Origin: an uncultured Bacteroidia bacterium
GTDB lineage: Bacteria > Bacteroidota > Bacteroidia > Bacteroidales > ML635J-15
Length of the DNA: 64,000 nucleotides
Reading direction: 5' to 3'
Assembly: GCA_902776565.1 (NCBI GenBank)
Contig: CACYQN010000013.1
Span: 71,357 to 135,356, forward strand
Shown piece after piece: positions 1 to 64,000 of the stretch. Position numbers and translations under genes: made by a program. How positions within the stretch are numbered: position 1 is the stretch's first letter; each line of letters starts with the position of its first letter. Under the pieces are notes generated by a model. It made no database searches. It saw nothing but the letters and a program-made list of their open reading frames with translations, and was not told the DNA's origin.

Positions 1-3000
1 AAGAACGCCACCGAAATTGTCGAAAACACCAGTTCGACTTTGAGTTTTACAAGCAAGCTGTCGGAATTTTCGCTGACACGCACAATTGAAAGCGGAGAAA
101 TCTACTCCAAGATTGCCATCGACGGCTATATCACAAACAACCAGATTGGCTATCCGCAGTTGCCGGTAATGGTAAAGATGATTGAAGTGCCTATGGGCGC
201 CGAAATCGTTACCAATGTTACGGTTAACTCCGAAAAGGTTGTAAGCCTTGCCGATGCAGGATTCGAGCAGGTGATTGTACCTTGCCAGCCATCGCTTTTC
301 AAGAACCAGAAGAAGGAAGATGTTCCTTTCGAGAAGAACAAAATCTATGCTGAAGGCGGTCTGTATTCGCCTGAAATGGTTACAATCGAGGAAGCAGGCA
401 TTATGCGTGGCATCCGTCTGATAAAGGTCGTTGTAAGTCCGTTTGCATACGACATTGCCGACAATGCGCTTACCGTCCGCGACGACATTTCGGTTACCCT
501 TTCGTTCCGCAATGCCGACCAGCGTAGCACAGCCATCAAGGACAGCAAGTATTCGCCGGCTTTCGAGGCATTGTACAGCAAGATTTGGAACTACAAGAGA
601 ACCCGCGATGCCGAAATGCACTACCCGATAACTTACGCCATCGTTGCCGACCGTATGTTCGAGGAAGCATTGCAGCCGTTCATTGCTTGGAAGACCAAGA
701 AGGGTTTCAAGGTCGTAACGGCCTACACCGATGAGATTGGTCGCACCGATGCTGCTGTAAGGACTTATTTGCAAGGTCTTTACGAAGCAGGTACGGCAAA
801 CGACCCGGCACCTTCGTATGTGCTTTATGTAGGTGATACCACCCAGATTTCGGTTCGCAAGACCAGCATTTCGGGCGAAAGCCACTACACCGATGTATAT
901 AAGGTATGCTTCGACGGCAACAGCGACTACATTCCCGATATGTTCTATGGTCGTTTCTCTGCTCAGAATGTGTCGCAGCTCACACCGCAGATTGAAAAGA
1001 CCTTGATGTTCGAGCAATACACTTTCCCAAATGCTTCGTATCTTGGTGATGCAGTGCTTGTTGCCGGTTACGATGGTAGCATTCAGTACGACGACATAAA
1101 TGGAAACGGTCAGATAAACTATGCAACCCAATACTATTTCAACGATGAGCATGGAGTCAATGCTACGGTTTATCTGTCGCCACAAAGCCATTCCAGCGGA
1201 GCGACAATCAAATCGCAGATTAGTGATGGTGTTGGTTTCGTAAACTATTCGGCACACTGCGACGAGAACGGTTGGCAGGACCCGGAATTCAATGTAAGCG
1301 ATGTGAACAACTTGCAGAACGAAAACGAATATTTCTTCAGCATAGGCAACTGCTGCCTGTCAAACAAGTTCGACAAGAGCGAATGCTTTGGTGAGGCTCT
1401 GCTAAGAAAACCAGGCAAGGGCGCTGTCTGCCATATAGGTGGAACTAACAGCACTATCTGGGACGAGGACTTCTACTGGTCGGTAGGTTCTATGCAGACC
1501 ATCAATGTAAACCCGACCTACGAAGCCACCGGACTTGGCGCTTACGACCATCTGTTCCACGAGCGCGGTGAAGCTCCGTATGTTTCGGCTGGCGAAATAG
1601 TTTTCATCGGCAACTTCTCGGTAAACTCCACAACTTCCAGATACATAAAGTACTACTGGGAAATTTACACCCTTATGGGCGACCCGTCACTTATGCCGTA
1701 TGTTGGCGTTCCGTCACAGCTTACACCAGAATATTCGAACATATTGCCTATTGGTTCCACATCGCTTGATGTAACAGCCGAAAACCTTTCGTACATAGCA
1801 CTCAGCAAGGACGGCGTTCTTCTTGATGCACAATACACTGGCGAAGGCACAAGCGCAGAACTTACATTCCCTGCACTGACCGAAACCGGAGAACTCGACC
1901 TTGTTATCACCCGTCAGTTCCGCGCGCCATACATACAAAAGGTGATGGTTGTGGCTGGCACCAACGAAAACGATGCCGCATTACAGTCAATCGTTGCTCC
2001 AGCATCGGCAATGTCGGCACAAGAGGCAACTTTCCAGCCACAAATTACTATTATGAATCTCGGAACAGCAAATTTAACTTCATTAACAGCTTGGTACAAT
2101 ATTAGCGATCCTGCAGGTATGCCTGAAATTGACCCGGTTTTTGTAACAACAACTTGGACTGGCAACCTTGCACAATATGAAACAGCAACTATAACATTTG
2201 ATGAAATAACACTTGAAACTGGTGCATATAACTTCAATTTTGCTGTTGAAAATCCAAACGGACAGACAGATGAAGATATGAGCAACAACACCAAGACCCG
2301 CAATGTACTGGTTTCGTCAGGCAATGTTACAGTTACATCTGTTTCGGAACCTAACGGCGACTATTGCGGTTATCCTCAATTAACACCGACAATCACTGTT
2401 AAGAATGCCAGCGATTTTGTTGTAACCTCGGTTACTGCATCATATACTTGCGGTGATTTGAGCGCACAAAAGACATTCGAGGTAAGCATTGCAGCAGGTG
2501 CAACAGCAAACCTCGCTTTCGACCCTGTTGTGATTCCAGAAGGCGAAGGCACAATTTCGTTTGTTGTAACAACTGTAAATGGTGGTGCAAATGAAAATCA
2601 AACACCGAGGACATCAAACTTCAACCTCAAGTCGCACGACGGCGAAGGTTTCCGTCTGAGCCTTACTGCCGACTACAACGGCACCGAAACTTCATGGGAA
2701 ATCTTAGATGCCGACAATAATGTAATATACAGCGGTAATGCTGGTGAATATACTGGTACTCCAGTAGTTACAGATTTCTGTCTCGGTGCTGGCTGTTACA
2801 CTTTCAACCTGAAGGACAGAGGAGGAAACGGACTTAATGGTTTCTATGGATTTTTGGCAACTGGTGATGCTACTTTCACTAACCTGAACACCAACGAAAC
2901 GCTTCTTTCGGTTGATGGTTCGGAAAGTTTCTCGACAAAGACAATAAACTTCTGCATAGAAGGAACAACCGAAAGCACTATCGAAACAGCCACAGCAATG

Positions 3001-3222
3001 TCAATCTTCCCGAACCCGACAAGCGGAATGCTTAATGTGACATCAAACGAAGAAATTGACAGCATCGAAATCTTCAATAGCGTTGGCACAACCGTTGTAA
3101 GCAACAATGTTGCAGGCAATAGTTCTGCAATTGACATGAGCAACTTGCCAAACGGAATGTACTTCGTTCGCGTATCGACTGCAAACGGAATTGAAACCGT
3201 AAAGGTGGTACTTGAAAGATAA
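1..3222 (+). CDS. Peptidase C25 (gingipain-like cysteine protease) with CARDB/Ig-like repeats and a T9SS C-terminal sorting domain; the 5' end probably runs off the window
   Basis: The frame is open from nt 1; the ORF track begins at an internal TTG at 40. His and Cys catalytic contexts 'NYSAHCDENGW' and 'GNCCLSNKF'. 'EDMSNNT' CARDB-like motif. The C-terminus 'IFPNPTSGMLNV...GMYFVRV...VKVVLER' is typical of a Por/T9SS CTD. Confidence 0.85.
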   Translation, partial: KNATEIVENTSSTLSFTSKLSEFSLTRTIESGEIYSKIAIDGYITNNQIGYPQLPVMVKMIEVPMGAEIVTNVTVNSEKVVSLADAGFEQVIVPCQPSLFKNQKKEDVPFEKNKIYAEGGLYSPEMVTIEEAGIMRGIRLIKVVVSPFAYDIADNALTVRDDISVTLSFRNADQRSTAIKDSKYSPAFEALYSKIWNYKRTRDAEMHYPITYAIVADRMFEEALQPFIAWKTKKGFKVVTAYTDEIGRTDAAVRTYLQGLYEAGTANDPAPSYVLYVGDTTQISVRKTSISGESHYTDVYKVCFDGNSDYIPDMFYGRFSAQNVSQLTPQIEKTLMFEQYTFPNASYLGDAVLVAGYDGSIQYDDINGNGQINYATQYYFNDEHGVNATVYLSPQSHSSGATIKSQISDGVGFVNYSAHCDENGWQDPEFNVSDVNNLQNENEYFFSIGNCCLSNKFDKSECFGEALLRKPGKGAVCHIGGTNSTIWDEDFYWSVGSMQTINVNPTYEATGLGAYDHLFHERGEAPYVSAGEIVFIGNFSVNSTTSRYIKYYWEIYTLMGDPSLMPYVGVPSQLTPEYSNILPIGSTSLDVTAENLSYIALSKDGVLLDAQYTGEGTSAELTFPALTETGELDLVITRQFRAPYIQKVMVVAGTNENDAALQSIVAPASAMSAQEATFQPQITIMNLGTANLTSLTAWYNISDPAGMPEIDPVFVTTTWTGNLAQYETATITFDEITLETGAYNFNFAVENPNGQTDEDMSNNTKTRNVLVSSGNVTVTSVSEPNGDYCGYPQLTPTITVKNASDFVVTSVTASYTCGDLSAQKTFEVSIAAGATANLAFDPVVIPEGEGTISFVVTTVNGGANENQTPRTSNFNLKSHDGEGFRLSLTADYNGTETSWEILDADNNVIYSGNAGEYTGTPVVTDFCLGAGCYTFNLKDRGGNGLNGFYGFLATGDATFTNLNTNETLLSVDGSESFSTKTINFCIEGTTESTIETATAMSIFPNPTSGMLNVTSNEEIDSIEIFNSVGTTVVSNNVAGNSSAIDMSNLPNGMYFVRVSTANGIETVKVVLER

Positions 3223-3243
3223 GACGGCTTTTTGCCGATAAGG

Positions 3244-3291
3244 TTCTTCCTGCCTCTCGAGTCATTCAAGAGTGGCAGGAAGAATTTTTTT
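3244..3291 (+). terminator. Intrinsic terminator downstream of the C25 peptidase gene
   Basis: 11-bp perfect stem ttcttcctgcc (3244-3254) / ggcaggaagaa (3274-3284), followed by a T7 run. Confidence 0.8.
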
Positions 3292-3307
3292 ATTGGTGCC
3301 ATAAAAA

Positions 3308-3584
3308 CACGGCTCTTTCATTTAACCGCCCCCTTTAGCTCCCTGAGCTTCGGCTGCTGAGCCTGTCGAAGTATCGAAGGGGCGAAGGGTAAGGTTAATA
3401 CGCATTTTATCATTTCGTCACCTTGACTTCTCTTCGACCACGCTCAGTGCGGCGCGACAAGCTTACTTCGACTGGCTCACTTCGGCAAGCTCAGTACATA
3501 GTAGCACATCGCAGCCAGCGGATTTATTCAAGTGCTAACTGTTTGTATCATAAGTAAGAACATTGTCCAAATGAAAGGACCGTG
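3308..3584. repeat. GC-rich interspersed element bounded by 16-bp imperfect inverted repeats (MITE-like, no clear TSD)
   Basis: cacggctctttcattt (3308-3323) versus the reverse complement of aaatgaaaggaccgtg (3569-3584), 14/16 match. The interior carries 'gctcagtgcggcgcgacaagc / cttcggctgctgagcctgtcgaag' strings that also occur near 33920-33985 and inside 40090-40190. Confidence 0.45.
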
Positions 3585-3637
3585 GCTAAAAAATATATAT
3601 ATTCTTCATTTTATTTCTCTGTACAGAAAATAATTTG

Positions 3638-3645
3638 TACTTTTG
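3638..3645 (+). promoter_or_regulatory. Bacteroidetes-type -7 box (TAnnTTTG) upstream of rtcB, implying a leader of about 280 nt
   Basis: tacttttg matches the TAnnTTTG consensus of Bacteroides sigma-A promoters. Confidence 0.4.
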
Positions 3646-3929
3646 CTCCCGAAAATTGAAATTATAAACTAATAAACGAGGAAAAAATGAAAACTTCAGT
3701 AAAAAAGAATTTAGTATCGGAATTATCTCTTGGCGTCACCAATTTTGTGTCGCGTCGCAAATAGAGATACAGCAAACCAATTTTGACATTTCTTTTTCGT
3801 CCGTTTTGTCGTGACGGAGAAGATAAATGTGGTTGTGCTAGAAAATATGCCAATTGGGTAAATTTGGCTATGTTATTCTATATGTTATAGTGTAACGATT
3901 AAGATTTATTGATTGAAAAATAACGAATT

Positions 3930-5174
3930 ATGGATATTAGAAACAATAAAGGTGCAGTTACCAAAATATATGCAAAAACCATAGAGGATGCTTGCCTCGA
4001 ACAGCTTAACGGACTGGTAAACAATCCAGCCTACGAGAACGAAACCATCCGGATAATGCCCGACACTCACACGGGGAAAGGCAGTGTAATCGGCTTTACA
4101 TCCACATACGACGATATGATTATCCCGAATACCGTCGGGGTTGACATTTCGTGCGGGATGCTCTGCGTCAATCTAGGCAAGGTCGATATTGATATGCAGG
4201 CGCTCGACAACCTCATCAGACTAAAGATTCCATCGGGATTGTCGGTACACGAAGGCAGAGTTACCACCTTCAAGGAACTTGAAAAGATGAATTGTTTCCG
4301 CAACCTGAAGGATTCAAAACGTATTATTCGAAGCATAGGCACTTTGGGCGGGGGCAACCATTTTATCGAACTCGACCGAAGCGAAAGCGGCGACATCTAC
4401 ATTGTCATCCACACTGGTTCGCGAAACTTGGGCAAGCAGGTCTGCGAATATTACCAGAAAATCGCTGTTGACCTATGCCACGGCAAGGAGCAGCTCTACG
4501 AGGAACGCGAGCGCATAATCCGCGAGTACAAGCGTCAGGGACGGAGGGACGAAATCCAGAAGGCTCTGCGCGGGCTGAAGTGCGAAACTGTGGAATGCAA
4601 CATTCCCGACGACCAGTGCTACCTCTACGGCAAGTATATGACCGACTATCTGCACGATGCCGACATCTGTTCGGAGTTTGCTCACCTGAACAGGCTTACC
4701 ATTGCCGACATCATCATCTCGAAGTATTTCAAGGGACAGTCGCTGAAGGACTATGAATGGTTCGAGACCTTGCACAACTATGTCGATACTAGGCACCGCA
4801 TAATCCGCAAGGGTGCGATTTCGGCGATGGCTGGTGAAAAGGTCATTATCCCGATGAATATGCGCGACGGAAGTCTTATCTGCATCGGCAAGGGCAACGA
4901 CGACTGGAACTGCTCGGCTCCGCACGGTGCCGGTAGGCTTATGTCGCGGACAAAGGCATTCGACACCATCACGCTCGACGACTTCAAGCAAAGCATGAGC
5001 GGCATATTCACAACTTCGGTCAACAACGACACGATAGACGAGTCGCCGATGGCCTACAAGCCAATGGACGAGATTCTCGAACTGGTAAAGGATACCGTGG
5101 ATGTGGTTGACATCATTAAACCTATTTACAATTTTAAAGCATCAGGCGAATTGCCATGGAGGAAAGACAAATGA
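3930..5174 (+). CDS. rtcB: RNA-splicing ligase RtcB (3'-phosphate/5'-hydroxyl RNA ligase)
   Basis: Motifs 'MPDTHTGKGSVIG', 'GGGNHFIEL', 'HTGSRNLG', 'NMRDGS', 'SAPHGAGR'. Confidence 0.93.
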   Translation: MDIRNNKGAVTKIYAKTIEDACLEQLNGLVNNPAYENETIRIMPDTHTGKGSVIGFTSTYDDMIIPNTVGVDISCGMLCVNLGKVDIDMQALDNLIRLKIPSGLSVHEGRVTTFKELEKMNCFRNLKDSKRIIRSIGTLGGGNHFIELDRSESGDIYIVIHTGSRNLGKQVCEYYQKIAVDLCHGKEQLYEERERIIREYKRQGRRDEIQKALRGLKCETVECNIPDDQCYLYGKYMTDYLHDADICSEFAHLNRLTIADIIISKYFKGQSLKDYEWFETLHNYVDTRHRIIRKGAISAMAGEKVIIPMNMRDGSLICIGKGNDDWNCSAPHGAGRLMSRTKAFDTITLDDFKQSMSGIFTTSVNNDTIDESPMAYKPMDEILELVKDTVDVVDIIKPIYNFKASGELPWRKDK

Positions 5175-5338
5175 AAAAGGACAAGATAGACAAGGTTACT
5201 CTTGACATAATAAAGGCAGCCCGCAAGAAGTCGCGCGAAGAGGAAATCGCCATGTTCGGCAAGCAGATTTCGATGTACTACTGGAAAGGCGACAAGAAAC
5301 GTCACGCACGAGGCGGAAAGCACAAGAAGAGGTATTGA
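5171..5338 (+). CDS. Small highly basic protein (55 aa) translationally coupled to rtcB
   Basis: The ATG at 5171 overlaps the rtcB stop (ATGA). Product 'MKKDKIDKVTLDIIKAARKK...KKRHARGGKHKKRY'. Followed directly by a strong hairpin terminator. No family recognised. Confidence 0.5.
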   Translation: MKKDKIDKVTLDIIKAARKKSREEEIAMFGKQISMYYWKGDKKRHARGGKHKKRY

Positions 5339-5343
5339 TAATT

Positions 5344-5373
5344 TGTAGCGGCGTAATGTATTGCGCCGCTACA
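5344..5373 (+). terminator. Hairpin terminator after the rtcB small-ORF pair
   Basis: 10-bp perfect stem tgtagcggcg (5344-5353) / cgccgctaca (5364-5373). Confidence 0.6.
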
Positions 5374-5414
5374 GTTTAATTATTATGTTGCCACTTTTTG
5401 GCAATATGATATTC

Positions 5415-5422
5415 TACTTTTG
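5415..5422 (+). promoter_or_regulatory. -7 box (TAnnTTTG) for the SNF2-RavA-ViaA operon
   Basis: tacttttg lies about 175 nt upstream of the 5598 start. Confidence 0.4.
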
Positions 5423-5597
5423 CGTTGAATTTAAGTACATTAAAAATATTGCTAGGTCCATGAAACAGCCGTTTAAAAATAATTCTCTTCAAATTTTCGG
5501 GTTTGGAAAACTGACAGTAACTTTGTATCGTTTGAACCAAAACGATGAAAAATGACATTCATTTAATTGCTAGTAGTATTAATGGTTAATTGTTGGA

Positions 5598-8500
5598 ATG
5601 ATGGGAGAAATTGAAAATAGGGAAGCATATCTCGACCGTTACCCTAGCCTTATGCCGGATGAGTTTCGACAGTTGTGCTTTATGACCTATTGCGGAGAGA
5701 TAAATAATCGGAGTAAGTCGGCAACTGCTTATCGCAAAAGGTTTAAGGTGAGCCAGAAACAATACGAGGAATGTACTTCTAAACTTCTCCGCTATGGTTA
5801 TTTGCAGACCAATTCTTATGTGAAGCCTTGCAGGCAGTTCGGTGTGTTGGAAATACTGCTGCGTTCATACCGTGAATTGCTTGAAGCATTTGCGCAGATA
5901 AAACCCGAGAGGACAAAGTATGCCGAATATCTGCTGAAGGTCGTGCAACTTGTTGTAAAAGATGACTTTGTTTCGGCGGCAAAGGTCGCTCGCCCTTATG
6001 TCGGCATTAGTGTTCCGTTCAATTTGTTTAAGTACATACAGGAGCAGGTGCTTGCTGATGCACGTTACATCAATTTGCTGAATGAGTCTGAATTGGTGGA
6101 GATGGTTGACGAGTGTCTGGCAGAGAATTTTGCAAACGATGATATGACTGATGATTTCCTGCGTCAGCTTTACGACATAATTCCCGCAAACAATGTCCGT
6201 TGCAACGAATTGAAAGATGAGATTTCTGCCTACCGCTATTTTATGACTGGCGAGTTTGCAGGACAGTCGGGACGTCCGACTATGTGGTCGGATGCGGCGA
6301 AAGCGGTAAGGCTGGCATACAGTGGCAAACTTGAAGATGCCTACGATATGTTCCGTTCGGCTATCCAGAGGTCGCATAAGCAGAAGAATGCCTTTCCTGC
6401 ACCTGTGCTGAATTATGTGTATGGCATTGTGCTGTATAGGCTTTGCCTTAACGATAAGAGTAATGGGAAGTACAGGCAGTCAATGGATGTATTCAGATAT
6501 GCAAAGTTAGTACGTCTCGATGACGAAAACTTTTGTATTCGTCTTCTGCTGGAGGATATTGAAATGGAACCCTTGTCGGCGCAGAAGGATGTTAATAGGC
6601 GAATAAACTATGTCTTGGAACGGCATCAGGATGTTTTTTGCCGCACTTGGGCGCATTTGCTGTATGGTTTCTTTGGTATTAGGAATGAAAACTTTTCTGT
6701 ACCAGTACATTCGGCGTGGATTATGCAGCACGAACTGTCTGGCTATATACCCATAGGTCCCGATGCGAAAGCTCGTATGCAATCGGTTTTTGGTGGTGCG
6801 CCACTGATAAGTTTGCTTCGCAAAAAGCAGTCGTGGGAAGTTGCTTTGGGCGACATTGCCCAAAAGGTGAAGCCATCCGTTATGAAAGTCGAGAAGCGTG
6901 TAGCATACTATATTGACGGGAAATCGTTGACTGCAGTTATGGAACAGAGCCGTTCCGAAGACGGAGAGTGGCACGACAGCAAGCTTCTGTCGTTGTCGCG
7001 GATGGCGCTTGAAGGGTATGATATTATGGATAGTACCGATATGCTGATTGCTTCAAAGTTAATCGGGGTAAAAAGTGGCGCAGAAACAGATGTCCTTGTG
7101 CCTTTGCTTGTCGGTACAGGACGGCTTGTTTATGGAAATCCGAATTCTGGTGACTTTTCGCCTGTCAATATTGCCGAAGAGAAGCCATATCTTGAATTTA
7201 AAGTTGTCAGGTCGTCCATTGAGGTTTCGTCAAATGTTGAGCAGGGCAGTTTGGGTGAAGCAAAACGGTACACGGTGCGAAGGGATTCCGAACTTCATTA
7301 CACGTTGATAGCGACGAATGCCTTTCAGCGCGATATTATAAGGAAGTTGTTGCAAGTAGGTACATTTCCGTTGTCGGCGCTCATTAGTTTGCGCAAAACT
7401 ATTGATAGTCTAAGTGGCATTATTGATGTCAAGGAAAGTATTTTCGACATTGCAATGCAGCCGGCAATTATGAGCAAGGGCTGTTTGTGCGTCAGGGTTC
7501 GTCCCGACAGGAATGATTTTTCAGTGACCGTTTCTGCCGTAGCTATGGAAAATGGTTCTGCGCGATTTGTACCGGCCGAAGGCGAGGAGACCGTATATGA
7601 TGAAGCTGACGGACTTACTCACTGCATCAGACGCGATATGTCGCAGGAATATAATAACTATAAGGAACTGCACGACTTTATGAACGAAAAGGTTAATGCG
7701 GAAGTTGTATGTTATGCTAGCTATCGGATTTATGCAGTTGGCGGTTTGTTGCAGTTGCTGTCGTTCGTTTACGACAATCAGTGTCGCTATTTTATGGAAT
7801 GGCCCGAGGGGCGACCGCTAAAACTCAAGGGTGTGGTACAGGAAAATGACATTGATATACTTGTCGAAAGCGGCAAGAACTGGTTTGAAGTTGAAGGCAA
7901 GGTTGCCATTGGTGGCAAACATTATACTCTCGACGAGCTAATCAAGATGTGCTGTTCGAGCGACATTGAAGGGTTCGTAAAGTTGAGTGATGACGAGTAT
8001 GTGCGTATGAGCGAGAAACTCAAACGTCACTTGGCCAAGATGGAATCCTTGTATATGGGTTCGGGAGGACATAAGCGTGTGTCAAAATATCAAATCGGAA
8101 CTTTTGCTGCTATGCTCGAAGGTCTTAATTGTCAAACTGATAGCGGTTATACGCGGTTGCTTGAGAAGACTAAGACCGCCTACGAGTTGACTCCTGATGT
8201 GCCTGTCACCGTCAATGCCAAGCTTCGTGGCTACCAGATAGAAGGTTTCAGATGGATGTGCCGTCTCGATGCTTGGGGCGCGGGTGCTTGTCTTGCCGAC
8301 GATATGGGGCTTGGAAAGACCTTGCAGGCACTGGCTTTTCTGGCATATAAGGCGGACAGTGGTGCTTCGCTGGTGGTAGCGCCGAAGTCGGTTGTGCTGA
8401 ACTGGGAGTCGGAGGCAAAACGTTTTACGCCCGGACTTAACGTATTTGTACTCAACAATCTGAAGAATCGCTCAGCAGTTGTCAATAAGGCTAAAGCCAA

Positions 8501-9605
8501 CGACATAGTAGTGTGTACCTACGGTTTGCTGGTGACCGAGTCGGAAGCCATTACAAAAAAGCAATGGAATGTTGTCTGTCTTGACGAGGCGCACCAGATA
8601 AAGAACAAGCAGACGCAAGTTTCGCACGTGGCTATGGAAATAAATTCAGGCAGCCGTCTTATTCTAACGGGAACCCCATTGCAGAACAACCTTAGCGAAC
8701 TGTGGAATCTTTTCCAGTTTATCAATCCGGGTCTTCTTGGAACGTGGATGCACTTCCGCAACAACTTTATGCTTCCCGAGTTTGATAACGAGCGCAAGAT
8801 GATGCTAAAGGATATGACTCAACCTTTTATACTGCGGCGCACAAAAAAGGATGTCCTGACCGATTTGCCAGAAAAACTGCTTCATACCCAGTATGTTGAA
8901 ATGACAGACAATGAATTTCAGGTATATGAGGAGATGCGCCGGCAGGCCGAAGTAAAATTCAAGAAGTACAAGACAAGGGAAGAACGGCGTGAGGCTAAGA
9001 CTTTGGATTTGACATTCTTCTCCGAACTTATGAAACTTCGTCTTGCTGCTTGTTCTATGCGGCTTGTATATAACAACTGGACGGCGCAGTCGTCGAAAGT
9101 GATTGCCTTGCTGGAAATCCTCAACAACATTGCTTCCGACCCTGATAATAATATCGTTGTATTCAGCCAGTTTACAAGCTACTTGGAGATGATAAAGGTG
9201 GAACTTAAAAAGCAAGGTCGTCAATTCCTATACCTTGACGGGCAGACACCTTTGGACAAGCGGCAGGAGATTGTAAGTCAGTTTCAGGAAGGGAAATGCC
9301 ATTTGTTCCTGTCGAGCCTGAAGGCTGGCGGACTTGGCATAAATCTGACTACAGCCAATTATGTGATTTTACTCGACCCGTGGTGGAATCCTGCGATTGA
9401 GAATCAGGCGATGGACAGGGCTCACCGAATCGGACAAAAGCGCGTGGTTACAGTAATAAGGCTTATCAGCAGCCAGACCATAGAGGAGAAAATCGTGCAG
9501 CTGCACGAAACGAAGCAGGCTTTGTCCGACGATATTCTTGACGGCACTGCCGAAACCTATAAGTTGACTTACGAGGATGTTATGGATATGGTTGCACCAT
9601 TTTAA
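5598..9605 (+). CDS. SNF2-family (SWI2/SNF2) helicase/translocase with a large N-terminal domain of about 850 aa
   Basis: Helicase motifs 'LADDMGLGKT', 'DEAHQIKN', 'LTGTPLQNN', 'GGLGINLTTANYVILLDPWWNPAIENQAMDRAHRIGQKR'. Confidence 0.9.
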   Translation: MMGEIENREAYLDRYPSLMPDEFRQLCFMTYCGEINNRSKSATAYRKRFKVSQKQYEECTSKLLRYGYLQTNSYVKPCRQFGVLEILLRSYRELLEAFAQIKPERTKYAEYLLKVVQLVVKDDFVSAAKVARPYVGISVPFNLFKYIQEQVLADARYINLLNESELVEMVDECLAENFANDDMTDDFLRQLYDIIPANNVRCNELKDEISAYRYFMTGEFAGQSGRPTMWSDAAKAVRLAYSGKLEDAYDMFRSAIQRSHKQKNAFPAPVLNYVYGIVLYRLCLNDKSNGKYRQSMDVFRYAKLVRLDDENFCIRLLLEDIEMEPLSAQKDVNRRINYVLERHQDVFCRTWAHLLYGFFGIRNENFSVPVHSAWIMQHELSGYIPIGPDAKARMQSVFGGAPLISLLRKKQSWEVALGDIAQKVKPSVMKVEKRVAYYIDGKSLTAVMEQSRSEDGEWHDSKLLSLSRMALEGYDIMDSTDMLIASKLIGVKSGAETDVLVPLLVGTGRLVYGNPNSGDFSPVNIAEEKPYLEFKVVRSSIEVSSNVEQGSLGEAKRYTVRRDSELHYTLIATNAFQRDIIRKLLQVGTFPLSALISLRKTIDSLSGIIDVKESIFDIAMQPAIMSKGCLCVRVRPDRNDFSVTVSAVAMENGSARFVPAEGEETVYDEADGLTHCIRRDMSQEYNNYKELHDFMNEKVNAEVVCYASYRIYAVGGLLQLLSFVYDNQCRYFMEWPEGRPLKLKGVVQENDIDILVESGKNWFEVEGKVAIGGKHYTLDELIKMCCSSDIEGFVKLSDDEYVRMSEKLKRHLAKMESLYMGSGGHKRVSKYQIGTFAAMLEGLNCQTDSGYTRLLEKTKTAYELTPDVPVTVNAKLRGYQIEGFRWMCRLDAWGAGACLADDMGLGKTLQALAFLAYKADSGASLVVAPKSVVLNWESEAKRFTPGLNVFVLNNLKNRSAVVNKAKANDIVVCTYGLLVTESEAITKKQWNVVCLDEAHQIKNKQTQVSHVAMEINSGSRLILTGTPLQNNLSELWNLFQFINPGLLGTWMHFRNNFMLPEFDNERKMMLKDMTQPFILRRTKKDVLTDLPEKLLHTQYVEMTDNEFQVYEEMRRQAEVKFKKYKTREERREAKTLDLTFFSELMKLRLAACSMRLVYNNWTAQSSKVIALLEILNNIASDPDNNIVVFSQFTSYLEMIKVELKKQGRQFLYLDGQTPLDKRQEIVSQFQEGKCHLFLSSLKAGGLGINLTTANYVILLDPWWNPAIENQAMDRAHRIGQKRVVTVIRLISSQTIEEKIVQLHETKQALSDDILDGTAETYKLTYEDVMDMVAPF

Positions 9606-9618
9606 ATATTCATGGGAA

Positions 9619-11031
9619 ATGAAAGATAAAATTGAAAAACTATTGAAAGCGATGTGCGTAGGCACTTTTGAGCGCGAAGAACTTATCGGGCTTTCGTTGC
9701 TAGGAGCCTTGTCGGGCGAATCAATATTTCTGCTTGGACTACCTGGTGTCGGCAAAAGTATGGTAGCCCGCAGGCTGAAGATGGCGTTCAAGGATAGCCG
9801 AAGTTTCGAATACCTGATGAGTAGGTTCTCCATCCCCGATGAGATTTTCGGTCCTGTCAGCATAAGCAAGCTGAAGGACAGCGATTCGTATGAGAGGGTT
9901 GTCGATGGGTATTTGCCGACTGCCGATGTGGTTTTCCTCGACGAGATATGGAAGGCCGGTCCTGCAATTCAGAACTCTCTGCTAACCGTACTCAACGAAA
10001 AAATCTACCATAATGGCGACAAGGATATGCGCTTGCCTTTGAAAGCCGTGATTTCAGCTTCAAACGAATTACCCGCCGAAGACGAAGGTCTTGAGGCAAT
10101 GTGGGACCGTTTCCTAATCCGCTATGTGGTGAAGCCGATTTCTGACAAGTGGAATTTCATTAGTTTGATTACAGAAAAGCCAGAAGATTGTGTAATTCCT
10201 GATAATCTGCAAATTACAACGGATGAATTTGATGAGATTCGAAGCGGTGTACAGAATGTAACTATACCGTGGGAAATAGGGGAAGTCATTTTTTCTATCC
10301 GTGAAAAGCTTGAGGATGAGAGGTTGAACCAGAAAACAGACAGCGACACCGATACCGCTTTGCTTGAACCTCCATACGTTTCGGACAGGCGTTGGAAAAA
10401 GGCTATGGGTGTTTTGCAGACATCGGCATTCCTGAATGGTCGTACTGCCGTTGATATGTCCGATTGTGTGCTGCTGGTTCATATTTTGTGGGATAACGAT
10501 AATCAGATTTCTTCTATAGAAAAGCTTGTGGCTCAGGTTGTTGTCGGTAGTTTTATGAAATATAGGGATGATGTCTTGAGGTCGGTCGAGGGTATGGAAT
10601 TTTCAAAGCCTGTTGGAGAGCCTATTTCCCCCGATGGAAAGCACTATGTTTTTATGGTTGGTAACGAGGAGATTCTAATTGCAAAAGATGATTATGAGAA
10701 TCTGTCAACCAAGGAGATAAGTTATGCCCTATTGACCGATGACAGCCGTATGCAGATAAGCGGTCAGCCTACAAGCCTGCGTGTAAAAAAGACTGCGGAC
10801 GGACTGTCGGTCAACAATTTTTCGTATCCGTTGAAACGAAATTCAAATCTGCGTTCGGGGTCGGTAAAGGCTATGCTTGATAGGGTTAACGGAGAAGTTG
10901 ACCAGTTGGAGCAGTGTTTCAGGGAGATGGTTGACGCAAATATTTTCCTGCTTCCATATAACGATTGTGCGTTTCTGAAAAAGGCGTTCGGTGATTATCG
11001 GGAAAAGATTAATCGTAAGGGATATCGATGA
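9619..11031 (+). CDS. ravA: RavA-like MoxR-family AAA+ ATPase
   Basis: Near-collinear with E. coli RavA as I remember it: 'LLGALSGESIFLLGLPGVGKSMVARRLK', 'FEYLMSRFSIPDEIFGP', 'VVFLDEIWKAGPAIQNSLLTVLNEK', 'SASNELP'. I chose the ATG at 9619; the track start at 9577 overlaps the SNF2 gene. Confidence 0.8.
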   Translation: MKDKIEKLLKAMCVGTFEREELIGLSLLGALSGESIFLLGLPGVGKSMVARRLKMAFKDSRSFEYLMSRFSIPDEIFGPVSISKLKDSDSYERVVDGYLPTADVVFLDEIWKAGPAIQNSLLTVLNEKIYHNGDKDMRLPLKAVISASNELPAEDEGLEAMWDRFLIRYVVKPISDKWNFISLITEKPEDCVIPDNLQITTDEFDEIRSGVQNVTIPWEIGEVIFSIREKLEDERLNQKTDSDTDTALLEPPYVSDRRWKKAMGVLQTSAFLNGRTAVDMSDCVLLVHILWDNDNQISSIEKLVAQVVVGSFMKYRDDVLRSVEGMEFSKPVGEPISPDGKHYVFMVGNEEILIAKDDYENLSTKEISYALLTDDSRMQISGQPTSLRVKKTADGLSVNNFSYPLKRNSNLRSGSVKAMLDRVNGEVDQLEQCFREMVDANIFLLPYNDCAFLKKAFGDYREKINRKGYR

Positions 11032-12392
11032 AATATAGTGTGTTGATACGGAAGTTGCTGGTAGCATCTGAACAGGCTCGTTATAGCCACGAGGAGATTG
11101 CCGACAAGTTGAGTTACCGTTGTGTGGATGGTGCCGACATAATACGGCAGACACTTATGAACGCCGTTTGCGACCCGCGTTTCAAGATGCACGTGTCGGT
11201 TATTCCACGATGGAAAGTCGATGCGCAGGAATGGCTTGAGCGTTTTGCCGAAAGGCTGATGTCAATAGGTAATTTGACCGAAGATGTTGCTCTTTGCGAG
11301 ATGAACGAGATGCTTGACGCTTGGTTAAGACGGGCTGTGGATTCTGCATATATTGTTGATAGGCAAAGTTTTGTGTGGTCGGAAAAAACTGGCAAAAGCG
11401 GTTTGCAGAATGTATTGGATGGATTTGTTGGTGAGTCATCGGGCGATAGTGATGGAAATAAGCCTGATTTGCAGAGGATTCTGGAAGCGGGCGAAGCATC
11501 ATCTGACAATGAAGGAAACGGACAGGGACGAGGTTTCGGACAGGGGCATCAAAAGAAACTGGAAGACAATTACCTTAAAAATATTCCGCCGTCGTTGATT
11601 CGCCTGGCAAAGCTGATAGGCAGGTCTGGCGACGATATTATGTCGGGGACTTCGTTCCCGAATGCAACTAAAAGCGATATAGATGGCATTTCTGTCGGCA
11701 ACGACCTTGGAAGTCTGCTGCAGTCGGAGTTGGCGTTGCTTTCCGAACCAGCTACACAAGACCTTTTTTATCGCAACTATGTCACACGGCGTTTGCAGGT
11801 GTTTTCATCGGCATCGCACGACACAAACAAGGGGCAAAAGCATAACGAAGGACCTATAATAATCTGTATGGATTCAAGCAGTTCGATGGACGGTATGCCT
11901 ATTTTGGTGGCGAAGGCTTTGACCGTTGCCTTGTGCATAATAGCACAGCGTAAAAAGCGGAAGGTGATTGTCGTAAAATACTCCGATTCGTACGAAATGT
12001 ATAAGCTTGACAACTTGGCGATTCAGAAGAAGGAGCTGATGGCGTTTCTTGGTAGTGTTGATATGGGAGGCAACAACGAGGATGGAATGTTCAGGTGGCT
12101 GTTCAATGAAGTGTTGCCCGATTTCGGTGAATTTGATACTGCCGACCTTCTGTGCATATCCGATTTCGGCTGGACTCCGATTAGCAGAGAAGTCAAGGAC
12201 TTGATAGATTCCGAAAAAGCGAAGGGAATGAAGGTTTATGGTCTTAACATCGGTGAAGATTATGGTGCACATTCGTTTCTTTTCGATTATGATTTTGATG
12301 GCGATAGTATAACTCCAGCGGATGTCTGCGATTCGTTGTGGAGATTTTCGGATGGGGTTTGCGAAGAGGAGACTGAAGAAAATAACAAGTAA
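11028..12392 (+). CDS. viaA: ViaA-like protein with a C-terminal von Willebrand factor A domain
   Basis: 4-nt ATGA overlap with the RavA-like gene. MIDAS-type motif 'IIICMDSSSSMDG'. The size and C-terminal VWA placement match ViaA. Confidence 0.7.
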   Translation: MKYSVLIRKLLVASEQARYSHEEIADKLSYRCVDGADIIRQTLMNAVCDPRFKMHVSVIPRWKVDAQEWLERFAERLMSIGNLTEDVALCEMNEMLDAWLRRAVDSAYIVDRQSFVWSEKTGKSGLQNVLDGFVGESSGDSDGNKPDLQRILEAGEASSDNEGNGQGRGFGQGHQKKLEDNYLKNIPPSLIRLAKLIGRSGDDIMSGTSFPNATKSDIDGISVGNDLGSLLQSELALLSEPATQDLFYRNYVTRRLQVFSSASHDTNKGQKHNEGPIIICMDSSSSMDGMPILVAKALTVALCIIAQRKKRKVIVVKYSDSYEMYKLDNLAIQKKELMAFLGSVDMGGNNEDGMFRWLFNEVLPDFGEFDTADLLCISDFGWTPISREVKDLIDSEKAKGMKVYGLNIGEDYGAHSFLFDYDFDGDSITPADVCDSLWRFSDGVCEEETEENNK

Positions 12393-12515
12393 AAGGTTCT
12401 TGAATTACAAGTTTTCTTGCAATTCTACAAAAATCCAAAATTTCCATTTTTCGTTTCCAGCCTAATGTACTATATTTGCAGTTTATTTTTAATATGGAAT
12501 TTTGACTTTTACGAT

Positions 12516-12797
12516 ATGGCAAAGATTGAAAATCAGAATGAAAAAGCAATTTCCGAAAACGGAAAAAACGGCTTTGCTCTTGGAAAGAAGAACTATATCG
12601 CGCTTGCAATAGGCTTTGCAATACTTGTTATAGGCTACGCACTTATGTCGGGTGGTGCATCTACAGACCCCAACGTGTTCAATGGTGACGAAATATTCAG
12701 TTTCCGCCGCATAACGCTTGCTCCGATAGTGCTGATAATTGGCTTTGCAGTTGAAATTTTTGCAATTATGTGGCGTCCGCGCACTAAAAAAGACTAG
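12516..12797 (+). CDS. DUF3098-like small membrane protein
   Basis: Two predicted TM helices, and the conserved Bacteroidetes position just upstream of uppP. I chose the ATG at 12516; a tatatttg -7 box lies upstream of it. Confidence 0.6.
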   Translation: MAKIENQNEKAISENGKNGFALGKKNYIALAIGFAILVIGYALMSGGASTDPNVFNGDEIFSFRRITLAPIVLIIGFAVEIFAIMWRPRTKKD

Positions 12798-12800
12798 CAG

Positions 12801-13601
12801 ATGGATTGGTTAGAAGCATTAATACTTGGTCTTATACAAGGACTTACCGAATATCTGCCAGTGAGCAGCAGCGGACATCTTGCTATCGGTGCAAAACTTT
12901 TCGGGCTTAGCGGCGAGGAAAACCTGGCATTTACGGTTGCAGTACATGTGGCTACAGTGCTTAGTACTTTGGTAATATTGTGGAAAGAAATCGTATGGCT
13001 GTTCAAGGGATTCTTCAAGTTCAAGTGGAACGACGAGATGAAATATGTAGTCAACATTCTGATTTCCATGATTCCCGTTGCCATTGTGGGTTTTCTGTTC
13101 AAGGACACCGTTGAAGAGATTTTCGGTTCGGGACTGCTCGTTGTCGGAATTTGTCTGCTTGTAACAGCTGCTCTGCTTGCATTTGCATATTTTGCAAAAC
13201 CACGCCAGAAGGAAAAAATCTCGATGCTCGATGCCTTTGTCATAGGTATCGCTCAGGCTGTGGCAGTTTTGCCGGGACTTTCGCGTTCGGGAAGCACCAT
13301 AGCCACAGGACTTCTGCTTGGCAACAAGAAGGAAAAGTTGGCTCAGTTCTCGTTCCTTATGGTGATTCCTCCTATCCTTGGCGAAGCATTGCTGGATGTG
13401 CTGAAAATGGCAAAGGGAAGTGCCGATGCAGCGATGAATTCTATTGGATTTTTGCCATTGGCAGTGGGTTTTATCACGGCTTTTGTGGTTGGATGCCTCG
13501 CTTGCAAGTGGATGATAAACATAGTGAAGAAGGGCAAACTGATATGGTTTGCTGTGTATTGCGCCATCGTAGGCCTTGTTTCCATAATTTTCCTCAGCTA
13601 A
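12801..13601 (+). CDS. uppP: Undecaprenyl-diphosphate phosphatase
   Basis: '[27 protein letters not shown]' and '[10 protein letters not shown]' BacA/UppP signatures. Confidence 0.93.
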
Positions 13602-14324
13602 ATGGAATATTTCTCGTTCGACAGGTTGCCGGATTTTGAGACTGGCGAAGTCATAATCTTCGACAAGCCCTACTCGTGGACATCGTTTGACGTGGTGAAC
13701 AAGGTGCGCAAGAAAATCAGCGAATATACGGGCATACGCAAGTTCAAGGTTGGTCACGCCGGCACTCTCGACCCGCTTGCAACGGGATTGCTTATTCTTT
13801 GTACTGGCAAGAAAACCAAGCTGATAGAGGAACTGCAGGGTGGCACGAAGGTTTATGAAGCCGAGTTTTGCCTTGGTGCGACAACGCCGTCGTTCGATTT
13901 GGAGACCAAGATTGACAGGACCTTTGATATTTCGGGCATTACCGAGGACGATGTTCGCAAGGCTCTTGCAAGACTTTGCGGCGAACGCGAACAGATGCCA
14001 CCTGTGTATTCTGCTGTTCAGGTAAACGGAAAACGTGCCTACGAATTTGCACGTAAAGGTCGTACAGTGGAGCTGAAGCACAAGAAAATAACAGTTTACG
14101 ACATCATGGTTAACAGGATGGAATTCCCGCTCATTGATGTGACAATAACTTGTAGCAAAGGTACTTACATCCGCTCGTTAGCCGACGAGTTTGGCAGAAG
14201 CCTCGGCAATGGTGCCTACCTTAAATCACTCCGCAGGACACGAAGTGGCGAAGCCGACATCAGCAAGGCTGTGAAGCTTGAAGAGTTTGTCGGATATATG
14301 GAACGGCTGATAGGGGAGAAATAA
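13602..14324 (+). CDS. truB: tRNA pseudouridine(55) synthase
   Basis: 'KVGHAGTLDPLATGLLILCTG' catalytic-Asp motif; TruB length. Confidence 0.93.
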   Translation: MEYFSFDRLPDFETGEVIIFDKPYSWTSFDVVNKVRKKISEYTGIRKFKVGHAGTLDPLATGLLILCTGKKTKLIEELQGGTKVYEAEFCLGATTPSFDLETKIDRTFDISGITEDDVRKALARLCGEREQMPPVYSAVQVNGKRAYEFARKGRTVELKHKKITVYDIMVNRMEFPLIDVTITCSKGTYIRSLADEFGRSLGNGAYLKSLRRTRSGEADISKAVKLEEFVGYMERLIGEK

Positions 14325-14397
14325 CATTTATCATATTGCAAAGGATTCATAAAAAAACAATATATTTGCAGACATAAACTTTAATTATTTTAACCAA

Positions 14398-14799
14398 ATG
14401 AGAAAAATTTTATTAATTATTGCAAGTGCTTTATTTTTAACACTTATGGGTGTGTCATGCTGCGATTGCGATTGTGGCGACAAGGGTAATGGTGAAAATT
14501 CTAACGCTACGACAGAAACGGTAGAAGAAACTAAGGGTACTGACGCTACTCAAACTACAGAAGCACCAAAAGCTCAGGCACAAGAGAAAAATTTACTTAT
14601 TAAAAGGGCAGACATCGATAAGGTAAACAAATTCATCGATGAAGGAAAATGCGATGATGCTGTAGCTGTAATCAATAGCTGGACGGATAAAAGACCTGAC
14701 GATGGCATAAAGCTCTTAAGAGACATTAACATTGGCGGTGCTTGCACCAAGGAAGTTGGTGATGCTATCAACGCACTGAATGCTAGCATAAATAAGTAA
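14398..14799 (+). CDS. Hypothetical lipoprotein
   Basis: Signal peptide with a Cys-rich lipobox region 'LMGVSCCDC'. No family recognised. Confidence 0.55.
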   Translation: MRKILLIIASALFLTLMGVSCCDCDCGDKGNGENSNATTETVEETKGTDATQTTEAPKAQAQEKNLLIKRADIDKVNKFIDEGKCDDAVAVINSWTDKRPDDGIKLLRDINIGGACTKEVGDAINALNASINK

Positions 14800-14825
14800 A
14801 ACATTTCATTTATAGCGAATAAATT

Positions 14826-14850
14826 AGCCACCGATGAGGTGGCTTTTTTG
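14826..14850 (+). terminator. Intrinsic terminator
   Basis: Stem agccacc (14826-14832) / ggtggct (14838-14844), followed by a T-run. Confidence 0.75.
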
Positions 14851-14881
14851 TGTATAAGGTTACTTGTGGCGTAGTTATCTT

Positions 14882-15256
14882 GGAACAGCCGACACATCGG
14901 GTGGAGTTATGTTATAACATAAATGTAAATGACTATCAGCTTTAACATTCCGCTCTAGCCGCGGGGGCTTTTACTTTTTTGTTGGCAAAAAAGTAAACAA
15001 AAAACCATGTCCGCTGAGTCTGCTTCGCTAAAAATCGGCTACACTTCGCTAAAAATCAGAAACTTGTCTCCGTTTCACTCCGTCTTCAAACAGACTGATT
15101 TTTTACGCTTCGTTCCTCCGATTTTCTTAACGCTCACCAGCCAAGGCGGCAATCAAGGTATCGCCAAAGGCGATGTGTAAAAACGAAATCCGTCTTCGAG
15201 AGATTCCGTTATTAACATTGCCACTATAAATCTCCACCCACTTTTTCCGCTGTCCC
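14882..15256. mobile_element. MITE-like non-autonomous element (375 bp) with 25-bp imperfect TIRs and an 8-bp target-site duplication
   Basis: TIRs ggaacagccgacacatcgggtggag (14882-14906) versus the reverse complement of ctccacccactttttccgctgtccc (15232-15256), 19/25 identical. Flanking direct repeat gttatctt at 14874-14881 and 15257-15264. No ORF inside. Internal 12-bp hairpin tttacttttttg/caaaaaagtaaa. Confidence 0.7.
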
Positions 15257-15315
15257 GTTATCTTGTGCGTCATTTGCAATTAAACCAATATCTTTGTGCG
15301 GAAATCGGTATAGGT

Positions 15316-15924
15316 ATGAAGCAGATATTTTTGATTGATTACGAGAATGTAGGTTTGGCGGGTCTTACTGGCATATCCAAGTTGGGAAGCGATGACGAGC
15401 TGGTTATCTTTTATTCGGGCGACATTTCGGTAGTAAAGGAGCTTTTAAGCGCATACAAGGACAGGGGTGTCAAGATAAGTTATGAATGTCTTTCGTATGC
15501 TGGAAAAAACGCGCTCGATTTTATGGTTTCGGTGCGTGCGGGATACGAGTGCCGTGCCAGAAGCAAGAAGGAAATCCATATTGTGTCCAAGGACAACGGG
15601 TATAAGTCGGCTTTGGTTTATGCAACAAAGCTAAACAAAAATGTTGTGGTGGACTCGTATGTGAATATAGCCAATAAAAAGCTGGAACCAGCCAAGATTG
15701 ACTGGCAATCGGTGTTGCCGGAATCAAAAGAAGCCCGCAGGGAAAAATATCAGAAGCTACTTTCGGCTACAGATGTTCCGAAGAAATACCACGAGCAGTT
15801 GGTAAGTGCCTTAATGTCAAGCAGGACAATCGAAAGTTTCAAGACAAAAGTATGGAAGGCATTAGGCAAAAAGAATCTAGAGTATGTTGATGCTGTCTTG
15901 AAGTGCTATGGTTGTGTAGAATAG
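15316..15924 (+). CDS. NYN/PIN-like domain protein (putative RNase fold)
   Basis: N-terminus 'IFLIDYENVGL...VIFYSG...GKNALDFMV...IHIVSKDNGY' resembles LabA/NYN-type domains. I chose the ATG at 15316 over the track start. Confidence 0.5.
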   Translation: MKQIFLIDYENVGLAGLTGISKLGSDDELVIFYSGDISVVKELLSAYKDRGVKISYECLSYAGKNALDFMVSVRAGYECRARSKKEIHIVSKDNGYKSALVYATKLNKNVVVDSYVNIANKKLEPAKIDWQSVLPESKEARREKYQKLLSATDVPKKYHEQLVSALMSSRTIESFKTKVWKALGKKNLEYVDAVLKCYGCVE

Positions 15925-15959
15925 GTTCAAATGAGTTTGCGCATTACAAATGCTGATAT

Positions 15960-15998
15960 TCAAGCGTGTCGGATATATAAATCCGACACGACAAGTGG
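15960..15998. repeat. Left copy of a perfect 39-bp direct repeat containing a 9-bp-stem hairpin
   Basis: tcaagcgtgtcggatatataaatccgacacgacaagtgg is identical to 18251-18289. Hairpin gtgtcggat/atccgacac. Confidence 0.9.
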
Positions 15999-16057
15999 AC
16001 TATTATAATCTGCCGCTGGTTCGGTGCCCAGTCTGCACAACCCATTCGCCGCTTTCG

Positions 16058-16091
16058 AAAAAAAAACGCCGCCCGATGGAGCAGCGTTTTT
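16058..16091 (-). terminator. Intrinsic terminator of the GC-rich lipocalin-like gene
   Basis: On the minus strand: stem cgctgc/gcggcg (with one G-U pair) followed by a T9 run. Confidence 0.6.
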
Positions 16092-16112
16092 CTTATTGTC
16101 AATTCTAAAATG

Positions 16113-17171
16113 TCAGACGTGCGCCGCCGGGTCAGGCATACCCATATAGGCATACTCATAAATCATATCGCCGTTAGCCTCACGGGTTGTGCCGCCGGCA
16201 GGGGTGAATCGTACACCGCCCTTGGCGTAGTAGCGGCAATACTGCATACGCATTCCGATGGCATCGTAGCGCTTGCGCAGCTCCTTGCCGGCCATCTCGT
16301 ACATGTCCCAGAACTCGAGCTGGTCCTTCCACTCGACGTCGAACTCGGCACGCGAGCAGTCAGCGTTGGTGAAGACATAGTGGCTCTCCTTGGGAAACTC
16401 GCGGCCCTGATGCACCTCGGGTTCCAGACGCGTCTTGAGGTCGAAGTGGCCGTCGGTCATGAAGACCACTTTGCCGGTCTTGTTGTCCATCAGGCCGAAC
16501 ATAGGCAGCTGCTTGTAGCCGTACTGGCGGGCGGCCACGAAGTCGTAAATATAGATGGTATAGAGGTCGGTGTACATACGGCCCCACAGCCAGTGGTGGT
16601 AGAGGGCGAAGTGCATCGTGTTCATCCACTGGTGGTCGTGGTAGCCGAGTCCGCGGACCTCGTGCCACTCGCCATCGTAGAAGAGGCGGCCGCAGACCTG
16701 GTTCTTGGGCACGGCGAGGTCGGTGTGGTAGAACTCGTCGTTGTCACCAAAGGCCAGCAGCGAGGTGCCCTGGCGGAAGGGCTCGGTGAGGGCGTCGTAG
16801 TGCAGGTCGAGACCCACTCCGTGGACGGGCTCGAAGTGCAGATCGTAGTGCTTGAAGTCACCACGGCACCAGTGGGGACCCACCTTGGTGTCGCATTGTT
16901 CGCGGCTGAAGCTGCCCTCGGCGGCGGGGTAGACGATGTCGTCGCGGAACTCCTTGCCCGCGGGGCTCTTGATGTAGATGTTCACATGTGGCGAGTCGAC
17001 CGGCTTGGTCATGCCGTCCATCGACTTGGGACGGTAGCCGACCATGAACTTGGTGCCGTCGTCCATCGTGCCGTCGAAGTACCACACCTCGCTGCCCACC
17101 TCCTCGGTGCGCGTGCGGCGTCCGTCTTCCCAGGTCTCCACCTTTTCTGGGTTGATGCCAAGGCGTTCCAT
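16113..17171 (-). CDS. Lipocalin-like / AttH-CrtC-like (hydroxyneurosporene-synthase family) domain protein
   Basis: 'GLGYHDHQW' and 'WLWGRMY' motifs typical of the AttH/CrtC-like family. The fully open antisense ORF (16110..17186 +) is a consequence of high G+C. Confidence 0.65.
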   Translation of the reverse strand: MERLGINPEKVETWEDGRRTRTEEVGSEVWYFDGTMDDGTKFMVGYRPKSMDGMTKPVDSPHVNIYIKSPAGKEFRDDIVYPAAEGSFSREQCDTKVGPHWCRGDFKHYDLHFEPVHGVGLDLHYDALTEPFRQGTSLLAFGDNDEFYHTDLAVPKNQVCGRLFYDGEWHEVRGLGYHDHQWMNTMHFALYHHWLWGRMYTDLYTIYIYDFVAARQYGYKQLPMFGLMDNKTGKVVFMTDGHFDLKTRLEPEVHQGREFPKESHYVFTNADCSRAEFDVEWKDQLEFWDMYEMAGKELRKRYDAIGMRMQYCRYYAKGGVRFTPAGGTTREANGDMIYEYAYMGMPDPAAHV

Positions 17172-17346
17172 AACTTTTTAATTTAAAATGATTAATAAAA
17201 ACTTCTTATGCTTTATTTCACAATGCAAAAGTGCCACGAATAAATGACCTAAAATCTCGCTATCCAAGGCAAAAATGTCGAAATCCTACGATTTAGATAT
17301 AATAATATATATTTTTATTCGTTATTATAGCCAAAACGCAATAACT

Positions 17347-18180
17347 ATGGATATACGCAACCTTGATGCGCAGACGGCTCTCAACGAGCTGGTGCGCCAC
17401 GGATACCGCCACGCGGGTGACTACGGTATTATGATGAATGCACGTATGCAGGCGAACGGTTTTTTCCGCCAAGGGCAGCCCTATCGTGCCGTTGACGGCC
17501 GTGTCGTGGTGGTGCAGCAGGGCAAGATGACGCTGGAGATAGACTTGGTGGAATACCGTCTGCAGGAGGGCGACATTGCGGTGATGATGCCCGACGCCTT
17601 GGTGATGGCCACAGACATCGGTGCTGACAGCGTGGCCAGTGCTGTCATCTTCCGTCGGCTGCCATCGCAGGCCGCTCAGGCGGAAAGTTTCGTGCTGTCG
17701 GGCGACGACGTGGCCTACAGCCGTGTGAAGCAATACCTTGCTATGATTTTTGAGCAATTCAACCGCAACACCGTTTTCAGTGATATCATTGTCCATTTCT
17801 TCGATGCCTTGATTCTCGATATGCTGAGTCTTCACACGGAGGTCATTGCATCTCGTGACGATGGTTTTATGCACCGATTTATACACTTGCTCAGTCAGGA
17901 TGGTCGCGAGAAGCACCCCATCGACTTCTACGCCGAACGCCTCTGCGTCTCGCCCAACCATCTGAGCACCCTTGTGAGGAGTGAAAGCGGTATGACTGTT
18001 CTTCAATGGATAGATAGAGCCCTGGTGCGTGAAGCCAAGGTGCTATTGCATCACACACAGATGCCCATTGCCGAAGTGGCTGATACCCTTGGCTTTTCCA
18101 CACCGTCGTCCTTCATTCACTTCTTCAAACAGCAGACCGGTACCACACCGCTTCGATACCGAAAGCAATTATTGAGATAA
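17347..18180 (+). CDS. AraC-family transcriptional regulator
   Basis: C-terminal double HTH 'FYAERLCVSPNHLSTLVRSESGMTVLQWI...IAEVADTLGFSTPSSFIHFFKQQTGTTPLRYR'. I chose the ATG at 17347. Confidence 0.85.
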   Translation: MDIRNLDAQTALNELVRHGYRHAGDYGIMMNARMQANGFFRQGQPYRAVDGRVVVVQQGKMTLEIDLVEYRLQEGDIAVMMPDALVMATDIGADSVASAVIFRRLPSQAAQAESFVLSGDDVAYSRVKQYLAMIFEQFNRNTVFSDIIVHFFDALILDMLSLHTEVIASRDDGFMHRFIHLLSQDGREKHPIDFYAERLCVSPNHLSTLVRSESGMTVLQWIDRALVREAKVLLHHTQMPIAEVADTLGFSTPSSFIHFFKQQTGTTPLRYRKQLLR

Positions 18181-18250
18181 ATACCGTAGCTGCAGAGCCA
18201 GATGTCACAACTGCCAGTGGCACGCGTGGAGCGGCCTTGTGTGTGGGCAA

Positions 18251-18289
18251 TCAAGCGTGTCGGATATATAAATCCGACACGACAAGTGG
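18251..18289. repeat. Right copy of the perfect 39-bp direct repeat
   Basis: Identical to 15960-15998. Confidence 0.9.
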
Positions 18290-18345
18290 CATTCAAACCC
18301 ATAAACGTTGAACCATTTGAACTTTAAACGTTGAACCTTATATTT

Positions 18346-19305
18346 CTATTCGCTAATCCTGCATATTGCCCTCACTGGCAAACCGCAATCGCGAACCCAT
18401 GGGTACACGGTTGCGTATTCGTTTTCGAGATAAAAAGTGCAATTCATTGCACAAACAGGGTCTGTATAGCTTATGTCGGTTGCCAGAGTACTTGTCCAGT
18501 AACGACCGCAAACATAATCGGCTAGACCTTCATCACTATAATAGCGGACGGCAGGCATGAAGATTGAGTTTCCGTTTTCGGCCTTAAAGGTAAGTCCTAC
18601 CACATTGTTTATGGTATCTGTTGTTATTGTGCAATTTTCAATCAGTTCCATATAGTCATCTTCCGATGGTGTTTTCCATTGTCCGCCCCAGTTTACTGCT
18701 GCGGCGTCGTCTTCAGCTAAAAGTGATGCCAGTTCATCGGTGAAGCCTTCGTATCCGTAATCGCTGTATGGGCAGTACTTAGTAAGCTTTCGAAGAGTAT
18801 CTTCACCTTCTACCACAATGCGTATATACGGGTAATTTTCGGTGGTATAAGTCTGTTTTTGCGCTGTTTCGGCCCATGCGTAATAGTTTCCGGCAGCTTC
18901 GGGAACATCGGCGCCAATGTTGCAGGTTGCCCATAAATTTCCGCTCGGCAATCCAAGGTCGATGTATTCGTGACCGTTGTGCATGGTTACAGGCCGTTCT
19001 TCGTTCCACTGTGCGTAGAGTGTCATGTCGGCAACCACCTTTATTTTCTGCTGGTCGGTGTAGGAAGTGCCAGAGCCGTCGCGCATTGTGTTCCATCCTG
19101 CAAACGAAAAGCCTTCGCGTGTGAACTTGTTGGCACTAAGTGCTTTTTCGTAGTCTTCGGTAAACAATTGCGTATCCATGTTTCCTTCGCCGCCGTTGGC
19201 ATCGAAAGTTACCGTATAGGTTGTTACATTTGTATCGCAACCGCTGAATGCTATCATTCCTGCTACAGAAACGATGGCGAATAATAGAAATAATGATTTT
19301 TTCAT
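18346..19305 (-). CDS. Lipoprotein with a Listeria-Bacteroides (InlB B-type) repeat and a DUF1566/FISUMP-like C-terminal domain
   Basis: Lipobox 'AFSGC'. 'YTVTFDANGGEG...GFSFAGWNT...DGSGTSY' repeat. 'LWATCNIGA...YYAW...WKTPSEDDYMELI...YWTST'. Confidence 0.7.
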   Translation of the reverse strand: MKKSLFLLFAIVSVAGMIAFSGCDTNVTTYTVTFDANGGEGNMDTQLFTEDYEKALSANKFTREGFSFAGWNTMRDGSGTSYTDQQKIKVVADMTLYAQWNEERPVTMHNGHEYIDLGLPSGNLWATCNIGADVPEAAGNYYAWAETAQKQTYTTENYPYIRIVVEGEDTLRKLTKYCPYSDYGYEGFTDELASLLAEDDAAAVNWGGQWKTPSEDDYMELIENCTITTDTINNVVGLTFKAENGNSIFMPAVRYYSDEGLADYVCGRYWTSTLATDISYTDPVCAMNCTFYLENEYATVYPWVRDCGLPVRAICRISE

Positions 19306-19535
19306 CGTACTTTATTTTTTGAGCGACAAAGATATATATTTTATTGATTAAATTGTGTTTTTTGGGGATAGTTTTTGGAGGAAAGAGTATGAGGAAACAA
19401 ATCAGACAAGACAAAGAGAAGGAAAGTATTAGAAGTTTTTTCTGTCCATTTTATTTTTTGCTTTTTTATTCAAAAAAACAACTTAGTGTATTGGTTGTTA
19501 ATGGTTTAAGTGTGTTTATTTTCTGTTTTTATTTT

Positions 19536-19721
19536 CTATTTATTTTTTTTTGCCAGTTGATATGTCATATTTCTGTTAGCACCTTCTCGTTCTAATATTC
19601 CTTCAGTCGCCATTGAATAAACCATTTTACGGATGTCTTTTATATCAGCATCAGGGAGCCGTATGGCAATATCCGATATTTTACTTTTGGGGTGCAATCG
19701 CAAATCTTCTTCAAGTAGCAT
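19536..19721 (-). CDS. Small winged-helix DNA-binding protein (61 aa), last gene of the RES operon
   Basis: 'ISDIAIRLPDADIKDIRKMVYSMATEGILEREG' is a wHTH-like pattern. Lies 17 nt downstream of the RES gene on the same strand. Confidence 0.45.
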   Translation of the reverse strand: MLLEEDLRLHPKSKISDIAIRLPDADIKDIRKMVYSMATEGILEREGANRNMTYQLAKKNK

Positions 19722-19738
19722 TTTTAGACGATGTGGCT

Positions 19739-20725
19739 CTACAGTTTTTTTAGATGTATTTGATTAATGGTGATTTTACTCACTTCATACGGATAAACAC
19801 GTACACATTTCGCTTTATTAGGATAAAATAGCACCAGATTTTTTCCTGCATCTCTGACAGAACTCTTAAACTTTATGCCATCTGCTCCACGACATTTGAA
19901 AAATTCACAAATATATTGCGTTGGTACATATTCTAACTCTGAATCAAAGCTACGTAGAGGTTTTGACAAGTCGTTGCTGATGGCATCAAACAGCACACGA
20001 CGTTTCACTTTCTGTTTGAAAACAATCTCGCCCTCATCATAAAATACATTAAAAAGATTGACTTTCTCTGTAAAGTCCACAATCTTAAGATTGTCTTCTT
20101 GGATAAGAAATTCACCGATATCAACCCTATCAAGATAATATGGTCTGACCTCATAGAATGGTGTCTTGTTGTCGTAGCATAGGTATAGATATCTTATTCC
20201 ATTCGGATTTGCCCTACCTGGTGTTGCAAGTTCCGGTGTTTTTGGGGCCCCCATTTCATCTATACTGAAAGTGGGTTCTTCTTTGTGATGAACACGAGCA
20301 CGGAAAAACTTTTCATTTTTGAACAGTATCAATGAGTCACTATCAATATTAAATTCATTGAAAATGTCAACAATCGAATCCATTTGACAAAAGAAGCGGG
20401 TATTTGTTTTCATTTCTGTCTTAACATCATCCCATGCTTGCAAATAATCCCGATATTCTGCAATATATCTAACTGGGTCATTGGGCTGAAAAAGACTGCC
20501 CAGCATGTCAAGAACTATTGACAACGATTTTTCGTCTACAAAAATAGGCCAGTCTTTTATCAAAGCGTAGGAAAGAGGCTTGCCGTCTTGTGAGATTTCA
20601 TATAACGACAATAAAGAATTGAGAAAATCCTTAATGGTTTGATTATCATCCTCAACACCATCAGACAAAAAACCAACGATTTCGGAATCGGAAAAGTACT
20701 CACTCTTCATGTCCAACATATTCAA
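19739..20725 (-). CDS. RES-domain protein with an N-terminal extension of about 150 aa (putative NAD+-targeting toxin/effector)
   Basis: 'PGRANPNGIRYLYLCYDNKTPFYEVRP' (R and E of RES) and 'DGIKFKSSVRDAGKNLVLF' (S). Confidence 0.7.
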   Translation of the reverse strand: MNMLDMKSEYFSDSEIVGFLSDGVEDDNQTIKDFLNSLLSLYEISQDGKPLSYALIKDWPIFVDEKSLSIVLDMLGSLFQPNDPVRYIAEYRDYLQAWDDVKTEMKTNTRFFCQMDSIVDIFNEFNIDSDSLILFKNEKFFRARVHHKEEPTFSIDEMGAPKTPELATPGRANPNGIRYLYLCYDNKTPFYEVRPYYLDRVDIGEFLIQEDNLKIVDFTEKVNLFNVFYDEGEIVFKQKVKRRVLFDAISNDLSKPLRSFDSELEYVPTQYICEFFKCRGADGIKFKSSVRDAGKNLVLFYPNKAKCVRVYPYEVSKITINQIHLKKL

Positions 20726-21672
20726 TCCTCCTTTTCATGAAGAATTCTGTTCATTAGTTCAATGTGGTTCTTAATACTATATTTTTTGATGGCTCCTAGA
20801 CCAGGATAGCCAGTAGCCGTAAGTTGCTGTATAGCCTGTGTGGTCGGTTTGCTATTAAAAAATGGCATTATCTTATTCTTGGCTTCTTCAAACTCGTTTC
20901 TAATATTGTTAGAACCATTCTTTGTGTCTGAAAGGAAATGATGAATATAGACCTCATCTTCTTCTTTCTGATATGTGATATGTATAGCGACCACTTGTGG
21001 AAGCACCCCTCCTTCTCTATAATTCTTAGCCAAAGAGGTGAAATCAGAGAAACCATACATGTTATAATCAGTTGCGTAATAACTAAATGTATCTGTAAAG
21101 AATTCGTCTATATTGTTACGGTATGCATTGTTGGATGGCTGTTCAACAAATCGATCTTCTATAGTAATCAATTTTTTTTCCATTGCGGCCAATTTGCGTC
21201 TCATAGTAGGACTCTGACTAAGATTCTGTACAGTAACATACGTTACTTTTGGAGATCTAATTAATCCATTGACTTTTTTATCATTCAAATCCACTCCTGA
21301 GAAAAAAATCAGCATAACATTACTTAAGTCATAGTTCGCAATTGTTTGTTCAATAGTAACCACGTTAGCATTGCCATTCACTTCAAATGCTGGAGCCCAA
21401 TTTGATAATGTGATTCTATTTTCGACGAGAAATGTTTCAATATCAAAAGTTTTACGCTGGTAATCACCCATGCATGTATTTAGAACAATTGCAAACGGCA
21501 TATTTGCTTTCCCCATAGCCTCAATACATGACATCATTGGCTTAATATCATTTTTAACTGGCTCAATAATAGGCATAATATGGTCGCCATAGTCTCTATT
21601 ATAGGACTCATCAATAAACTCCTTAATGGCTTTGAATTCAAATAATTTTCCTCTAAGAAATGGCAAGTACAT
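20722..21672 (-). CDS. sce7725-family / P4 beta-protein-like (Pfam Beta_protein-like) protein
   Basis: N-terminus 'MYLPFLRGKLFEFKAIKEF...MPIIEPV' matches my memory of the family signature. 4-nt ATGA overlap with the RES gene. Confidence 0.55.
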   Translation of the reverse strand: MYLPFLRGKLFEFKAIKEFIDESYNRDYGDHIMPIIEPVKNDIKPMMSCIEAMGKANMPFAIVLNTCMGDYQRKTFDIETFLVENRITLSNWAPAFEVNGNANVVTIEQTIANYDLSNVMLIFFSGVDLNDKKVNGLIRSPKVTYVTVQNLSQSPTMRRKLAAMEKKLITIEDRFVEQPSNNAYRNNIDEFFTDTFSYYATDYNMYGFSDFTSLAKNYREGGVLPQVVAIHITYQKEEDEVYIHHFLSDTKNGSNNIRNEFEEAKNKIMPFFNSKPTTQAIQQLTATGYPGLGAIKKYSIKNHIELMNRILHEKED

Positions 21673-21674
21673 AT

Positions 21675-22529
21675 TCAGATAATTTTATTGTTTAAACTTT
21701 TTGTTATCAAATCCAATTGTTTGTAGGAAAGGTGCATGCTTAGACATATCTGGTAAAGTTCATGAGGTGCATGTACTAAAAGGTTAAAACTGCTCTTCCT
21801 TGTTTCTATCGTTTCCAAAAATGCATCGTGGAGCAATTCCCCTTCTATGCTTTTTAAGATATCCTTGCATTCCTCATAGTGTTTATACTTGCTTTCAGAT
21901 AATCTAGCACCTGCATAGTGCTCTGCGATGTATTCATATTCTTCGGCCCTAAGACAAGTCATCAGTACATCGACATCAATACGTTCATTTTTTTTAGCTG
22001 GTCGGACTTCCTCCATTGAAATCTTTTCTCTCGGTCCTTTACAGAAAGCTATGATACCCATATCTTCATCATAATTCTTCCAGTTGTTAATTTCGCTTTG
22101 TTCTATAACAAGATAACATTTGTCAAAAACGCGTCGATAGTCGTTCATTTGTCCTTCTAATCTATGGGGGGTATCGTAGCTAGTCTTTATTTCGTATGCA
22201 CGGCTTTCGCCATTAAAGAATGCCAAGTCTGCAATTGAGTTGCCTACTCGGAATTCATTTATAAGAAGAGACCGTTTGCTTGCGTATTGTTTGCTTAGTT
22301 CTGATATTATCTCATTTTTGAAAACATACTCGCAACGGTAATTCATTTTCAGTGAAGAATAGAACCGATGCAAGCAGTCCATATAAGTCTCATTGTCGTT
22401 ACGTCTATTTGCACGGCAAAGCAATGTTAACATTTCTGAGTCTCCCCAACGCAAAATATCAGTATACACACTCCGTCCAAAGGCTTGTGCGAACTGTCTA
22501 GATTTATATGCCTGAATCATTGTTGCCAT
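21675..22529 (-). CDS. sce7726-family protein with a PD-(D/E)xK nuclease-fold motif
   Basis: 'YRCEYVFKNEI' and 'NEFRVGNSIADLAFFNGESRAYEIKTSYD' (E...D...ExK). 2-nt gap to the next gene. Confidence 0.55.
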   Translation of the reverse strand: MATMIQAYKSRQFAQAFGRSVYTDILRWGDSEMLTLLCRANRRNDNETYMDCLHRFYSSLKMNYRCEYVFKNEIISELSKQYASKRSLLINEFRVGNSIADLAFFNGESRAYEIKTSYDTPHRLEGQMNDYRRVFDKCYLVIEQSEINNWKNYDEDMGIIAFCKGPREKISMEEVRPAKKNERIDVDVLMTCLRAEEYEYIAEHYAGARLSESKYKHYEECKDILKSIEGELLHDAFLETIETRKSSFNLLVHAPHELYQICLSMHLSYKQLDLITKSLNNKII

Positions 22530-22619
22530 AAAACAATGGGATCTCTAATTCTAACTATTTGCGTAATTCTTCAGAACCAGCCTAGATCCGATAAGCATCG
22601 GTACATATGAATCACGATG

Positions 22620-22627
22620 CAAAATTA
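22620..22627 (-). promoter_or_regulatory. -7 box (TAatTTTG on the minus strand) for the sce7726-sce7725-RES-wHTH operon
   Basis: The plus strand reads caaaatta; lies about 90 nt upstream of the 22529 start. Confidence 0.4.
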
Positions 22628-22954
22628 CTTTTTTTTTGATATTTATATGTTTTATGATGAAGAGTTTTATATTGCTTTTTGTCGATTCTTAATTCTGTTT
22701 AACTTCTATTCTTTCAATGGTAGGAGGCGCTACTTGACATATACAGGATAGAATTGTTCCTGTTAGTATTAAGAATTTGCTATAGATTGATTTCTTTTTC
22801 CCAATTTTCCCACAACTTGTGGAAGATTTTTAATCTCTTGTAAATTAATACTTCTGCTTCCCCGGTATCACCCCTCTCACCCCGCCTTTCGGATTCGCAA
22901 CATCGCCTTTATAGCGTGGAATCAGAGTAAATCTGACACGCAAAGGTATATCTG

Positions 22955-23821
22955 TTATTTTAACTTATCTGGATTTCGGGAGAAATAATTAGTAACTAGT
23001 TTCGATAGATATTCTTCTTTGTAGAATTTGAAATCAAATTTTTTTACAGATTGGTTGTATTGATGAATATCTATTATAAAGTCAGATTTATTTTTCTCAT
23101 TTTCATAGTTTAGTCCCAAGAAACGAATATTTCTTTTATGCGATTCCAATTTGGTGTCAGCAAAGTCATAAAAAGTTTTGTCTTTGAACATTTTGTTGTA
23201 AAAAATAGCAAAAAAACCTCGGTTTTCTTCCAATATTTTGAATGATGGTTGATTGATGTGTTCAATATCTACAATGTCATCCTTTTTTTGTTTTTTGTTT
23301 GATTGTATAAGAGAATACCCAGAGAAACGACCTTTCATTCCTTGTGACCAATCTTTATCAATTGGCAATTCTGGATTGAAAAAAGTCCCAGACAAATCAT
23401 TTTTCAAATAGCTAAACTGGTCTGGAATCAAAAAATCGAAATCTTCTATTTCTGTATGCTTGATTTTTGTCTTTTTATTCATAAAGTTGATTCCTTCATG
23501 GGTAATATTCAATGTGTCATTATCAATTTCTCGAAGAAAATTATTTTTTATCAGATAGTTGAATTGAACATTAACAAAAGAATCATCGTTAATACCTAGT
23601 ACTTTGAAAATTTCGGAATATTTTGTTTTCCCATTATTGACTAGGTCCAAGATTATATAACTAAAACGGTCAACCTCGATATCTTTCTCAACATAAAGAT
23701 TCTGTTTGCAATACCAAAATGGTAAATCAATCTCAAAAAGTTTTTTTAGACGATAACCTTCTGTTTTATGGTCGTCTTTATGCACTAGCCATGTTTTCTG
23801 TTTCCAATCTTCTTTATTCAT
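22955..23821 (-). CDS. Helicase-coupled protein with a predicted N-terminal winged helix (288 aa), otherwise unknown
   Basis: 8-nt overlap with the upstream helicase gene (gATGAATAAag). 'FSYIILDLVNNGKTKYSEIFKVLGI...YLIKNNFLRE' is MarR-like wHTH. Confidence 0.6.
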   Translation of the reverse strand: MNKEDWKQKTWLVHKDDHKTEGYRLKKLFEIDLPFWYCKQNLYVEKDIEVDRFSYIILDLVNNGKTKYSEIFKVLGINDDSFVNVQFNYLIKNNFLREIDNDTLNITHEGINFMNKKTKIKHTEIEDFDFLIPDQFSYLKNDLSGTFFNPELPIDKDWSQGMKGRFSGYSLIQSNKKQKKDDIVDIEHINQPSFKILEENRGFFAIFYNKMFKDKTFYDFADTKLESHKRNIRFLGLNYENEKNKSDFIIDIHQYNQSVKKFDFKFYKEEYLSKLVTNYFSRNPDKLK

Positions 23822-26800
23822 CGAACACTTCTTTCAAATTATCAAAAATTAAACCTTCATTCTTAAGTTTTTCGGTTATTAGTCTTAACTTGAATTCAGG
23901 GAAATCATCTGTTGGGTTAAATCCTGCCCGTTTTAGAATATATTCACTATCGCCCACAATAAACAGCATACGTTTAGCACGCGAAAATGCGACATTTATT
24001 CTTCGATAGTCTGATAAAAAACCGATATTGTCTCGACCTAGACTACTTCTTACTATATCATAGATAATAATATCACGTTCAGCACCTTGGAATTGGTCTA
24101 CAGTATTGATTTCTATCAATTGTCGCTTATCATTGCTTATGAAATTGTTGTATTCAGAAGTATTTATTTGTTGTTTAAGCAATTCTACTTGCCCTCGATA
24201 GCCAGCTATTACACCTATAGAAAAAGGTGATTCTTTTTGCGGGTTATTAGAATATGAAATGTTGAGTTTGCCTAACAATTCTTTTATCGCATTTACATTG
24301 CATTGATTTTGTCGTTTTTCCTTATTGCTGTTATCTTGATGGTTCTCTATGTTTGATGTGCTTAGAAAAACAATTGATGTTTGTTTTTTTAGTTTCAAGC
24401 CGTGTTCTTTGCTTTTGTCATATCCCTCAATATCTGGATTTTTCAATTTCCCATCATAGAAAAATTCAGAAATTAGATTGCCAATTTGTTTAGGCATACG
24501 ATATTGAATATCAAGCATTTTTACATACCGTCTATTATAATCTGACTGTTCAAATGCTTTCTTTATTTTTTCAAATAGACTTTCTCCAAATGTCTTATTA
24601 ATATCAAGCCCTTCGTCTTCCAATTGGTCTTTAACATCATCCTCACGTGTTATGACTGGTGGTAATTGCTTGTCGTCTCCTATCATTATAATGTTGTGTC
24701 CCATACTGAGAGGCACAAGGGATTCTGCTGGTGTTGCTTTGCTGCTTTCGTCCATTATTACATAGTCGAATTTGAAATTGATTTTGCTGTACTTGCTACT
24801 TGCAATATGAATGCAAGTAGATCCAACAACATTTGTTTTCATCAGCATGGCAGTTAGAAAATCAATCTCTTGACAACCATTGTTCAACATTGATTTTTTT
24901 CTTTTGCCATCAGTGTCAGCATCAACCAGAGAATTGCCAATAAATGAAATCCAATCTTTTTGAATTCGCTTCAATTTTAAATACTCTTCACCAAATTGTT
25001 TCTCAAATATTTTTTCTGCGGTTTTGAAGTCGTTTGCTTTCTCAAAAAGTCTTTTAATGTAATTGGGACTATAATTCAAATGTTTGGTAAACTCTGGAAA
25101 ATTATTCGATTCTCTTGCTTCTTCAAACTTTTTGAAAAGATTTCCTATTCCTTTGGTATTTTCTTGTCCTAAATAATTTTCTTCAAAATATTTATTTGAC
25201 AATTTTTCAGTTTCTGTAATCCATCTTTTTAGTTTTTCTTCATAACAATGCGATTTCATTTTTTCTGAAACAGTATCATTTTCAAGAGCATTCTCGCTCG
25301 CTAACCTTATGAATTGAACATCATTGATATCAATTAGTTTCTCAAGGACATTATCAACGGCCAAATTGGATTGTGATGTCAGTAGTATTTTTATATCTTT
25401 TTGCCTCTTTACTAGTTGTCTTATAATTTCTACAATAACAGTTGTTTTACCAGCTCCTGGAGGTCCTTGAATCAAATATATTGGTTTATAACTGATTGAT
25501 TCCAATGCAGATTCTAATTGTGATGGGTCTAATTTCTCATTGTATAGTTGAGTTTCAAAATCATCGTAATTTAAGTTGTGTACTCGACAATCTATTTTTT
25601 CTTCTGGTGTCGCAACAATGTCGCACAATTCTTGATTTACAACCTCTCTTTTCAAGAATTTTTGGCACGATTCAATTTGTTTTTTGAATTGACTAGTTTC
25701 TTGCCTAATATCTTCTGACAGTTCTCCTTGTTCCGGAAGTTCTTCGATGCTACATTTAGGATTTGATATAGAGATGGTTTTGTCAGCAGATTTCCATTCA
25801 AAAATTTCTCCTAATAAAGTTTCATCAACAAAGAGTTTTTTATGTTCGTTTTTGAGTGTTTTTATTTTGTTCCAACTGATTTTTACACTGTCATTCAATT
25901 TGAAGGTTATTTTTTGTCCATCTTTAGATAATTCTCTTTTTGTGTATTTTACATTAAATGCGTTATTTTCAATATAATCTTTTTCGATTTCAGGTAATTT
26001 TTGCCAATCAGAAAGTTTGTCTTTGTTCTGCTGGGTAAGTATTGCCAAGTTGTTTAATCCTTGGTATTTTTCTTCAAAGAAATCGGTACAATCATAGTTA
26101 TTATAACTATCTTGCATTGTGAATAAGAATTCTGCCAAAAACGAATCTTCTTTTGAATTTATTTTTTCGTTTTTCTCGTTTCTACATCCGGATAAAGGGA
26201 TAAAAAGGCATCCTTTGTTATCGACAAAATAACGGCCGCTGTAATCATCTGTAGTAAATTGTCCTGTTACTTGATTGGCTTTGGAGCGTTCGTGGTCAAC
26301 AATCATCCATGTGTTTTTATTCATCGAACTGATAATCGGCTGAAAATCACCGTAATGTTCCGGTTGTGTTGCAACTTTGATTGTGCGATAATCTTTCCTT
26401 TTTATGGAAGGCAATTGCTTGAGCAAATCTATCAGTTCACTATATTTAGAGAAGCGTGCTATGCGATTTTCCGCCAAACAATTCTCCGTAATTAAGTCGG
26501 TGATTTTTTTGTAACGGGCTGAATAATTGCTATTTATAAATCCTTTGAATGTTTTAACTAATGAATATATATCATCTTGAAGTCTAGGACTTGACTGACT
26601 TCTGTTTGATAAGTATTTTTTTGTTTCGGGAGATAAATAAATTTCTTCCAAGATATTATCTGTAGCGAAAATGTCGAATAGTTTTGCGAAAAGCAATCTT
26701 GCATCTCCTTTTTCATCTACCCGTATATACTTTGGCGATATTATGAACTTTTGAGAATTATCACTCGTCTTGAACCAATTGAGACCTTCTGCAATATTAA

Positions 26801-27143
26801 TAATGTAGGGAATGTCGATATTGCATTTGTTTATATCATAATTCTCAATTCCAAAATGTTCATATACAATGTAGTAAAACTTATATTGTTCATCAAATCC
26901 TGTTTCTATAGTTTTTACGAATCCTGATATGTCTTTATTGGTTAACGACTTTACTTCATTTTCAATAATGCGTTTTAACATTCTTTCGTTAGTTTCTTTG
27001 CTTCTGATAATTAGGATATCAAATAGCTTACCACTATTGTCTTCACATTTTTTGTAGAAATAAAGATTGTCGCTCAATTGTTTTGGCAGTGAGGTTATGA
27101 TGTAGTTGCCAATTGATTCAATATTGTCCACAAAACTTGTCAT
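23814..27143 (-). CDS. Fusion of a degenerate protein-kinase-like (pseudokinase) N-terminal domain and an Upf1/DNA2-like SF1B helicase (AAA_11/AAA_12)
   Basis: Helicase motifs 'IQGPPGAGKTT', 'YVIMDESSKA', 'MIGDDKQLPPV', 'LDIQYRMP', 'TVDQFQGAERDIII', 'RRINVAFSRAKRML'. The N-terminus is collinear with a kinase fold ('FDILIIRSK', 'YYIVYEHFG', 'FIISPKYIRVDEKGDARLLFAKLFD', 'YLSPE', 'DIYSL') but lacks HRD and DFG. Confidence 0.85.
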   Translation of the reverse strand: MTSFVDNIESIGNYIITSLPKQLSDNLYFYKKCEDNSGKLFDILIIRSKETNERMLKRIIENEVKSLTNKDISGFVKTIETGFDEQYKFYYIVYEHFGIENYDINKCNIDIPYIINIAEGLNWFKTSDNSQKFIISPKYIRVDEKGDARLLFAKLFDIFATDNILEEIYLSPETKKYLSNRSQSSPRLQDDIYSLVKTFKGFINSNYSARYKKITDLITENCLAENRIARFSKYSELIDLLKQLPSIKRKDYRTIKVATQPEHYGDFQPIISSMNKNTWMIVDHERSKANQVTGQFTTDDYSGRYFVDNKGCLFIPLSGCRNEKNEKINSKEDSFLAEFLFTMQDSYNNYDCTDFFEEKYQGLNNLAILTQQNKDKLSDWQKLPEIEKDYIENNAFNVKYTKRELSKDGQKITFKLNDSVKISWNKIKTLKNEHKKLFVDETLLGEIFEWKSADKTISISNPKCSIEELPEQGELSEDIRQETSQFKKQIESCQKFLKREVVNQELCDIVATPEEKIDCRVHNLNYDDFETQLYNEKLDPSQLESALESISYKPIYLIQGPPGAGKTTVIVEIIRQLVKRQKDIKILLTSQSNLAVDNVLEKLIDINDVQFIRLASENALENDTVSEKMKSHCYEEKLKRWITETEKLSNKYFEENYLGQENTKGIGNLFKKFEEARESNNFPEFTKHLNYSPNYIKRLFEKANDFKTAEKIFEKQFGEEYLKLKRIQKDWISFIGNSLVDADTDGKRKKSMLNNGCQEIDFLTAMLMKTNVVGSTCIHIASSKYSKINFKFDYVIMDESSKATPAESLVPLSMGHNIIMIGDDKQLPPVITREDDVKDQLEDEGLDINKTFGESLFEKIKKAFEQSDYNRRYVKMLDIQYRMPKQIGNLISEFFYDGKLKNPDIEGYDKSKEHGLKLKKQTSIVFLSTSNIENHQDNSNKEKRQNQCNVNAIKELLGKLNISYSNNPQKESPFSIGVIAGYRGQVELLKQQINTSEYNNFISNDKRQLIEINTVDQFQGAERDIIIYDIVRSSLGRDNIGFLSDYRRINVAFSRAKRMLFIVGDSEYILKRAGFNPTDDFPEFKLRLITEKLKNEGLIFDNLKEVFDE

Positions 27144-27182
27144 ACCTATACGAATTTTATTGATAACATTTTAGATAGTGAC

Positions 27183-27226
27183 AAAAAAAAGGTGTAAGCA
27201 TTTTTCTTTGTTTACACCTTTTTCCT
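27183..27226 (-). terminator. Intrinsic (bidirectional-looking) terminator of dnaK
   Basis: Stem aaggtgtaa (27189-27197) / ttacacctt (27212-27220), flanked by an A8 run and a T-run. Confidence 0.7.
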
Positions 27227-27257
27227 TTTTTATAAGTAGAAATTTATTTTCAACAAC

Positions 27258-29186
27258 TTATTTTACCTCCTCAAAGTCCACATCCGTTACTTCGTCGTTG
27301 TTGTTGCTTGAGCTGCCCGACGACTGCTGCTGCTGTCCGCCCATGTTGGTGTTGGCCTGCTGCTGACCTGCGCCTGCACCGGCACCAGCGTTCTGGTACA
27401 TGTTCTCAGATGCTGCGTGGAAAGCGTTGTTGAGGGCTTCCATTGCCTTGTCGATAGCGGCAACATCCTGGCTCTTGTGAGCTTCCTTCAAGTTGTTGAG
27501 TGCGGTTTCGATAGGAGCCTTCTTGTCGGCTGGAATCTTGTCGCCCAATTCCTTGAGTTGCTTTTCGGTCTGGAATATCATCGAGTCGGCCTGGTTAATC
27601 TTGTCGATTCTTTCCTTTGCAGCCTTGTCGGCGTTTGCATTGGCTTCGGCTTCGGCCTTCATACGCTTGATTTCGTCTTCCGAAAGTCCTGATGAAGCTT
27701 CGATACGGATGCTCTGTTCCTTGCCTGTGCCCTTGTCCTTTGCCGATACCTTCAAGATACCGTTTGCATCGATGTCGAAGGTAACTTCAATCTGCGGAAC
27801 GCCACGCGGTGCTGCTGGAATGCCGTCGAGGTGGAAACGACCGATGGTCTTGTTGTCGCTTGCCATCGAACGTTCGCCCTGCAATACGTGGATTTCGACT
27901 GATGGCTGGTTGTCGGCTGCGGTCGAGAATACTTCCTGCTTCTTGCAAGGTATTGTGGTGTTCGATTCGATGAGCTTTGTCATTACGCCACCCAAAGTCT
28001 CGATACCGAGTGACAACGGGGTAACATCAAGAAGCAATACATCGGTAACATCACCTGTGAGGACACCGCCCTGGATTGCAGCACCTACAGCCACAACTTC
28101 GTCGGGGTTAACGCCCTTCGACGGAGTCTTGCCGAAGAACTGCTTTACCTTTTCCTGAACTGCCGGGATACGGGTTGAACCGCCGACCAACAGAACTTCG
28201 TCAATATCCGATGCCGAGAAACCAGAGTCCTTCAATGCCTGCTGGCAAGGAGCGATGGTGGCGTTGATAAGACGGTCGGCCAACTGCTCGAACTGCGAAC
28301 GGGTCAAGGTCTTTACCAAATGCTTTGGAACACCGTCAACCGGCATAATGTACGGCAGGTTGATTTCCGAAGATGTCGATGACGACAATTCAATCTTTGC
28401 CTTTTCGGCAGCCTCTTTCAGACGCTGGAGTGCGATAGAGTCCTTGCGGAGGTCAACGCCGTTTTCCTTCTGGAATTCGTCTGCCAGCCATTCTATGATA
28501 ACGTGGTCGAAATCATCACCGCCGAGGTGGGTATCGCCGTTGGTCGATTTAACTTCGAAAACGCCGTCGCCAAGTTCAAGGATTGAAATATCGAATGTGC
28601 CGCCACCGAGGTCGAATACTGCAACCTTCATATCCTTGTTCTTCTTGTCAAGACCGTATGCCAAAGCTGCTGCTGTAGGCTCGTTGATGATACGCTTTAC
28701 CTTCAAGCCTGCGATTTCGCCAGCTTCCTTGGTTGCCTGACGCTGTGAGTCGCTGAAGTATGCAGGAACAGTAATTACTGCTTCGGTTACATCTTCGCCA
28801 AGGTATTCTTCAGCGGTCTTCTTCATCTTCTGGAGGATGATTGCCGAAATTTCCTGCGGAGTGTAGTTGCGGTCGCCAATCTTAACACGCGGAGTGTTGT
28901 TGTCGCCACGAACAACTTCGTAAGGAACGCGCTCGATTTCCTTGGTTACGTTGTCGTATCTTTCGCCCATGAAACGCTTGATTGAGAAAACAGTGTTCAA
29001 TGGGTTTGTGATAGCCTGACGCTTTGCAGGGTCGCCGACCTTACGTTCGCCGTCCTTCAAGAAACCTACAATCGAAGGGGTGGTCCTATGACCTTCGCTG
29101 TTGGTGATAACAACAGGTTCGCCGCCTTCCATAACTGCCACACATGAATTGGTGGTACCTAAGTCTATGCCTATAATCTTACTCAT
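27258..29186 (-). CDS. dnaK: Molecular chaperone DnaK (Hsp70)
   Basis: '[15 protein letters not shown]', 'DLGGGTFD', 'LVGGSTRIP'; full-length Hsp70. Confidence 0.98.
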
Positions 29187-29660
29187 AATTTTATGTTTTT
29201 TTTTGTTTTACAATTTTGAAAAATTCACGACTTCAATATGGCAATCCTTGTGCCAGCGGAATGAAAAAATGTTGACAAAAACGGCTGTTTTTGTTTTTAA
29301 TATATTGAATGTCAGTGTATTATAAGGATGTTGAGATTTTTTATGGCGAAATCCTTCATGTCATACCAAAGGTTTTGCCGTGCTTTTTTGGCACAAAAAA
29401 GATTGATTTTTTGAAATTTGGTGTCAGTGTGGGTGACAAAATGGCAGTAGCATCGCGCCATGACTGCTTAACAACCTCGGAGAGGTTCCATATTTATAGA
29501 AAAACAGATGCATTTTTGGAGCGCTGGCGCATGTTTTTGTCTGGTTGGTGAGCTTGTCGAACCACAAAAACTGTGACAGCGCACAATTGGGCGGACAATA
29601 ATTAAATATTATAATTATCAGATTTTCGTTTTCTTCGTTTCGGCTACGCTCAACGGGCGG

Positions 29661-29723
29661 TAATTATCAATTATCCAATTGTTCATTGTCAATTGTTCAT
29701 TGTCAATTGTCCATTGTCCATTG
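29661..29723. repeat. Heptamer tandem array (about 9 units of tcaattg/tccattg/ttcattg)
   Basis: 7-bp periodicity read directly. Preceded by the conserved module ttcgtttcggctacgctcaacgggcgg. Confidence 0.85.
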
Positions 29724-29842
29724 CTTTCTCATCAACATTATTCCCGTAAACAAACAGAAGAAAATTATTCCATTGAATGCAACCGTTATCACATTCTGGG
29801 AATAAATTTTATAATAAATATTATAATAATAAAAATTATAAT

Positions 29843-29850
29843 TATCTTTG
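29843..29850 (+). promoter_or_regulatory. -7 box (TAtcTTTG) for the AAA ATPase gene
   Basis: tatctttg lies about 20 nt upstream of the ATG at 29871. Confidence 0.45.
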
Positions 29851-29870
29851 CACTATAATAATTATAGGTC

Positions 29871-31007
29871 ATGAAAGTAAATAATCCGTTCATAATAACG
29901 AGCAAATATGTCTCGAAGGAATATTTTTGCGATAGGGAGAAGGAATCTGCGGAATTGGTTGGGAATATACGGAATTGGCGTAACACGGTCTTGGTTTCAC
30001 AGCGAAGAATGGGCAAGTCTGGGCTTATTGGACATGTATTCTCGACACCAGAAATATCAAAGGAATACGAAACATTTTTCATTGACATATACGATACTAC
30101 CAGCCTTGATGACTTTGTGTTGCTTTTGGGAAAGGAGATATGCGAAAGGCTTCAGTCGCGTGGAGAAAAACTGGTGGAAAAGTTTCTGATGACAGTGTCC
30201 TCCGTGGTAGCGTCGTTCAGTGCCGACCCGATAAGCGGTATGCCGTCGATAGATTTGAAGCCAAGTGCAACAAGTTCGGCAGGAAAATCATTGGAACAGA
30301 TATTCAAATTCTTGGAAAGCAGTTCAAGGCCGTGCGTGGTCGCAATTGACGAGTTCCAACAGATAGCCGACTACCGTGATGGCAAAAAAATTATTGCAAC
30401 TTTGCGCAAGCTTGTGCAAAACTGCCAGAATACCTGCTTCATATTTGCAGGAAGCAACCGAAGAATGATGGGACAGCTTTTCAATACGCCTTCAGAACCA
30501 TTCTTTATGAGTTGTACGCCACTGTATTTGGATGCTATTGCGATTGATAAATACACGGATTTTGTAAGCGGGCACTTCAAGAACAATGGGAAAAAAATCG
30601 AGAAAAAATGTATCGAAACCGTTTACACTCTGTTTGATGGACATACTTGGTATATGCAATATGTTTTCAATAGGATTTTTGAAATTACAGATGCTGGGGA
30701 AACAGCCAATTTGCAGTCGATAGAAACAGCAATAATCAACATTTTTGATATTTTCGAGCATGTTTTCCAGGAAATGTTGCTAAGGGTTTCCGAAAAGCAA
30801 AAGGCTCTGTTGATTGCCGTCGCCAAAGAAAACAAAGTGAAGAATATTACTGGTTCGCAATTTATTTCGACCTACAATCTGAAGACGGCAAGTGCAATCC
30901 AAGGTGCGCTTAGACCGCTGATTGAAAATGAAACTATTACGAAAGAAGTTGATTGTTATCGTATTACAAATAGGTTTTTCTCGCTTTGGATAGCAAAAAG
31001 GTATTGA
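29871..31007 (+). CDS. AAA+ ATPase of the archaeal-ATPase/DUF234-type family (ATP-binding protein)
   Basis: 'FCDREKESAEL...VLVSQRRMGKSGLI' Walker A; 'VVAIDEFQQI' Walker B. A multicopy family in Bacteroidales. Confidence 0.75.
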   Translation: MKVNNPFIITSKYVSKEYFCDREKESAELVGNIRNWRNTVLVSQRRMGKSGLIGHVFSTPEISKEYETFFIDIYDTTSLDDFVLLLGKEICERLQSRGEKLVEKFLMTVSSVVASFSADPISGMPSIDLKPSATSSAGKSLEQIFKFLESSSRPCVVAIDEFQQIADYRDGKKIIATLRKLVQNCQNTCFIFAGSNRRMMGQLFNTPSEPFFMSCTPLYLDAIAIDKYTDFVSGHFKNNGKKIEKKCIETVYTLFDGHTWYMQYVFNRIFEITDAGETANLQSIETAIINIFDIFEHVFQEMLLRVSEKQKALLIAVAKENKVKNITGSQFISTYNLKTASAIQGALRPLIENETITKEVDCYRITNRFFSLWIAKRY

Positions 31008-31095
31008 TTTTATAATAAATATTATAATAATAAAAATTATAAATTATTCATTATCAGATTTTCGTTTCCTTCGTTTCGGCTACGCTCAACGGGCG

Positions 31096-31234
31096 GTAAT
31101 TGTCAATTATCCATTGCTAATTATCCATTATTAATTATCCATTGTCAATTGTCCATTGTCCATTATTAATTGTTCATTGTCAATTATCCATTGCTAATTG
31201 TCCATTATTAATTGTTCATTGTCAATTGTCCATT
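31096..31234. repeat. Heptamer tandem array (about 20 units) that runs into the 3' end of the O-antigen-ligase-like CDS
   Basis: Same unit and same upstream module as 29661-29723. The last 15 codons of 31194..32453(-) ('GKQWTIDNEQLIMDN') are encoded by the array. Confidence 0.85.
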
Positions 31235-32453
31235 GCTTTCCCATCAGCATTATTCCCGTAAACAAACAGAAGAAAATTACACCATTTATTATTGACAGCA
31301 TATCCTCGATGCAGAAGAAGCAAAGTGTTATTATGCACCACCAGACCATTGTGCCGTTTCTCGATTTGATGGCCGTGCGGAACATTGCGAAGAACAGCAG
31401 TAGGAGTGAGGCTATTCCCAAAATCCCAAACGAGGCAAATGTACGCAGAAACTGGTTGTGTGGCGAGCAGGTGCCTGCGTAGTTTTCGCCCATGCGCAGT
31501 TTCATTTTCTTTTCCATTTCGGCATACACATCGCCTTGACCCGTACCTATGAGCCAATTCTCGGAAATTAGTTCAAACGCCGATTCCATGCACTTTATGC
31601 GGATGGTTGTTGATTCGGTTCTTGTGCGTGGTGTCACTTCTCCGTCGTGCTGTGCCTGAAGGCTTTCCATCATAAAGTCAAGACGGTATTTTACCATTGG
31701 CAAAGACAGGAATGCTGGTATTGAGGCAATTACAGCTAATGTTATGGTTATAGAAAGCCATTTGGGTACACTTTTCGACAATAACAGCTTGACTACAATA
31801 TACAAGACGTATGTCGCCAGAATGAATATGGTAATCTTCGACGAGAGCATACCGATGAACGCGACAAGAATAAGCGAAACAATTATTTTAAGAGCCAGCA
31901 AAAGTTTGTTGGAATTGGAGTTTATTATGCTGTGCGTTAGGATTATCAGCGAAAATAGCACATAGTATGAATGATGGTGAGGTGAAGCTATGAGCTGTGT
32001 GTAAAAGAATGCGTTAATATCCTGTGTTTCTGCATAATTCAACGATGCCTTTATTATGCTGAAAATCATTATTGTAAAAACTCCTGCAATCAATGAAATC
32101 TCAACAAGCTGAAGTTTCTTTTCGATATGGTTTTGTCGGAATGCAGTTGCGATGAAGGGAAAGGCGAACAGCGAGAGTGCCGTTTCGGTGTTGTGGAGGG
32201 CAGACCTTACATCCTCCGAGTATGTTATTCCTATAAGGTACAAGACGAATGGAAATATCATCGCCCAGAACCCTAAAGTTTTTGCGGAGTCCTTTAATGC
32301 TACATAGTTGCGTGGCCTTATAAGAAACAACAATCCAAGGATTGCGATTACGACCGGGGCGTACCACACATATACAGGTATAAGGAATGCAACCGAACAA
32401 ATCAGAGCAATTTCCAAAATATCAAGGTAGTATCTCAGTCTATCTGTTGCCAT
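31194..32453 (-). CDS. O-antigen ligase/polymerase-like (Wzy_C family) integral membrane protein
   Basis: About 10 or more hydrophobic segments; 'SPHNQFLRTFASFGILG' motif characteristic of the O-antigen ligase family. Confidence 0.7.
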   Translation of the reverse strand: MATDRLRYYLDILEIALICSVAFLIPVYVWYAPVVIAILGLLFLIRPRNYVALKDSAKTLGFWAMIFPFVLYLIGITYSEDVRSALHNTETALSLFAFPFIATAFRQNHIEKKLQLVEISLIAGVFTIMIFSIIKASLNYAETQDINAFFYTQLIASPHHHSYYVLFSLIILTHSIINSNSNKLLLALKIIVSLILVAFIGMLSSKITIFILATYVLYIVVKLLLSKSVPKWLSITITLAVIASIPAFLSLPMVKYRLDFMMESLQAQHDGEVTPRTRTESTTIRIKCMESAFELISENWLIGTGQGDVYAEMEKKMKLRMGENYAGTCSPHNQFLRTFASFGILGIASLLLLFFAMFRTAIKSRNGTMVWWCIITLCFFCIEDMLSIINGVIFFCLFTGIMLMGKQWTIDNEQLIMDN

Positions 32454-32519
32454 TCAAGTCCTGCAAAGTAATAAAAAAACGGGAAAATGCTTCCCGTTAT
32501 ATTGTAATTTCTGTCGTGT

Positions 32520-33773
32520 TTAATATTGGTGCTGACTTATGTACCTGTTGAGTTCGCTTACCGACGACGAGAATGTAAATACTTCGTTTACCTTATAGTA
32601 GAAGCGTCTGTCGTAGCAGTGGTCGAAAGCAAATTTTGCAAATGTGAGCCTGTCGCTGTCGAAAGTAAACAGACGGCAGATTTCCCTTACCTGCTCCGAG
32701 CTGATGCAGGTCGCTGTGCAAGCCTGCTTTGCTATTGTCATCTTGGTGCTAGAGTACGGAGTGTTGTTAATCATTCGTCTCAGGTCGCTGAAATCTTGGT
32801 CTGACATAAAGAAACGGCAGTCGGGATTGTCGCTCTGGAAATAGCCGTAGCCACCTTGTGGTGCGCCGTAAGGCTGTTGGTAGGCTGCCATCTGGTTGGT
32901 TATGTACCTGTTAAGGTCGTCAACCGATGAGGAATAGGTAAATGCTTGTCCTACCATATAATATCTGTAGCGGTCGTAGCAGTATTCAAAGGCGTATTTT
33001 GCAAAGTCGAGCCTGCTGCTTTCGTACGAGAACAGGCGGCAGATGTCCCTTATCTGGTCGGCTGTCATACAGTTGTATCTGCAAGCCTGTTTTGCCACGG
33101 TAAGGCGCGAACTGTCGAAATATTTGGTTCTTATCTGTGCCTTTAGCGAATTGAAGTCGTTTTGTTGCATCGGGAAATGGCAGCGAGGATTGTCGGTTGG
33201 CCCGTAACCATTGTTCCAGTAGCCGTTGTTGCCATTATTGTTTCCGGAGCCATATCCATTGTTTCCGTAACCGTTGTTTCCATGGTTGTTGTTTCCATAG
33301 CCATTGTTTCCGTGATTGTTATTGCCGTGGCCATTGTTTCCGTGTCCGCCATTGTTTCCGTGTCCGTGGTCCTTGGTTTCGGTAGAGCCGTTATTGTCCT
33401 TGATTACAGTATTTCCGTTGCCACCCTGGTTGTTGGAATGCGAACGGCTTGTTGTGCTGATGGTTTTCATCGAATATATGTTTTCGCGACCCTTGACAAG
33501 CTGAATCTTTATTTCCTTGTCGTTGCTGCTAACCGAATACGACCTGCTAAAGGTAGGCACGCCACTACGCTCGAAGACAACCCTTATGGCAATGGTTTTA
33601 CCATTGATGTTTTCGGCTTTTACATTGGTTGCGGCAGTTTGGTTCTGCTTGACGTTGTTTAGGTACAATGTGAACTTGTCTCCGTTATCTGTGTAAAATA
33701 CAAAATCGTTGGTTTGTGCGATGCCGGCAATAGTCAACAGGCACAAGATTGCGATGGAAAATAATGTTCTCAT
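32520..33773 (-). CDS. Secreted protein with two DUF4476 domains and a (G/H/Y/N)-rich low-complexity linker
   Basis: Signal peptide 'MRTLFSIAILCLLTIAGIAQ' (I chose the ATG at 33773). Two copies of 'F..L...I....F.S.RL..AKQA......T..Q...IC.LF.....RL.FAK.A...CYD...Y'. Confidence 0.75.
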   Translation of the reverse strand: MRTLFSIAILCLLTIAGIAQTNDFVFYTDNGDKFTLYLNNVKQNQTAATNVKAENINGKTIAIRVVFERSGVPTFSRSYSVSSNDKEIKIQLVKGRENIYSMKTISTTSRSHSNNQGGNGNTVIKDNNGSTETKDHGHGNNGGHGNNGHGNNNHGNNGYGNNNHGNNGYGNNGYGSGNNNGNNGYWNNGYGPTDNPRCHFPMQQNDFNSLKAQIRTKYFDSSRLTVAKQACRYNCMTADQIRDICRLFSYESSRLDFAKYAFEYCYDRYRYYMVGQAFTYSSSVDDLNRYITNQMAAYQQPYGAPQGGYGYFQSDNPDCRFFMSDQDFSDLRRMINNTPYSSTKMTIAKQACTATCISSEQVREICRLFTFDSDRLTFAKFAFDHCYDRRFYYKVNEVFTFSSSVSELNRYISQHQY

Positions 33774-33987
33774 GTTCAAATATTTTATTGTCGCAAAGGT
33801 AAGAAAAATTTTAGATTTACGATTTACGATTTTAGATTGATGCCGACAAGATGCAAAAAGGTTTACATTATTGAGTAAAAAGTGCCTACATTGTCCATTA
33901 TTAATTCCGTTATCCTTCGTTTCGATACTTCGACAGGCTCGCTTCGACAAGCTCAGTGCGCCGCAGTAGGCGAAGCTCAACGGGCGG

Positions 33988-34055
33988 TAATTGTCAATTG
34001 TTCATTGTCAATTGTTCATTGTCAATTGTCCATTGTCAATTATCCATTGTCCATT
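33988..34055. repeat. Heptamer tandem array (about 10 units) abutting the stop codon of the OMP gene
   Basis: Same unit, preceded by gctcaacgggcgg and a GC-rich 'cttcgacaggctcgcttcgacaagctcagtgcg' module. Confidence 0.85.
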
Positions 34056-35871
34056 AAAACATATAAGTCAACCCCACCAACGCATTGAATCCCTGTGCGC
34101 GGTAGTTGTTCCAGATGTAGTAGCGCTGGCAAGCAATGTTGTTGAGATAGAGGAATGCACTGAAATTGTCGTCGAACTTGTATTCTCCGAACAAGTTCAC
34201 ATCAACCACTGCCTTCATCTTCTTGGCGTACTGCACACCAGCAACAAATTCCTTTGCATAGCACCTATTCAAGAAATAGCCTTCCAAACCGAACGAAATC
34301 TTGTTGGTTAGACGGTACGAAGCCCTTAGGCTGACATCCAAGTCGGGCATCTGCCACGGACGCGCATCGGCAATTTTGGGAGAATTGAGCACTGTCGGGT
34401 CGCCCAACTTTATATAATAGTAATAGTGAGCCTTCAGCATAATGTCGAGTCCCGGAGTAAGGTCGCGCATCGAAAGTTCGGCGTAGGCACCAACACGGTC
34501 AACATCCATATATTCCATCTTGAACTTGTTGTGCAGAGGAATGGTGGTATCGTTGACAAAGAAAGCCATATTATTAATATGCGAATAGTTGGCATTGATA
34601 TGCAAGTAAATCTTTTTACTTATGATTGCTTTCAAACCTAGGTTAGCCTCGTGCTGATAAGTTGTATTGTAATATGAAGGATAACTATTAACAAAAGGAT
34701 TAATTGTAGTGATAAACTCAAGGTTATTATTTTCCAAATGTCCACCATAGCTCACATACGGAAGCAATGTATTACTTATATTCAATTGTGCATAGACATC
34801 CGGGAACAAATAGAATGACGGATCATTAGCACTTATCAAATCAAATACAGCCTTAGCTCCTGCCTTTATATTCCATTTTTCGTTCTCAAACTTAAAATAT
34901 GGCTTTGCACCTATAAACATATCATTTTTAGAAGATATCCTGGGAAGTGGAGCTCCACCATTTGCTCCTACAATATTAGGATTTGCGTACGCTGCCATCT
35001 TGTTGGCATTGAACAGGTAGTCAATATCAAGTCCGTAGCTAGCATTTTTCACCGAACGACCTATATTTGCAACAACATCAACCTTGTGCTGCCAGTCCTT
35101 GGTCTTGGTAAAGAAGTACTGATAACCAGCACCAAACTTGTAGTTCCAGTGCTTGCGGCCTGTCTGTTGCGACTCGAATGTCATATTTGCACCCACACGG
35201 TTGAAACGCTGTTTCTCGACCTCGTCGCGGGTATCAACATAATCAAAGGTATCCCAGTTGATAGAATCGGTATTGCCGTAAACCTTCGGGTCGTAGCCGT
35301 AGTAGCAGATTCCGTTCGACGAGAAATAAACCTTGCCCGACAGTACTGACTTTGCAAATATTTTCTTTCCAAAAGCCTCGATGTTGCTGTCGTCGTAGCC
35401 CGAATAAATCTTCTGGTTGAGACGATTCTTGATTTTACCAAAAGATGAGTGGTGCTGGGCGGCAATACCTATTGAATAGTTCTTCTGTCGTTTCGAGTTG
35501 ACATACAATTCGGCAAACGGCGAAATGTAGTTTCCGTAGCCAATCTTTACCAATCCTGTATTGAGCGGCTTCAGTGCTTCGCCCTTTACGGTAGCAGCGG
35601 GAATCTTGCTCGGCGTGAACGATGTGCGGTACATTGTTGGCATTACCGAATACTCGAATTTCGGTTCTACCTTAATCGTGTCGGCAATTACCGGGAGGCT
35701 CTGTATTCTGCTTGCGTCCTTCAGCACCGGCGAATACTCGTTGTAAATTACTACGGTCTGCTCTTCGAGCGTATTGTTGTCCTCTTGTGCCATTAGGCTG
35801 CCAGCAGCGACAGCAAAGGCAATCAGCAAGGTCAAATATTTCATATAGCTAAGTTTTCTCATCGTTTCCAT
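34054..35871 (-). CDS. Putative outer-membrane beta-barrel protein
   Basis: Signal peptide, alternating beta-strand pattern, C-terminal 'LVGLTYMF' aromatic terminus. 2-nt gap to the upstream TPR gene. Confidence 0.6.
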   Translation of the reverse strand: METMRKLSYMKYLTLLIAFAVAAGSLMAQEDNNTLEEQTVVIYNEYSPVLKDASRIQSLPVIADTIKVEPKFEYSVMPTMYRTSFTPSKIPAATVKGEALKPLNTGLVKIGYGNYISPFAELYVNSKRQKNYSIGIAAQHHSSFGKIKNRLNQKIYSGYDDSNIEAFGKKIFAKSVLSGKVYFSSNGICYYGYDPKVYGNTDSINWDTFDYVDTRDEVEKQRFNRVGANMTFESQQTGRKHWNYKFGAGYQYFFTKTKDWQHKVDVVANIGRSVKNASYGLDIDYLFNANKMAAYANPNIVGANGGAPLPRISSKNDMFIGAKPYFKFENEKWNIKAGAKAVFDLISANDPSFYLFPDVYAQLNISNTLLPYVSYGGHLENNNLEFITTINPFVNSYPSYYNTTYQHEANLGLKAIISKKIYLHINANYSHINNMAFFVNDTTIPLHNKFKMEYMDVDRVGAYAELSMRDLTPGLDIMLKAHYYYYIKLGDPTVLNSPKIADARPWQMPDLDVSLRASYRLTNKISFGLEGYFLNRCYAKEFVAGVQYAKKMKAVVDVNLFGEYKFDDNFSAFLYLNNIACQRYYIWNNYRAQGFNALVGLTYMF

Positions 35872-35873
35872 GT

Positions 35874-38800
35874 TTATTCGTTAGTTTTCTCTTCCGAATC
35901 ATCCTTTATTTCAATCACAGGAGCTTTATTTTCTTCTTGTGGGAATTCATCTTCAGGCATTTCGATTTCGAAATCCTCGTCGGGGAACAATCCGCCATCC
36001 GAATCCTCTTCCACAAGGTTTATCTTAAGCTTCAAGATTTCTTCTTCCTGACGGGCGGTTTCCTCGGCCTCGAATATTGCCGACAATTTTTCCTCGGCCT
36101 CGTCCTTTATGCCGTCGGTCTCGTTGTCGTAGTTGCTAAGCACCGACTGCAGGGTGTGCTTTGCCGAGAAAATGTCCTCCTCGTCGAAATAAATCTGAGC
36201 CAGAAGTATATAGCTCTTTGCCAACCAGTAGGCGTGCGGTGTGCTCGACTGTGCAAAGTCGTAGATGATTTCCTCGGCTATGCTGTCGTTGCCATTCTCG
36301 TAGTTGATTGATGCCGTCATGAATTTCGATTCGGCACCTTCGTAGCTTACGACTTCCTGCGAAAGTTTTTCGTAGAGCGACAATGCACGCGACTTGTTGT
36401 CCTTAGCATAGAAAGCCTTTGCCATCTTGTACTGTGCCTCACGGACATTCTCCTCGTTGGACCTGTCGCTGTCGATTACGTCCTGAGCCGCCGTAATCAC
36501 ATTGTCGTAATTCTTAGCATTGTAGGCGCAGCGCAGACGACCGAGAACTGCCACCTGCTTGGTTGATTTGTTTTCGGCAATCGGGAACAGCTTGTTATAA
36601 TAATTATAGGAGTCTTCCCAGTTTTCCTTGTCGAAAAGCAACGATGCCGACTTTAAGGTGCTTTCTTCGGTATAGCTGTTTGTAGGAGCATCGGCAACTA
36701 CGCGGTAACTTCTCAAAGCATCATCCTTCTCGTCGAAGTAGAAATGCAGTTCTGCCTTGTAGTAGTTGGCCTCTATAACGTACTTGCCCTTGGGGAATTC
36801 ACCCAGATATTTTGTAATCGAGTTGAGTGCATCGCGGTATTTCTTGTCGATGTAGAGTTTCTTTGCTGCAAGCCAGATTATTTCGTCCTGCTCGTCCTTG
36901 CTGATTTCCACACCCGAACCTTCGCTGTTTGCGTACTCGATGTAAGCATCAGGCTTGTCGAGCTCGAGATAAATGGACTTAATCATGTCGTTAGCACTGC
37001 TGGCATCTTCGGTTCCTGGGAACTCCGCAATTACCTGCTTATAGTAGTTGAGCGCATTGTCGAAATGACGGCGGTTGAACTCGATTGCACCAAGGCTCGA
37101 AAGTGCGGTACTCTTGTTTGCTGAATGCGGATATTCTGCTATGAGCATCTCGTAGTAGTACTTTGCCGAATCCTCGACGTTGAGGTCGGTCTGGTATGCA
37201 CGGGCAATTCCGAACATTGCATTGCTGGCGTATTCCGAATTTGGATATTCGCGAAGCAGACGCTGCAAGGCACCAATCTTCTCGTTTGACATCTTAAGTC
37301 CGCCGTATGTGAGCGACAACTGGTAGAGGCTGTAGTCGGTCTCGACCATACCAATATTCACAGCTTTCTTGTAATATTCGGAAGCGGCAGTAAAGTCGCG
37401 GTTTATGTAGTAGCAGTCGGCGATACGGTTGTAGGTGTCGTTGATGACAACATTTTCGGTAGTATCGGCAATCTTCTCGTACTTGCGGAACCATGAATTT
37501 GCAACCGTGTATTGCTTCTTGTCGAAATATGCATAACCAAGATTATAGTGCGCACGTCCGTACTCTTCAAGGTTTATCGAACCTAATGCATTCACAAACT
37601 CCTTGAACTGGTCAACCGCCACATCAACGTTGCCGAGCCTGTAGTTGGCTTCGGCCTTCCAGTAATGTGCAAGCGATTCGAGGTCGCGGTTGTACTTGCC
37701 GTTGGCAATCGACTTGTCAAACATGTCTATTGCATCGGCATATTTCTGCGAGATGAACAATTCCTGTCCGCGTATGTAGGTCAGGCGCTGGTAAGCCATA
37801 TCGACCTTCGAGTTCTTGTAGTCGAGGCTTTCGATGGTTGCGATTGCACGCTGGTAGTTCTTTGCGCTCATGAAGGCATCGAGCAGATAGTCGTAGGCGG
37901 CTTCGGTGCGCGGACTATTCGGGTATTCCTGTATGTAGCGTGTGAACGCGCTTATCGCCTCGTTGAACGGCGACAGCGACAACTCGAAGCAAAGTTGTGC
38001 AAAGTTGAACAAGGCATCTTCCTTGATAACCTGATTGTAGTTGTACAGCGATGCCGTCTCGAATGCCCTGCGGGCTTCGAGTTTCTTGCCGGTCTTCAGG
38101 CAGCAGGCGCCCATAAGGTACGAAGCATTCTGCCCGATTGTGTCCTTGGTGCGTGTAATCTTTCCAAAATTCTTTGCAGCCTCGTCGTACTGACCAGTGG
38201 AATACTGTGCGTAACCAAGTTCGTAGTAGTCGAAATCGGTAGCCGACGAATTGGCTTCCATGTAGCGTTTCAGATAAGGAATTGCCTCGGCGTACTTCTT
38301 GGTGCGCACATACGACAGACCGACAATCTTTGCATTTTCGGGTGCCGCACCAACAAAGTCCTCGCCGTGTTCACCTGCATATTCAACAACCGAATTGTAA
38401 TCCTGCTGCATGTAGTAAATCTGCAATATGTAGAACGGCACAATCGACGAGAAAGTAGGGTGGTCCTGCAGTTTCTTGAATCCGATGAGCGCTGTCTGGT
38501 ACTGCTCGCTGATGTATTTTATGTGCGAATAGAAATACAACGACATAGTTCCATAAAGTCCGTCCTTGTCCTTTACCTCGTAGAATGCCTTTGCAGCCTC
38601 GTCGAAGTCCTTGCGGGCAAACAGGCAGTGACCTTTCTTGAAGAAATATTCGGTCTGGTCCTCCTCGTTGAGTTCGGTATATTGCACGCGCTTGTACCAA
38701 GCAAGGGCGTTTTTGTACTTCTTGTCGCGGTAATAGACATTTGCCATGGCAAACGAAGCCTCGTTGATGTTGTCGCTTTCGGGATGACTGACGGCAAAAT

Positions 38801-39077
38801 TGTTGAGCTGGTACTCGGCATCACGGTTGAACACATGCATCGAGCACATTGCGAAGTAGAAAGCGGCATCGTCGCGGTACTTCGAATTGTCGATGTCGGT
38901 GCTGTTCATTATCTTGAAAAATTCATTCTGCGCCGACACATACATTCCCTTGTCGTACAAGTCCTTGGCCTCGCGATAGGAATATTCCGCGCCAGTGTAT
39001 TTCATGGTCTTCTGCGCCGTGGCGGCAAAGGTCGCACACAGGATAAGAAGCAAAATCGCTATGTTCCTTAGTTTCAT
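35874..39077 (-). CDS. Large tetratricopeptide-repeat (TPR) protein
   Basis: Signal peptide plus many A/Y-rich TPR units ('AEANYRLGN', 'YNLGYAYFDKKQY' and others). The acidic C-terminal tail is probably disordered. Confidence 0.85.
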   Translation of the reverse strand: MKLRNIAILLLILCATFAATAQKTMKYTGAEYSYREAKDLYDKGMYVSAQNEFFKIMNSTDIDNSKYRDDAAFYFAMCSMHVFNRDAEYQLNNFAVSHPESDNINEASFAMANVYYRDKKYKNALAWYKRVQYTELNEEDQTEYFFKKGHCLFARKDFDEAAKAFYEVKDKDGLYGTMSLYFYSHIKYISEQYQTALIGFKKLQDHPTFSSIVPFYILQIYYMQQDYNSVVEYAGEHGEDFVGAAPENAKIVGLSYVRTKKYAEAIPYLKRYMEANSSATDFDYYELGYAQYSTGQYDEAAKNFGKITRTKDTIGQNASYLMGACCLKTGKKLEARRAFETASLYNYNQVIKEDALFNFAQLCFELSLSPFNEAISAFTRYIQEYPNSPRTEAAYDYLLDAFMSAKNYQRAIATIESLDYKNSKVDMAYQRLTYIRGQELFISQKYADAIDMFDKSIANGKYNRDLESLAHYWKAEANYRLGNVDVAVDQFKEFVNALGSINLEEYGRAHYNLGYAYFDKKQYTVANSWFRKYEKIADTTENVVINDTYNRIADCYYINRDFTAASEYYKKAVNIGMVETDYSLYQLSLTYGGLKMSNEKIGALQRLLREYPNSEYASNAMFGIARAYQTDLNVEDSAKYYYEMLIAEYPHSANKSTALSSLGAIEFNRRHFDNALNYYKQVIAEFPGTEDASSANDMIKSIYLELDKPDAYIEYANSEGSGVEISKDEQDEIIWLAAKKLYIDKKYRDALNSITKYLGEFPKGKYVIEANYYKAELHFYFDEKDDALRSYRVVADAPTNSYTEESTLKSASLLFDKENWEDSYNYYNKLFPIAENKSTKQVAVLGRLRCAYNAKNYDNVITAAQDVIDSDRSNEENVREAQYKMAKAFYAKDNKSRALSLYEKLSQEVVSYEGAESKFMTASINYENGNDSIAEEIIYDFAQSSTPHAYWLAKSYILLAQIYFDEEDIFSAKHTLQSVLSNYDNETDGIKDEAEEKLSAIFEAEETARQEEEILKLKINLVEEDSDGGLFPDEDFEIEMPEDEFPQEENKAPVIEIKDDSEEKTNE

Positions 39078-39253
39078 ATACACAGTAATATTTTTATAAT
39101 AACGTGTCTATCAATACAATATTGTCCAAATTTATCAAAAATCAAAGGTATGCTTTTTGTAAAGTCCAAAACAAATGCAATACCTCTTTTAATTAACACG
39201 ATGTTGTTTATTACTATCAATCATAATGTTGCGTATATTTGTGGGGCGAATAC

Positions 39254-39261
39254 TACTTTTG
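39254..39261 (+). promoter_or_regulatory. -7 box (TActTTTG) for the ftsE-like gene
   Basis: tacttttg lies 26 nt upstream of the ATG at 39287 and inside the track's extended ORF, which argues for the 39287 start. Confidence 0.5.
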
Positions 39262-39286
39262 TAAACTTACTTATACAAAAATAATT

Positions 39287-40264
39287 ATGGACGAAAATAG
39301 CACTCTGCTCGTTGATGTCAAGGGCTTGAACGTTTATCAGGAAGACAAGCTTATATTGCAAAACGTGAATATGCATGTCGATGTCGGCGAGTTTGTTTAC
39401 CTCATAGGAAAGGTCGGAAGCGGAAAAAGCAGCCTCCTCAAGACCTTGTATTGTGAACTTCCGGTAGCCGAAGGCGAAGTTAGTGTCGTTGGATACGACC
39501 TCAAGAAGATAAAGAACAGCAAGATTCCGATGCTACGCCGCAAAATCGGTATGGTTTTCCAGGATTTTGAACTGATGAACGACCGTTCCGTGTATGAAAA
39601 TCTGCGCTTTGTTCTTCGTGCAACAGGCTGGAAGGACAAGCAGGAAATAGAGACTCGCATAAACGAGGTGCTCAAGAGCGTTGGAATGCTTGACAAGAAG
39701 ATGTCGATGCCTGCACAGCTTTCGGGTGGTGAACGCCAGTCGGTAAGCGTGGCACGCGCACTGCTCAACAATCCGCCGATAATCTTTGCCGACGAGCCTA
39801 CAGGCAACCTCGACCCCGAAAGTGCCGACGTAATTGTGAATTTGCTATACAAGCTCTGCGAATCTGGCAAATCGGTGCTGATGGTAACCCACAACCACGG
39901 ATTTTTCCGCAAATATGCCGGCAGAATCTACACCTTCGGCAACCAGACCGTAACCGAACAGGGCGACAACAAGATTGCAATCGCAATCGACGACCTCGAC
40001 GATATGGAAACACCTGCGGTGGAAGCATTTGAAACAGAAATAGATTCAAATGTACAGACGCAAAATTTTGCGTCTCAATCAGAAGAACATCAGAGCGCCC
40101 CTTCGACTGACCCTTCGGCTGACGCTCAGGGTGCAGCTCAGGATGCTACTCAGGGTACGCAGGGAGAGGAAGCTCAGAGCGAATATCCAGAAATAAATTC
40201 AGATAATGTACAGACGCAAAATTTTGCGTCTCAATCAGAAAATCAATCAGAAAATATAGAATAA
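39287..40264 (+). CDS. ftsE: FtsE-like ABC transporter ATP-binding protein with a repeat-derived C-terminal extension of about 100 aa
   Basis: 'GKVGSGKSSLLK', 'IPMLRRKIGMVFQDFELM', 'LSGGERQSVSVARAL', 'IIFADEPTGNLD'. The tail holds two 'NVQTQNFASQSE' copies. Confidence 0.8.
   Translation: MDENSTLLVDVKGLNVYQEDKLILQNVNMHVDVGEFVYLIGKVGSGKSSLLKTLYCELPVAEGEVSVVGYDLKKIKNSKIPMLRRKIGMVFQDFELMNDRSVYENLRFVLRATGWKDKQEIETRINEVLKSVGMLDKKMSMPAQLSGGERQSVSVARALLNNPPIIFADEPTGNLDPESADVIVNLLYKLCESGKSVLMVTHNHGFFRKYAGRIYTFGNQTVTEQGDNKIAIAIDDLDDMETPAVEAFETEIDSNVQTQNFASQSEEHQSAPSTDPSADAQGAAQDATQGTQGEEAQSEYPEINSDNVQTQNFASQSENQSENIE
40049..40084. repeat. 36-bp repeat containing the 20-bp perfect palindrome agacgcaaaattttgcgtct (copy 1, intragenic)
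   Basis: Identical to 40205-40240; palindrome at 40056-40075. Confidence 0.9.
40205..40240. repeat. 36-bp repeat with the 20-bp palindrome (copy 2, intragenic)
   Basis: Identical to 40049-40084; palindrome at 40212-40231. Confidence 0.9.
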
Positions 40265-41088
40265 TGAAAAGAGTATTTTTCTACATCATCGCATTATCAT
40301 GCATCTCAATGTTTTTTGCATCATGCAAAAACGAAAACATAGAAGCCGACAACAAACCAGCATCCACCGCCGAATGTGGCGAAAGCGACCACCTTATTAA
40401 CGCAACGCTGTGGATGCAGCATTCAGCCGAATACCGCGCCTGCTGTCTGCAGACCTACAAGCTTGCCAAGGTTGCTCTTGCCGAAAATCTGAAGGCAAAG
40501 CAGACCGACAAGCCAGCCGCCGTCGTACTCGATATCGACGAGACCGTACTCGACAATTCATACTACGAAGCATACATGGCTGCCGAAGCGACTTCGTTCT
40601 GTGACTCCACTTGGTCAATATGGACATCGAAAGCCGATGCAACCGAAGTCCCCGGTGCCATCGACTTCTTGAAATACGCGCAGTCGCTCGGCGTGGAGAT
40701 AATATTCATATCGAACCGATACCCCGAAGAACTTGAGCCTACGATGGCAAACATGAAAAAACTCGGTTTCCCCGAAGTTCCTGCCGAAAATTTCCTTATG
40801 AAACAAAAGGATGCTTCGAGTTGCAAGAAGGAACGCCGCGAGAAAGTTTCTGAAAAGTATGAAATCATCATGCTTGTAGGCGACAATATGGGCGACCACT
40901 CCGAAATCTTCGACGAGCGCAAAACAAAGGGCGACATGCTTGCCGAAACCGATGGAATCATCGACTTGCTTGGTACTCGCTACATTGTTCTGCCAAATCC
41001 GACATACGGCACTTGGGAGAAACCGATTCTCGCCGACAAGGAAAAGACCGCACGTCAGAACCGTATCAACGCTCTCAAAACCTTCTAA
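40264..41088 (+). CDS. 5'-nucleotidase / class C acid phosphatase, lipoprotein e(P4) family (HAD superfamily)
   Basis: Lipobox 'FFASC'; 'VVLDIDETVLDNS'; 'LVGDNMGD'. Confidence 0.85.
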   Translation: MKRVFFYIIALSCISMFFASCKNENIEADNKPASTAECGESDHLINATLWMQHSAEYRACCLQTYKLAKVALAENLKAKQTDKPAAVVLDIDETVLDNSYYEAYMAAEATSFCDSTWSIWTSKADATEVPGAIDFLKYAQSLGVEIIFISNRYPEELEPTMANMKKLGFPEVPAENFLMKQKDASSCKKERREKVSEKYEIIMLVGDNMGDHSEIFDERKTKGDMLAETDGIIDLLGTRYIVLPNPTYGTWEKPILADKEKTARQNRINALKTF

Positions 41089-41103
41089 ACTTCATTTCGA
41101 CCG

Positions 41104-42465
41104 ATGCACAAGTTTCTAACACTTGAAGGAATACTTCTCATTATTGGGTATTTGGTATTGGCATTCCTGATAGTGTGGTTTATCTCGCTCTTCAAGTACA
41201 AGAACGACGACGAAACTAGGCGATATTTCTTCTTGGGCTTCGGCTTCAAGATGGCTTGCTGCCTAGGCTATGCCCTCATCTACGACTTTTACTATGGATG
41301 GGCTGGCGACACATATATATATTATCTGTCATCACAGCGGTTGGGTATGGTACTTTTTCAAGACCCTGCATCATATTTTAGGATAATATTTGACACGATA
41401 GATAGTAACAACATAAATACGCTTGCATCAGGACTTGCATATTATCCAGTATTGCGCGACCCGTCAAGATATGCAGTTCATCGCTTTTTATCCCCATTTG
41501 CAATTATGGGTGGGGCAAACTATTATACAGTAAATATCTGCCTTTCAGTTTTTCTATTTTTACTCAATTGGAAATTTTTCCAGTACATACGCACAAAAAT
41601 CAATTGCTCGGACAAGGCTGCTTTCATTTGTGTGATGCTTATCCCATCAGTTGGTTTCTGGAGCTCGGCTCTTATGAAGGATAGCTTTACATTTACTTTC
41701 AACCTTGTGTTCATAATGTGCTTTGCAAAACTTTTCTTCGATAGGAAAATCAGGATTTCGACCATATTCGGACTTATTTTCAGTGCGTATGTATTAATGG
41801 AACTGAAGGTTTACATTCTTTATGCTTCTATTGCTGCATGTATGGTATGGCTAGGAAGCGGATATCTGAAGAAGGTAAAAAGCACACTTTTCAAATTTGT
41901 TGTTGCGCCGATACTTGTGCTGATAATTGCACTTGGCGGAATGTATGCACTTAGTTTTGTAGGCAGTAATGTCGGCGGGCACTATGGTAATGTCGATTCA
42001 ATGCTCAGTCAGGCAAGTGTTACTCAACAGGACTTGAAGCAGGAATACTATCACGGACATTCTTTCGACATCGGCAACTTCGACGGCTCGCTAGGCAGCC
42101 TCATAAGTATGGGTCCTAAGGCTATAGTCGCCGGATTGTATCGGCCGTTTATTTTTGAGAGTGGTAATGCTGTGATGCTTTTGTCAGGACTGGAAAACAC
42201 TGCACTTTTGCTACTTACACTTTATGTGTTCTTTAAAGCCGGTGTGAAATACACAATTAAGCAAATTTTAGGCAATCCGTTTGTAAGCATGTGCCTGTTG
42301 TTCTCTGTTGTGCTCGCACTTGGCATAGGTATTTCCACCTCCAACTTTGGAGCCTTGGTAAGATTCAAGATTCCGCTCATTCCTTTCTTCGCTCTAGGCT
42401 GGCTCGAAATTCTGTTTACAAAGCGTAAAGAAGCGGAACTAGCCAAAACGGAAGAAAACGAGTAG
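41104..42465 (+). CDS. Polytopic integral membrane protein, function unknown
   Basis: About 10 or more hydrophobic helices. No family recognised. Confidence 0.6.
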   Translation: MHKFLTLEGILLIIGYLVLAFLIVWFISLFKYKNDDETRRYFFLGFGFKMACCLGYALIYDFYYGWAGDTYIYYLSSQRLGMVLFQDPASYFRIIFDTIDSNNINTLASGLAYYPVLRDPSRYAVHRFLSPFAIMGGANYYTVNICLSVFLFLLNWKFFQYIRTKINCSDKAAFICVMLIPSVGFWSSALMKDSFTFTFNLVFIMCFAKLFFDRKIRISTIFGLIFSAYVLMELKVYILYASIAACMVWLGSGYLKKVKSTLFKFVVAPILVLIIALGGMYALSFVGSNVGGHYGNVDSMLSQASVTQQDLKQEYYHGHSFDIGNFDGSLGSLISMGPKAIVAGLYRPFIFESGNAVMLLSGLENTALLLLTLYVFFKAGVKYTIKQILGNPFVSMCLLFSVVLALGIGISTSNFGALVRFKIPLIPFFALGWLEILFTKRKEAELAKTEENE

Positions 42466-42466
42466 C

Positions 42467-42898
42467 TTAATCCACTCGAATCATGTCCTTTTCAAAGTCG
42501 CTGTGGAAATTCATGTTTTGCAGTTTCCATACCTTGTCGGGGCGGTACATGGTCACGACAAATTCAACTGGCTGTCTGTCGTACTTGAGAACATATACGT
42601 ATTTCGCATACGACTCTCCGAGATAATACTTTCCAGCTAGTTCATATCCATTGAAATTTCCTAACAGTTTGCGCGAAGCCTCGAACTTTTCCTTCATTGC
42701 TGTAGTGCCGTCCTTGTTTGCTTCTAGCCACTCATTTGTGGAGAACAAGTAGTCGATAGCTTGGTTCACATCGTTGTTGAACATGGCAAAAAACTTCGAC
42801 ATGATGTCTTCGGGTGTATTCTGAGTCTGCGCCTTGGCGGTCGTGCCACCAGCCAGCATTGCGACTACAGCTACGATTATGATTAATGTCCTTTTCAT
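42467..42898 (-). CDS. Hypothetical secreted protein
   Basis: Signal peptide 'MKRTLIIIVAVVAMLAGGTTAKAQ'. No family recognised. Confidence 0.55.
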   Translation of the reverse strand: MKRTLIIIVAVVAMLAGGTTAKAQTQNTPEDIMSKFFAMFNNDVNQAIDYLFSTNEWLEANKDGTTAMKEKFEASRKLLGNFNGYELAGKYYLGESYAKYVYVLKYDRQPVEFVVTMYRPDKVWKLQNMNFHSDFEKDMIRVD

Positions 42899-42959
42899 CG
42901 TTGTGAATGTTTTATTTTGAATGCAAAGTTAGAAAACAAAATTGAATCCTTGAATCTTT

Positions 42960-43763
42960 TTACGCCTGCAACCACTTGTATTTTGCCAAACTATATATTG
43001 GCAGAAGCGGTATAAGAATTGGAGTTTTCTTCACATACACCTGATATTCCGGGTCGTTGGCATAGACTTCGTTCTGCCTGAGTTCCAATCTTCTTGCTCC
43101 GCTGAACATAACATACAAAATGCCTGCATATCCAATTGCGGCAATCACCCACTGCCATACGCAAAGGCTTGCGCCTATTCCGCTCAACAATGCGCCAGTC
43201 CATATCACGACCTCGCCCAAGTAGTTGGGACAACGAACAATACGGTAAAGTCCCGTATCAACAAAACGCTTCGGATTGCGCTTCTTGGCGGCATTCTTCT
43301 GTGCATCGCTGAGGGCTTCGAGCAATATTCCGCAAAGCATTACACCTGCACCTATCCACGCCCAAAGGTCGCAGACTGGCAGTCCTTCGGCGGTATTCGC
43401 CAGACGGAAAGCAACCGGACTTACCTGTGCGACATAAAGTATCGCACAGAACAACCATACGCTAACAATCACACCAATAGGCTTTTTCTTCTGCAACGAC
43501 GGGTCGTAAAGGATTTTGCGGTAAGCTGCCGCCTTGCGTTCTCGCACAAGCAGATAGGTTCCCAACCTGCAGCCGAACACGAAAAACAAGGCACAAAGTG
43601 CTATTGTCGGTAGCGATACAGCACCACCAAACATTACTACCATTGCAACTGCAAGAGCAGCAACGCCATATCCATAACCCAAACTAAAGAAATAGATGAA
43701 ATATTTCCATCCTACAGCCGAAACTGCGAGCGAAATTGCCAATAAGATAAGTAGATACATCAT
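42960..43763 (-). CDS. DUF1295 / steroid-5-alpha-reductase-like membrane protein
   Basis: 'GLYRIVRCPNYLGEVVIWTG' motif, multi-TM. Confidence 0.75.
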   Translation of the reverse strand: MMYLLILLAISLAVSAVGWKYFIYFFSLGYGYGVAALAVAMVVMFGGAVSLPTIALCALFFVFGCRLGTYLLVRERKAAAYRKILYDPSLQKKKPIGVIVSVWLFCAILYVAQVSPVAFRLANTAEGLPVCDLWAWIGAGVMLCGILLEALSDAQKNAAKKRNPKRFVDTGLYRIVRCPNYLGEVVIWTGALLSGIGASLCVWQWVIAAIGYAGILYVMFSGARRLELRQNEVYANDPEYQVYVKKTPILIPLLPIYSLAKYKWLQA

Positions 43764-43820
43764 AGTGTTATATTTTATTTTTCCTGCGGCAAAATTAATG
43801 CCATTAATCGTTTCAAAATA

Positions 43821-44672
43821 TCAATAATTTACCTTCACGCTAACACTTCCCGATTCCTCATCTTCACCGGCGTAATAATTATATTCGTATTCGATGCCGG
43901 TTACACGCTGGTAATCGTCAACAGTGTAGGTATATTTTATTATGGAGGTCGCCATTATCATGTGAGCGTCGCTATAGATATTTGTCTTACTTTCCATAGG
44001 CATAAACTTGGAAACCATTCCCTTCGGGGCAACCGATGCCGCACCAGGGAGAAATCCCGACTCTTCGGCAAACGCCAGCACATCAATGTTTGGACGGTCA
44101 ACATCGCCATATTTGTAGAAAGTGCTGTCGAATGAGAACGACTCGTCGCACGAGGGTGAAAATACCTTTATAATATTTACATTTCCGCCATCCCACAAAT
44201 AGCTGTTGCCGCAGTCCATTTCGTCGATACACTCGCTAAGCTTGCCCGACTTGTACTTGTAGCGTTGCACAATGCCTTCGCCTTCGGAAATGTATTCCGA
44301 CTTCTTCACAAAGCCGTCGCCATCCAAGGTGAGTTCCAGTTTTTTCATCGCGCCTTCGCAGGTTATGATGCCGTCGCCATAAACTACTGAGGCTTCCGAC
44401 AACCACTCGTCATCGGTACCGATGTTGCGGCGGGTAGTGGTCTTTATCAGTCGGTCTAGCTCATCATATTCAAAGGTTACCTTGCTATCTACAGCACCAT
44501 CCTGATTGATTTCTATGCTTTTCACAAGGAATGACGGTTCTTCCACGACTTCCTCCACTATGCTGTCGGTTGCCTCGACTTGCGGTTCTTCGGTTTTGTT
44601 TTCCTTAGAGCCACCGCAGGAAGCAAAAAGGACTGCTACAAATACAAAAAAAGCGAAATGATTTATTTTCAT
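43821..44672 (-). CDS. Hypothetical lipoprotein (283 aa), paralog of 45435..46286
   Basis: Lipobox 'LFASC'. Shared 'LVKSIE...F(E/K)YD(E/D)..RLI' pattern and identical length. Confidence 0.6.
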   Translation of the reverse strand: MKINHFAFFVFVAVLFASCGGSKENKTEEPQVEATDSIVEEVVEEPSFLVKSIEINQDGAVDSKVTFEYDELDRLIKTTTRRNIGTDDEWLSEASVVYGDGIITCEGAMKKLELTLDGDGFVKKSEYISEGEGIVQRYKYKSGKLSECIDEMDCGNSYLWDGGNVNIIKVFSPSCDESFSFDSTFYKYGDVDRPNIDVLAFAEESGFLPGAASVAPKGMVSKFMPMESKTNIYSDAHMIMATSIIKYTYTVDDYQRVTGIEYEYNYYAGEDEESGSVSVKVNY

Positions 44673-44674
44673 TC

Positions 44675-45409
44675 TTACAAATTAATAATTGTTATAGGAG
44701 TTTCTACATAACCTGTAATCTTAGAACCGCTTTCGTCAAGGCAATCAACTTCAATAATGTAGTTGTTACCTTCTTTAGAAACGAAAACATATCCTGAATT
44801 TGCTTCTCTCTCCATAGCGGTGCCTGTAGAATAGTTGTAATTAATGTACGCTTCAACATTTTCACATGTTCCTAATGTAGCATAAACATTGTTGCTAATC
44901 ATATAAGTACCTATCTCAAAAGATGTTGCATATAAGATTATTCCAAGTGCAGAGCCATTGCCTAAAAAACGGTCATAGTTTTGGTTAAAATGTATTTCGC
45001 CATTTAGTAAATAAATCTCATAAACATTTCCATCAACAGATTCACTACATAAAACGACAACATTATTCACAGGATAATGCGTATTGCTGACAACAAACTC
45101 GTTAGGGCGTTTTACAGTCAAGGTCATATTATATGAACTTGAATTTTTCTTTGTGCTTGCAATAAGAGTAACCGTGTAGGTGCCTGCACTTTCGTATGAA
45201 TGAATTGGATTGACCTCCGAAGATGTTTTGCCATCGCCGAAATCCCACTGGTAAGTGTCTGCATCGCTTGACTGATTAGTAAAAGAAACGACATCGCCAA
45301 CATAAATTTCGGTCTTGTCAACAGTAAATAATGAAGTTGGTTCTTTTGCACAACTTCCCAAAATTATGGCTGCTATTGCCATCAAAATTGCTATTCTTAT
45401 ACTTTTCAT
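44675..45409 (-). CDS. PKD-domain lipoprotein
   Basis: Lipobox 'ILGSC'. 'VSFTNQSSDADTYQWDFGDGKTSSEVNPIHSYESAGTYTVTL' is a PKD signature. Confidence 0.7.
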   Translation of the reverse strand: MKSIRIAILMAIAAIILGSCAKEPTSLFTVDKTEIYVGDVVSFTNQSSDADTYQWDFGDGKTSSEVNPIHSYESAGTYTVTLIASTKKNSSSYNMTLTVKRPNEFVVSNTHYPVNNVVVLCSESVDGNVYEIYLLNGEIHFNQNYDRFLGNGSALGIILYATSFEIGTYMISNNVYATLGTCENVEAYINYNYSTGTAMEREANSGYVFVSKEGNNYIIEVDCLDESGSKITGYVETPITIINL

Positions 45410-45434
45410 TTTTAATAATTTTTGTTCTACTTAT

Positions 45435-46286
45435 TTAGTAATTAAGTTTCAAGGTGCAGACTGTTGTTTCCTTTTCGATTTCGCCATCGTAGTCGGTTTC
45501 GTTTTCATCCTTGATTGTTATTTCGGTTATCCTGCCGGTAGCGTCGTCTATTTTGTACTCGTAAGTGGTGTTCTGCTCTGTTTCCCAACCATCGACAATG
45601 CCACTGAAATGCGACTTCGAGGGAAGATATTCCGATGCCAAATCTTTTCCAAACGACGAAGCTCCAGGTGCTGAATAGAAGATTGTAAACACATCTATTG
45701 TAAACGGATTTTTAATGTCAGTATATTCAAATTCCGTAGTCGATTGCGGTTCTTCCATGTCGTTGGTGTTGTAAACTACAGTATATTCGGTCATGCAATT
45801 ATTTTCCCACTTGTATATAATGTCCTCGCTTGTGTAATATGGGTCAGCATTTGGACCGAAATCGCGGGTTATCCAACTAACCTTGTCTCCTTCGTAGTTG
45901 TACTTGATATTAATCTTTCCTTCTTTACCCATATCGATGCAACCTGTGGTCAACTTACCATCTGAATATTTGTAGGTAGTTGTAGCAGATTCCTCTTTGA
46001 CCTTGATTTCGTCGGTAGCGTATGATACGGTATATTCATCGTATTCGTCTTTCTGGTTGATAAGGCGGCTCTGGTCATCGTACTTGAAATTAATTACGCC
46101 AACAGATTCTCCGTCATAAATTTTCTCTATGCTTTTGACAAGAAGGATATCCTGTGCTTTTTCGTCTGTGGTTTGTTCGGCCTGTGCCGACTCCTTTTCG
46201 TCTGCTGACTTTTTGTCGGCAGAATTGTTGCACGACAGCAACATAAGCATTGCTGCAGCTGCTAATAACAAAATGTTTTTACTCAT
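45435..46286 (-). CDS. Hypothetical lipoprotein (283 aa), paralog of 43821..44672
   Basis: Lipobox 'LLSC'; same architecture as 43821..44672. Confidence 0.6.
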   Translation of the reverse strand: MSKNILLLAAAAMLMLLSCNNSADKKSADEKESAQAEQTTDEKAQDILLVKSIEKIYDGESVGVINFKYDDQSRLINQKDEYDEYTVSYATDEIKVKEESATTTYKYSDGKLTTGCIDMGKEGKINIKYNYEGDKVSWITRDFGPNADPYYTSEDIIYKWENNCMTEYTVVYNTNDMEEPQSTTEFEYTDIKNPFTIDVFTIFYSAPGASSFGKDLASEYLPSKSHFSGIVDGWETEQNTTYEYKIDDATGRITEITIKDENETDYDGEIEKETTVCTLKLNY

Positions 46287-46306
46287 AATTATTACTTTTT
46301 TTTAAT

Positions 46307-46473
46307 GTCATTCCGCAAGGCAGAACAATAATGCGAAACGGAACGGGTAGCATCATATTGTTCGACTATGCGAAATCCCCTGTTTTGCACCATATTGTCC
46401 ACAAGGGAGATTCCGCACAAACGAACTCACAAGGCTCGTCCCTGCGCCTGTTCGTTCAGTTTTGCGGAATGAC
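46307..46473. repeat. Inverted-repeat-bounded intergenic element (about 167 bp)
   Basis: gtcattccgcaa (46307-46318) / ttgcggaatgac (46462-46473), 12-bp perfect IR. Confidence 0.5.
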
Positions 46474-46486
46474 GGTTACCATTCAA

Positions 46487-47098
46487 TTAAAACTGTACCT
46501 TCGGTGCTTCCTGTGCTGCCTGACTAGCCTCGAAGTAAGCCCTTTCGCCGAATCCGAACATCTTTGCTACCAAGTTCTTCGGGAACTTTATCACAAGGAC
46601 ATTGTAATCTTGTACTGCTGCGTTGAAGATTTCGCGCTTAGCTGCGATTTCGGCTTCAATTTCCTTCAACTGGTTCATTAACTGCGTGAAGTGAGCATCG
46701 GCCTTCAGTTCGGGATAAGCCTCGCGCACTGCAAGCAAGCGGCTCAAAGTGCTTGATACATTATCCTGTGCTTCCTGGAACTTAGCGAATGTTTCGTTGT
46801 TGAGTTCGTCGGCGTTGATATTGATTGATGTTGCTGTGCTGCGTGCTTCGATAACAGCCGTCAAAGTTCCCTGCTCGTGAGCTGCGTAGCCCTTAACGGT
46901 TTCAACCAAGTTGGGGATGAGGTCGGCACGCTTCTGGTATGCTGCCTGCACATCGGCCCACGGCTTCTTCACTGCCTGGTCGGCCTCTACAATCTTGTTG
47001 TACGAACGCCATACATAAATACCACAAATAAGAAGTATTACAAAAATTACTCCTCCGATTAATGTTGCTCCTAAGCAACCGCTTCCATCTTTTGCCAT
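46487..47098 (-). CDS. lemA: LemA family protein
   Basis: N-terminal TM plus 'YNKIVEADQAVKKPWADVQAAYQKRADLIPNLVETVKGYAAHEQGTL'. Confidence 0.9.
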   Translation of the reverse strand: MAKDGSGCLGATLIGGVIFVILLICGIYVWRSYNKIVEADQAVKKPWADVQAAYQKRADLIPNLVETVKGYAAHEQGTLTAVIEARSTATSININADELNNETFAKFQEAQDNVSSTLSRLLAVREAYPELKADAHFTQLMNQLKEIEAEIAAKREIFNAAVQDYNVLVIKFPKNLVAKMFGFGERAYFEASQAAQEAPKVQF

Positions 47099-47222
47099 AG
47101 TCTATAAGTTTTTTGTTTCTAAGTTTATGTGGGCTAACGCCCGTTTCTAAGTTTAAAGTTGTTTCTAAGTTTCTAGTTGTGTCGTGGCGCGCCGCGACTG
47201 TACAATGTTCCTGTTTCTGTTG

Positions 47223-47242
47223 AGACGCAAAATTTTGCGTCT
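47223..47242. repeat. Third copy of the 20-bp perfect palindrome agacgcaaaattttgcgtct (intergenic)
   Basis: Identical to the palindromes at 40056-40075 and 40212-40231. Flanked by ctgtacaat on both sides. Confidence 0.9.
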
Positions 47243-47282
47243 GTACAATTTGAATGGCTATATGGCGACATCTTCATGCCTG

Positions 47283-49004
47283 TTAGCCTTTCGTTATTGT
47301 TTCAATTATCTCATCAATTCTTGCCTTCAGTTTCTCCTCGGTTGCTTCGTACTGGCTCGGACTTTCGAGCTTGCCCTTTACACCTATATAGAATTTAATC
47401 TTCGGTTCGGTACCCGACGGACGGACTGTAATCTTGCTGCCATCGGCAAGGTCGTACTGCAGTACATTCGACTTGGGCAGGGTGATGTCGTAGCAGAGGT
47501 CGCTGATTTTGTCGTACGACTTGCGTACAAGGAAATCGTGAACCATAACAACCTGCACTCCACAAATCGACTCGGGCGGCGTACTTCTGAATTTCTCCAT
47601 CATAGCCTCTATTTCCTGCATTCCGCTTTGTCCGGGCTTGGTGAGCGACTTCAGTCCTTCGAGGTAGAAGCCGTACTTTATGTAGATGTCCAGCAGCAAG
47701 TCCATCAAGGTTTTGCCTTGTGCCTTCATTCGGGCAGCAGCTTCGCACACCAGCATCGAGGCGATTACTGCGTCCTTGTCGCGAACACAGTCGCCAGCAA
47801 GGAATCCGTAGCTTTCCTCGCCACCGCCTATGAACTGCATCTTGCCGTAGTTCTTTTCGATTTCCTCGGCAATATACTTGAAGCCAGTGAGCACATCAAG
47901 GCATTTTACGCCGTAATCCTTGGCAATCTGCGGAATAAGCTCTGTAGTAACGATAGTCTTAACGATGAATTCCTTTCCTTTCAGACGACCTTCGGCCTTG
48001 AAACTGTCGAGAAGATAATGCACAAGTATCGATGCAGTCTGGTTGCCGTTGAGAATTACGAACTTGCCATTGTGGTTTACCACTACGCCAAGACGGTCGC
48101 TGTCGGGGTCGGTACCGAATACGATGTCGGCTCCAATCTGTTCTGCCTTTCGGATTGCAAGAGTGAGAGCCTCGCGCTCCTCGGGATTCGGTGACTTTAC
48201 AGTTGGAAAATTGCCGTCGGGAACTGCCTGTTCCTCAACAATGTTGACATCGTTGAAGCCAATGCTCTTCAGTGCCTGTGGCAGTACGCTTATGCTCGAA
48301 CCGTGGATTGGGGTATATACGATTTTCAGGTTTGCACTTGCATTGTCCTTTACATTGTGGCACAACGACTTCAGTGCTTCGATGTAGGCATTGTCAACAT
48401 CTGCGCCAATTTCCACAACATTCTTCAAAGCGTCGTCGAACTTGATGTCCTCAACGGTGACTTTCCTGACATCCTCGATTATGCCCTTGTCGTGCGGCGG
48501 AATTACCTGACCGCCATCGCTCCAGTAAACCTTGTAGCCATTGTATTCCTTAGGGTTGTGCGAAGCGGTGATGACGATTCCCGAATTGCAATGCAGGTGA
48601 CGGATTGCAAACGACAATTCGGGTGTCGGACGCAACTTGTCGAACAGATACACCTTGATTCCGTTTGCCGACAGTACCGAAGCGGTAATCTTTGCAAACT
48701 CGCGGCTGTTGTTGCGGCTGTCGTGGGCTATTGCACAGCTGATTCCCTTAGCCTTGTCGCAATGTGCAAGCAGATAGTTTGCAAGTCCCTGCGTAGCCAT
48801 TCCAACGGTGTAGCGGTTCATGCGGTTTGTTCCTGCACCCATTATTCCGCGCAGACCGCCAGTTCCGAACTCCAAGTCCTTGTAGAAACTTTCGTTCAGC
48901 TGTTCGGGGTTATTCTCAATCATTTCGGCTACAGCCTTGCGGGTCTGCTCGTCGAAAACTTCACTTGTCCAGTATTTTGCTTTCTGTAATACGATATTAT
49001 CCAT
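47283..49004 (-). CDS. pgm: Phosphoglucomutase/phosphomannomutase-family phospho-sugar mutase
   Basis: 'ITASHNPKEYNGYKV' active-site loop; 'FGTDPDSDR' metal loop. I chose the ATG at 49004 because the track's TTG at 49028 lies inside a taccTTTG -7 box (49026-49033, minus). Confidence 0.9.
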   Translation of the reverse strand: MDNIVLQKAKYWTSEVFDEQTRKAVAEMIENNPEQLNESFYKDLEFGTGGLRGIMGAGTNRMNRYTVGMATQGLANYLLAHCDKAKGISCAIAHDSRNNSREFAKITASVLSANGIKVYLFDKLRPTPELSFAIRHLHCNSGIVITASHNPKEYNGYKVYWSDGGQVIPPHDKGIIEDVRKVTVEDIKFDDALKNVVEIGADVDNAYIEALKSLCHNVKDNASANLKIVYTPIHGSSISVLPQALKSIGFNDVNIVEEQAVPDGNFPTVKSPNPEEREALTLAIRKAEQIGADIVFGTDPDSDRLGVVVNHNGKFVILNGNQTASILVHYLLDSFKAEGRLKGKEFIVKTIVTTELIPQIAKDYGVKCLDVLTGFKYIAEEIEKNYGKMQFIGGGEESYGFLAGDCVRDKDAVIASMLVCEAAARMKAQGKTLMDLLLDIYIKYGFYLEGLKSLTKPGQSGMQEIEAMMEKFRSTPPESICGVQVVMVHDFLVRKSYDKISDLCYDITLPKSNVLQYDLADGSKITVRPSGTEPKIKFYIGVKGKLESPSQYEATEEKLKARIDEIIETITKG

Positions 49005-49070
49005 TTTACATATTATTTGAAAAGTCAAAGGTAATGAATTATTGAATACGATGATATTTTTTGTGAAAAA

Positions 49071-49170
49071 CTTTAAACAACTTCAAACAACCTCAAACCA
49101 CCCCAAACCACTTCAAACAACTTTAAACCACCTCAAACAATACTAAACCACCTCAAACAACTTTAAACCA
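49071..49170. repeat. Ten tandem 10-bp units (cYtYaaacMa): phased A-tract array
   Basis: ctttaaacaa cttcaaacaa cctcaaacca ccccaaacca cttcaaacaa ctttaaacca cctcaaacaa tactaaacca cctcaaacaa ctttaaacca. Confidence 0.9.
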
Positions 49171-49245
49171 TTTTGCATTCTCGCGATTTGCCAGTTCGAC
49201 AAAAATTCTTAAGTTTGCAACATTATAAATTTAAGACACAACGCA

Positions 49246-49419
49246 ATGAAAGAACAAGTATTAAAGGCAATGCGCGAGGCTGGCAAGCCTGTCTCGGCTG
49301 GTGAAATCACAACGGCTCTCGGTGCCGACCGCAAGGAAGTTGACAAGGCTTTTGCAGAACTCAAGAAGGAAGGCGCAATAGTCTCGCCAGTACGCTGCAA
49401 GTGGGAACCAGCAAAATAG
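49246..49419 (+). CDS. Small winged-helix protein (57 aa), absent from the ORF track
   Basis: 'MKEQVLKAMREAGKPVSAGEITTALGADRKEVDKAFAELKKEGAIVSPVRCKWEPAK'. A taagtttg -7 box sits at 49210-49217. Resembles a conserved small Bacteroidales wHTH family. Confidence 0.6.
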   Translation: MKEQVLKAMREAGKPVSAGEITTALGADRKEVDKAFAELKKEGAIVSPVRCKWEPAK

Positions 49420-49458
49420 TACAAGTAAACGGTTGGCAGATAAAATGTTGAAATAATC

Positions 49459-49800
49459 GTGAATATCGAAGACTTTCGCGAATTATGCCTGTCGCTGGGT
49501 GACGATGTGGAGGAGAAAATGCCCTTCACAGCATTCCGTTATGCAAGCGAAGTGCTGGCGTTTTATGTGCATGGGCATATTTTCGCGTTCTTGGACTGCA
49601 ACAATTATGGTGTAGTTACGCTAAAATGTCAGCTGGAACGAATTTGCGATTTAAAGGCTCAATATGATTATGTCGGAAAGCCCTTCAATCTGCCACCAAA
49701 ATATTGGATTGGGATAAATGCAACTATCGCGCCCGATGATTTGCTTTGCGAACTTACTAAGAACTCATACGAGATAGTAAAAACAAAGTATAAGGTCTAA
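49459..49800 (+). CDS. MmcQ/YjbR-family protein
   Basis: 'FRELCLSLGDDVEEKMPF...' matches the YjbR-like N-terminus and size. GTG start. Confidence 0.65.
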   Translation: MNIEDFRELCLSLGDDVEEKMPFTAFRYASEVLAFYVHGHIFAFLDCNNYGVVTLKCQLERICDLKAQYDYVGKPFNLPPKYWIGINATIAPDDLLCELTKNSYEIVKTKYKV

Positions 49801-49850
49801 TATTGAGAATTTTACGAGAATGCATTGAGTGTGTAACAAAGATAATTGTA

Positions 49851-50924
49851 GTGCAGCATCGCAAGATTATACATATAGATATGGATGCGTTCTTCGTTTC
49901 TGTCGAGGAACACGACAATCCAGCCCTGAAAGGTCATCCTGTGGCCGTTGGATATGACGGCCCGCGGGGCGTTGTCGCTACTGCAAACTATGTTGCGCGG
50001 AAATATGGTGTACACTCGGCATTGCCGATCTCAACTGCACACCGCTTGTGTCCCAACCTGATTGTCGTGGAGGGTCATTATCAAAGGTACAAGGAGGTTT
50101 CGCTGCAAGTTCACAAGGTATTTCATGAATATACCGACATCATAGAGCCTCTGAGCCTCGACGAGGCATATCTGGATGTTACCACCAACAAGAAAGGCAT
50201 TGCCTTGGCGGTTGACATTGCCCGCGAAATCAAGCAGCGTATCTTGGAAGAAACGGGGCTAACAGCTTCGGCAGGAGTGAGTTACTGCAAGTTTCTCGCC
50301 AAGGTTGCCAGCGACTATCGGAAGCCTAACGGACTATGCACAGTTCATCCCGACAGGGCAATTAAGTTTATCGACAAGTTGAAAGTGGAGCAGCTTTGGG
50401 GCGTGGGCGAAAAGACAGCGCAGCGAATGCACTCGTTGGGCATTTTCACGGGCAAGCAACTTCGGGATGTGCCTCTTGCGATACTTACTTCCGAGTTTGG
50501 AAAAATGGGACGAATATTCTTCGACTTTGCCAGGGGCATTGACAATCGTCCTGTGGTCACCGAGTTTGTTCGCAAATCGGTAGGCTGCGAGTGTACATAC
50601 GCCAACGACCTTGCCAGTTACGAGGATATGGTTTTCCAACTTACGCCACTTGCCAACGAACTGGTACGACGAATCGAAAAGAACAATTTTAAAGGTCGTT
50701 CGCTGGTCTTGAAAGTAAAATATAATGATTTTAGGCAGACAACCCACAGCTACACAGGCAATTCCATTCTTAACGACATTGATGAGATTCTGCCCATTGC
50801 GAGAAGCCTGCTTGCAAATGTTGACACCGAGCGCCCTGTCCGGCTCTTGGGCTTGACGGTCGCCAGCCCTATTCTGCCAGAAAACAAAATCGCTGATTAT
50901 CAGCTAACTTTTGATTGGTGTTAA
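49851..50924 (+). CDS. dinB: DNA polymerase IV (Y-family)
   Basis: 'RKIIHIDMDAFFVSVEE', 'SLDEAYLDVT', 'GVSYCKFLAKVASD'. The start is uncertain (GTG 49851 or TTG 49803). Confidence 0.92.
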   Translation: MQHRKIIHIDMDAFFVSVEEHDNPALKGHPVAVGYDGPRGVVATANYVARKYGVHSALPISTAHRLCPNLIVVEGHYQRYKEVSLQVHKVFHEYTDIIEPLSLDEAYLDVTTNKKGIALAVDIAREIKQRILEETGLTASAGVSYCKFLAKVASDYRKPNGLCTVHPDRAIKFIDKLKVEQLWGVGEKTAQRMHSLGIFTGKQLRDVPLAILTSEFGKMGRIFFDFARGIDNRPVVTEFVRKSVGCECTYANDLASYEDMVFQLTPLANELVRRIEKNNFKGRSLVLKVKYNDFRQTTHSYTGNSILNDIDEILPIARSLLANVDTERPVRLLGLTVASPILPENKIADYQLTFDWC

Positions 50925-50945
50925 TAATAAGAAAAAGGAAATAAT

Positions 50946-51482
50946 ATGAAGAAAGTAGTAATCATTTCAACAAGTCTCCGCCCCGGCTCCAACAGCCACG
51001 CAATGGCGGAGCAGTTTGCCGAAGGAGCAAAAGCATCTGGGCATCGAGTGGAACTCATCTCGCTCAGAGGCAAGGAAATCAAGTTCTGCGTCGGCTGTCT
51101 GTCGTGCCAGAAGAGTGGTGCGTGTGTATTCAAGGACGATGTTCCTGCAATTATGGATAGTGTGCTTAATGCCGATGTAGTGTGCTGGGCGACACCAATT
51201 TACTACTACGAAATGTCGGGACAGATGAAGACTCTCATCGACCGTATGAACGCAATGTATCCCAAGGACTACCGTTTCCGCGACATTTATCTGCTTACCA
51301 CGGCTGCCGAGAACGAGGAGTTTGTTCCAAAGCGTGCCGAAGGCGGCCTGACGGGCTGGATTGACTGCTATGGAAAGTCTGCCCTCAAGGGACATATTTT
51401 CTGCGGCGGTGTGAACGACCCGAATGATATTGCAGGGAATGCCAAGCTACAAGAGGCATACGAGATGGGCAAGAAGTGCTAA
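50946..51482 (+). CDS. NAD(P)H-dependent FMN reductase / flavodoxin-like-fold oxidoreductase
   Basis: 'MKKVVIISTSLRPGSNS' and 'WATPIYYYEMSGQMKTLIDR' are typical of the FMN_red family. Confidence 0.8.
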   Translation: MKKVVIISTSLRPGSNSHAMAEQFAEGAKASGHRVELISLRGKEIKFCVGCLSCQKSGACVFKDDVPAIMDSVLNADVVCWATPIYYYEMSGQMKTLIDRMNAMYPKDYRFRDIYLLTTAAENEEFVPKRAEGGLTGWIDCYGKSALKGHIFCGGVNDPNDIAGNAKLQEAYEMGKKC

Positions 51483-51506
51483 TTGCTGCAAGATTATTCT
51501 GACGGA

Positions 51507-51536
51507 CTTGCAATGTTGTGTATTGCAAGCCTTTTT
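51507..51536 (+). terminator. Intrinsic terminator
   Basis: Stem cttgcaat/attgcaag followed by ccttttt. Confidence 0.65.
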
Positions 51537-51550
51537 AGGAACGGAAACAA

Positions 51551-51582
51551 CAAAAAAAGCAACTGTATTGAGCAGTTGCTTT
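51551..51582 (-). terminator. Intrinsic terminator of the ECF-sigma operon
   Basis: Minus strand: stem agcaactg/cagttgct followed by T7. Confidence 0.7.
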
Positions 51583-51606
51583 CGTAAGTAAGTAAATTTT
51601 AAGATT

Positions 51607-52056
51607 TTAATCCCCTTCGCCATTAAGCATTTCATATACTTCTTTTGAGGAGAAACTTCCTGCACAAACGAGAATCGAGCTTTCCTCCTTTTCCTGTGTG
51701 GCTATTATTAGTTCATGCGGATTGCGTTTGTCGGTAAAGATAAAAACAACACTTTCGCCACCATCGCGTGCGGTCATGAGTATTTCGTAGTTTTTGTCAT
51801 TGCTTAAAACTTCTATGTCCTTGTCTATTTGACTCTTGCCCTTTGCAGTGTTCGAACTGATGATAAGCATTTTTTCTATGCCGCCAAGGTTGCTGAGTTC
51901 TGCATCCAAGACTGAGTTTGCTAGGTTAAACATTGCTTTGTTAATGCAAACATAATCCACATCTTCCATTTTGGCGTACTTTTCGAAAATCTTGTTTTGT
52001 GCCATTGCTGCAAATGCGCAGGCAATTATTGCAATTGTTATTATTAATCGTTTCAT
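51607..52056 (-). CDS. DUF4252 domain protein
   Basis: Signal peptide, 'IFEKYAKMEDVDYVCI', and position downstream of the ECF sigma/anti-sigma genes. Confidence 0.65.
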   Translation of the reverse strand: MKRLIITIAIIACAFAAMAQNKIFEKYAKMEDVDYVCINKAMFNLANSVLDAELSNLGGIEKMLIISSNTAKGKSQIDKDIEVLSNDKNYEILMTARDGGESVVFIFTDKRNPHELIIATQEKEESSILVCAGSFSSKEVYEMLNGEGD

Positions 52057-52068
52057 ATTCCTTAATTT

Positions 52069-52635
52069 TTAAAGTTTTGACTGATTTTTTATCTTGTTAA
52101 TTTTTGAATTTGTCTTTTGAATGGCTTCTTGTGCAGGCTGCTTGCACATTTGTATAGAACGGGAGATTATGCTGTTTGCTCTCTCAATCTGCATTGTTGC
52201 TTCTTCAACGCTTGTGCAGGTGTCGCGGAATGGCGATTCATTAGATTCTTGATTTTGGAACTGCATTATGCAAATCCCGACTATTGCGATAACGGACACA
52301 GCAGCCGCTATCCGATACCAGATTGTTTTTGGCGGTTTTTCTCGTCGGAAAACATTGCTTTTAGGTTGTCGTGATGCTGGTTCTGGATTTTTCTCCGTTT
52401 CCGAATCATTGAGATTGCCTACAAAAGCATTTATTTCCGTCGCAATATCGTCGGGTATATTGGTGTCGGCGATTTCTGACATTGATAGAAACAGTTTACG
52501 GTCGGCTTCAAGTTCGGTAGGAACATCGTCGGAACGGAAAAAATCCATCAGTTTTTCTTCCTCTGCGGGTGTCGTTTTCCCTTCGTAGAAGCGGATGAGT
52601 AGTGACTCGATATTTGATTTCGTTTCCATAGTCAT
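52069..52635 (-). CDS. Putative anti-sigma factor (single TM)
   Basis: 4-nt overlap with the sigma gene. Central TM 'IWYRIAAAVSVIAIVGICIM'. Confidence 0.5.
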   Translation of the reverse strand: MTMETKSNIESLLIRFYEGKTTPAEEEKLMDFFRSDDVPTELEADRKLFLSMSEIADTNIPDDIATEINAFVGNLNDSETEKNPEPASRQPKSNVFRREKPPKTIWYRIAAAVSVIAIVGICIMQFQNQESNESPFRDTCTSVEEATMQIERANSIISRSIQMCKQPAQEAIQKTNSKINKIKNQSKL

Positions 52636-53114
52636 AATGATTTAAAATTGTCCCTTAATGTTTTTCTTGCCCTAGAAAGCAATGTGTATATATTCTCTCG
52701 GCTAAAATGCGTTATTTCTTCGATTTGCTGTATTTCGAGTCCGTCTATGGTGCGCAGACGAATTACTTTTTGCTGGTCTTTCGGTAGCATACTTATCATT
52801 TTCATAACTTCGGTCAATGTGCTGCTGGCATTGATTGAATCTTCTGTTTTGTTGTCTAAAAGTATGTCTGCCAAATCGTTGTTTTCTGTATGTTTGCGTT
52901 TCAGTTTGTCGAAGCAGTTGTTGCGAACCATTGTCAGCACTAGTGGCAGTGGTGATTTGTCGCGGTCGATGCTGTTTCGTCGCTGCCACAATTCGGCATA
53001 AACATCCTGTACGCTGTCTCTTGCCTCGTCGCTGTTTCGCAATATGTTGTATGCGAGGGCGTACATTTTGCTGCTGAATGGTAAGTACATATTTGAAAAC
53101 TCTTCGTGTGACAT
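52632..53114 (-). CDS. ECF-type sigma-70 family RNA polymerase sigma factor
   Basis: Region 2 'ARDSVQDVYAELWQRR' and region 4 'LPKDQQKVIRLRTIDGLEIQQIEEITHFSRENIYTLLSRARKTLR'. Confidence 0.88.
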   Translation of the reverse strand: MSHEEFSNMYLPFSSKMYALAYNILRNSDEARDSVQDVYAELWQRRNSIDRDKSPLPLVLTMVRNNCFDKLKRKHTENNDLADILLDNKTEDSINASSTLTEVMKMISMLPKDQQKVIRLRTIDGLEIQQIEEITHFSRENIYTLLSRARKTLRDNFKSL

Positions 53115-53316
53115 TTTCTAGTCGTTCTTAATCATCTTCCGCATGTAATACGATTGAAATCATAAAATCTTACAAAATTATATATGACAAAAAAATCAAC
53201 TTGCTGTATTGCTTTGATTTACAACTATAAACAAAATCGTATATCAGGCAAAATTTTATATTCGGTCTTAATTTATTTTTTACCTTTGTAAGTCGTTACA
53301 AACAAAACCATAATAT

Positions 53317-53862
53317 ATGATAGACCAGATAATCAACTACAACAAGACTTTCGTTGAACAGAAAGGTTACGAGAAATACCTGACGGACAAGTACCCCGAC
53401 AAGAAGTTGGCGGTGCTGTCGTGCATGGACACCCGATTGACGGAATTGCTTCCTGCCGCCCTCGGACTGAAGAATGGCGATGCGAAAATCATCAAGAATG
53501 CTGGCGGGCTGGTCATTTCGGCTTTCGATTCTGCGATGCGCAGCCTGATTGTAGCTATCTACGAACTTGGCGTGAATGAGATTATGGTGGTGGCGCACAG
53601 TCATTGTGGGGCTTGCCACATGAGTTACGACCACTTTCACCACGAAATGATTGCCAGAGGCATCACCGACGAGACCCTTGACACCATCCGCAAATGTGGT
53701 ATCAACTTGGACCATTGGCTCGAGGGGTTCAAGGACACGCCAGAATCTGTTCGTAAGACAGTCGAGACCATCAAGACACATCCGCTTGTGCCGAAGGACA
53801 TAGTGGTGCGTGGTTTCATAATCGACTCGGAGACCGGTGCTTTGGATGAAATAAAAATGTAA
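53317..53862 (+). CDS. Beta-class carbonic anhydrase
   Basis: Zinc ligand contexts 'LSCMDTRL' and 'VAHSHCGAC'. Confidence 0.85.
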   Translation: MIDQIINYNKTFVEQKGYEKYLTDKYPDKKLAVLSCMDTRLTELLPAALGLKNGDAKIIKNAGGLVISAFDSAMRSLIVAIYELGVNEIMVVAHSHCGACHMSYDHFHHEMIARGITDETLDTIRKCGINLDHWLEGFKDTPESVRKTVETIKTHPLVPKDIVVRGFIIDSETGALDEIKM

Positions 53863-53874
53863 GATGCTAACAAT

Positions 53875-54630
53875 ATGATACTTTACTTCTCTGGTACAGG
53901 CAATAGCCTGGCAATAGCAAGACAGATTGCCGAAAAGGTTGGCGACAAGATAATGCCGCTGCGCGAGGCGGTTGGCAAGGATTTGACTGGCGAAAAACGT
54001 ATTGGTCTTGTTTTTCCTACATATTGGCTCGATGCGCCTATTGCGGTGCGTGATATTGTGCCGCAACTTAATATCAGTCCTTCGTCGTACACCTTTGTTG
54101 TCATCACCTGCGGGGCGCAGACCAACAATGCGGTGTGGTCGGTGCGTCGGATTTTGCGACAGAAGGGCATAAAGCTTTCATATTGCAACAAAATCCGCGT
54201 TCCCGACAGTTCTGCGCTTGCCTTCGGACGAAATCCCAACAGTCAGGCATGGAAGTTTGAGCGTTACGCACCGCGCTTGGAGCAAATTTTGAACGATATT
54301 GCCGACGAAAAGCACGGTTTCCACTATGCAGGATTCGACCCTTTAGGCTGGCTGCTTAATCGTCCGTCCATCGCTGCTAAAACTCAGAACTCGACCCGTC
54401 CTGTCTGCAATACCGACAAATGTGTGGGTTGTGGCATTTGTGCAAAAGTTTGTCCGCAGAAAAACATCACCCTTGCCGACGGCAAAGCCAAACTAGGCGA
54501 CAATTGCGCGATGTGTCTGGCCTGCTTGCATTTCTGCCCGCATCAGAGTATGGAAGTCAATGGCAAAGCGACACTAGCCGAACGGCAGTACCATCATCCG
54601 GAGGTTGAGAAGAGGGATATGGTTGTGTAA
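53875..54630 (+). CDS. EFR1-family ferredoxin (flavodoxin-like N-terminus plus two 4Fe-4S motifs)
   Basis: 'MILYFSGTGNS', 'CVGCGICAKVCP', 'CAMCLACLHFCP'. Confidence 0.8.
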   Translation: MILYFSGTGNSLAIARQIAEKVGDKIMPLREAVGKDLTGEKRIGLVFPTYWLDAPIAVRDIVPQLNISPSSYTFVVITCGAQTNNAVWSVRRILRQKGIKLSYCNKIRVPDSSALAFGRNPNSQAWKFERYAPRLEQILNDIADEKHGFHYAGFDPLGWLLNRPSIAAKTQNSTRPVCNTDKCVGCGICAKVCPQKNITLADGKAKLGDNCAMCLACLHFCPHQSMEVNGKATLAERQYHHPEVEKRDMVV

Positions 54631-54748
54631 ATCATGAAATCATTATCATTTTTTCTTACAAATATTTGCAACTTATAGGTTTCGTTTTCCCAAAAAGTAT
54701 TATTTTTGTGGTGAAAAAACTTTAGTAATATGACTTGGAGATAGAACC

Positions 54749-55063
54749 ATGACACAGGAAGAAGCAATAAATCGTTTAAGCCGTTACCAGTCGGATACTC
54801 CATCGTCTTGGCGTAAGGAGGAAGAAAAGCGTCTTAAGGCAAAATCCGATGGATGGTTACAGTATTCCCGTAAAATTGCCATAAAATTGGCGATTGCAAT
54901 GAAGCAACAGAATCTTTCACGACAAGATGTTGCCGAAAGGATGGGTTGTTCTCCGCAGTATGTTTCGCGACTTTTGAAAGGCGAAGAAAACCTATCGCTC
55001 GAAACAATCTGTAAGTTGGAGAATGCATTGAATATTTCTATATTGCAGTATGAGTTTGCATAA
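54749..55063 (+). CDS. XRE-family helix-turn-helix protein
   Basis: 'LSRQDVAERMGCSPQYVSRLLKGEENLSLETICKLENAL'. Confidence 0.8.
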   Translation: MTQEEAINRLSRYQSDTPSSWRKEEEKRLKAKSDGWLQYSRKIAIKLAIAMKQQNLSRQDVAERMGCSPQYVSRLLKGEENLSLETICKLENALNISILQYEFA

Positions 55064-55123
55064 ATTTTTTCGGATTTGAAATCAAAATACGGCAAAATGC
55101 TCTCGATTAAAGAATACTAATAC

Positions 55124-56191
55124 ATGGCTCAATGGCGAAAAAATAAAATACAACGCGAAAACGGCGAATGGGTTGATGCTCAGTTCCCTGTAATTGTTTC
55201 GGCAAGTCGTAGCACTGACATTCCAGCCTTCTATTCCGACTGGTTTTTCCATCGGCTGAAAGTAGGCTACTCGGCATGGACAAATCCGTTCAATGGCGTG
55301 AAAAGCTATGTGGCGTACGGCGACACCCGGTTCATCGTCTTCTGGTCGAAAAACCCCGAGCCACTGCTGAAACACCTTGATTATTTGCAGGAGCGGAGCA
55401 TTGGCTGTTACATTCAATACACTCTGAACGACTATGTTGCGGAAGGTTTGGAACGAGGTGTGCCATCGCTTGAAAAGCGGATTGAAACATTTCGGCAATT
55501 AGTTGAAAAATTAGGCAAGGGCAGGGTCGTTTGGCGTTTCGACCCGCTGATTCTGACGGATAAGATTTCGATTGACGATTTGCTTTGCAAGCTCGAGAAT
55601 ATCGGTAACAAATTGGTCGGATATACGGAAAAGGTGGTTTTCAGTTTTGCCGACATCGCCCTGTACAAAAAGGTGAAGGCAAATCTTGAGAAAAGCAAGG
55701 TCAATTATTCCGAATGGACAAAAGAGCAAATGGTTGACTTTGCCAAGCGATTGGTGGAATTGAACAAATCGAACAACTGGAACTACACTTTGGCGACCTG
55801 TGGCGAAGCGGTTGACCTTGACGGCATATCGCACAACCATTGCGTTGATGACAACCTGATGATTCGCTTTGCGTACAATGATAAGGTTCTGATGGATTTC
55901 TTAGGGGTGGAAATCAAGACCATTGAAAAAAGTTTGTTTGGTGCAGGGCCTATTCCCTCTAACGCCATTATGCTGAATGCCAACCAGTACGCCATAAAGC
56001 ACAAGGACAACCGCGACAAAGGTCAGCGTACCGCTTGCGGATGTATGGTGAGCAAGGACATCGGCGAATACAACACCTGTCCGCACCTGTGTGAATATTG
56101 CTATGCAAATGCTAGCAAAGAGGTAGCGGTAAAGAATTATGAGCAAGCAAAATTAACAGATTGGAAATCAGAAACGATAACGGGGAAATGA
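55124..56191 (+). CDS. DUF1848 domain protein
   Basis: 'VIVSASRSTDIPAFYSDWFFHRL' N-terminus and C-terminal Cys cluster 'CGCMVSKDIGEYNTCPHLCEYCYAN', recalled as DUF1848 features. Confidence 0.65.
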   Translation: MAQWRKNKIQRENGEWVDAQFPVIVSASRSTDIPAFYSDWFFHRLKVGYSAWTNPFNGVKSYVAYGDTRFIVFWSKNPEPLLKHLDYLQERSIGCYIQYTLNDYVAEGLERGVPSLEKRIETFRQLVEKLGKGRVVWRFDPLILTDKISIDDLLCKLENIGNKLVGYTEKVVFSFADIALYKKVKANLEKSKVNYSEWTKEQMVDFAKRLVELNKSNNWNYTLATCGEAVDLDGISHNHCVDDNLMIRFAYNDKVLMDFLGVEIKTIEKSLFGAGPIPSNAIMLNANQYAIKHKDNRDKGQRTACGCMVSKDIGEYNTCPHLCEYCYANASKEVAVKNYEQAKLTDWKSETITGK

Positions 56192-56228
56192 AAATTAATT
56201 TTAACGCAAAAACAAAAAATAATAGGAT

Positions 56229-57668
56229 ATGACAGACATTAGCATTAAGACAGAACGAGTTTTCAGCATCTTTCATGAACTGAACCAGATACCGCGTCCA
56301 TCGCATCACGAAGAGCGGGTGGCTGATTATCTCTGCAAGTTTGCAGAACGAAATCATCTGGAGTACGAACGCGACAAGGAAAATTGTGTCGTGATACGCA
56401 AGCCAGCCACTCCTGGTCACGAACAGGCCGAAACCATCGTGTTGCTGAACCACATGGATATGGTGTGCGTGGGTATGGGCGACCCGCTGAACGATCCCAT
56501 TGAAGCCTACGAAGATAACGGATGGATGAAGGCGCGTGGTACATCGTTGGGTGCCGACAATGGTATTGGTCTGTCGATGGCTCTTGCTGTACTCGAGGAC
56601 GATAGCATTGTACATCCTGCCCTTGAGGTCATCGCTACGACTAACGAGGAAGACGGAATGTCGGGTGCTTCGCAGTTGAGCAAGGATTTTCTGAAAGGCC
56701 GTAAGGTCATCAACCTCGATTCGGAGGACTACGACACCATCACGACCGGTGCCGCAGGAGCCTGCTTGCAGTTCCATAGCATTCCAATTAGCAGACAGTT
56801 GGCTCCAGAAGGTGTGCGTAGCTGGTATCGTATCCGTATGGAGGGCGGACTCGGTGGTCATTCTGGTGTCGATATCAACAAAGGCCGTTGCAGTGCAGTG
56901 ATTCCTACAAAGTTCATACTGAAAGATATTTGTAAGGAAGAGTGGGTTGATGTTGCCAGTATTGAAATTGGTGAGGCAAATGCTTCAATAGCCTCGAAAG
57001 GGGAGATAGTGATTTGCATTGCCGATGAGTACTCTGAAATAGTAAGAAAAAGAATCAATACTATCAATCAGCGTTTATTCGGGGAATACCGCAGTAGCGA
57101 TCCTGGCATGACATGTGGAATCGAGGAATGCGACAAACAGGATACAATCATTCCAAAGACAGTTATTAATGCCCTCGCAGGCTGTCTTGAGCAACTGCCG
57201 CAAGGCATGGTGAAGATGAGCGAGGCTATGCCTGGCACTGTGGAAACTTCAAACAATATCGGACGAATTGTTGCAGAAAAGGACCGCATTTTTGTTTCGA
57301 CACATACACGCAGCTTTATCGACAACGATATGGTAGCGCTAAGCAAAGATATAGCAAAGACCTTTGCTGCTGCTGGTGCCAATTCCGAAGTTGTGATGTC
57401 TGCTCCAGCCTGGCAGGAGGACCAGCAGTCGTCATTCTTGCAGCTGGTAAGCAACACATTCCAGGATGTGTTGGGTTGGCGTCCTCGCATGGTAGCCATG
57501 CACTTTGTATTGGAAGCAGGCTTCTTTGTACAGCATTATCCGGGCATCCAGATAGCCAGCATTGGACCTCGAATCGTGGAACCACATTCTACCAGCGAGC
57601 GAGTTGAACTATCTACCATTCACGACATCTGGCAGGTACTGCTCGAATTGTTGAAGCGTTTGGCGTAG
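56229..57668 (+). CDS. pepD: Aminoacyl-histidine (Xaa-His) dipeptidase, M20 family
   Basis: 'IPRPSHHEERVADYL', 'LLNHMDMV', 'GADNGIG', 'TTNEEDGMSGA'. Confidence 0.9.
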   Translation: MTDISIKTERVFSIFHELNQIPRPSHHEERVADYLCKFAERNHLEYERDKENCVVIRKPATPGHEQAETIVLLNHMDMVCVGMGDPLNDPIEAYEDNGWMKARGTSLGADNGIGLSMALAVLEDDSIVHPALEVIATTNEEDGMSGASQLSKDFLKGRKVINLDSEDYDTITTGAAGACLQFHSIPISRQLAPEGVRSWYRIRMEGGLGGHSGVDINKGRCSAVIPTKFILKDICKEEWVDVASIEIGEANASIASKGEIVICIADEYSEIVRKRINTINQRLFGEYRSSDPGMTCGIEECDKQDTIIPKTVINALAGCLEQLPQGMVKMSEAMPGTVETSNNIGRIVAEKDRIFVSTHTRSFIDNDMVALSKDIAKTFAAAGANSEVVMSAPAWQEDQQSSFLQLVSNTFQDVLGWRPRMVAMHFVLEAGFFVQHYPGIQIASIGPRIVEPHSTSERVELSTIHDIWQVLLELLKRLA

Positions 57669-57716
57669 TTGTGGTGAAACTAATGTTATGATTGCGATTT
57701 GTTGGATTTGGACGGG

Positions 57717-57782
57717 GAGGTAAAGAATTACGAGCAAGAAAAACTAACAGATTGGAAAATCAGAAACGATAACGGGAAATGA
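57717..57782 (+). pseudogene. Relic 3' end of a DUF1848-type gene (21 codons plus stop)
   Basis: Translates to 'EVKNYEQEKLTDWKIRNDNGK*', against 'EVAVKNYEQAKLTDWKSETITGK*' at the end of 55124..56191. The DNA is about 90% identical over about 65 bp to 56129-56194. Confidence 0.7.
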
Positions 57783-57824
57783 AAAATCGGCAATTGGAAT
57801 TGTCGAAATTATCGAGAATTTGTT

Positions 57825-57832
57825 TACTTTTG
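57825..57832 (+). promoter_or_regulatory. -7 box (TActTTTG) for the Sel1/ATPase/unknown/MTase-like operon
   Basis: tacttttg lies about 80 nt upstream of the ATG at 57914. Confidence 0.45.
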
Positions 57833-57913
57833 CAACATATATATTATATTGTTTTAAATTATTATTGCATCAGTAATAGTCCACTAAACGAAAAAACGAT
57901 TAAAGGATAAATT

Positions 57914-58414
57914 ATGGATATAAAAAAAGTAATATCGGACTATATGAATTACAGCTTTTCCTATACTGAGTGGTATGAAAAAGCATTATACGAGGATGAT
58001 ACTCTTTCGATAATAAACATTGGTACTGATTATGCTAAAGCAGAAATGTACGAACATGCTGTTACATGTTGGAAATATATCGCAGATAAGGGGTGCGGAA
58101 ATCCTGATGTTTATAGCAATCTAGGAGTGTCGTATTATTACGGTAATGGTGTGGAGCGAGATTACAAAAAAGCCGTATCATACTACCAACGTGCGGCCGC
58201 AATGAATCATCCATTCGGGATGTACAATCTTGCTGTTGCATGTGAATATGGTAATGGTACACCAAAGGATAAGGGCAAAGCAGTTGAGTTTTATCGTAAG
58301 GCTGCAGAAAAAGGTGTAAACCAAGCTATTGATGCTTTAATTAGATTAGGATTGTATGATGAAATAAATGGCTTGGCTTTTTATGGAAGAAATATGAATG
58401 ATGATTCGTTTTAA
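57914..58414 (+). CDS. Sel1-like repeat (SLR/TPR-family) protein
   Basis: Three units of the 'G.GV..D...A..YY..AA..G...' type, for example 'YYYGNGVERDYKKAVSYYQRAAAMNH' and 'CEYGNGTPKDKGKAVEFYRKAAEKG'. Confidence 0.8.
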   Translation: MDIKKVISDYMNYSFSYTEWYEKALYEDDTLSIINIGTDYAKAEMYEHAVTCWKYIADKGCGNPDVYSNLGVSYYYGNGVERDYKKAVSYYQRAAAMNHPFGMYNLAVACEYGNGTPKDKGKAVEFYRKAAEKGVNQAIDALIRLGLYDEINGLAFYGRNMNDDSF

Positions 58415-58425
58415 AGACTATTATT

Positions 58426-59466
58426 ATGGCTGGATATTATTTTCACTTACCTGCAATAACGCAGTTGACAATTCCGCAACAAGCGGCATTGAATGAACCT
58501 CGACCAATAGCATTATCGGGTGGTCCAGGAACAGGCAAAAGTGTTGTTTCTTTATGGAGACACATAAATAATTACGAAAACAGAAAAAGAAGTTTATTGC
58601 TAACTTATACAACAACCCTAAAAGAATACCTAAAAAGATGTTGTGAAACCCAAAATACATCTGCTGCAACAAATATAGGGACATCGTATCGTAATCGTCC
58701 TCATCAAAATTGGAGTGAGATAATTGTTGATGAAGCTCAAGATTTAGAAAATGATTACTATGGAGACATAAAACAATATGGTAATGTGTCTTACGGTGCA
58801 GATGATTCACAGATTTTATATCCAAGCCATTGTTCAAAACAAAATGAGTTGAGAACTTTATTTCCATCAAATGTTCTATGTGTATTGAATAAAAATTTTA
58901 GAAGCACACAGAGGATTATGAAATTTGCGAAACAAGCTTTTCCGAATGCTGTTATTCCCCAGCAAACCATTAATGATTTAGCAAGCAATATAGGAGAATG
59001 GCCTGTTATGCTTATTTCCAATAACAAATCCAAACAAAATGAAGCATTGGTTCAGATAGTTAATTCTTTTAGAGCAGATGACCAAAATATTGCTATTCTA
59101 TTGCCTTTTAAAGAAGAGAATAGTCTTTCTGTATCAAACAAAAACAATGTTAGATATTTCGAAGATATAATAAAAACAATAGGTGTTGAGTATAGTGTAT
59201 ATTATGAAGACCAAGTTCGTTTTCCAAATGGTTGTGGAAAAATTAGCAATATACATCTCACAACATTTAAATCGGCCAAAGGATTAGAATTTGACACGGT
59301 TATAATTCCTAACTTTGATTTATATCCAAAAGTATGTGAAGATAGCTATGTAAACAAATGGCAAGATTTTTATGTTGCTTGCACACGAGCAAGAAGCAAT
59401 CTTTATCTTATAAGTAATTATGATTCTCAAAATTTAGATTCTGTAACAGACAAACAAAATTTATAA
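58426..59466 (+). CDS. Minimal UvrD/Rep-like SF1 ATPase (346 aa; core 1A/2A motifs only)
   Basis: 'LSGGPGTGKS' (Walker A), 'IIVDEAQDL', 'NFRSTQRI', 'TFKSAKGLEFDTVIIPNF', 'FYVACTRARSNLYLI'. Confidence 0.8.
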   Translation: MAGYYFHLPAITQLTIPQQAALNEPRPIALSGGPGTGKSVVSLWRHINNYENRKRSLLLTYTTTLKEYLKRCCETQNTSAATNIGTSYRNRPHQNWSEIIVDEAQDLENDYYGDIKQYGNVSYGADDSQILYPSHCSKQNELRTLFPSNVLCVLNKNFRSTQRIMKFAKQAFPNAVIPQQTINDLASNIGEWPVMLISNNKSKQNEALVQIVNSFRADDQNIAILLPFKEENSLSVSNKNNVRYFEDIIKTIGVEYSVYYEDQVRFPNGCGKISNIHLTTFKSAKGLEFDTVIIPNFDLYPKVCEDSYVNKWQDFYVACTRARSNLYLISNYDSQNLDSVTDKQNL

Positions 59467-59468
59467 TT

Positions 59469-61142
59469 ATGAATACATATTATTTCCCAATACAATCAAC
59501 ATCACTTGCGCATTATTTGGGAGGTGCTTGCATTAAGGCGGCCAAATATTTCAACAACAAGCCACAAGACATTCAAGACAAGTATAACGATTTCCTGTTG
59601 CTTACAAGTAAAAAAGGAACGACAGAAACTGATTGTTGTCTGGAATTAGTATTAACCGATGATGAAATCAAGGATTTGATTGATGTAAAAGAAAATTGGT
59701 ATTTGTTTGATACAAAGCCTCTTCCAATAACAAGAATAAAGAAAATTTATTTTTCAAATAAGGAGCAAAAAGATGTTACTATAACTAACATTACAATGAG
59801 TACCTCGTATGTACCTAGTAATTTGGTTGAAATATGCAAGTTTGACAACAATAGTAGTGATAGTATTCAAATACCAAAAGATTGCCAAGGTGTTGATCAA
59901 ACAAATAAGATAAATCAATATGATAGATTTTTAGGAGCCTTGGCTTTGATGCGAATTGCTCACGAGCCATCTATGAATTATTCTCAGAATTACATCGCTA
60001 CATTATCTTTCTTTAATCAGGAAATTGAAAAGCAATTAAAATCAAATGAAAAATTATCGTATGATAAAAAATTCCCATATAGAGGAATATTTAGCAATAA
60101 TAATGGTTTTAAGAAAATATTACCATATTTAGAACAGCTTATTAATGAAGATTCATTAAACAGAATTGCCCAAGAGAACAATCAAGTTGTTAAGAAAGAT
60201 AAAATTACAAGAATTATAGATGTAGAAAGTTTTGATGACACAGGGACTTATACTATAGCCATACTAAACACATACGGTGTCGGTGACGAATCTAGGAAAA
60301 AGAGAGTCGACGGATTAATTCAATCTAATTTTAGCACTTTGAAAGAAGGAAAACAAGAAGGTGTTGCTTTATGTTATGGTTATAATCGTGGCTATTCTGC
60401 TTTTACCAAAAATTATGGTGATGTCGCGTTCAAATACAAACTAGAGAGCCAATTGGACTACTACACAATTGAATCGGTATACCAGTATGTGTTTAATGGT
60501 ATTGTATCATCCGATTTTCCATATTTGGATAGTTGGTGTCCAAAACTTAATCCTAAACTTTCTAAAATTGAAAAAAAATATTTGAATTATGTAATACTTG
60601 ACGAAGTAATCATTGGTAAAAAAGATTCAAATGATTCTTCACCAAAATGGTGGAATGTTTTTTCTCAAAAATTAGAAAAAATACTTGGCTCAAAAGCTAA
60701 AGATATTTTGGAATCAATTAAGCCTATTATAGAAAATGATGTGTATAAGTGCATAAAAGACGAGGTACAAGAATCTTTTGGTAAAAATAATCAACAAGAA
60801 GTTTTATTGCAAAATGAATTGAATGCATTAAAAGAAAAATTAAGCGAAGCAGAGAAACAAAACAGAATGCTTCAAAACGAATTAAAATCCAGTACAATTA
60901 ATAATTATCCGAGGTATCAAAGTGGCCCTGTTAGAAGCCAAGAGGTTGTTGCAGAATCTATTCCAGATTATGGAACAAATTCAAGGGAAGAAAAGTTAAA
61001 GGATGCTATAGTTAAGTATCAAGATTGCACATTGGGTGGGTTAAAGGCTAAGGCAAGAAAACAGAAGCAGAAAATAAACGATGATATAAAACTTGGCGAC
61101 TTATTACAGAATTTGACAAATAATAATGATTTATTTTCATAA
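59469..61142 (+). CDS. Hypothetical protein (557 aa) with a C-terminal coiled coil; no family recognised
   Basis: Long uninterrupted ORF 2 nt after the ATPase gene. 'LLQNELNALKEKLSEAEKQNRMLQNELKS' coiled-coil segment. Confidence 0.7.
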   Translation: MNTYYFPIQSTSLAHYLGGACIKAAKYFNNKPQDIQDKYNDFLLLTSKKGTTETDCCLELVLTDDEIKDLIDVKENWYLFDTKPLPITRIKKIYFSNKEQKDVTITNITMSTSYVPSNLVEICKFDNNSSDSIQIPKDCQGVDQTNKINQYDRFLGALALMRIAHEPSMNYSQNYIATLSFFNQEIEKQLKSNEKLSYDKKFPYRGIFSNNNGFKKILPYLEQLINEDSLNRIAQENNQVVKKDKITRIIDVESFDDTGTYTIAILNTYGVGDESRKKRVDGLIQSNFSTLKEGKQEGVALCYGYNRGYSAFTKNYGDVAFKYKLESQLDYYTIESVYQYVFNGIVSSDFPYLDSWCPKLNPKLSKIEKKYLNYVILDEVIIGKKDSNDSSPKWWNVFSQKLEKILGSKAKDILESIKPIIENDVYKCIKDEVQESFGKNNQQEVLLQNELNALKEKLSEAEKQNRMLQNELKSSTINNYPRYQSGPVRSQEVVAESIPDYGTNSREEKLKDAIVKYQDCTLGGLKAKARKQKQKINDDIKLGDLLQNLTNNNDLFS

Positions 61143-61153
61143 AAGATTTTAAA

Positions 61154-62629
61154 ATGTCAATATTTGATTCGTTATATAATGCTGCTACTGACATTAGTTC
61201 ATTAGATTCATTTTTAAAGAGAAACATTACCAACATTGCTGATTTTTGTTCTGAAAATGTTGAAACACAAAAAATAGAATTGGACAAATTTGAATATTTT
61301 GTCCTTTTCAAAACGAGTGTTATTAAAGATCTTGATTATTCGAAAAGCTACAATCGTGCGTTTGTTTATTACTTGGTGGAGTATTGTGAACGCTTCTGTT
61401 CTACATCTGCAATAGTGCAATTATACCAAATAATACAAGATAATAATCTTAACATAGGTTCTCGTCTTGACGCTGCAATGTTATATTTATACAACACACC
61501 TTCAAACGATGTGTTTGTTGAACGATTTGAGGAAATATGTGCTAAATTACAAATAGCTATCAACGAAGAAGATGATGATGACAAAAAATCAATTGCTTCC
61601 TTTTTGAACTATTATTCTTATGTAATATACAACACTTCACAAGACTTTGCTCAAAAGTTACAATCTAAATACACAATTGCTCTTGAGAATAAGAATCTTC
61701 CTTTTCTAAAAAACAATTTAATAAGAGAAAGCCTATCCCTTGATATTCAAGATTCGGGAAATACATACCAAACCATTCAAGCTAATATTGACAAAATATT
61801 AGGTAAAAAAGAGAGTGGTGATATTATATCCTATATAACAAACGATGATTTCTTAATTGAAACAAGTACAAATTATGCAGAATTACTAAAAAAAGTATCT
61901 CCCAAATTTCAAGCAATTAGAGACATTTCTGTCAAACAATTCAATCAATATGAGAATCAAAATGATATATTTTATTCATTGGGACGAGGTGTAAAAATAT
62001 TAAATGAAGATGCTCAATTATACTCCTACATAAATAGTTATGGAAATATGCACGAAGCGAAAATGCTTTCGGCCTTACAATATTTACCTTTAGATGAACT
62101 TTATTGTAAAAACATTGAAATATTTGATTGGGCATGTGGTCAAGGTTTAGCTAGTACGATTTTATTCGAATACATCAACAACCATAAATCGAATTTGAAT
62201 ATTCGCCGTGTTGTTTTAATTGAACCATCAGAAATTGCGTTAAAACGGGCGGCTTTACATGTGAGACATTTCGATAGTCAATGTGAAATAAAAACAGTTT
62301 TAAAAGATATTGATTCTGTACAATTTGCTGATATACAAAGCAATACCAATGCTATTAAGATTCATTTATTCTCAAATATTCTTGATGTAGATGGTTTTTC
62401 ATTAGAGCATCTTATCTCATTGGTTGAACAGACACAAAAAGGCAATAACTATTTTGTATGTGTAAGTCCATATATTACAGATGCAAAAACAGCCCGTATT
62501 GATGAATTTGTACAGCATTTTGCAAACAATTATAATTCTTACAAAACTTATTACGAAGTTGAAAATCAAAAAGGTGATTGGAAAAACAATTGGACAAGAG
62601 TAGTAAGGGTTTTCAAAGTTAATTTATAA
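61154..62629 (+). CDS. Protein with a helical N-terminal half and a C-terminal class-I SAM-methyltransferase-like Rossmann domain
   Basis: 'IEIFDWACGQGLAS' (motif I-like), 'RVVLIEPSEIAL' (acidic end of beta-2), 'IHLFSNILDV'. No (D/N)PP(Y/F) motif seen. Confidence 0.55.
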   Translation: MSIFDSLYNAATDISSLDSFLKRNITNIADFCSENVETQKIELDKFEYFVLFKTSVIKDLDYSKSYNRAFVYYLVEYCERFCSTSAIVQLYQIIQDNNLNIGSRLDAAMLYLYNTPSNDVFVERFEEICAKLQIAINEEDDDDKKSIASFLNYYSYVIYNTSQDFAQKLQSKYTIALENKNLPFLKNNLIRESLSLDIQDSGNTYQTIQANIDKILGKKESGDIISYITNDDFLIETSTNYAELLKKVSPKFQAIRDISVKQFNQYENQNDIFYSLGRGVKILNEDAQLYSYINSYGNMHEAKMLSALQYLPLDELYCKNIEIFDWACGQGLASTILFEYINNHKSNLNIRRVVLIEPSEIALKRAALHVRHFDSQCEIKTVLKDIDSVQFADIQSNTNAIKIHLFSNILDVDGFSLEHLISLVEQTQKGNNYFVCVSPYITDAKTARIDEFVQHFANNYNSYKTYYEVENQKGDWKNNWTRVVRVFKVNL

Positions 62630-62655
62630 TAGTATTTTTACACAAGCATTTTCTC

Positions 62656-64000
62656 ATGAAACGAACACTTCTCATTCTCCTCATTCTCGCTTTGTGCTTC
62701 GAGCCAATCCTCGCCTGCACCAACCTAATTGTCGGCAAGAAAGCATCAACCGACGGCAGCGTGATGTGTACCTACAACTGCGATGGATTCGGATTCTCGG
62801 GTTCGCTATTTTACAGCCCTGCCGGACGGCACGACAAGGACGAACTAATCGCCATTCACGGCTGGGGACCAGCTCACGAAGGACAATATGTTAAGCAAGT
62901 GGAATATACTTACAATGTGGTGGGACTGATGAACGAAAAGCAGGTCACTATAGTGGAAACCACTTTCGACGGGCGGCTGGAGCTTGTCAACGATGAGGGC
63001 TTGCTCGACTATTTCAGCCTTATGCGATTGGCTCTGCAACGCTCATCAACAGCTCGCGAGGCTATCCGCTGCATGGCCGAACTGGTGGACGAATACGGAT
63101 ACAACAGCAGTGGCGAGACAATTACCGTCTGCGACCCCAACGAGGCGTGGATTATGGAGATAATTGGCAAGGGCAAAGGCCGCAAGGGTGCCGTGTGGGT
63201 GGCTCTGCGTATTCCCGACGACTGCATCTGCGCTCACGCTAATCTCAGCCGTATCAGGCAGTTCCCGCAGGAACAGAAAAAGTCGTACAAAAGTATAAGC
63301 AGCAAGAACTTGCAGAATATAAACCGTCCCGAAGTGGAATGCGTTTACGCCTACGATGTAATCTCGCTGGCGCGCGAACTTGGCTTTTTCAGTGGCAACG
63401 ATGCCGACTTTTCGTTCCGCGATGCCTATTGTCCAATCGACTTCGAGAATGTGCGCTATGCCGATGCCCGCGTGTGGAGTTTCTTCCGCCATCACTACAG
63501 CAAGGCCGAAATGGACAAGTTTCTGCCATATATCAACGGTGATTTCGACAAGTGCGACCATCTTCCGCTGTGGATTAAGCCCGATGCTCCGCTTTCGCTG
63601 CGCGACCTGCAAAACGACATGCGCGACCATTTCGAAGGCACTCCGCTCGATATGACCGCCGACATGACCGCTGGTCCGTGGGGAATGCCTATTCGTCCGC
63701 TGCCTATGCACTTCAAGGACAAGGACAGCATTGCGTATTTCCGCGAGCGTCCTATTGCAACCCAGCAGTCGGGTTTCACAATGACCTGCCAGATGCGCTC
63801 GTGGTTGCCCGACGATGTTGGCGGTGTAACTTGGTTCAATTGCGACGATGCCAATATGGTAGCCTATGTGCCTCTGTATTGCTGTATTACGCAAGTGCCT
63901 GATGCTTTTCGTCAGGAGAACAATCCGCGCAACGAGTTTTCGTTCGAGTCGGCATTCTGGATGAACAACTGGGTGGCAAATATGGTGTATCCGCGCTATT
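62656..64000 (+). CDS. Peptidase C69 family dipeptidase (3' end beyond the window)
   Basis: Not in the ORF track because there is no stop inside the window. My translation: 'MKRTLLILLILALCFEPILACTNLIVGKKASTDGSVM...GETITVCDPNEAWIMEIIGKG'. The Cys after the signal peptide is the Ntn nucleophile context. Confidence 0.88.
   Translation, partial: MKRTLLILLILALCFEPILACTNLIVGKKASTDGSVMCTYNCDGFGFSGSLFYSPAGRHDKDELIAIHGWGPAHEGQYVKQVEYTYNVVGLMNEKQVTIVETTFDGRLELVNDEGLLDYFSLMRLALQRSSTAREAIRCMAELVDEYGYNSSGETITVCDPNEAWIMEIIGKGKGRKGAVWVALRIPDDCICAHANLSRIRQFPQEQKKSYKSISSKNLQNINRPEVECVYAYDVISLARELGFFSGNDADFSFRDAYCPIDFENVRYADARVWSFFRHHYSKAEMDKFLPYINGDFDKCDHLPLWIKPDAPLSLRDLQNDMRDHFEGTPLDMTADMTAGPWGMPIRPLPMHFKDKDSIAYFRERPIATQQSGFTMTCQMRSWLPDDVGGVTWFNCDDANMVAYVPLYCCITQVPDAFRQENNPRNEFSFESAFWMNNWVANMVYPRY

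Follow-up and report, generated by a model that had tools for sequence, protein, structure and literature searches.

We identified, in the 64,000-nt stretch of DNA analysed here (the window), two overlapping genes which in all likelihood (probability of about 0.8) derive from type I Mokosh, an anti-phage system, with the kinase dead and the PLD nuclease lost, since the two encoded proteins are homologous to MkoA and MkoB. The departure from type I Mokosh appears to be one of loss, affecting the kinase catalytic residues and the PLD domain, and the pair is read here as a stripped-down variant of a known system and not as a new architecture. The original prediction had placed the pair apart from Mokosh. 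This did not hold, as the fusion of a serine/threonine kinase (STK) domain to a COG1112 helicase is the published structure of type I MkoA (Millman et al., bioRxiv 10.1101/2022.05.11.491447) and the N-terminus of the partner is homologous to MkoB.

Organization of the locus

The features of the locus are as follows, with dN/dS calculated for the window against the related locus L031.

27144..27257, minus strand: intergenic region between dnaK and the helicase gene
23814..27143, minus strand: MkoA-like gene, 1109 aa, with a predicted pseudokinase head, a middle region and an Upf1-like SF1B helicase (ORF confirmed)
26409..27116, minus strand: predicted pseudokinase domain, aa ~10-245 (Foldseek, hhalign; dN/dS 0.23)
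25524..26408, minus strand: middle region, aa 246-540, between the pseudokinase and the RecA1 domain (AF2 secondary structure; dN/dS 0.23)
23928..25523, minus strand: SF1B helicase core, aa 541-1072, with intact Walker A, DESS and other motifs (dN/dS 0.11)
23814..23821, minus strand: 8-nt overlap of the helicase stop codon and the partner start codon, ATGAATAA (read from the sequence)
22955..23821, minus strand: partner gene, 288 aa, for a putative short MkoB-like protein without a PLD domain (ORF confirmed)
23450..23803, minus strand: MkoB-type N-terminal domain of the partner, aa 7-124, with a winged helix at ~51-123 (hhalign, HMM; dN/dS 0.09)
22958..23449, minus strand: C-terminal domain of the partner, aa 125-288, not PLD (dN/dS 0.24)

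The 8-nt overlap had been described in the original prediction and was read as such from the minus strand; likewise, the hand count of 28% G+C at 25021-25080 was reproduced (28.3%). At 32.0% and 28.6%, the G+C contents of the two genes are below that of the window (42.8%) and that of the adjoining dnaK (51.2%), and the pair lies within a low-GC island next to the latter. The intergenic region holds a terminator-like hairpin of dnaK at 27186-27223, which was detected by a terminator scan and is visible in the sequence, and would also hold the promoter of the pair.

The large protein

The PADLOC MkoA model (PDLC03920) matched the large protein at E 1e-134, with residues 12-1071 aligned to profile positions 8-1081 of 1112. 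Most of this score was supplied by the helicase half, of which the core segment by itself reached 415.5 bits; PADLOC MkoC matched as well (E 2.6e-30) across the RecA2 region. The best plasmid relatives are annotated as Ser/Thr kinases and are each followed by an MkoB gene, and in the two that were scanned the large proteins gave 636–711 bits for MkoA while their partners matched the MkoB models. The tblastn alignment to canonical plasmid MkoA genes begins at about aa 380. Together, the profile matches point to an MkoA homologue with a kinase fold, a middle region and a helicase with intact ATPase motifs.

The C-terminal half is an Upf1-like SF1B helicase. The Upf1/DNA2-type motif set had been described as complete, and all of the quoted motifs were found: GPPGAGKT at aa 560 (Walker A, nt 25443-25466, minus strand), DESS at 798, GDDKQLPP at 822, QYRM at 880, QFQGAERD at 1017 and RRINVAFSRAK at 1047. 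This agrees with the Pfam matches to AAA_11 (5.7e-41) and AAA_12 (2.7e-48) and with the nearest solved relatives of the core in PDB, which are Sen1, Upf1 and IGHMBP2 (E of the order of 1e-35 to 1e-32). In the middle region, the AF2 model showed an alpha/beta unit, a long helix and a beta-rich unit, the last two of which may be similar to the stalk and the 1B region that Upf1-type helicases have.

The kinase-like fold that had been proposed for the N-terminal region was confirmed by structural and profile comparisons. The AF2 model of residues 1-540 had a mean pLDDT of 76.7, mostly 84-93 across residues 10-245, and Foldseek returned 1905 PDB matches at E<=1e-3, with all 50 listed being protein kinases and Staphylococcus aureus PknB (4eqm) at the top (E 6.7e-9, TMt 0.60). 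By hhalign, the head aligned with canonical MkoA kinase domains at a probability of 98.4% (E 4.5e-15), and when PDB sequences were searched with a profile, kinases made up 43 of the 44 sub-threshold matches and were collinear between the catalytic loop and subdomain IX. The kinase-like strings are found at aa 43 (ILIIRSK), 91 (YIVYEHFG), 133 (FIISPKY), 151 (LFA), 169 (YLSPE) and 191 (DIYSL).

The head is predicted to be a pseudokinase that has lost the residues for phosphotransfer, because all 15 relatives compared are without a Gly-rich loop and without the Asp of HRD and of DFG. In the window, the HRD Asp is replaced by Ile134, the DFG Asp by Phe152 and the beta3 Lys by Arg47; both catalytic Asp positions are hydrophobic in 15/15 relatives, with the Phe at the DFG position invariant. 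The catalytic death suggested earlier, with FIISPKY in place of HRD and LFA in place of DFG, is supported by these comparisons. The PADLOC kinase models did not match the large protein, whereas both of the canonical MkoAs that were scanned did match, with E values as low as 1e-47 (Nostoc) and 3e-33 (Clostridium botulinum). The pseudokinase probably acts as a scaffold or a regulatory surface.

The 288-aa partner

The partner appears to be a short MkoB homologue in which the N-terminal hairpin and winged helix, a domain common to all MkoBs, are kept and the PLD domain is gone. On comparing the partner family with 9 canonical MkoBs by hhalign, residues 7-124 aligned to MkoB 8-119 (probability 97.6%, E 2.9e-12). 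A local MkoB HMM matched every family member tested, including the partner in the window (26.4 bits, residues 18-124), and the PADLOC MkoB model PDLC03922 was matched by 31 of 38 members. The window's own partner did not match the PADLOC MkoB models even at E<=10, and its assignment to MkoB therefore rests on profile-profile and family-level evidence.

The winged helix, as predicted, has moderate support. The Pfam HTH_45 match was under its cut-off (E 0.0015), and the AF2 model, with an overall pLDDT of 52.8, reached 80-88 only over residues ~50-115; Foldseek of this model returned MarR, SlyA, RovA, PadR and AspA at E 0.013-0.08.

The C-terminal domain was modelled with pLDDT <50 and, when compared alone with MkoB by hhalign, gave no significant match (probability 0.7%, P 0.08). 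A few family members align collinearly with the MkoB profile out to positions ~210-250, and the domain possibly corresponds to the middle region of MkoB. Searches of the pair with Pfam and PADLOC revealed no PLD or other recognisable nuclease, and the partner has no HxK motif, in line with the absence of a nuclease noted originally. Across 38 diverse members, the C-terminal positions conserved at >=90% were Y169, F217, Y218, I232, F234 and E269, mostly hydrophobic; H188, D219 and R230 are invariant among closer homologues and fall <90% in the diverse set. This scarcity of conserved polar or charged residues argues weakly against the partner being an enzyme.

Relatives, linkage and selection

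The pair occurs across Bacteroidota and Fibrobacterota with flanks differing in every lineage, and its distribution is very patchy (14 loci when one genome per species was considered in 185,579 species). In all 14 non-redundant loci, only the MkoA-like and partner families recur in each. Of the 20 loci L001-L020, 19 have the partner immediately downstream of an MkoA-like gene, as do L030-L032; in the exception, L003, the sequence upstream of the partner is too short to tell. Wherever there is sequence upstream of the partner, the two genes are strictly linked, so the coupling of the two genes that had been proposed is a conserved one. The 8-nt overlap is repeated in the called genes of L001, L002, L030, L031 and L032, and in the remaining loci the two ORFs overlap or abut.

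The partner family comprises 46 clusters at 50% identity, mostly of ~270-380 aa. With dN/dS at 0.09-0.24 in every segment, every domain of the pair is under purifying selection. Decaying copies were also found: the MkoA of L018 is in fragments, and those of L002 and L019 are each divided into two ORFs. In the Fibrimonadaceae loci, a third gene encodes a protein with a Zn-ribbon and a PIN-like domain, and in P0041 the partner is fused to such a protein. The PIN assignment of the third gene scored 20.4 bits, compared to a Pfam cut-off of 21.9, and the protein had no match among PDB sequences.

Genomic neighbourhood and alternative explanations

Downstream of the pair in the window, on the same strand and within the same low-GC island, are sce7726, sce7725 and a RES-domain gene (Pfam RES, E 1e-12). 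RES domains are NAD+-directed toxins, and the five genes could be one larger system with the RES toxin as the missing effector. This is highly improbable, as the partner is separated from sce7726 by a 425-bp gap, the three genes are found in 0/14 of the other non-redundant loci, and a sister strain (dnaK 98.5% identical) has the pair at the same site followed by AbiEi/AbiEii in their place. The pair sits in a variable defence hotspot adjoining dnaK. The adjacency to dnaK and the similarity of the winged helix to MarR, PadR and SlyA regulators would also suit a housekeeping or regulatory pair with no immune role, at which a wHTH transcription factor and an RNA/DNA helicase serve in RNA quality control or a stress response, for example; Upf1-like helicases function in eukaryotic RNA surveillance. 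We consider this very unlikely given the patchy distribution with lineage-specific flanks, the low G+C of the pair relative to the host, the presence beside it of defence or toxin modules that replace one another (AbiE or RES/sce7725/sce7726), and the divergence in the sister strain, where the pair is 88-92% identical as opposed to 98.5% for the flanking dnaK and PIN7.

The loss of both accessory catalytic functions and the fragmented or split relatives in L018, L002 and L019 would be expected if the pair was a decaying, non-functional remnant of type I Mokosh. However, the constraint extends to the pseudokinase and the partner C-terminal domain, the degenerate features are fixed in 15/15 Bacteroidota and Fibrobacterota relatives, the partner family has 46 clusters, most of them of ~270-380 aa, and the gene overlap is conserved; decay is highly improbable. 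A sensor-effector architecture apart from Mokosh, with the helicase sensing and the C-terminal domain of the 288-aa protein acting as a new effector, deserves more weight, though it is still unlikely. The pair has no detectable nuclease domain, and the 164 C-terminal residues of the partner match nothing known, are under constraint and contain the three residues invariant in closer homologues. On the other hand, homology to MkoA and MkoB means that the architecture is not independent of Mokosh, the conserved pattern in the 38 members is unlike an active site, and sister lineages add a separate PIN-like module, as would be expected if the partner by itself was an adaptor.

Proposed mechanism

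The pair is most likely a helicase-driven defence module with an MkoB-type adaptor. The MkoA-like protein and the partner would associate by way of the MkoB-type N-terminal domain, and the winged helix and the helicase may bind a nucleic acid of the phage (RNA or a replication intermediate). The sole enzymatic step encoded by the pair would then be that of the helicase, which would translocate along or unwind this nucleic acid at the expense of ATP. As the antiviral output, the helicase itself could take apart the nucleic-acid or protein complex that has been bound; alternatively, an effector encoded elsewhere might be recruited, which fits the sister clade with its weakly PIN-like protein as a third gene or partner fusion. 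Since the PLD active site was needed for defence in the tested Mokosh systems (Millman et al., bioRxiv 10.1101/2022.05.11.491447), protection without a nuclease would have no precedent among them.

Comparison with known systems

The locus shares with type I Mokosh the gene order and the overlap of the two genes, the three-part layout of MkoA (kinase fold, middle region, Upf1-like SF1B helicase) with a full-length PADLOC match, and the hairpin and winged helix at the same position in the partner. It differs in its kinase domain, from which the Gly-rich loop, the Asp residues of HRD and DFG and the Asn of the catalytic loop are missing, and in that the partner has 288 aa, compared to 434-581 aa in canonical MkoBs, with neither PLD nor HxK and no match to the PADLOC MkoB models. 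Type II Mokosh, in which MkoC is a single helicase and PLD protein, has a similar Upf1-like helicase core, whereas the window locus has two genes, a kinase-fold head and no PLD domain. The eukaryotic Upf1, Sen1 and IGHMBP2 share the SF1B motif set and are the nearest solved structures to the core, but they have no kinase-fold head or MkoB-like partner, and their CH domain has no counterpart here.

Plasmid MkoA/MkoB pairs with a degenerate PLD motif were found in Clostridium botulinum, Aminobacter, Agrobacterium, Bacillus thuringiensis and Citrobacter. Their MkoBs retain a full-length C-terminal PLD-like region, which is gone in the window; of their MkoAs, the four included when kinase domains were aligned have retained HRD and DFG/DYG, whereas the window kinase is predicted to be dead; and a PP2C phosphatase gene is added in two of the loci. 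The catalytic HxKxxxxD is absent from MkoB in 5 of the 9 plasmid pairs sampled; such MkoBs are thus common, and sequenced plasmids already carry a nuclease-independent branch of the family.

Gene pair and its surroundings in the window

Both genes of the pair were confirmed as open reading frames on the minus strand, where the stop of the 1109-aa gene and the start of the 288-aa gene share an 8-nt overlap (ATGAATAA). The pair lies at one end of a low-GC stretch of about 19.7 to 27.2 kb, which holds three more minus-strand genes:

23814..27143, minus strand: MkoA-like ORF, 1109 aa
22955..23821, minus strand: partner ORF, 288 aa
21675-22529, minus strand: sce7726-family gene (NCBIfam E 5.5e-45; PADLOC 'cll' E 1.7e-19; precomputed Pfam match Phage_P4_cII)
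20722-21672, minus strand: sce7725-family gene (E 2.1e-66)
19739-20725, minus strand: RES-domain protein gene (Pfam RES E 1e-12)

The 1109-aa gene has a G+C content of 32.0% and the partner gene 28.6%, against a window mean of 42.8% and 51.2% in the adjoining dnaK. All sequence motifs quoted in the original prediction were found, each at a sensible position, and its hand count of 28% G+C for 25021-25080 was exact (28.3%). We looked for a tRNA gene and for flanking direct repeats at the island edges in the window, and neither marks a boundary. The promoter and terminator scan returned 25 promoter-like sites with 21 expected, a signal not distinct from background.

Two other features of the window were recorded. 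At 29676-29717, in the AT-rich intergenic region from dnaK to a divergent ATPase_2-family gene (29871-31007), the 14-nt unit CAATTGTTCATTGT is repeated three times in tandem, and these copies may form a regulatory operator array. Another island of low G+C (29-33%) is a possible further defence locus:

57914-62629, plus strand: a 166-aa ORF, a 346-aa UvrD/GajB-like helicase fragment, and two proteins of 557 aa and 491 aa

The 346-aa fragment matched the PADLOC models GajB (E 3e-15) and RTasNERD-Hel (E 1.2e-14), and the PADLOC scan gave no match for the 557-aa and 491-aa proteins.

Homology of the large protein to MkoA

The PADLOC model of MkoA (PDLC03920) matched residues 12-1071 of the large protein over profile positions 8-1081 of 1112, with an E of 1e-134. 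Most of the score comes from the helicase half, as residues 541-1109 alone gave 415.5 of the 449 bits. This half matches Pfam AAA_11 and AAA_12, its Walker A (GPPGAGKT), DESS and other motifs are intact, and its nearest solved structures are Sen1, Upf1, IGHMBP2 and Nam7 (E 2e-35 to 2e-31); the helicase is thus Upf1-like SF1B. N-terminal halves, each scanned alone against PADLOC and Pfam, gave nothing meaningful.

A tblastn search of plasmids with the large protein returned 482 records, in which the best genes were mostly annotated as "serine/threonine-protein kinase" and the alignment began at about residue 380 of the query. In all nine plasmid loci examined, the kinase-annotated gene is followed by a gene of 434-581 aa, the two overlapping by 4-8 nt, abutting, or standing at most 28 nt apart. 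Of these nine, the Nostoc and C. botulinum pairs were scanned, and their large proteins scored 711 and 636 bits for MkoA while their partner proteins matched the PADLOC MkoB models; they are canonical type I Mokosh. A kinase head on a Upf1-like helicase is the published MkoA architecture (bioRxiv 10.1101/2022.05.11.491447), and so the architecture of the large protein is no departure from MkoA.

The kinase head is degenerate

Word-indexed searches with the N-terminal 540 aa, run with the single sequence and with a profile, found only 5-6 proteins. The AlphaFold2 model of residues 1-540, which rests on a 7-sequence alignment, had a mean pLDDT of 76.7, with values mostly of 84-93 at residues 10-245. 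When this model was compared with the PDB by Foldseek, 1905 matches were obtained at E<=1e-3, the best 50 of which were all protein kinases, with S. aureus PknB (4eqm) at the top (E 6.7e-9, TMt 0.60). The N-terminal subfamily profile gave only sub-threshold matches to PDB sequences, 43 of 44 being kinases such as MEK1 and CaMKK2, and these were collinear over a stretch that starts at the catalytic loop, includes YLSPE (APE-like) and ends with QDDIYSL (subdomain IX). In a profile-profile alignment (hhalign) of the N-termini of 15 subfamily members with the kinase domains of 8 canonical MkoAs, residues 12-298 aligned to 11-296 with a probability of 98.4% and an E of 4.5e-15.

In the alignment with the canonical MkoA kinases, the Gly-rich loop is missing from the head. 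The position of the HRD Asp is Ile134 in the window protein and I, L, V, M or F in all 15 subfamily members; that of the catalytic-loop Asn is Tyr139; and that of the DFG Asp is Phe152, a residue common to all 15. The beta3 Lys is retained in 7/15 members and is Arg47 in the window, while the structural residues alphaC Glu63, Asp191 and Arg230 are kept. The MkoA proteins of Nostoc and C. botulinum match the PADLOC kinase models PD-T4-6, mad6 and PglW or Stk2 (best E 7e-50 and 4e-40, respectively), and the large protein of the window matched none of these. The original prediction of a pseudokinase was thus correct, and this pseudokinase proves to be an MkoA kinase domain in degenerate form. No paper linking Mokosh with a pseudokinase was found in the searchable library.

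The partner corresponds to the N-terminus of MkoB

No HxK motif was detected in the 288-aa protein, and its scans against PADLOC and Pfam returned no PLD, MkoB or DrmC match; its sole Pfam match was a sub-threshold winged helix (HTH_45, E 0.0015). The AlphaFold2 model of the partner, built from 18 homologues, was poor (pLDDT 52.8) and confident over the winged helix only, so that Foldseek could confirm this element alone, with matches to the winged-helix regulators MarR, SlyA, RovA, PadR and AspA (E 0.013-0.08).

The relationship to MkoB emerged from family profiles. The word-indexed search found 27 partner homologues, and 46, most of about 270-380 aa, were obtained when 1.84 billion cluster representatives were searched exhaustively. 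When 49 members of the partner family were aligned with the nine plasmid MkoBs by hhalign, residues 7-124 of the partner aligned to 8-119 of MkoB, at the same N-terminal position and with the winged helix included (probability 97.6%, E 2.9e-12). The PADLOC MkoB model PDLC03922 matched 31 of 38 family members singly (best E 8.7e-11), starting at profile position 4-7 and running collinearly to position 97-209 of 610; the window partner itself is not matched by this model. A local HMM made from the nine MkoBs matched every family member tested, including the window partner over residues 18-124 (26.4 bits), and in a few members the match reached HMM position ~250, which corresponds to partner residue ~278.

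The C-terminal 164 residues of the partner gave no significant hhalign alignment to whole MkoB (probability 0.7%, P 0.08), the best one falling in the MkoB middle region at residues 99-279. We do not claim that this part is the MkoB middle domain, and note only that a few members are collinear with MkoB to that point. The PLD region of MkoB lies at about residues 300-470, and the partner is ~150-290 aa shorter than the canonical MkoBs. We conclude that the partner is equivalent to the N-terminal domain of MkoB, with the PLD nuclease domain missing and possibly with the middle domain included as well. No paper on a PLD-less MkoB was found in our literature search on Mokosh. As the PADLOC models recognise the helicase and not the partner, annotation with these models would probably turn such loci into orphan MkoA matches.

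Linkage, distribution and selection

Twenty loci with a partner homologue were compared, of which 14 came from representative genomes and the rest from metagenome contigs. The former belong to Paludibacteraceae, Chitinophagales, Flavobacteriaceae, Balneolaceae, Dokdonia ponticola, Cryomorphaceae, Roseivirga and three Fibrimonadaceae. The MkoA-like helicase gene stands immediately upstream of the partner in 19 of the 20, the upstream sequence being too short in the remaining one (L003); the gene order is the same in all related loci with upstream sequence, and the same N-terminal region is present wherever the contig holds the 5′ part of the MkoA-like gene. In the flanking-ORF clustering, only the MkoA-like and partner families recur in all 14 non-redundant loci. 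Viral contigs were also searched for relatives of the partner, and none were found.

In three of the loci the MkoA-like gene is broken, into at least five ORF pieces in one (L018:4625-7950) and into two ORFs in the others (L002:4503-7833 and L019:4684-8004). These are pseudogenes or MAG assembly errors, and some may be the latter.

Nei-Gojobori dN/dS between the window and locus L031 was 0.23 for the pseudokinase, 0.23 for the middle region, 0.11 for the helicase, 0.09 for the N-terminal domain of the partner and 0.24 for its C-terminal domain. Every part of the pair is under purifying selection, and the low values in all parts indicate that the degenerate domains are maintained and not decaying.

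A variable hotspot beside dnaK

The window matches the 356-kb metagenome scaffold ERZ28612973 scaffold_9. In a sister strain, the pair is found at the same site beside dnaK; protein identity between the two is 98.5% for the flanking dnaK and PIN7, 92% for the MkoA-like protein and 88% for the partner. After the pair, the sister strain carries genuine AbiEi/AbiEii (PADLOC E 1e-95 and 1e-120) in place of the sce7726, sce7725 and RES genes. This replacement indicates that the pair is autonomous within a defence hotspot of variable content and that the three genes downstream of it form a cassette of their own.

The interval from dnaK to the conserved PIN7-domain gene (15265-15924), at about 15265-27257 in the window, is a variable hotspot when compared with L031 and with a further locus, L032. 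In the window it holds the pair, the sce7726/sce7725/RES genes, a Flg_new lipoprotein, an AraC regulator and a 358-aa unknown protein, and in the strain with 98.5% identical dnaK and PIN7 it holds the pair followed by AbiEi/AbiEii only. The sce7726/sce7725/RES cassette (19739-22529, minus strand) lies directly downstream of the pair within the same low-GC island, its genes abutting or overlapping, and appears to be a candidate toxin or defence module distinct from the pair.

Variation of putative outputs in the wider family

The HxKxxxxD motif is kept in four of the nine canonical plasmid MkoBs (Nostoc, Oscillatoria, Arthrobacter and Aliarcobacter) and absent from the other five (L022, L025, L026, L027 and L029), in which the C-terminal region still aligns. 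In two of the latter, from Aminobacter (L025) and Agrobacterium (L027), a PP2C phosphatase is the third gene, right after MkoB. The kinases of the 8 aligned canonical MkoAs keep HRD or HND together with DFG or DYG. Among the plasmid pairs, the sequences suggest a branch of type I Mokosh that is centred on the kinase and whose nuclease is dead.

Within the subfamily of the window, a third gene lies directly 3′ of the partner in the three Fibrimonadaceae loci; its product has a zinc ribbon together with a domain that weakly resembles PIN:

L009:6960-7850
L011:8995-9822
L015:9247-10149

The PIN assignment is weak, as the match to Pfam PIN_4 is sub-threshold (E 6.7e-4, 20.4 bits with a cut-off of 21.9), and the PDB sequence search and PADLOC scan of this protein gave no match. 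One partner-family protein of 534 aa (P0041) is a fusion of the partner to the PIN-like protein, 73% identical to the L011 copy. A zinc ribbon also ends the partner homologues P0024, P0025 and P0034 and the partners in L009 and L015. From this small sample, the N-terminal module of MkoB would seem to be an adaptor that stays constant while the outputs vary.

Interpretation of the pair

In our reading the pair derives from type I Mokosh and consists of a kinase-dead MkoA and an MkoB that lacks the PLD domain (probability about 0.8). The homologies, the losses of catalytic residues and domains, the linkage of the genes, the purifying selection and the setting in a defence island are shown by the data, and the mechanism is a proposal built on them. 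The two proteins would form a complex through the MkoB-type N-terminal domain, in which the pseudokinase may serve as a scaffold or an allosteric surface, and the helicase ATPase would be the only enzymatic activity encoded by the pair. The output could be nuclease-independent, for instance if the helicase remodels phage RNA or intermediates of replication, or the effector could be supplied in trans; any specific output mechanism is tentative at best. No description of the mechanism of type I Mokosh was found in the literature searched, and in one recent survey the type I system could not be purified.

Other readings were weighed against the same data. The C-terminal domain of the partner could be a new effector, which we hold to be unlikely; few polar or charged residues are conserved over 38 members of the family, although this is a weak argument. 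A housekeeping or regulatory role for the pair is a still poorer candidate, and very unlikely in our judgement. A decaying remnant is hardly credible, as dN/dS points to purifying selection in all parts. Equally hard to credit is a five-gene system made of the pair and the RES toxin with its neighbours; the union of the pair with the sce7726/sce7725/RES genes in one system was rejected on the basis of the flanking-ORF clustering and of the AbiE genes in the sister strain.

As a Mokosh derivative, the subfamily is a natural deletion experiment, in which only the ATPase of the helicase, an inactive kinase as scaffold and the winged-helix domain from the MkoB N-terminus are left, and this reduced form has been kept by purifying selection in two phyla. 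It is somewhat unlikely that a naturally minimised Mokosh confers immunity without kinase or nuclease activity, or else that the C-terminal domain of the partner has a new effector fold. If the minimised form protects, the core of type I would be the Upf1-like helicase with the MkoB N-terminal winged-helix adaptor, to which the PLD, the PIN-like module, or the live kinase with PP2C would be added as outputs that can replace one another. If the pair defends, the nuclease would be a swappable output, being PLD in canonical systems, PIN-like in Fibrimonadaceae and none here.

Comparison with known systems

In Mokosh II one polypeptide carries the helicase at its N-terminus and the PLD at its C-terminus, whereas here there are two genes and no PLD, and the match of the Mokosh II model (MkoC) to the helicase is confined to the RecA2 part. 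Nhi is a nuclease fused to a Upf1-like helicase; the pair has no PADLOC Nhi match, and no nuclease domain was found in either protein with Pfam and PADLOC.

With type I Mokosh the likeness is much more extensive. The MkoA helicase (COG1112/Upf1-like SF1) is present with its ATP motifs intact, the fold of the serine/threonine kinase domain is there (Foldseek; hhalign 98.4%), the N-terminal domain of MkoB has its homologue in the 288-aa partner, and the order is the same, with mkoA first, adjacent and on the same strand. The 8 canonical members have the motifs of a catalytically competent kinase (Gly-rich loop, VAIK Lys, HRD Asp and DFG Asp) or close variants, whereas here these motifs are missing or replaced; catalytic competence is no stated published requirement. 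MkoB is a PLD-family nuclease with HxKxxxxD, which is absent from the pair. The PLD nuclease defines Mokosh in the published description (bioRxiv 10.1101/2022.05.11.491447). A type I system would be expected to protect from phage in a way that depends on the ATP site of its helicase and on the active site of its PLD; the latter dependence cannot apply to a pair with no PLD domain, and by the nuclease criterion we do not count the locus as a plain member of type I.

The observation behind the original prediction is confirmed, and its interpretation is borne out in part. The claim of an architecture different from Mokosh was overstated, since both hallmark features that it cited belong to type I. 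Kinase catalysis and the nuclease have nevertheless both been lost, and this double loss is real in a selected and widely dispersed subfamily. Judged by its homologies, the locus is descended from type I Mokosh and would work like it.
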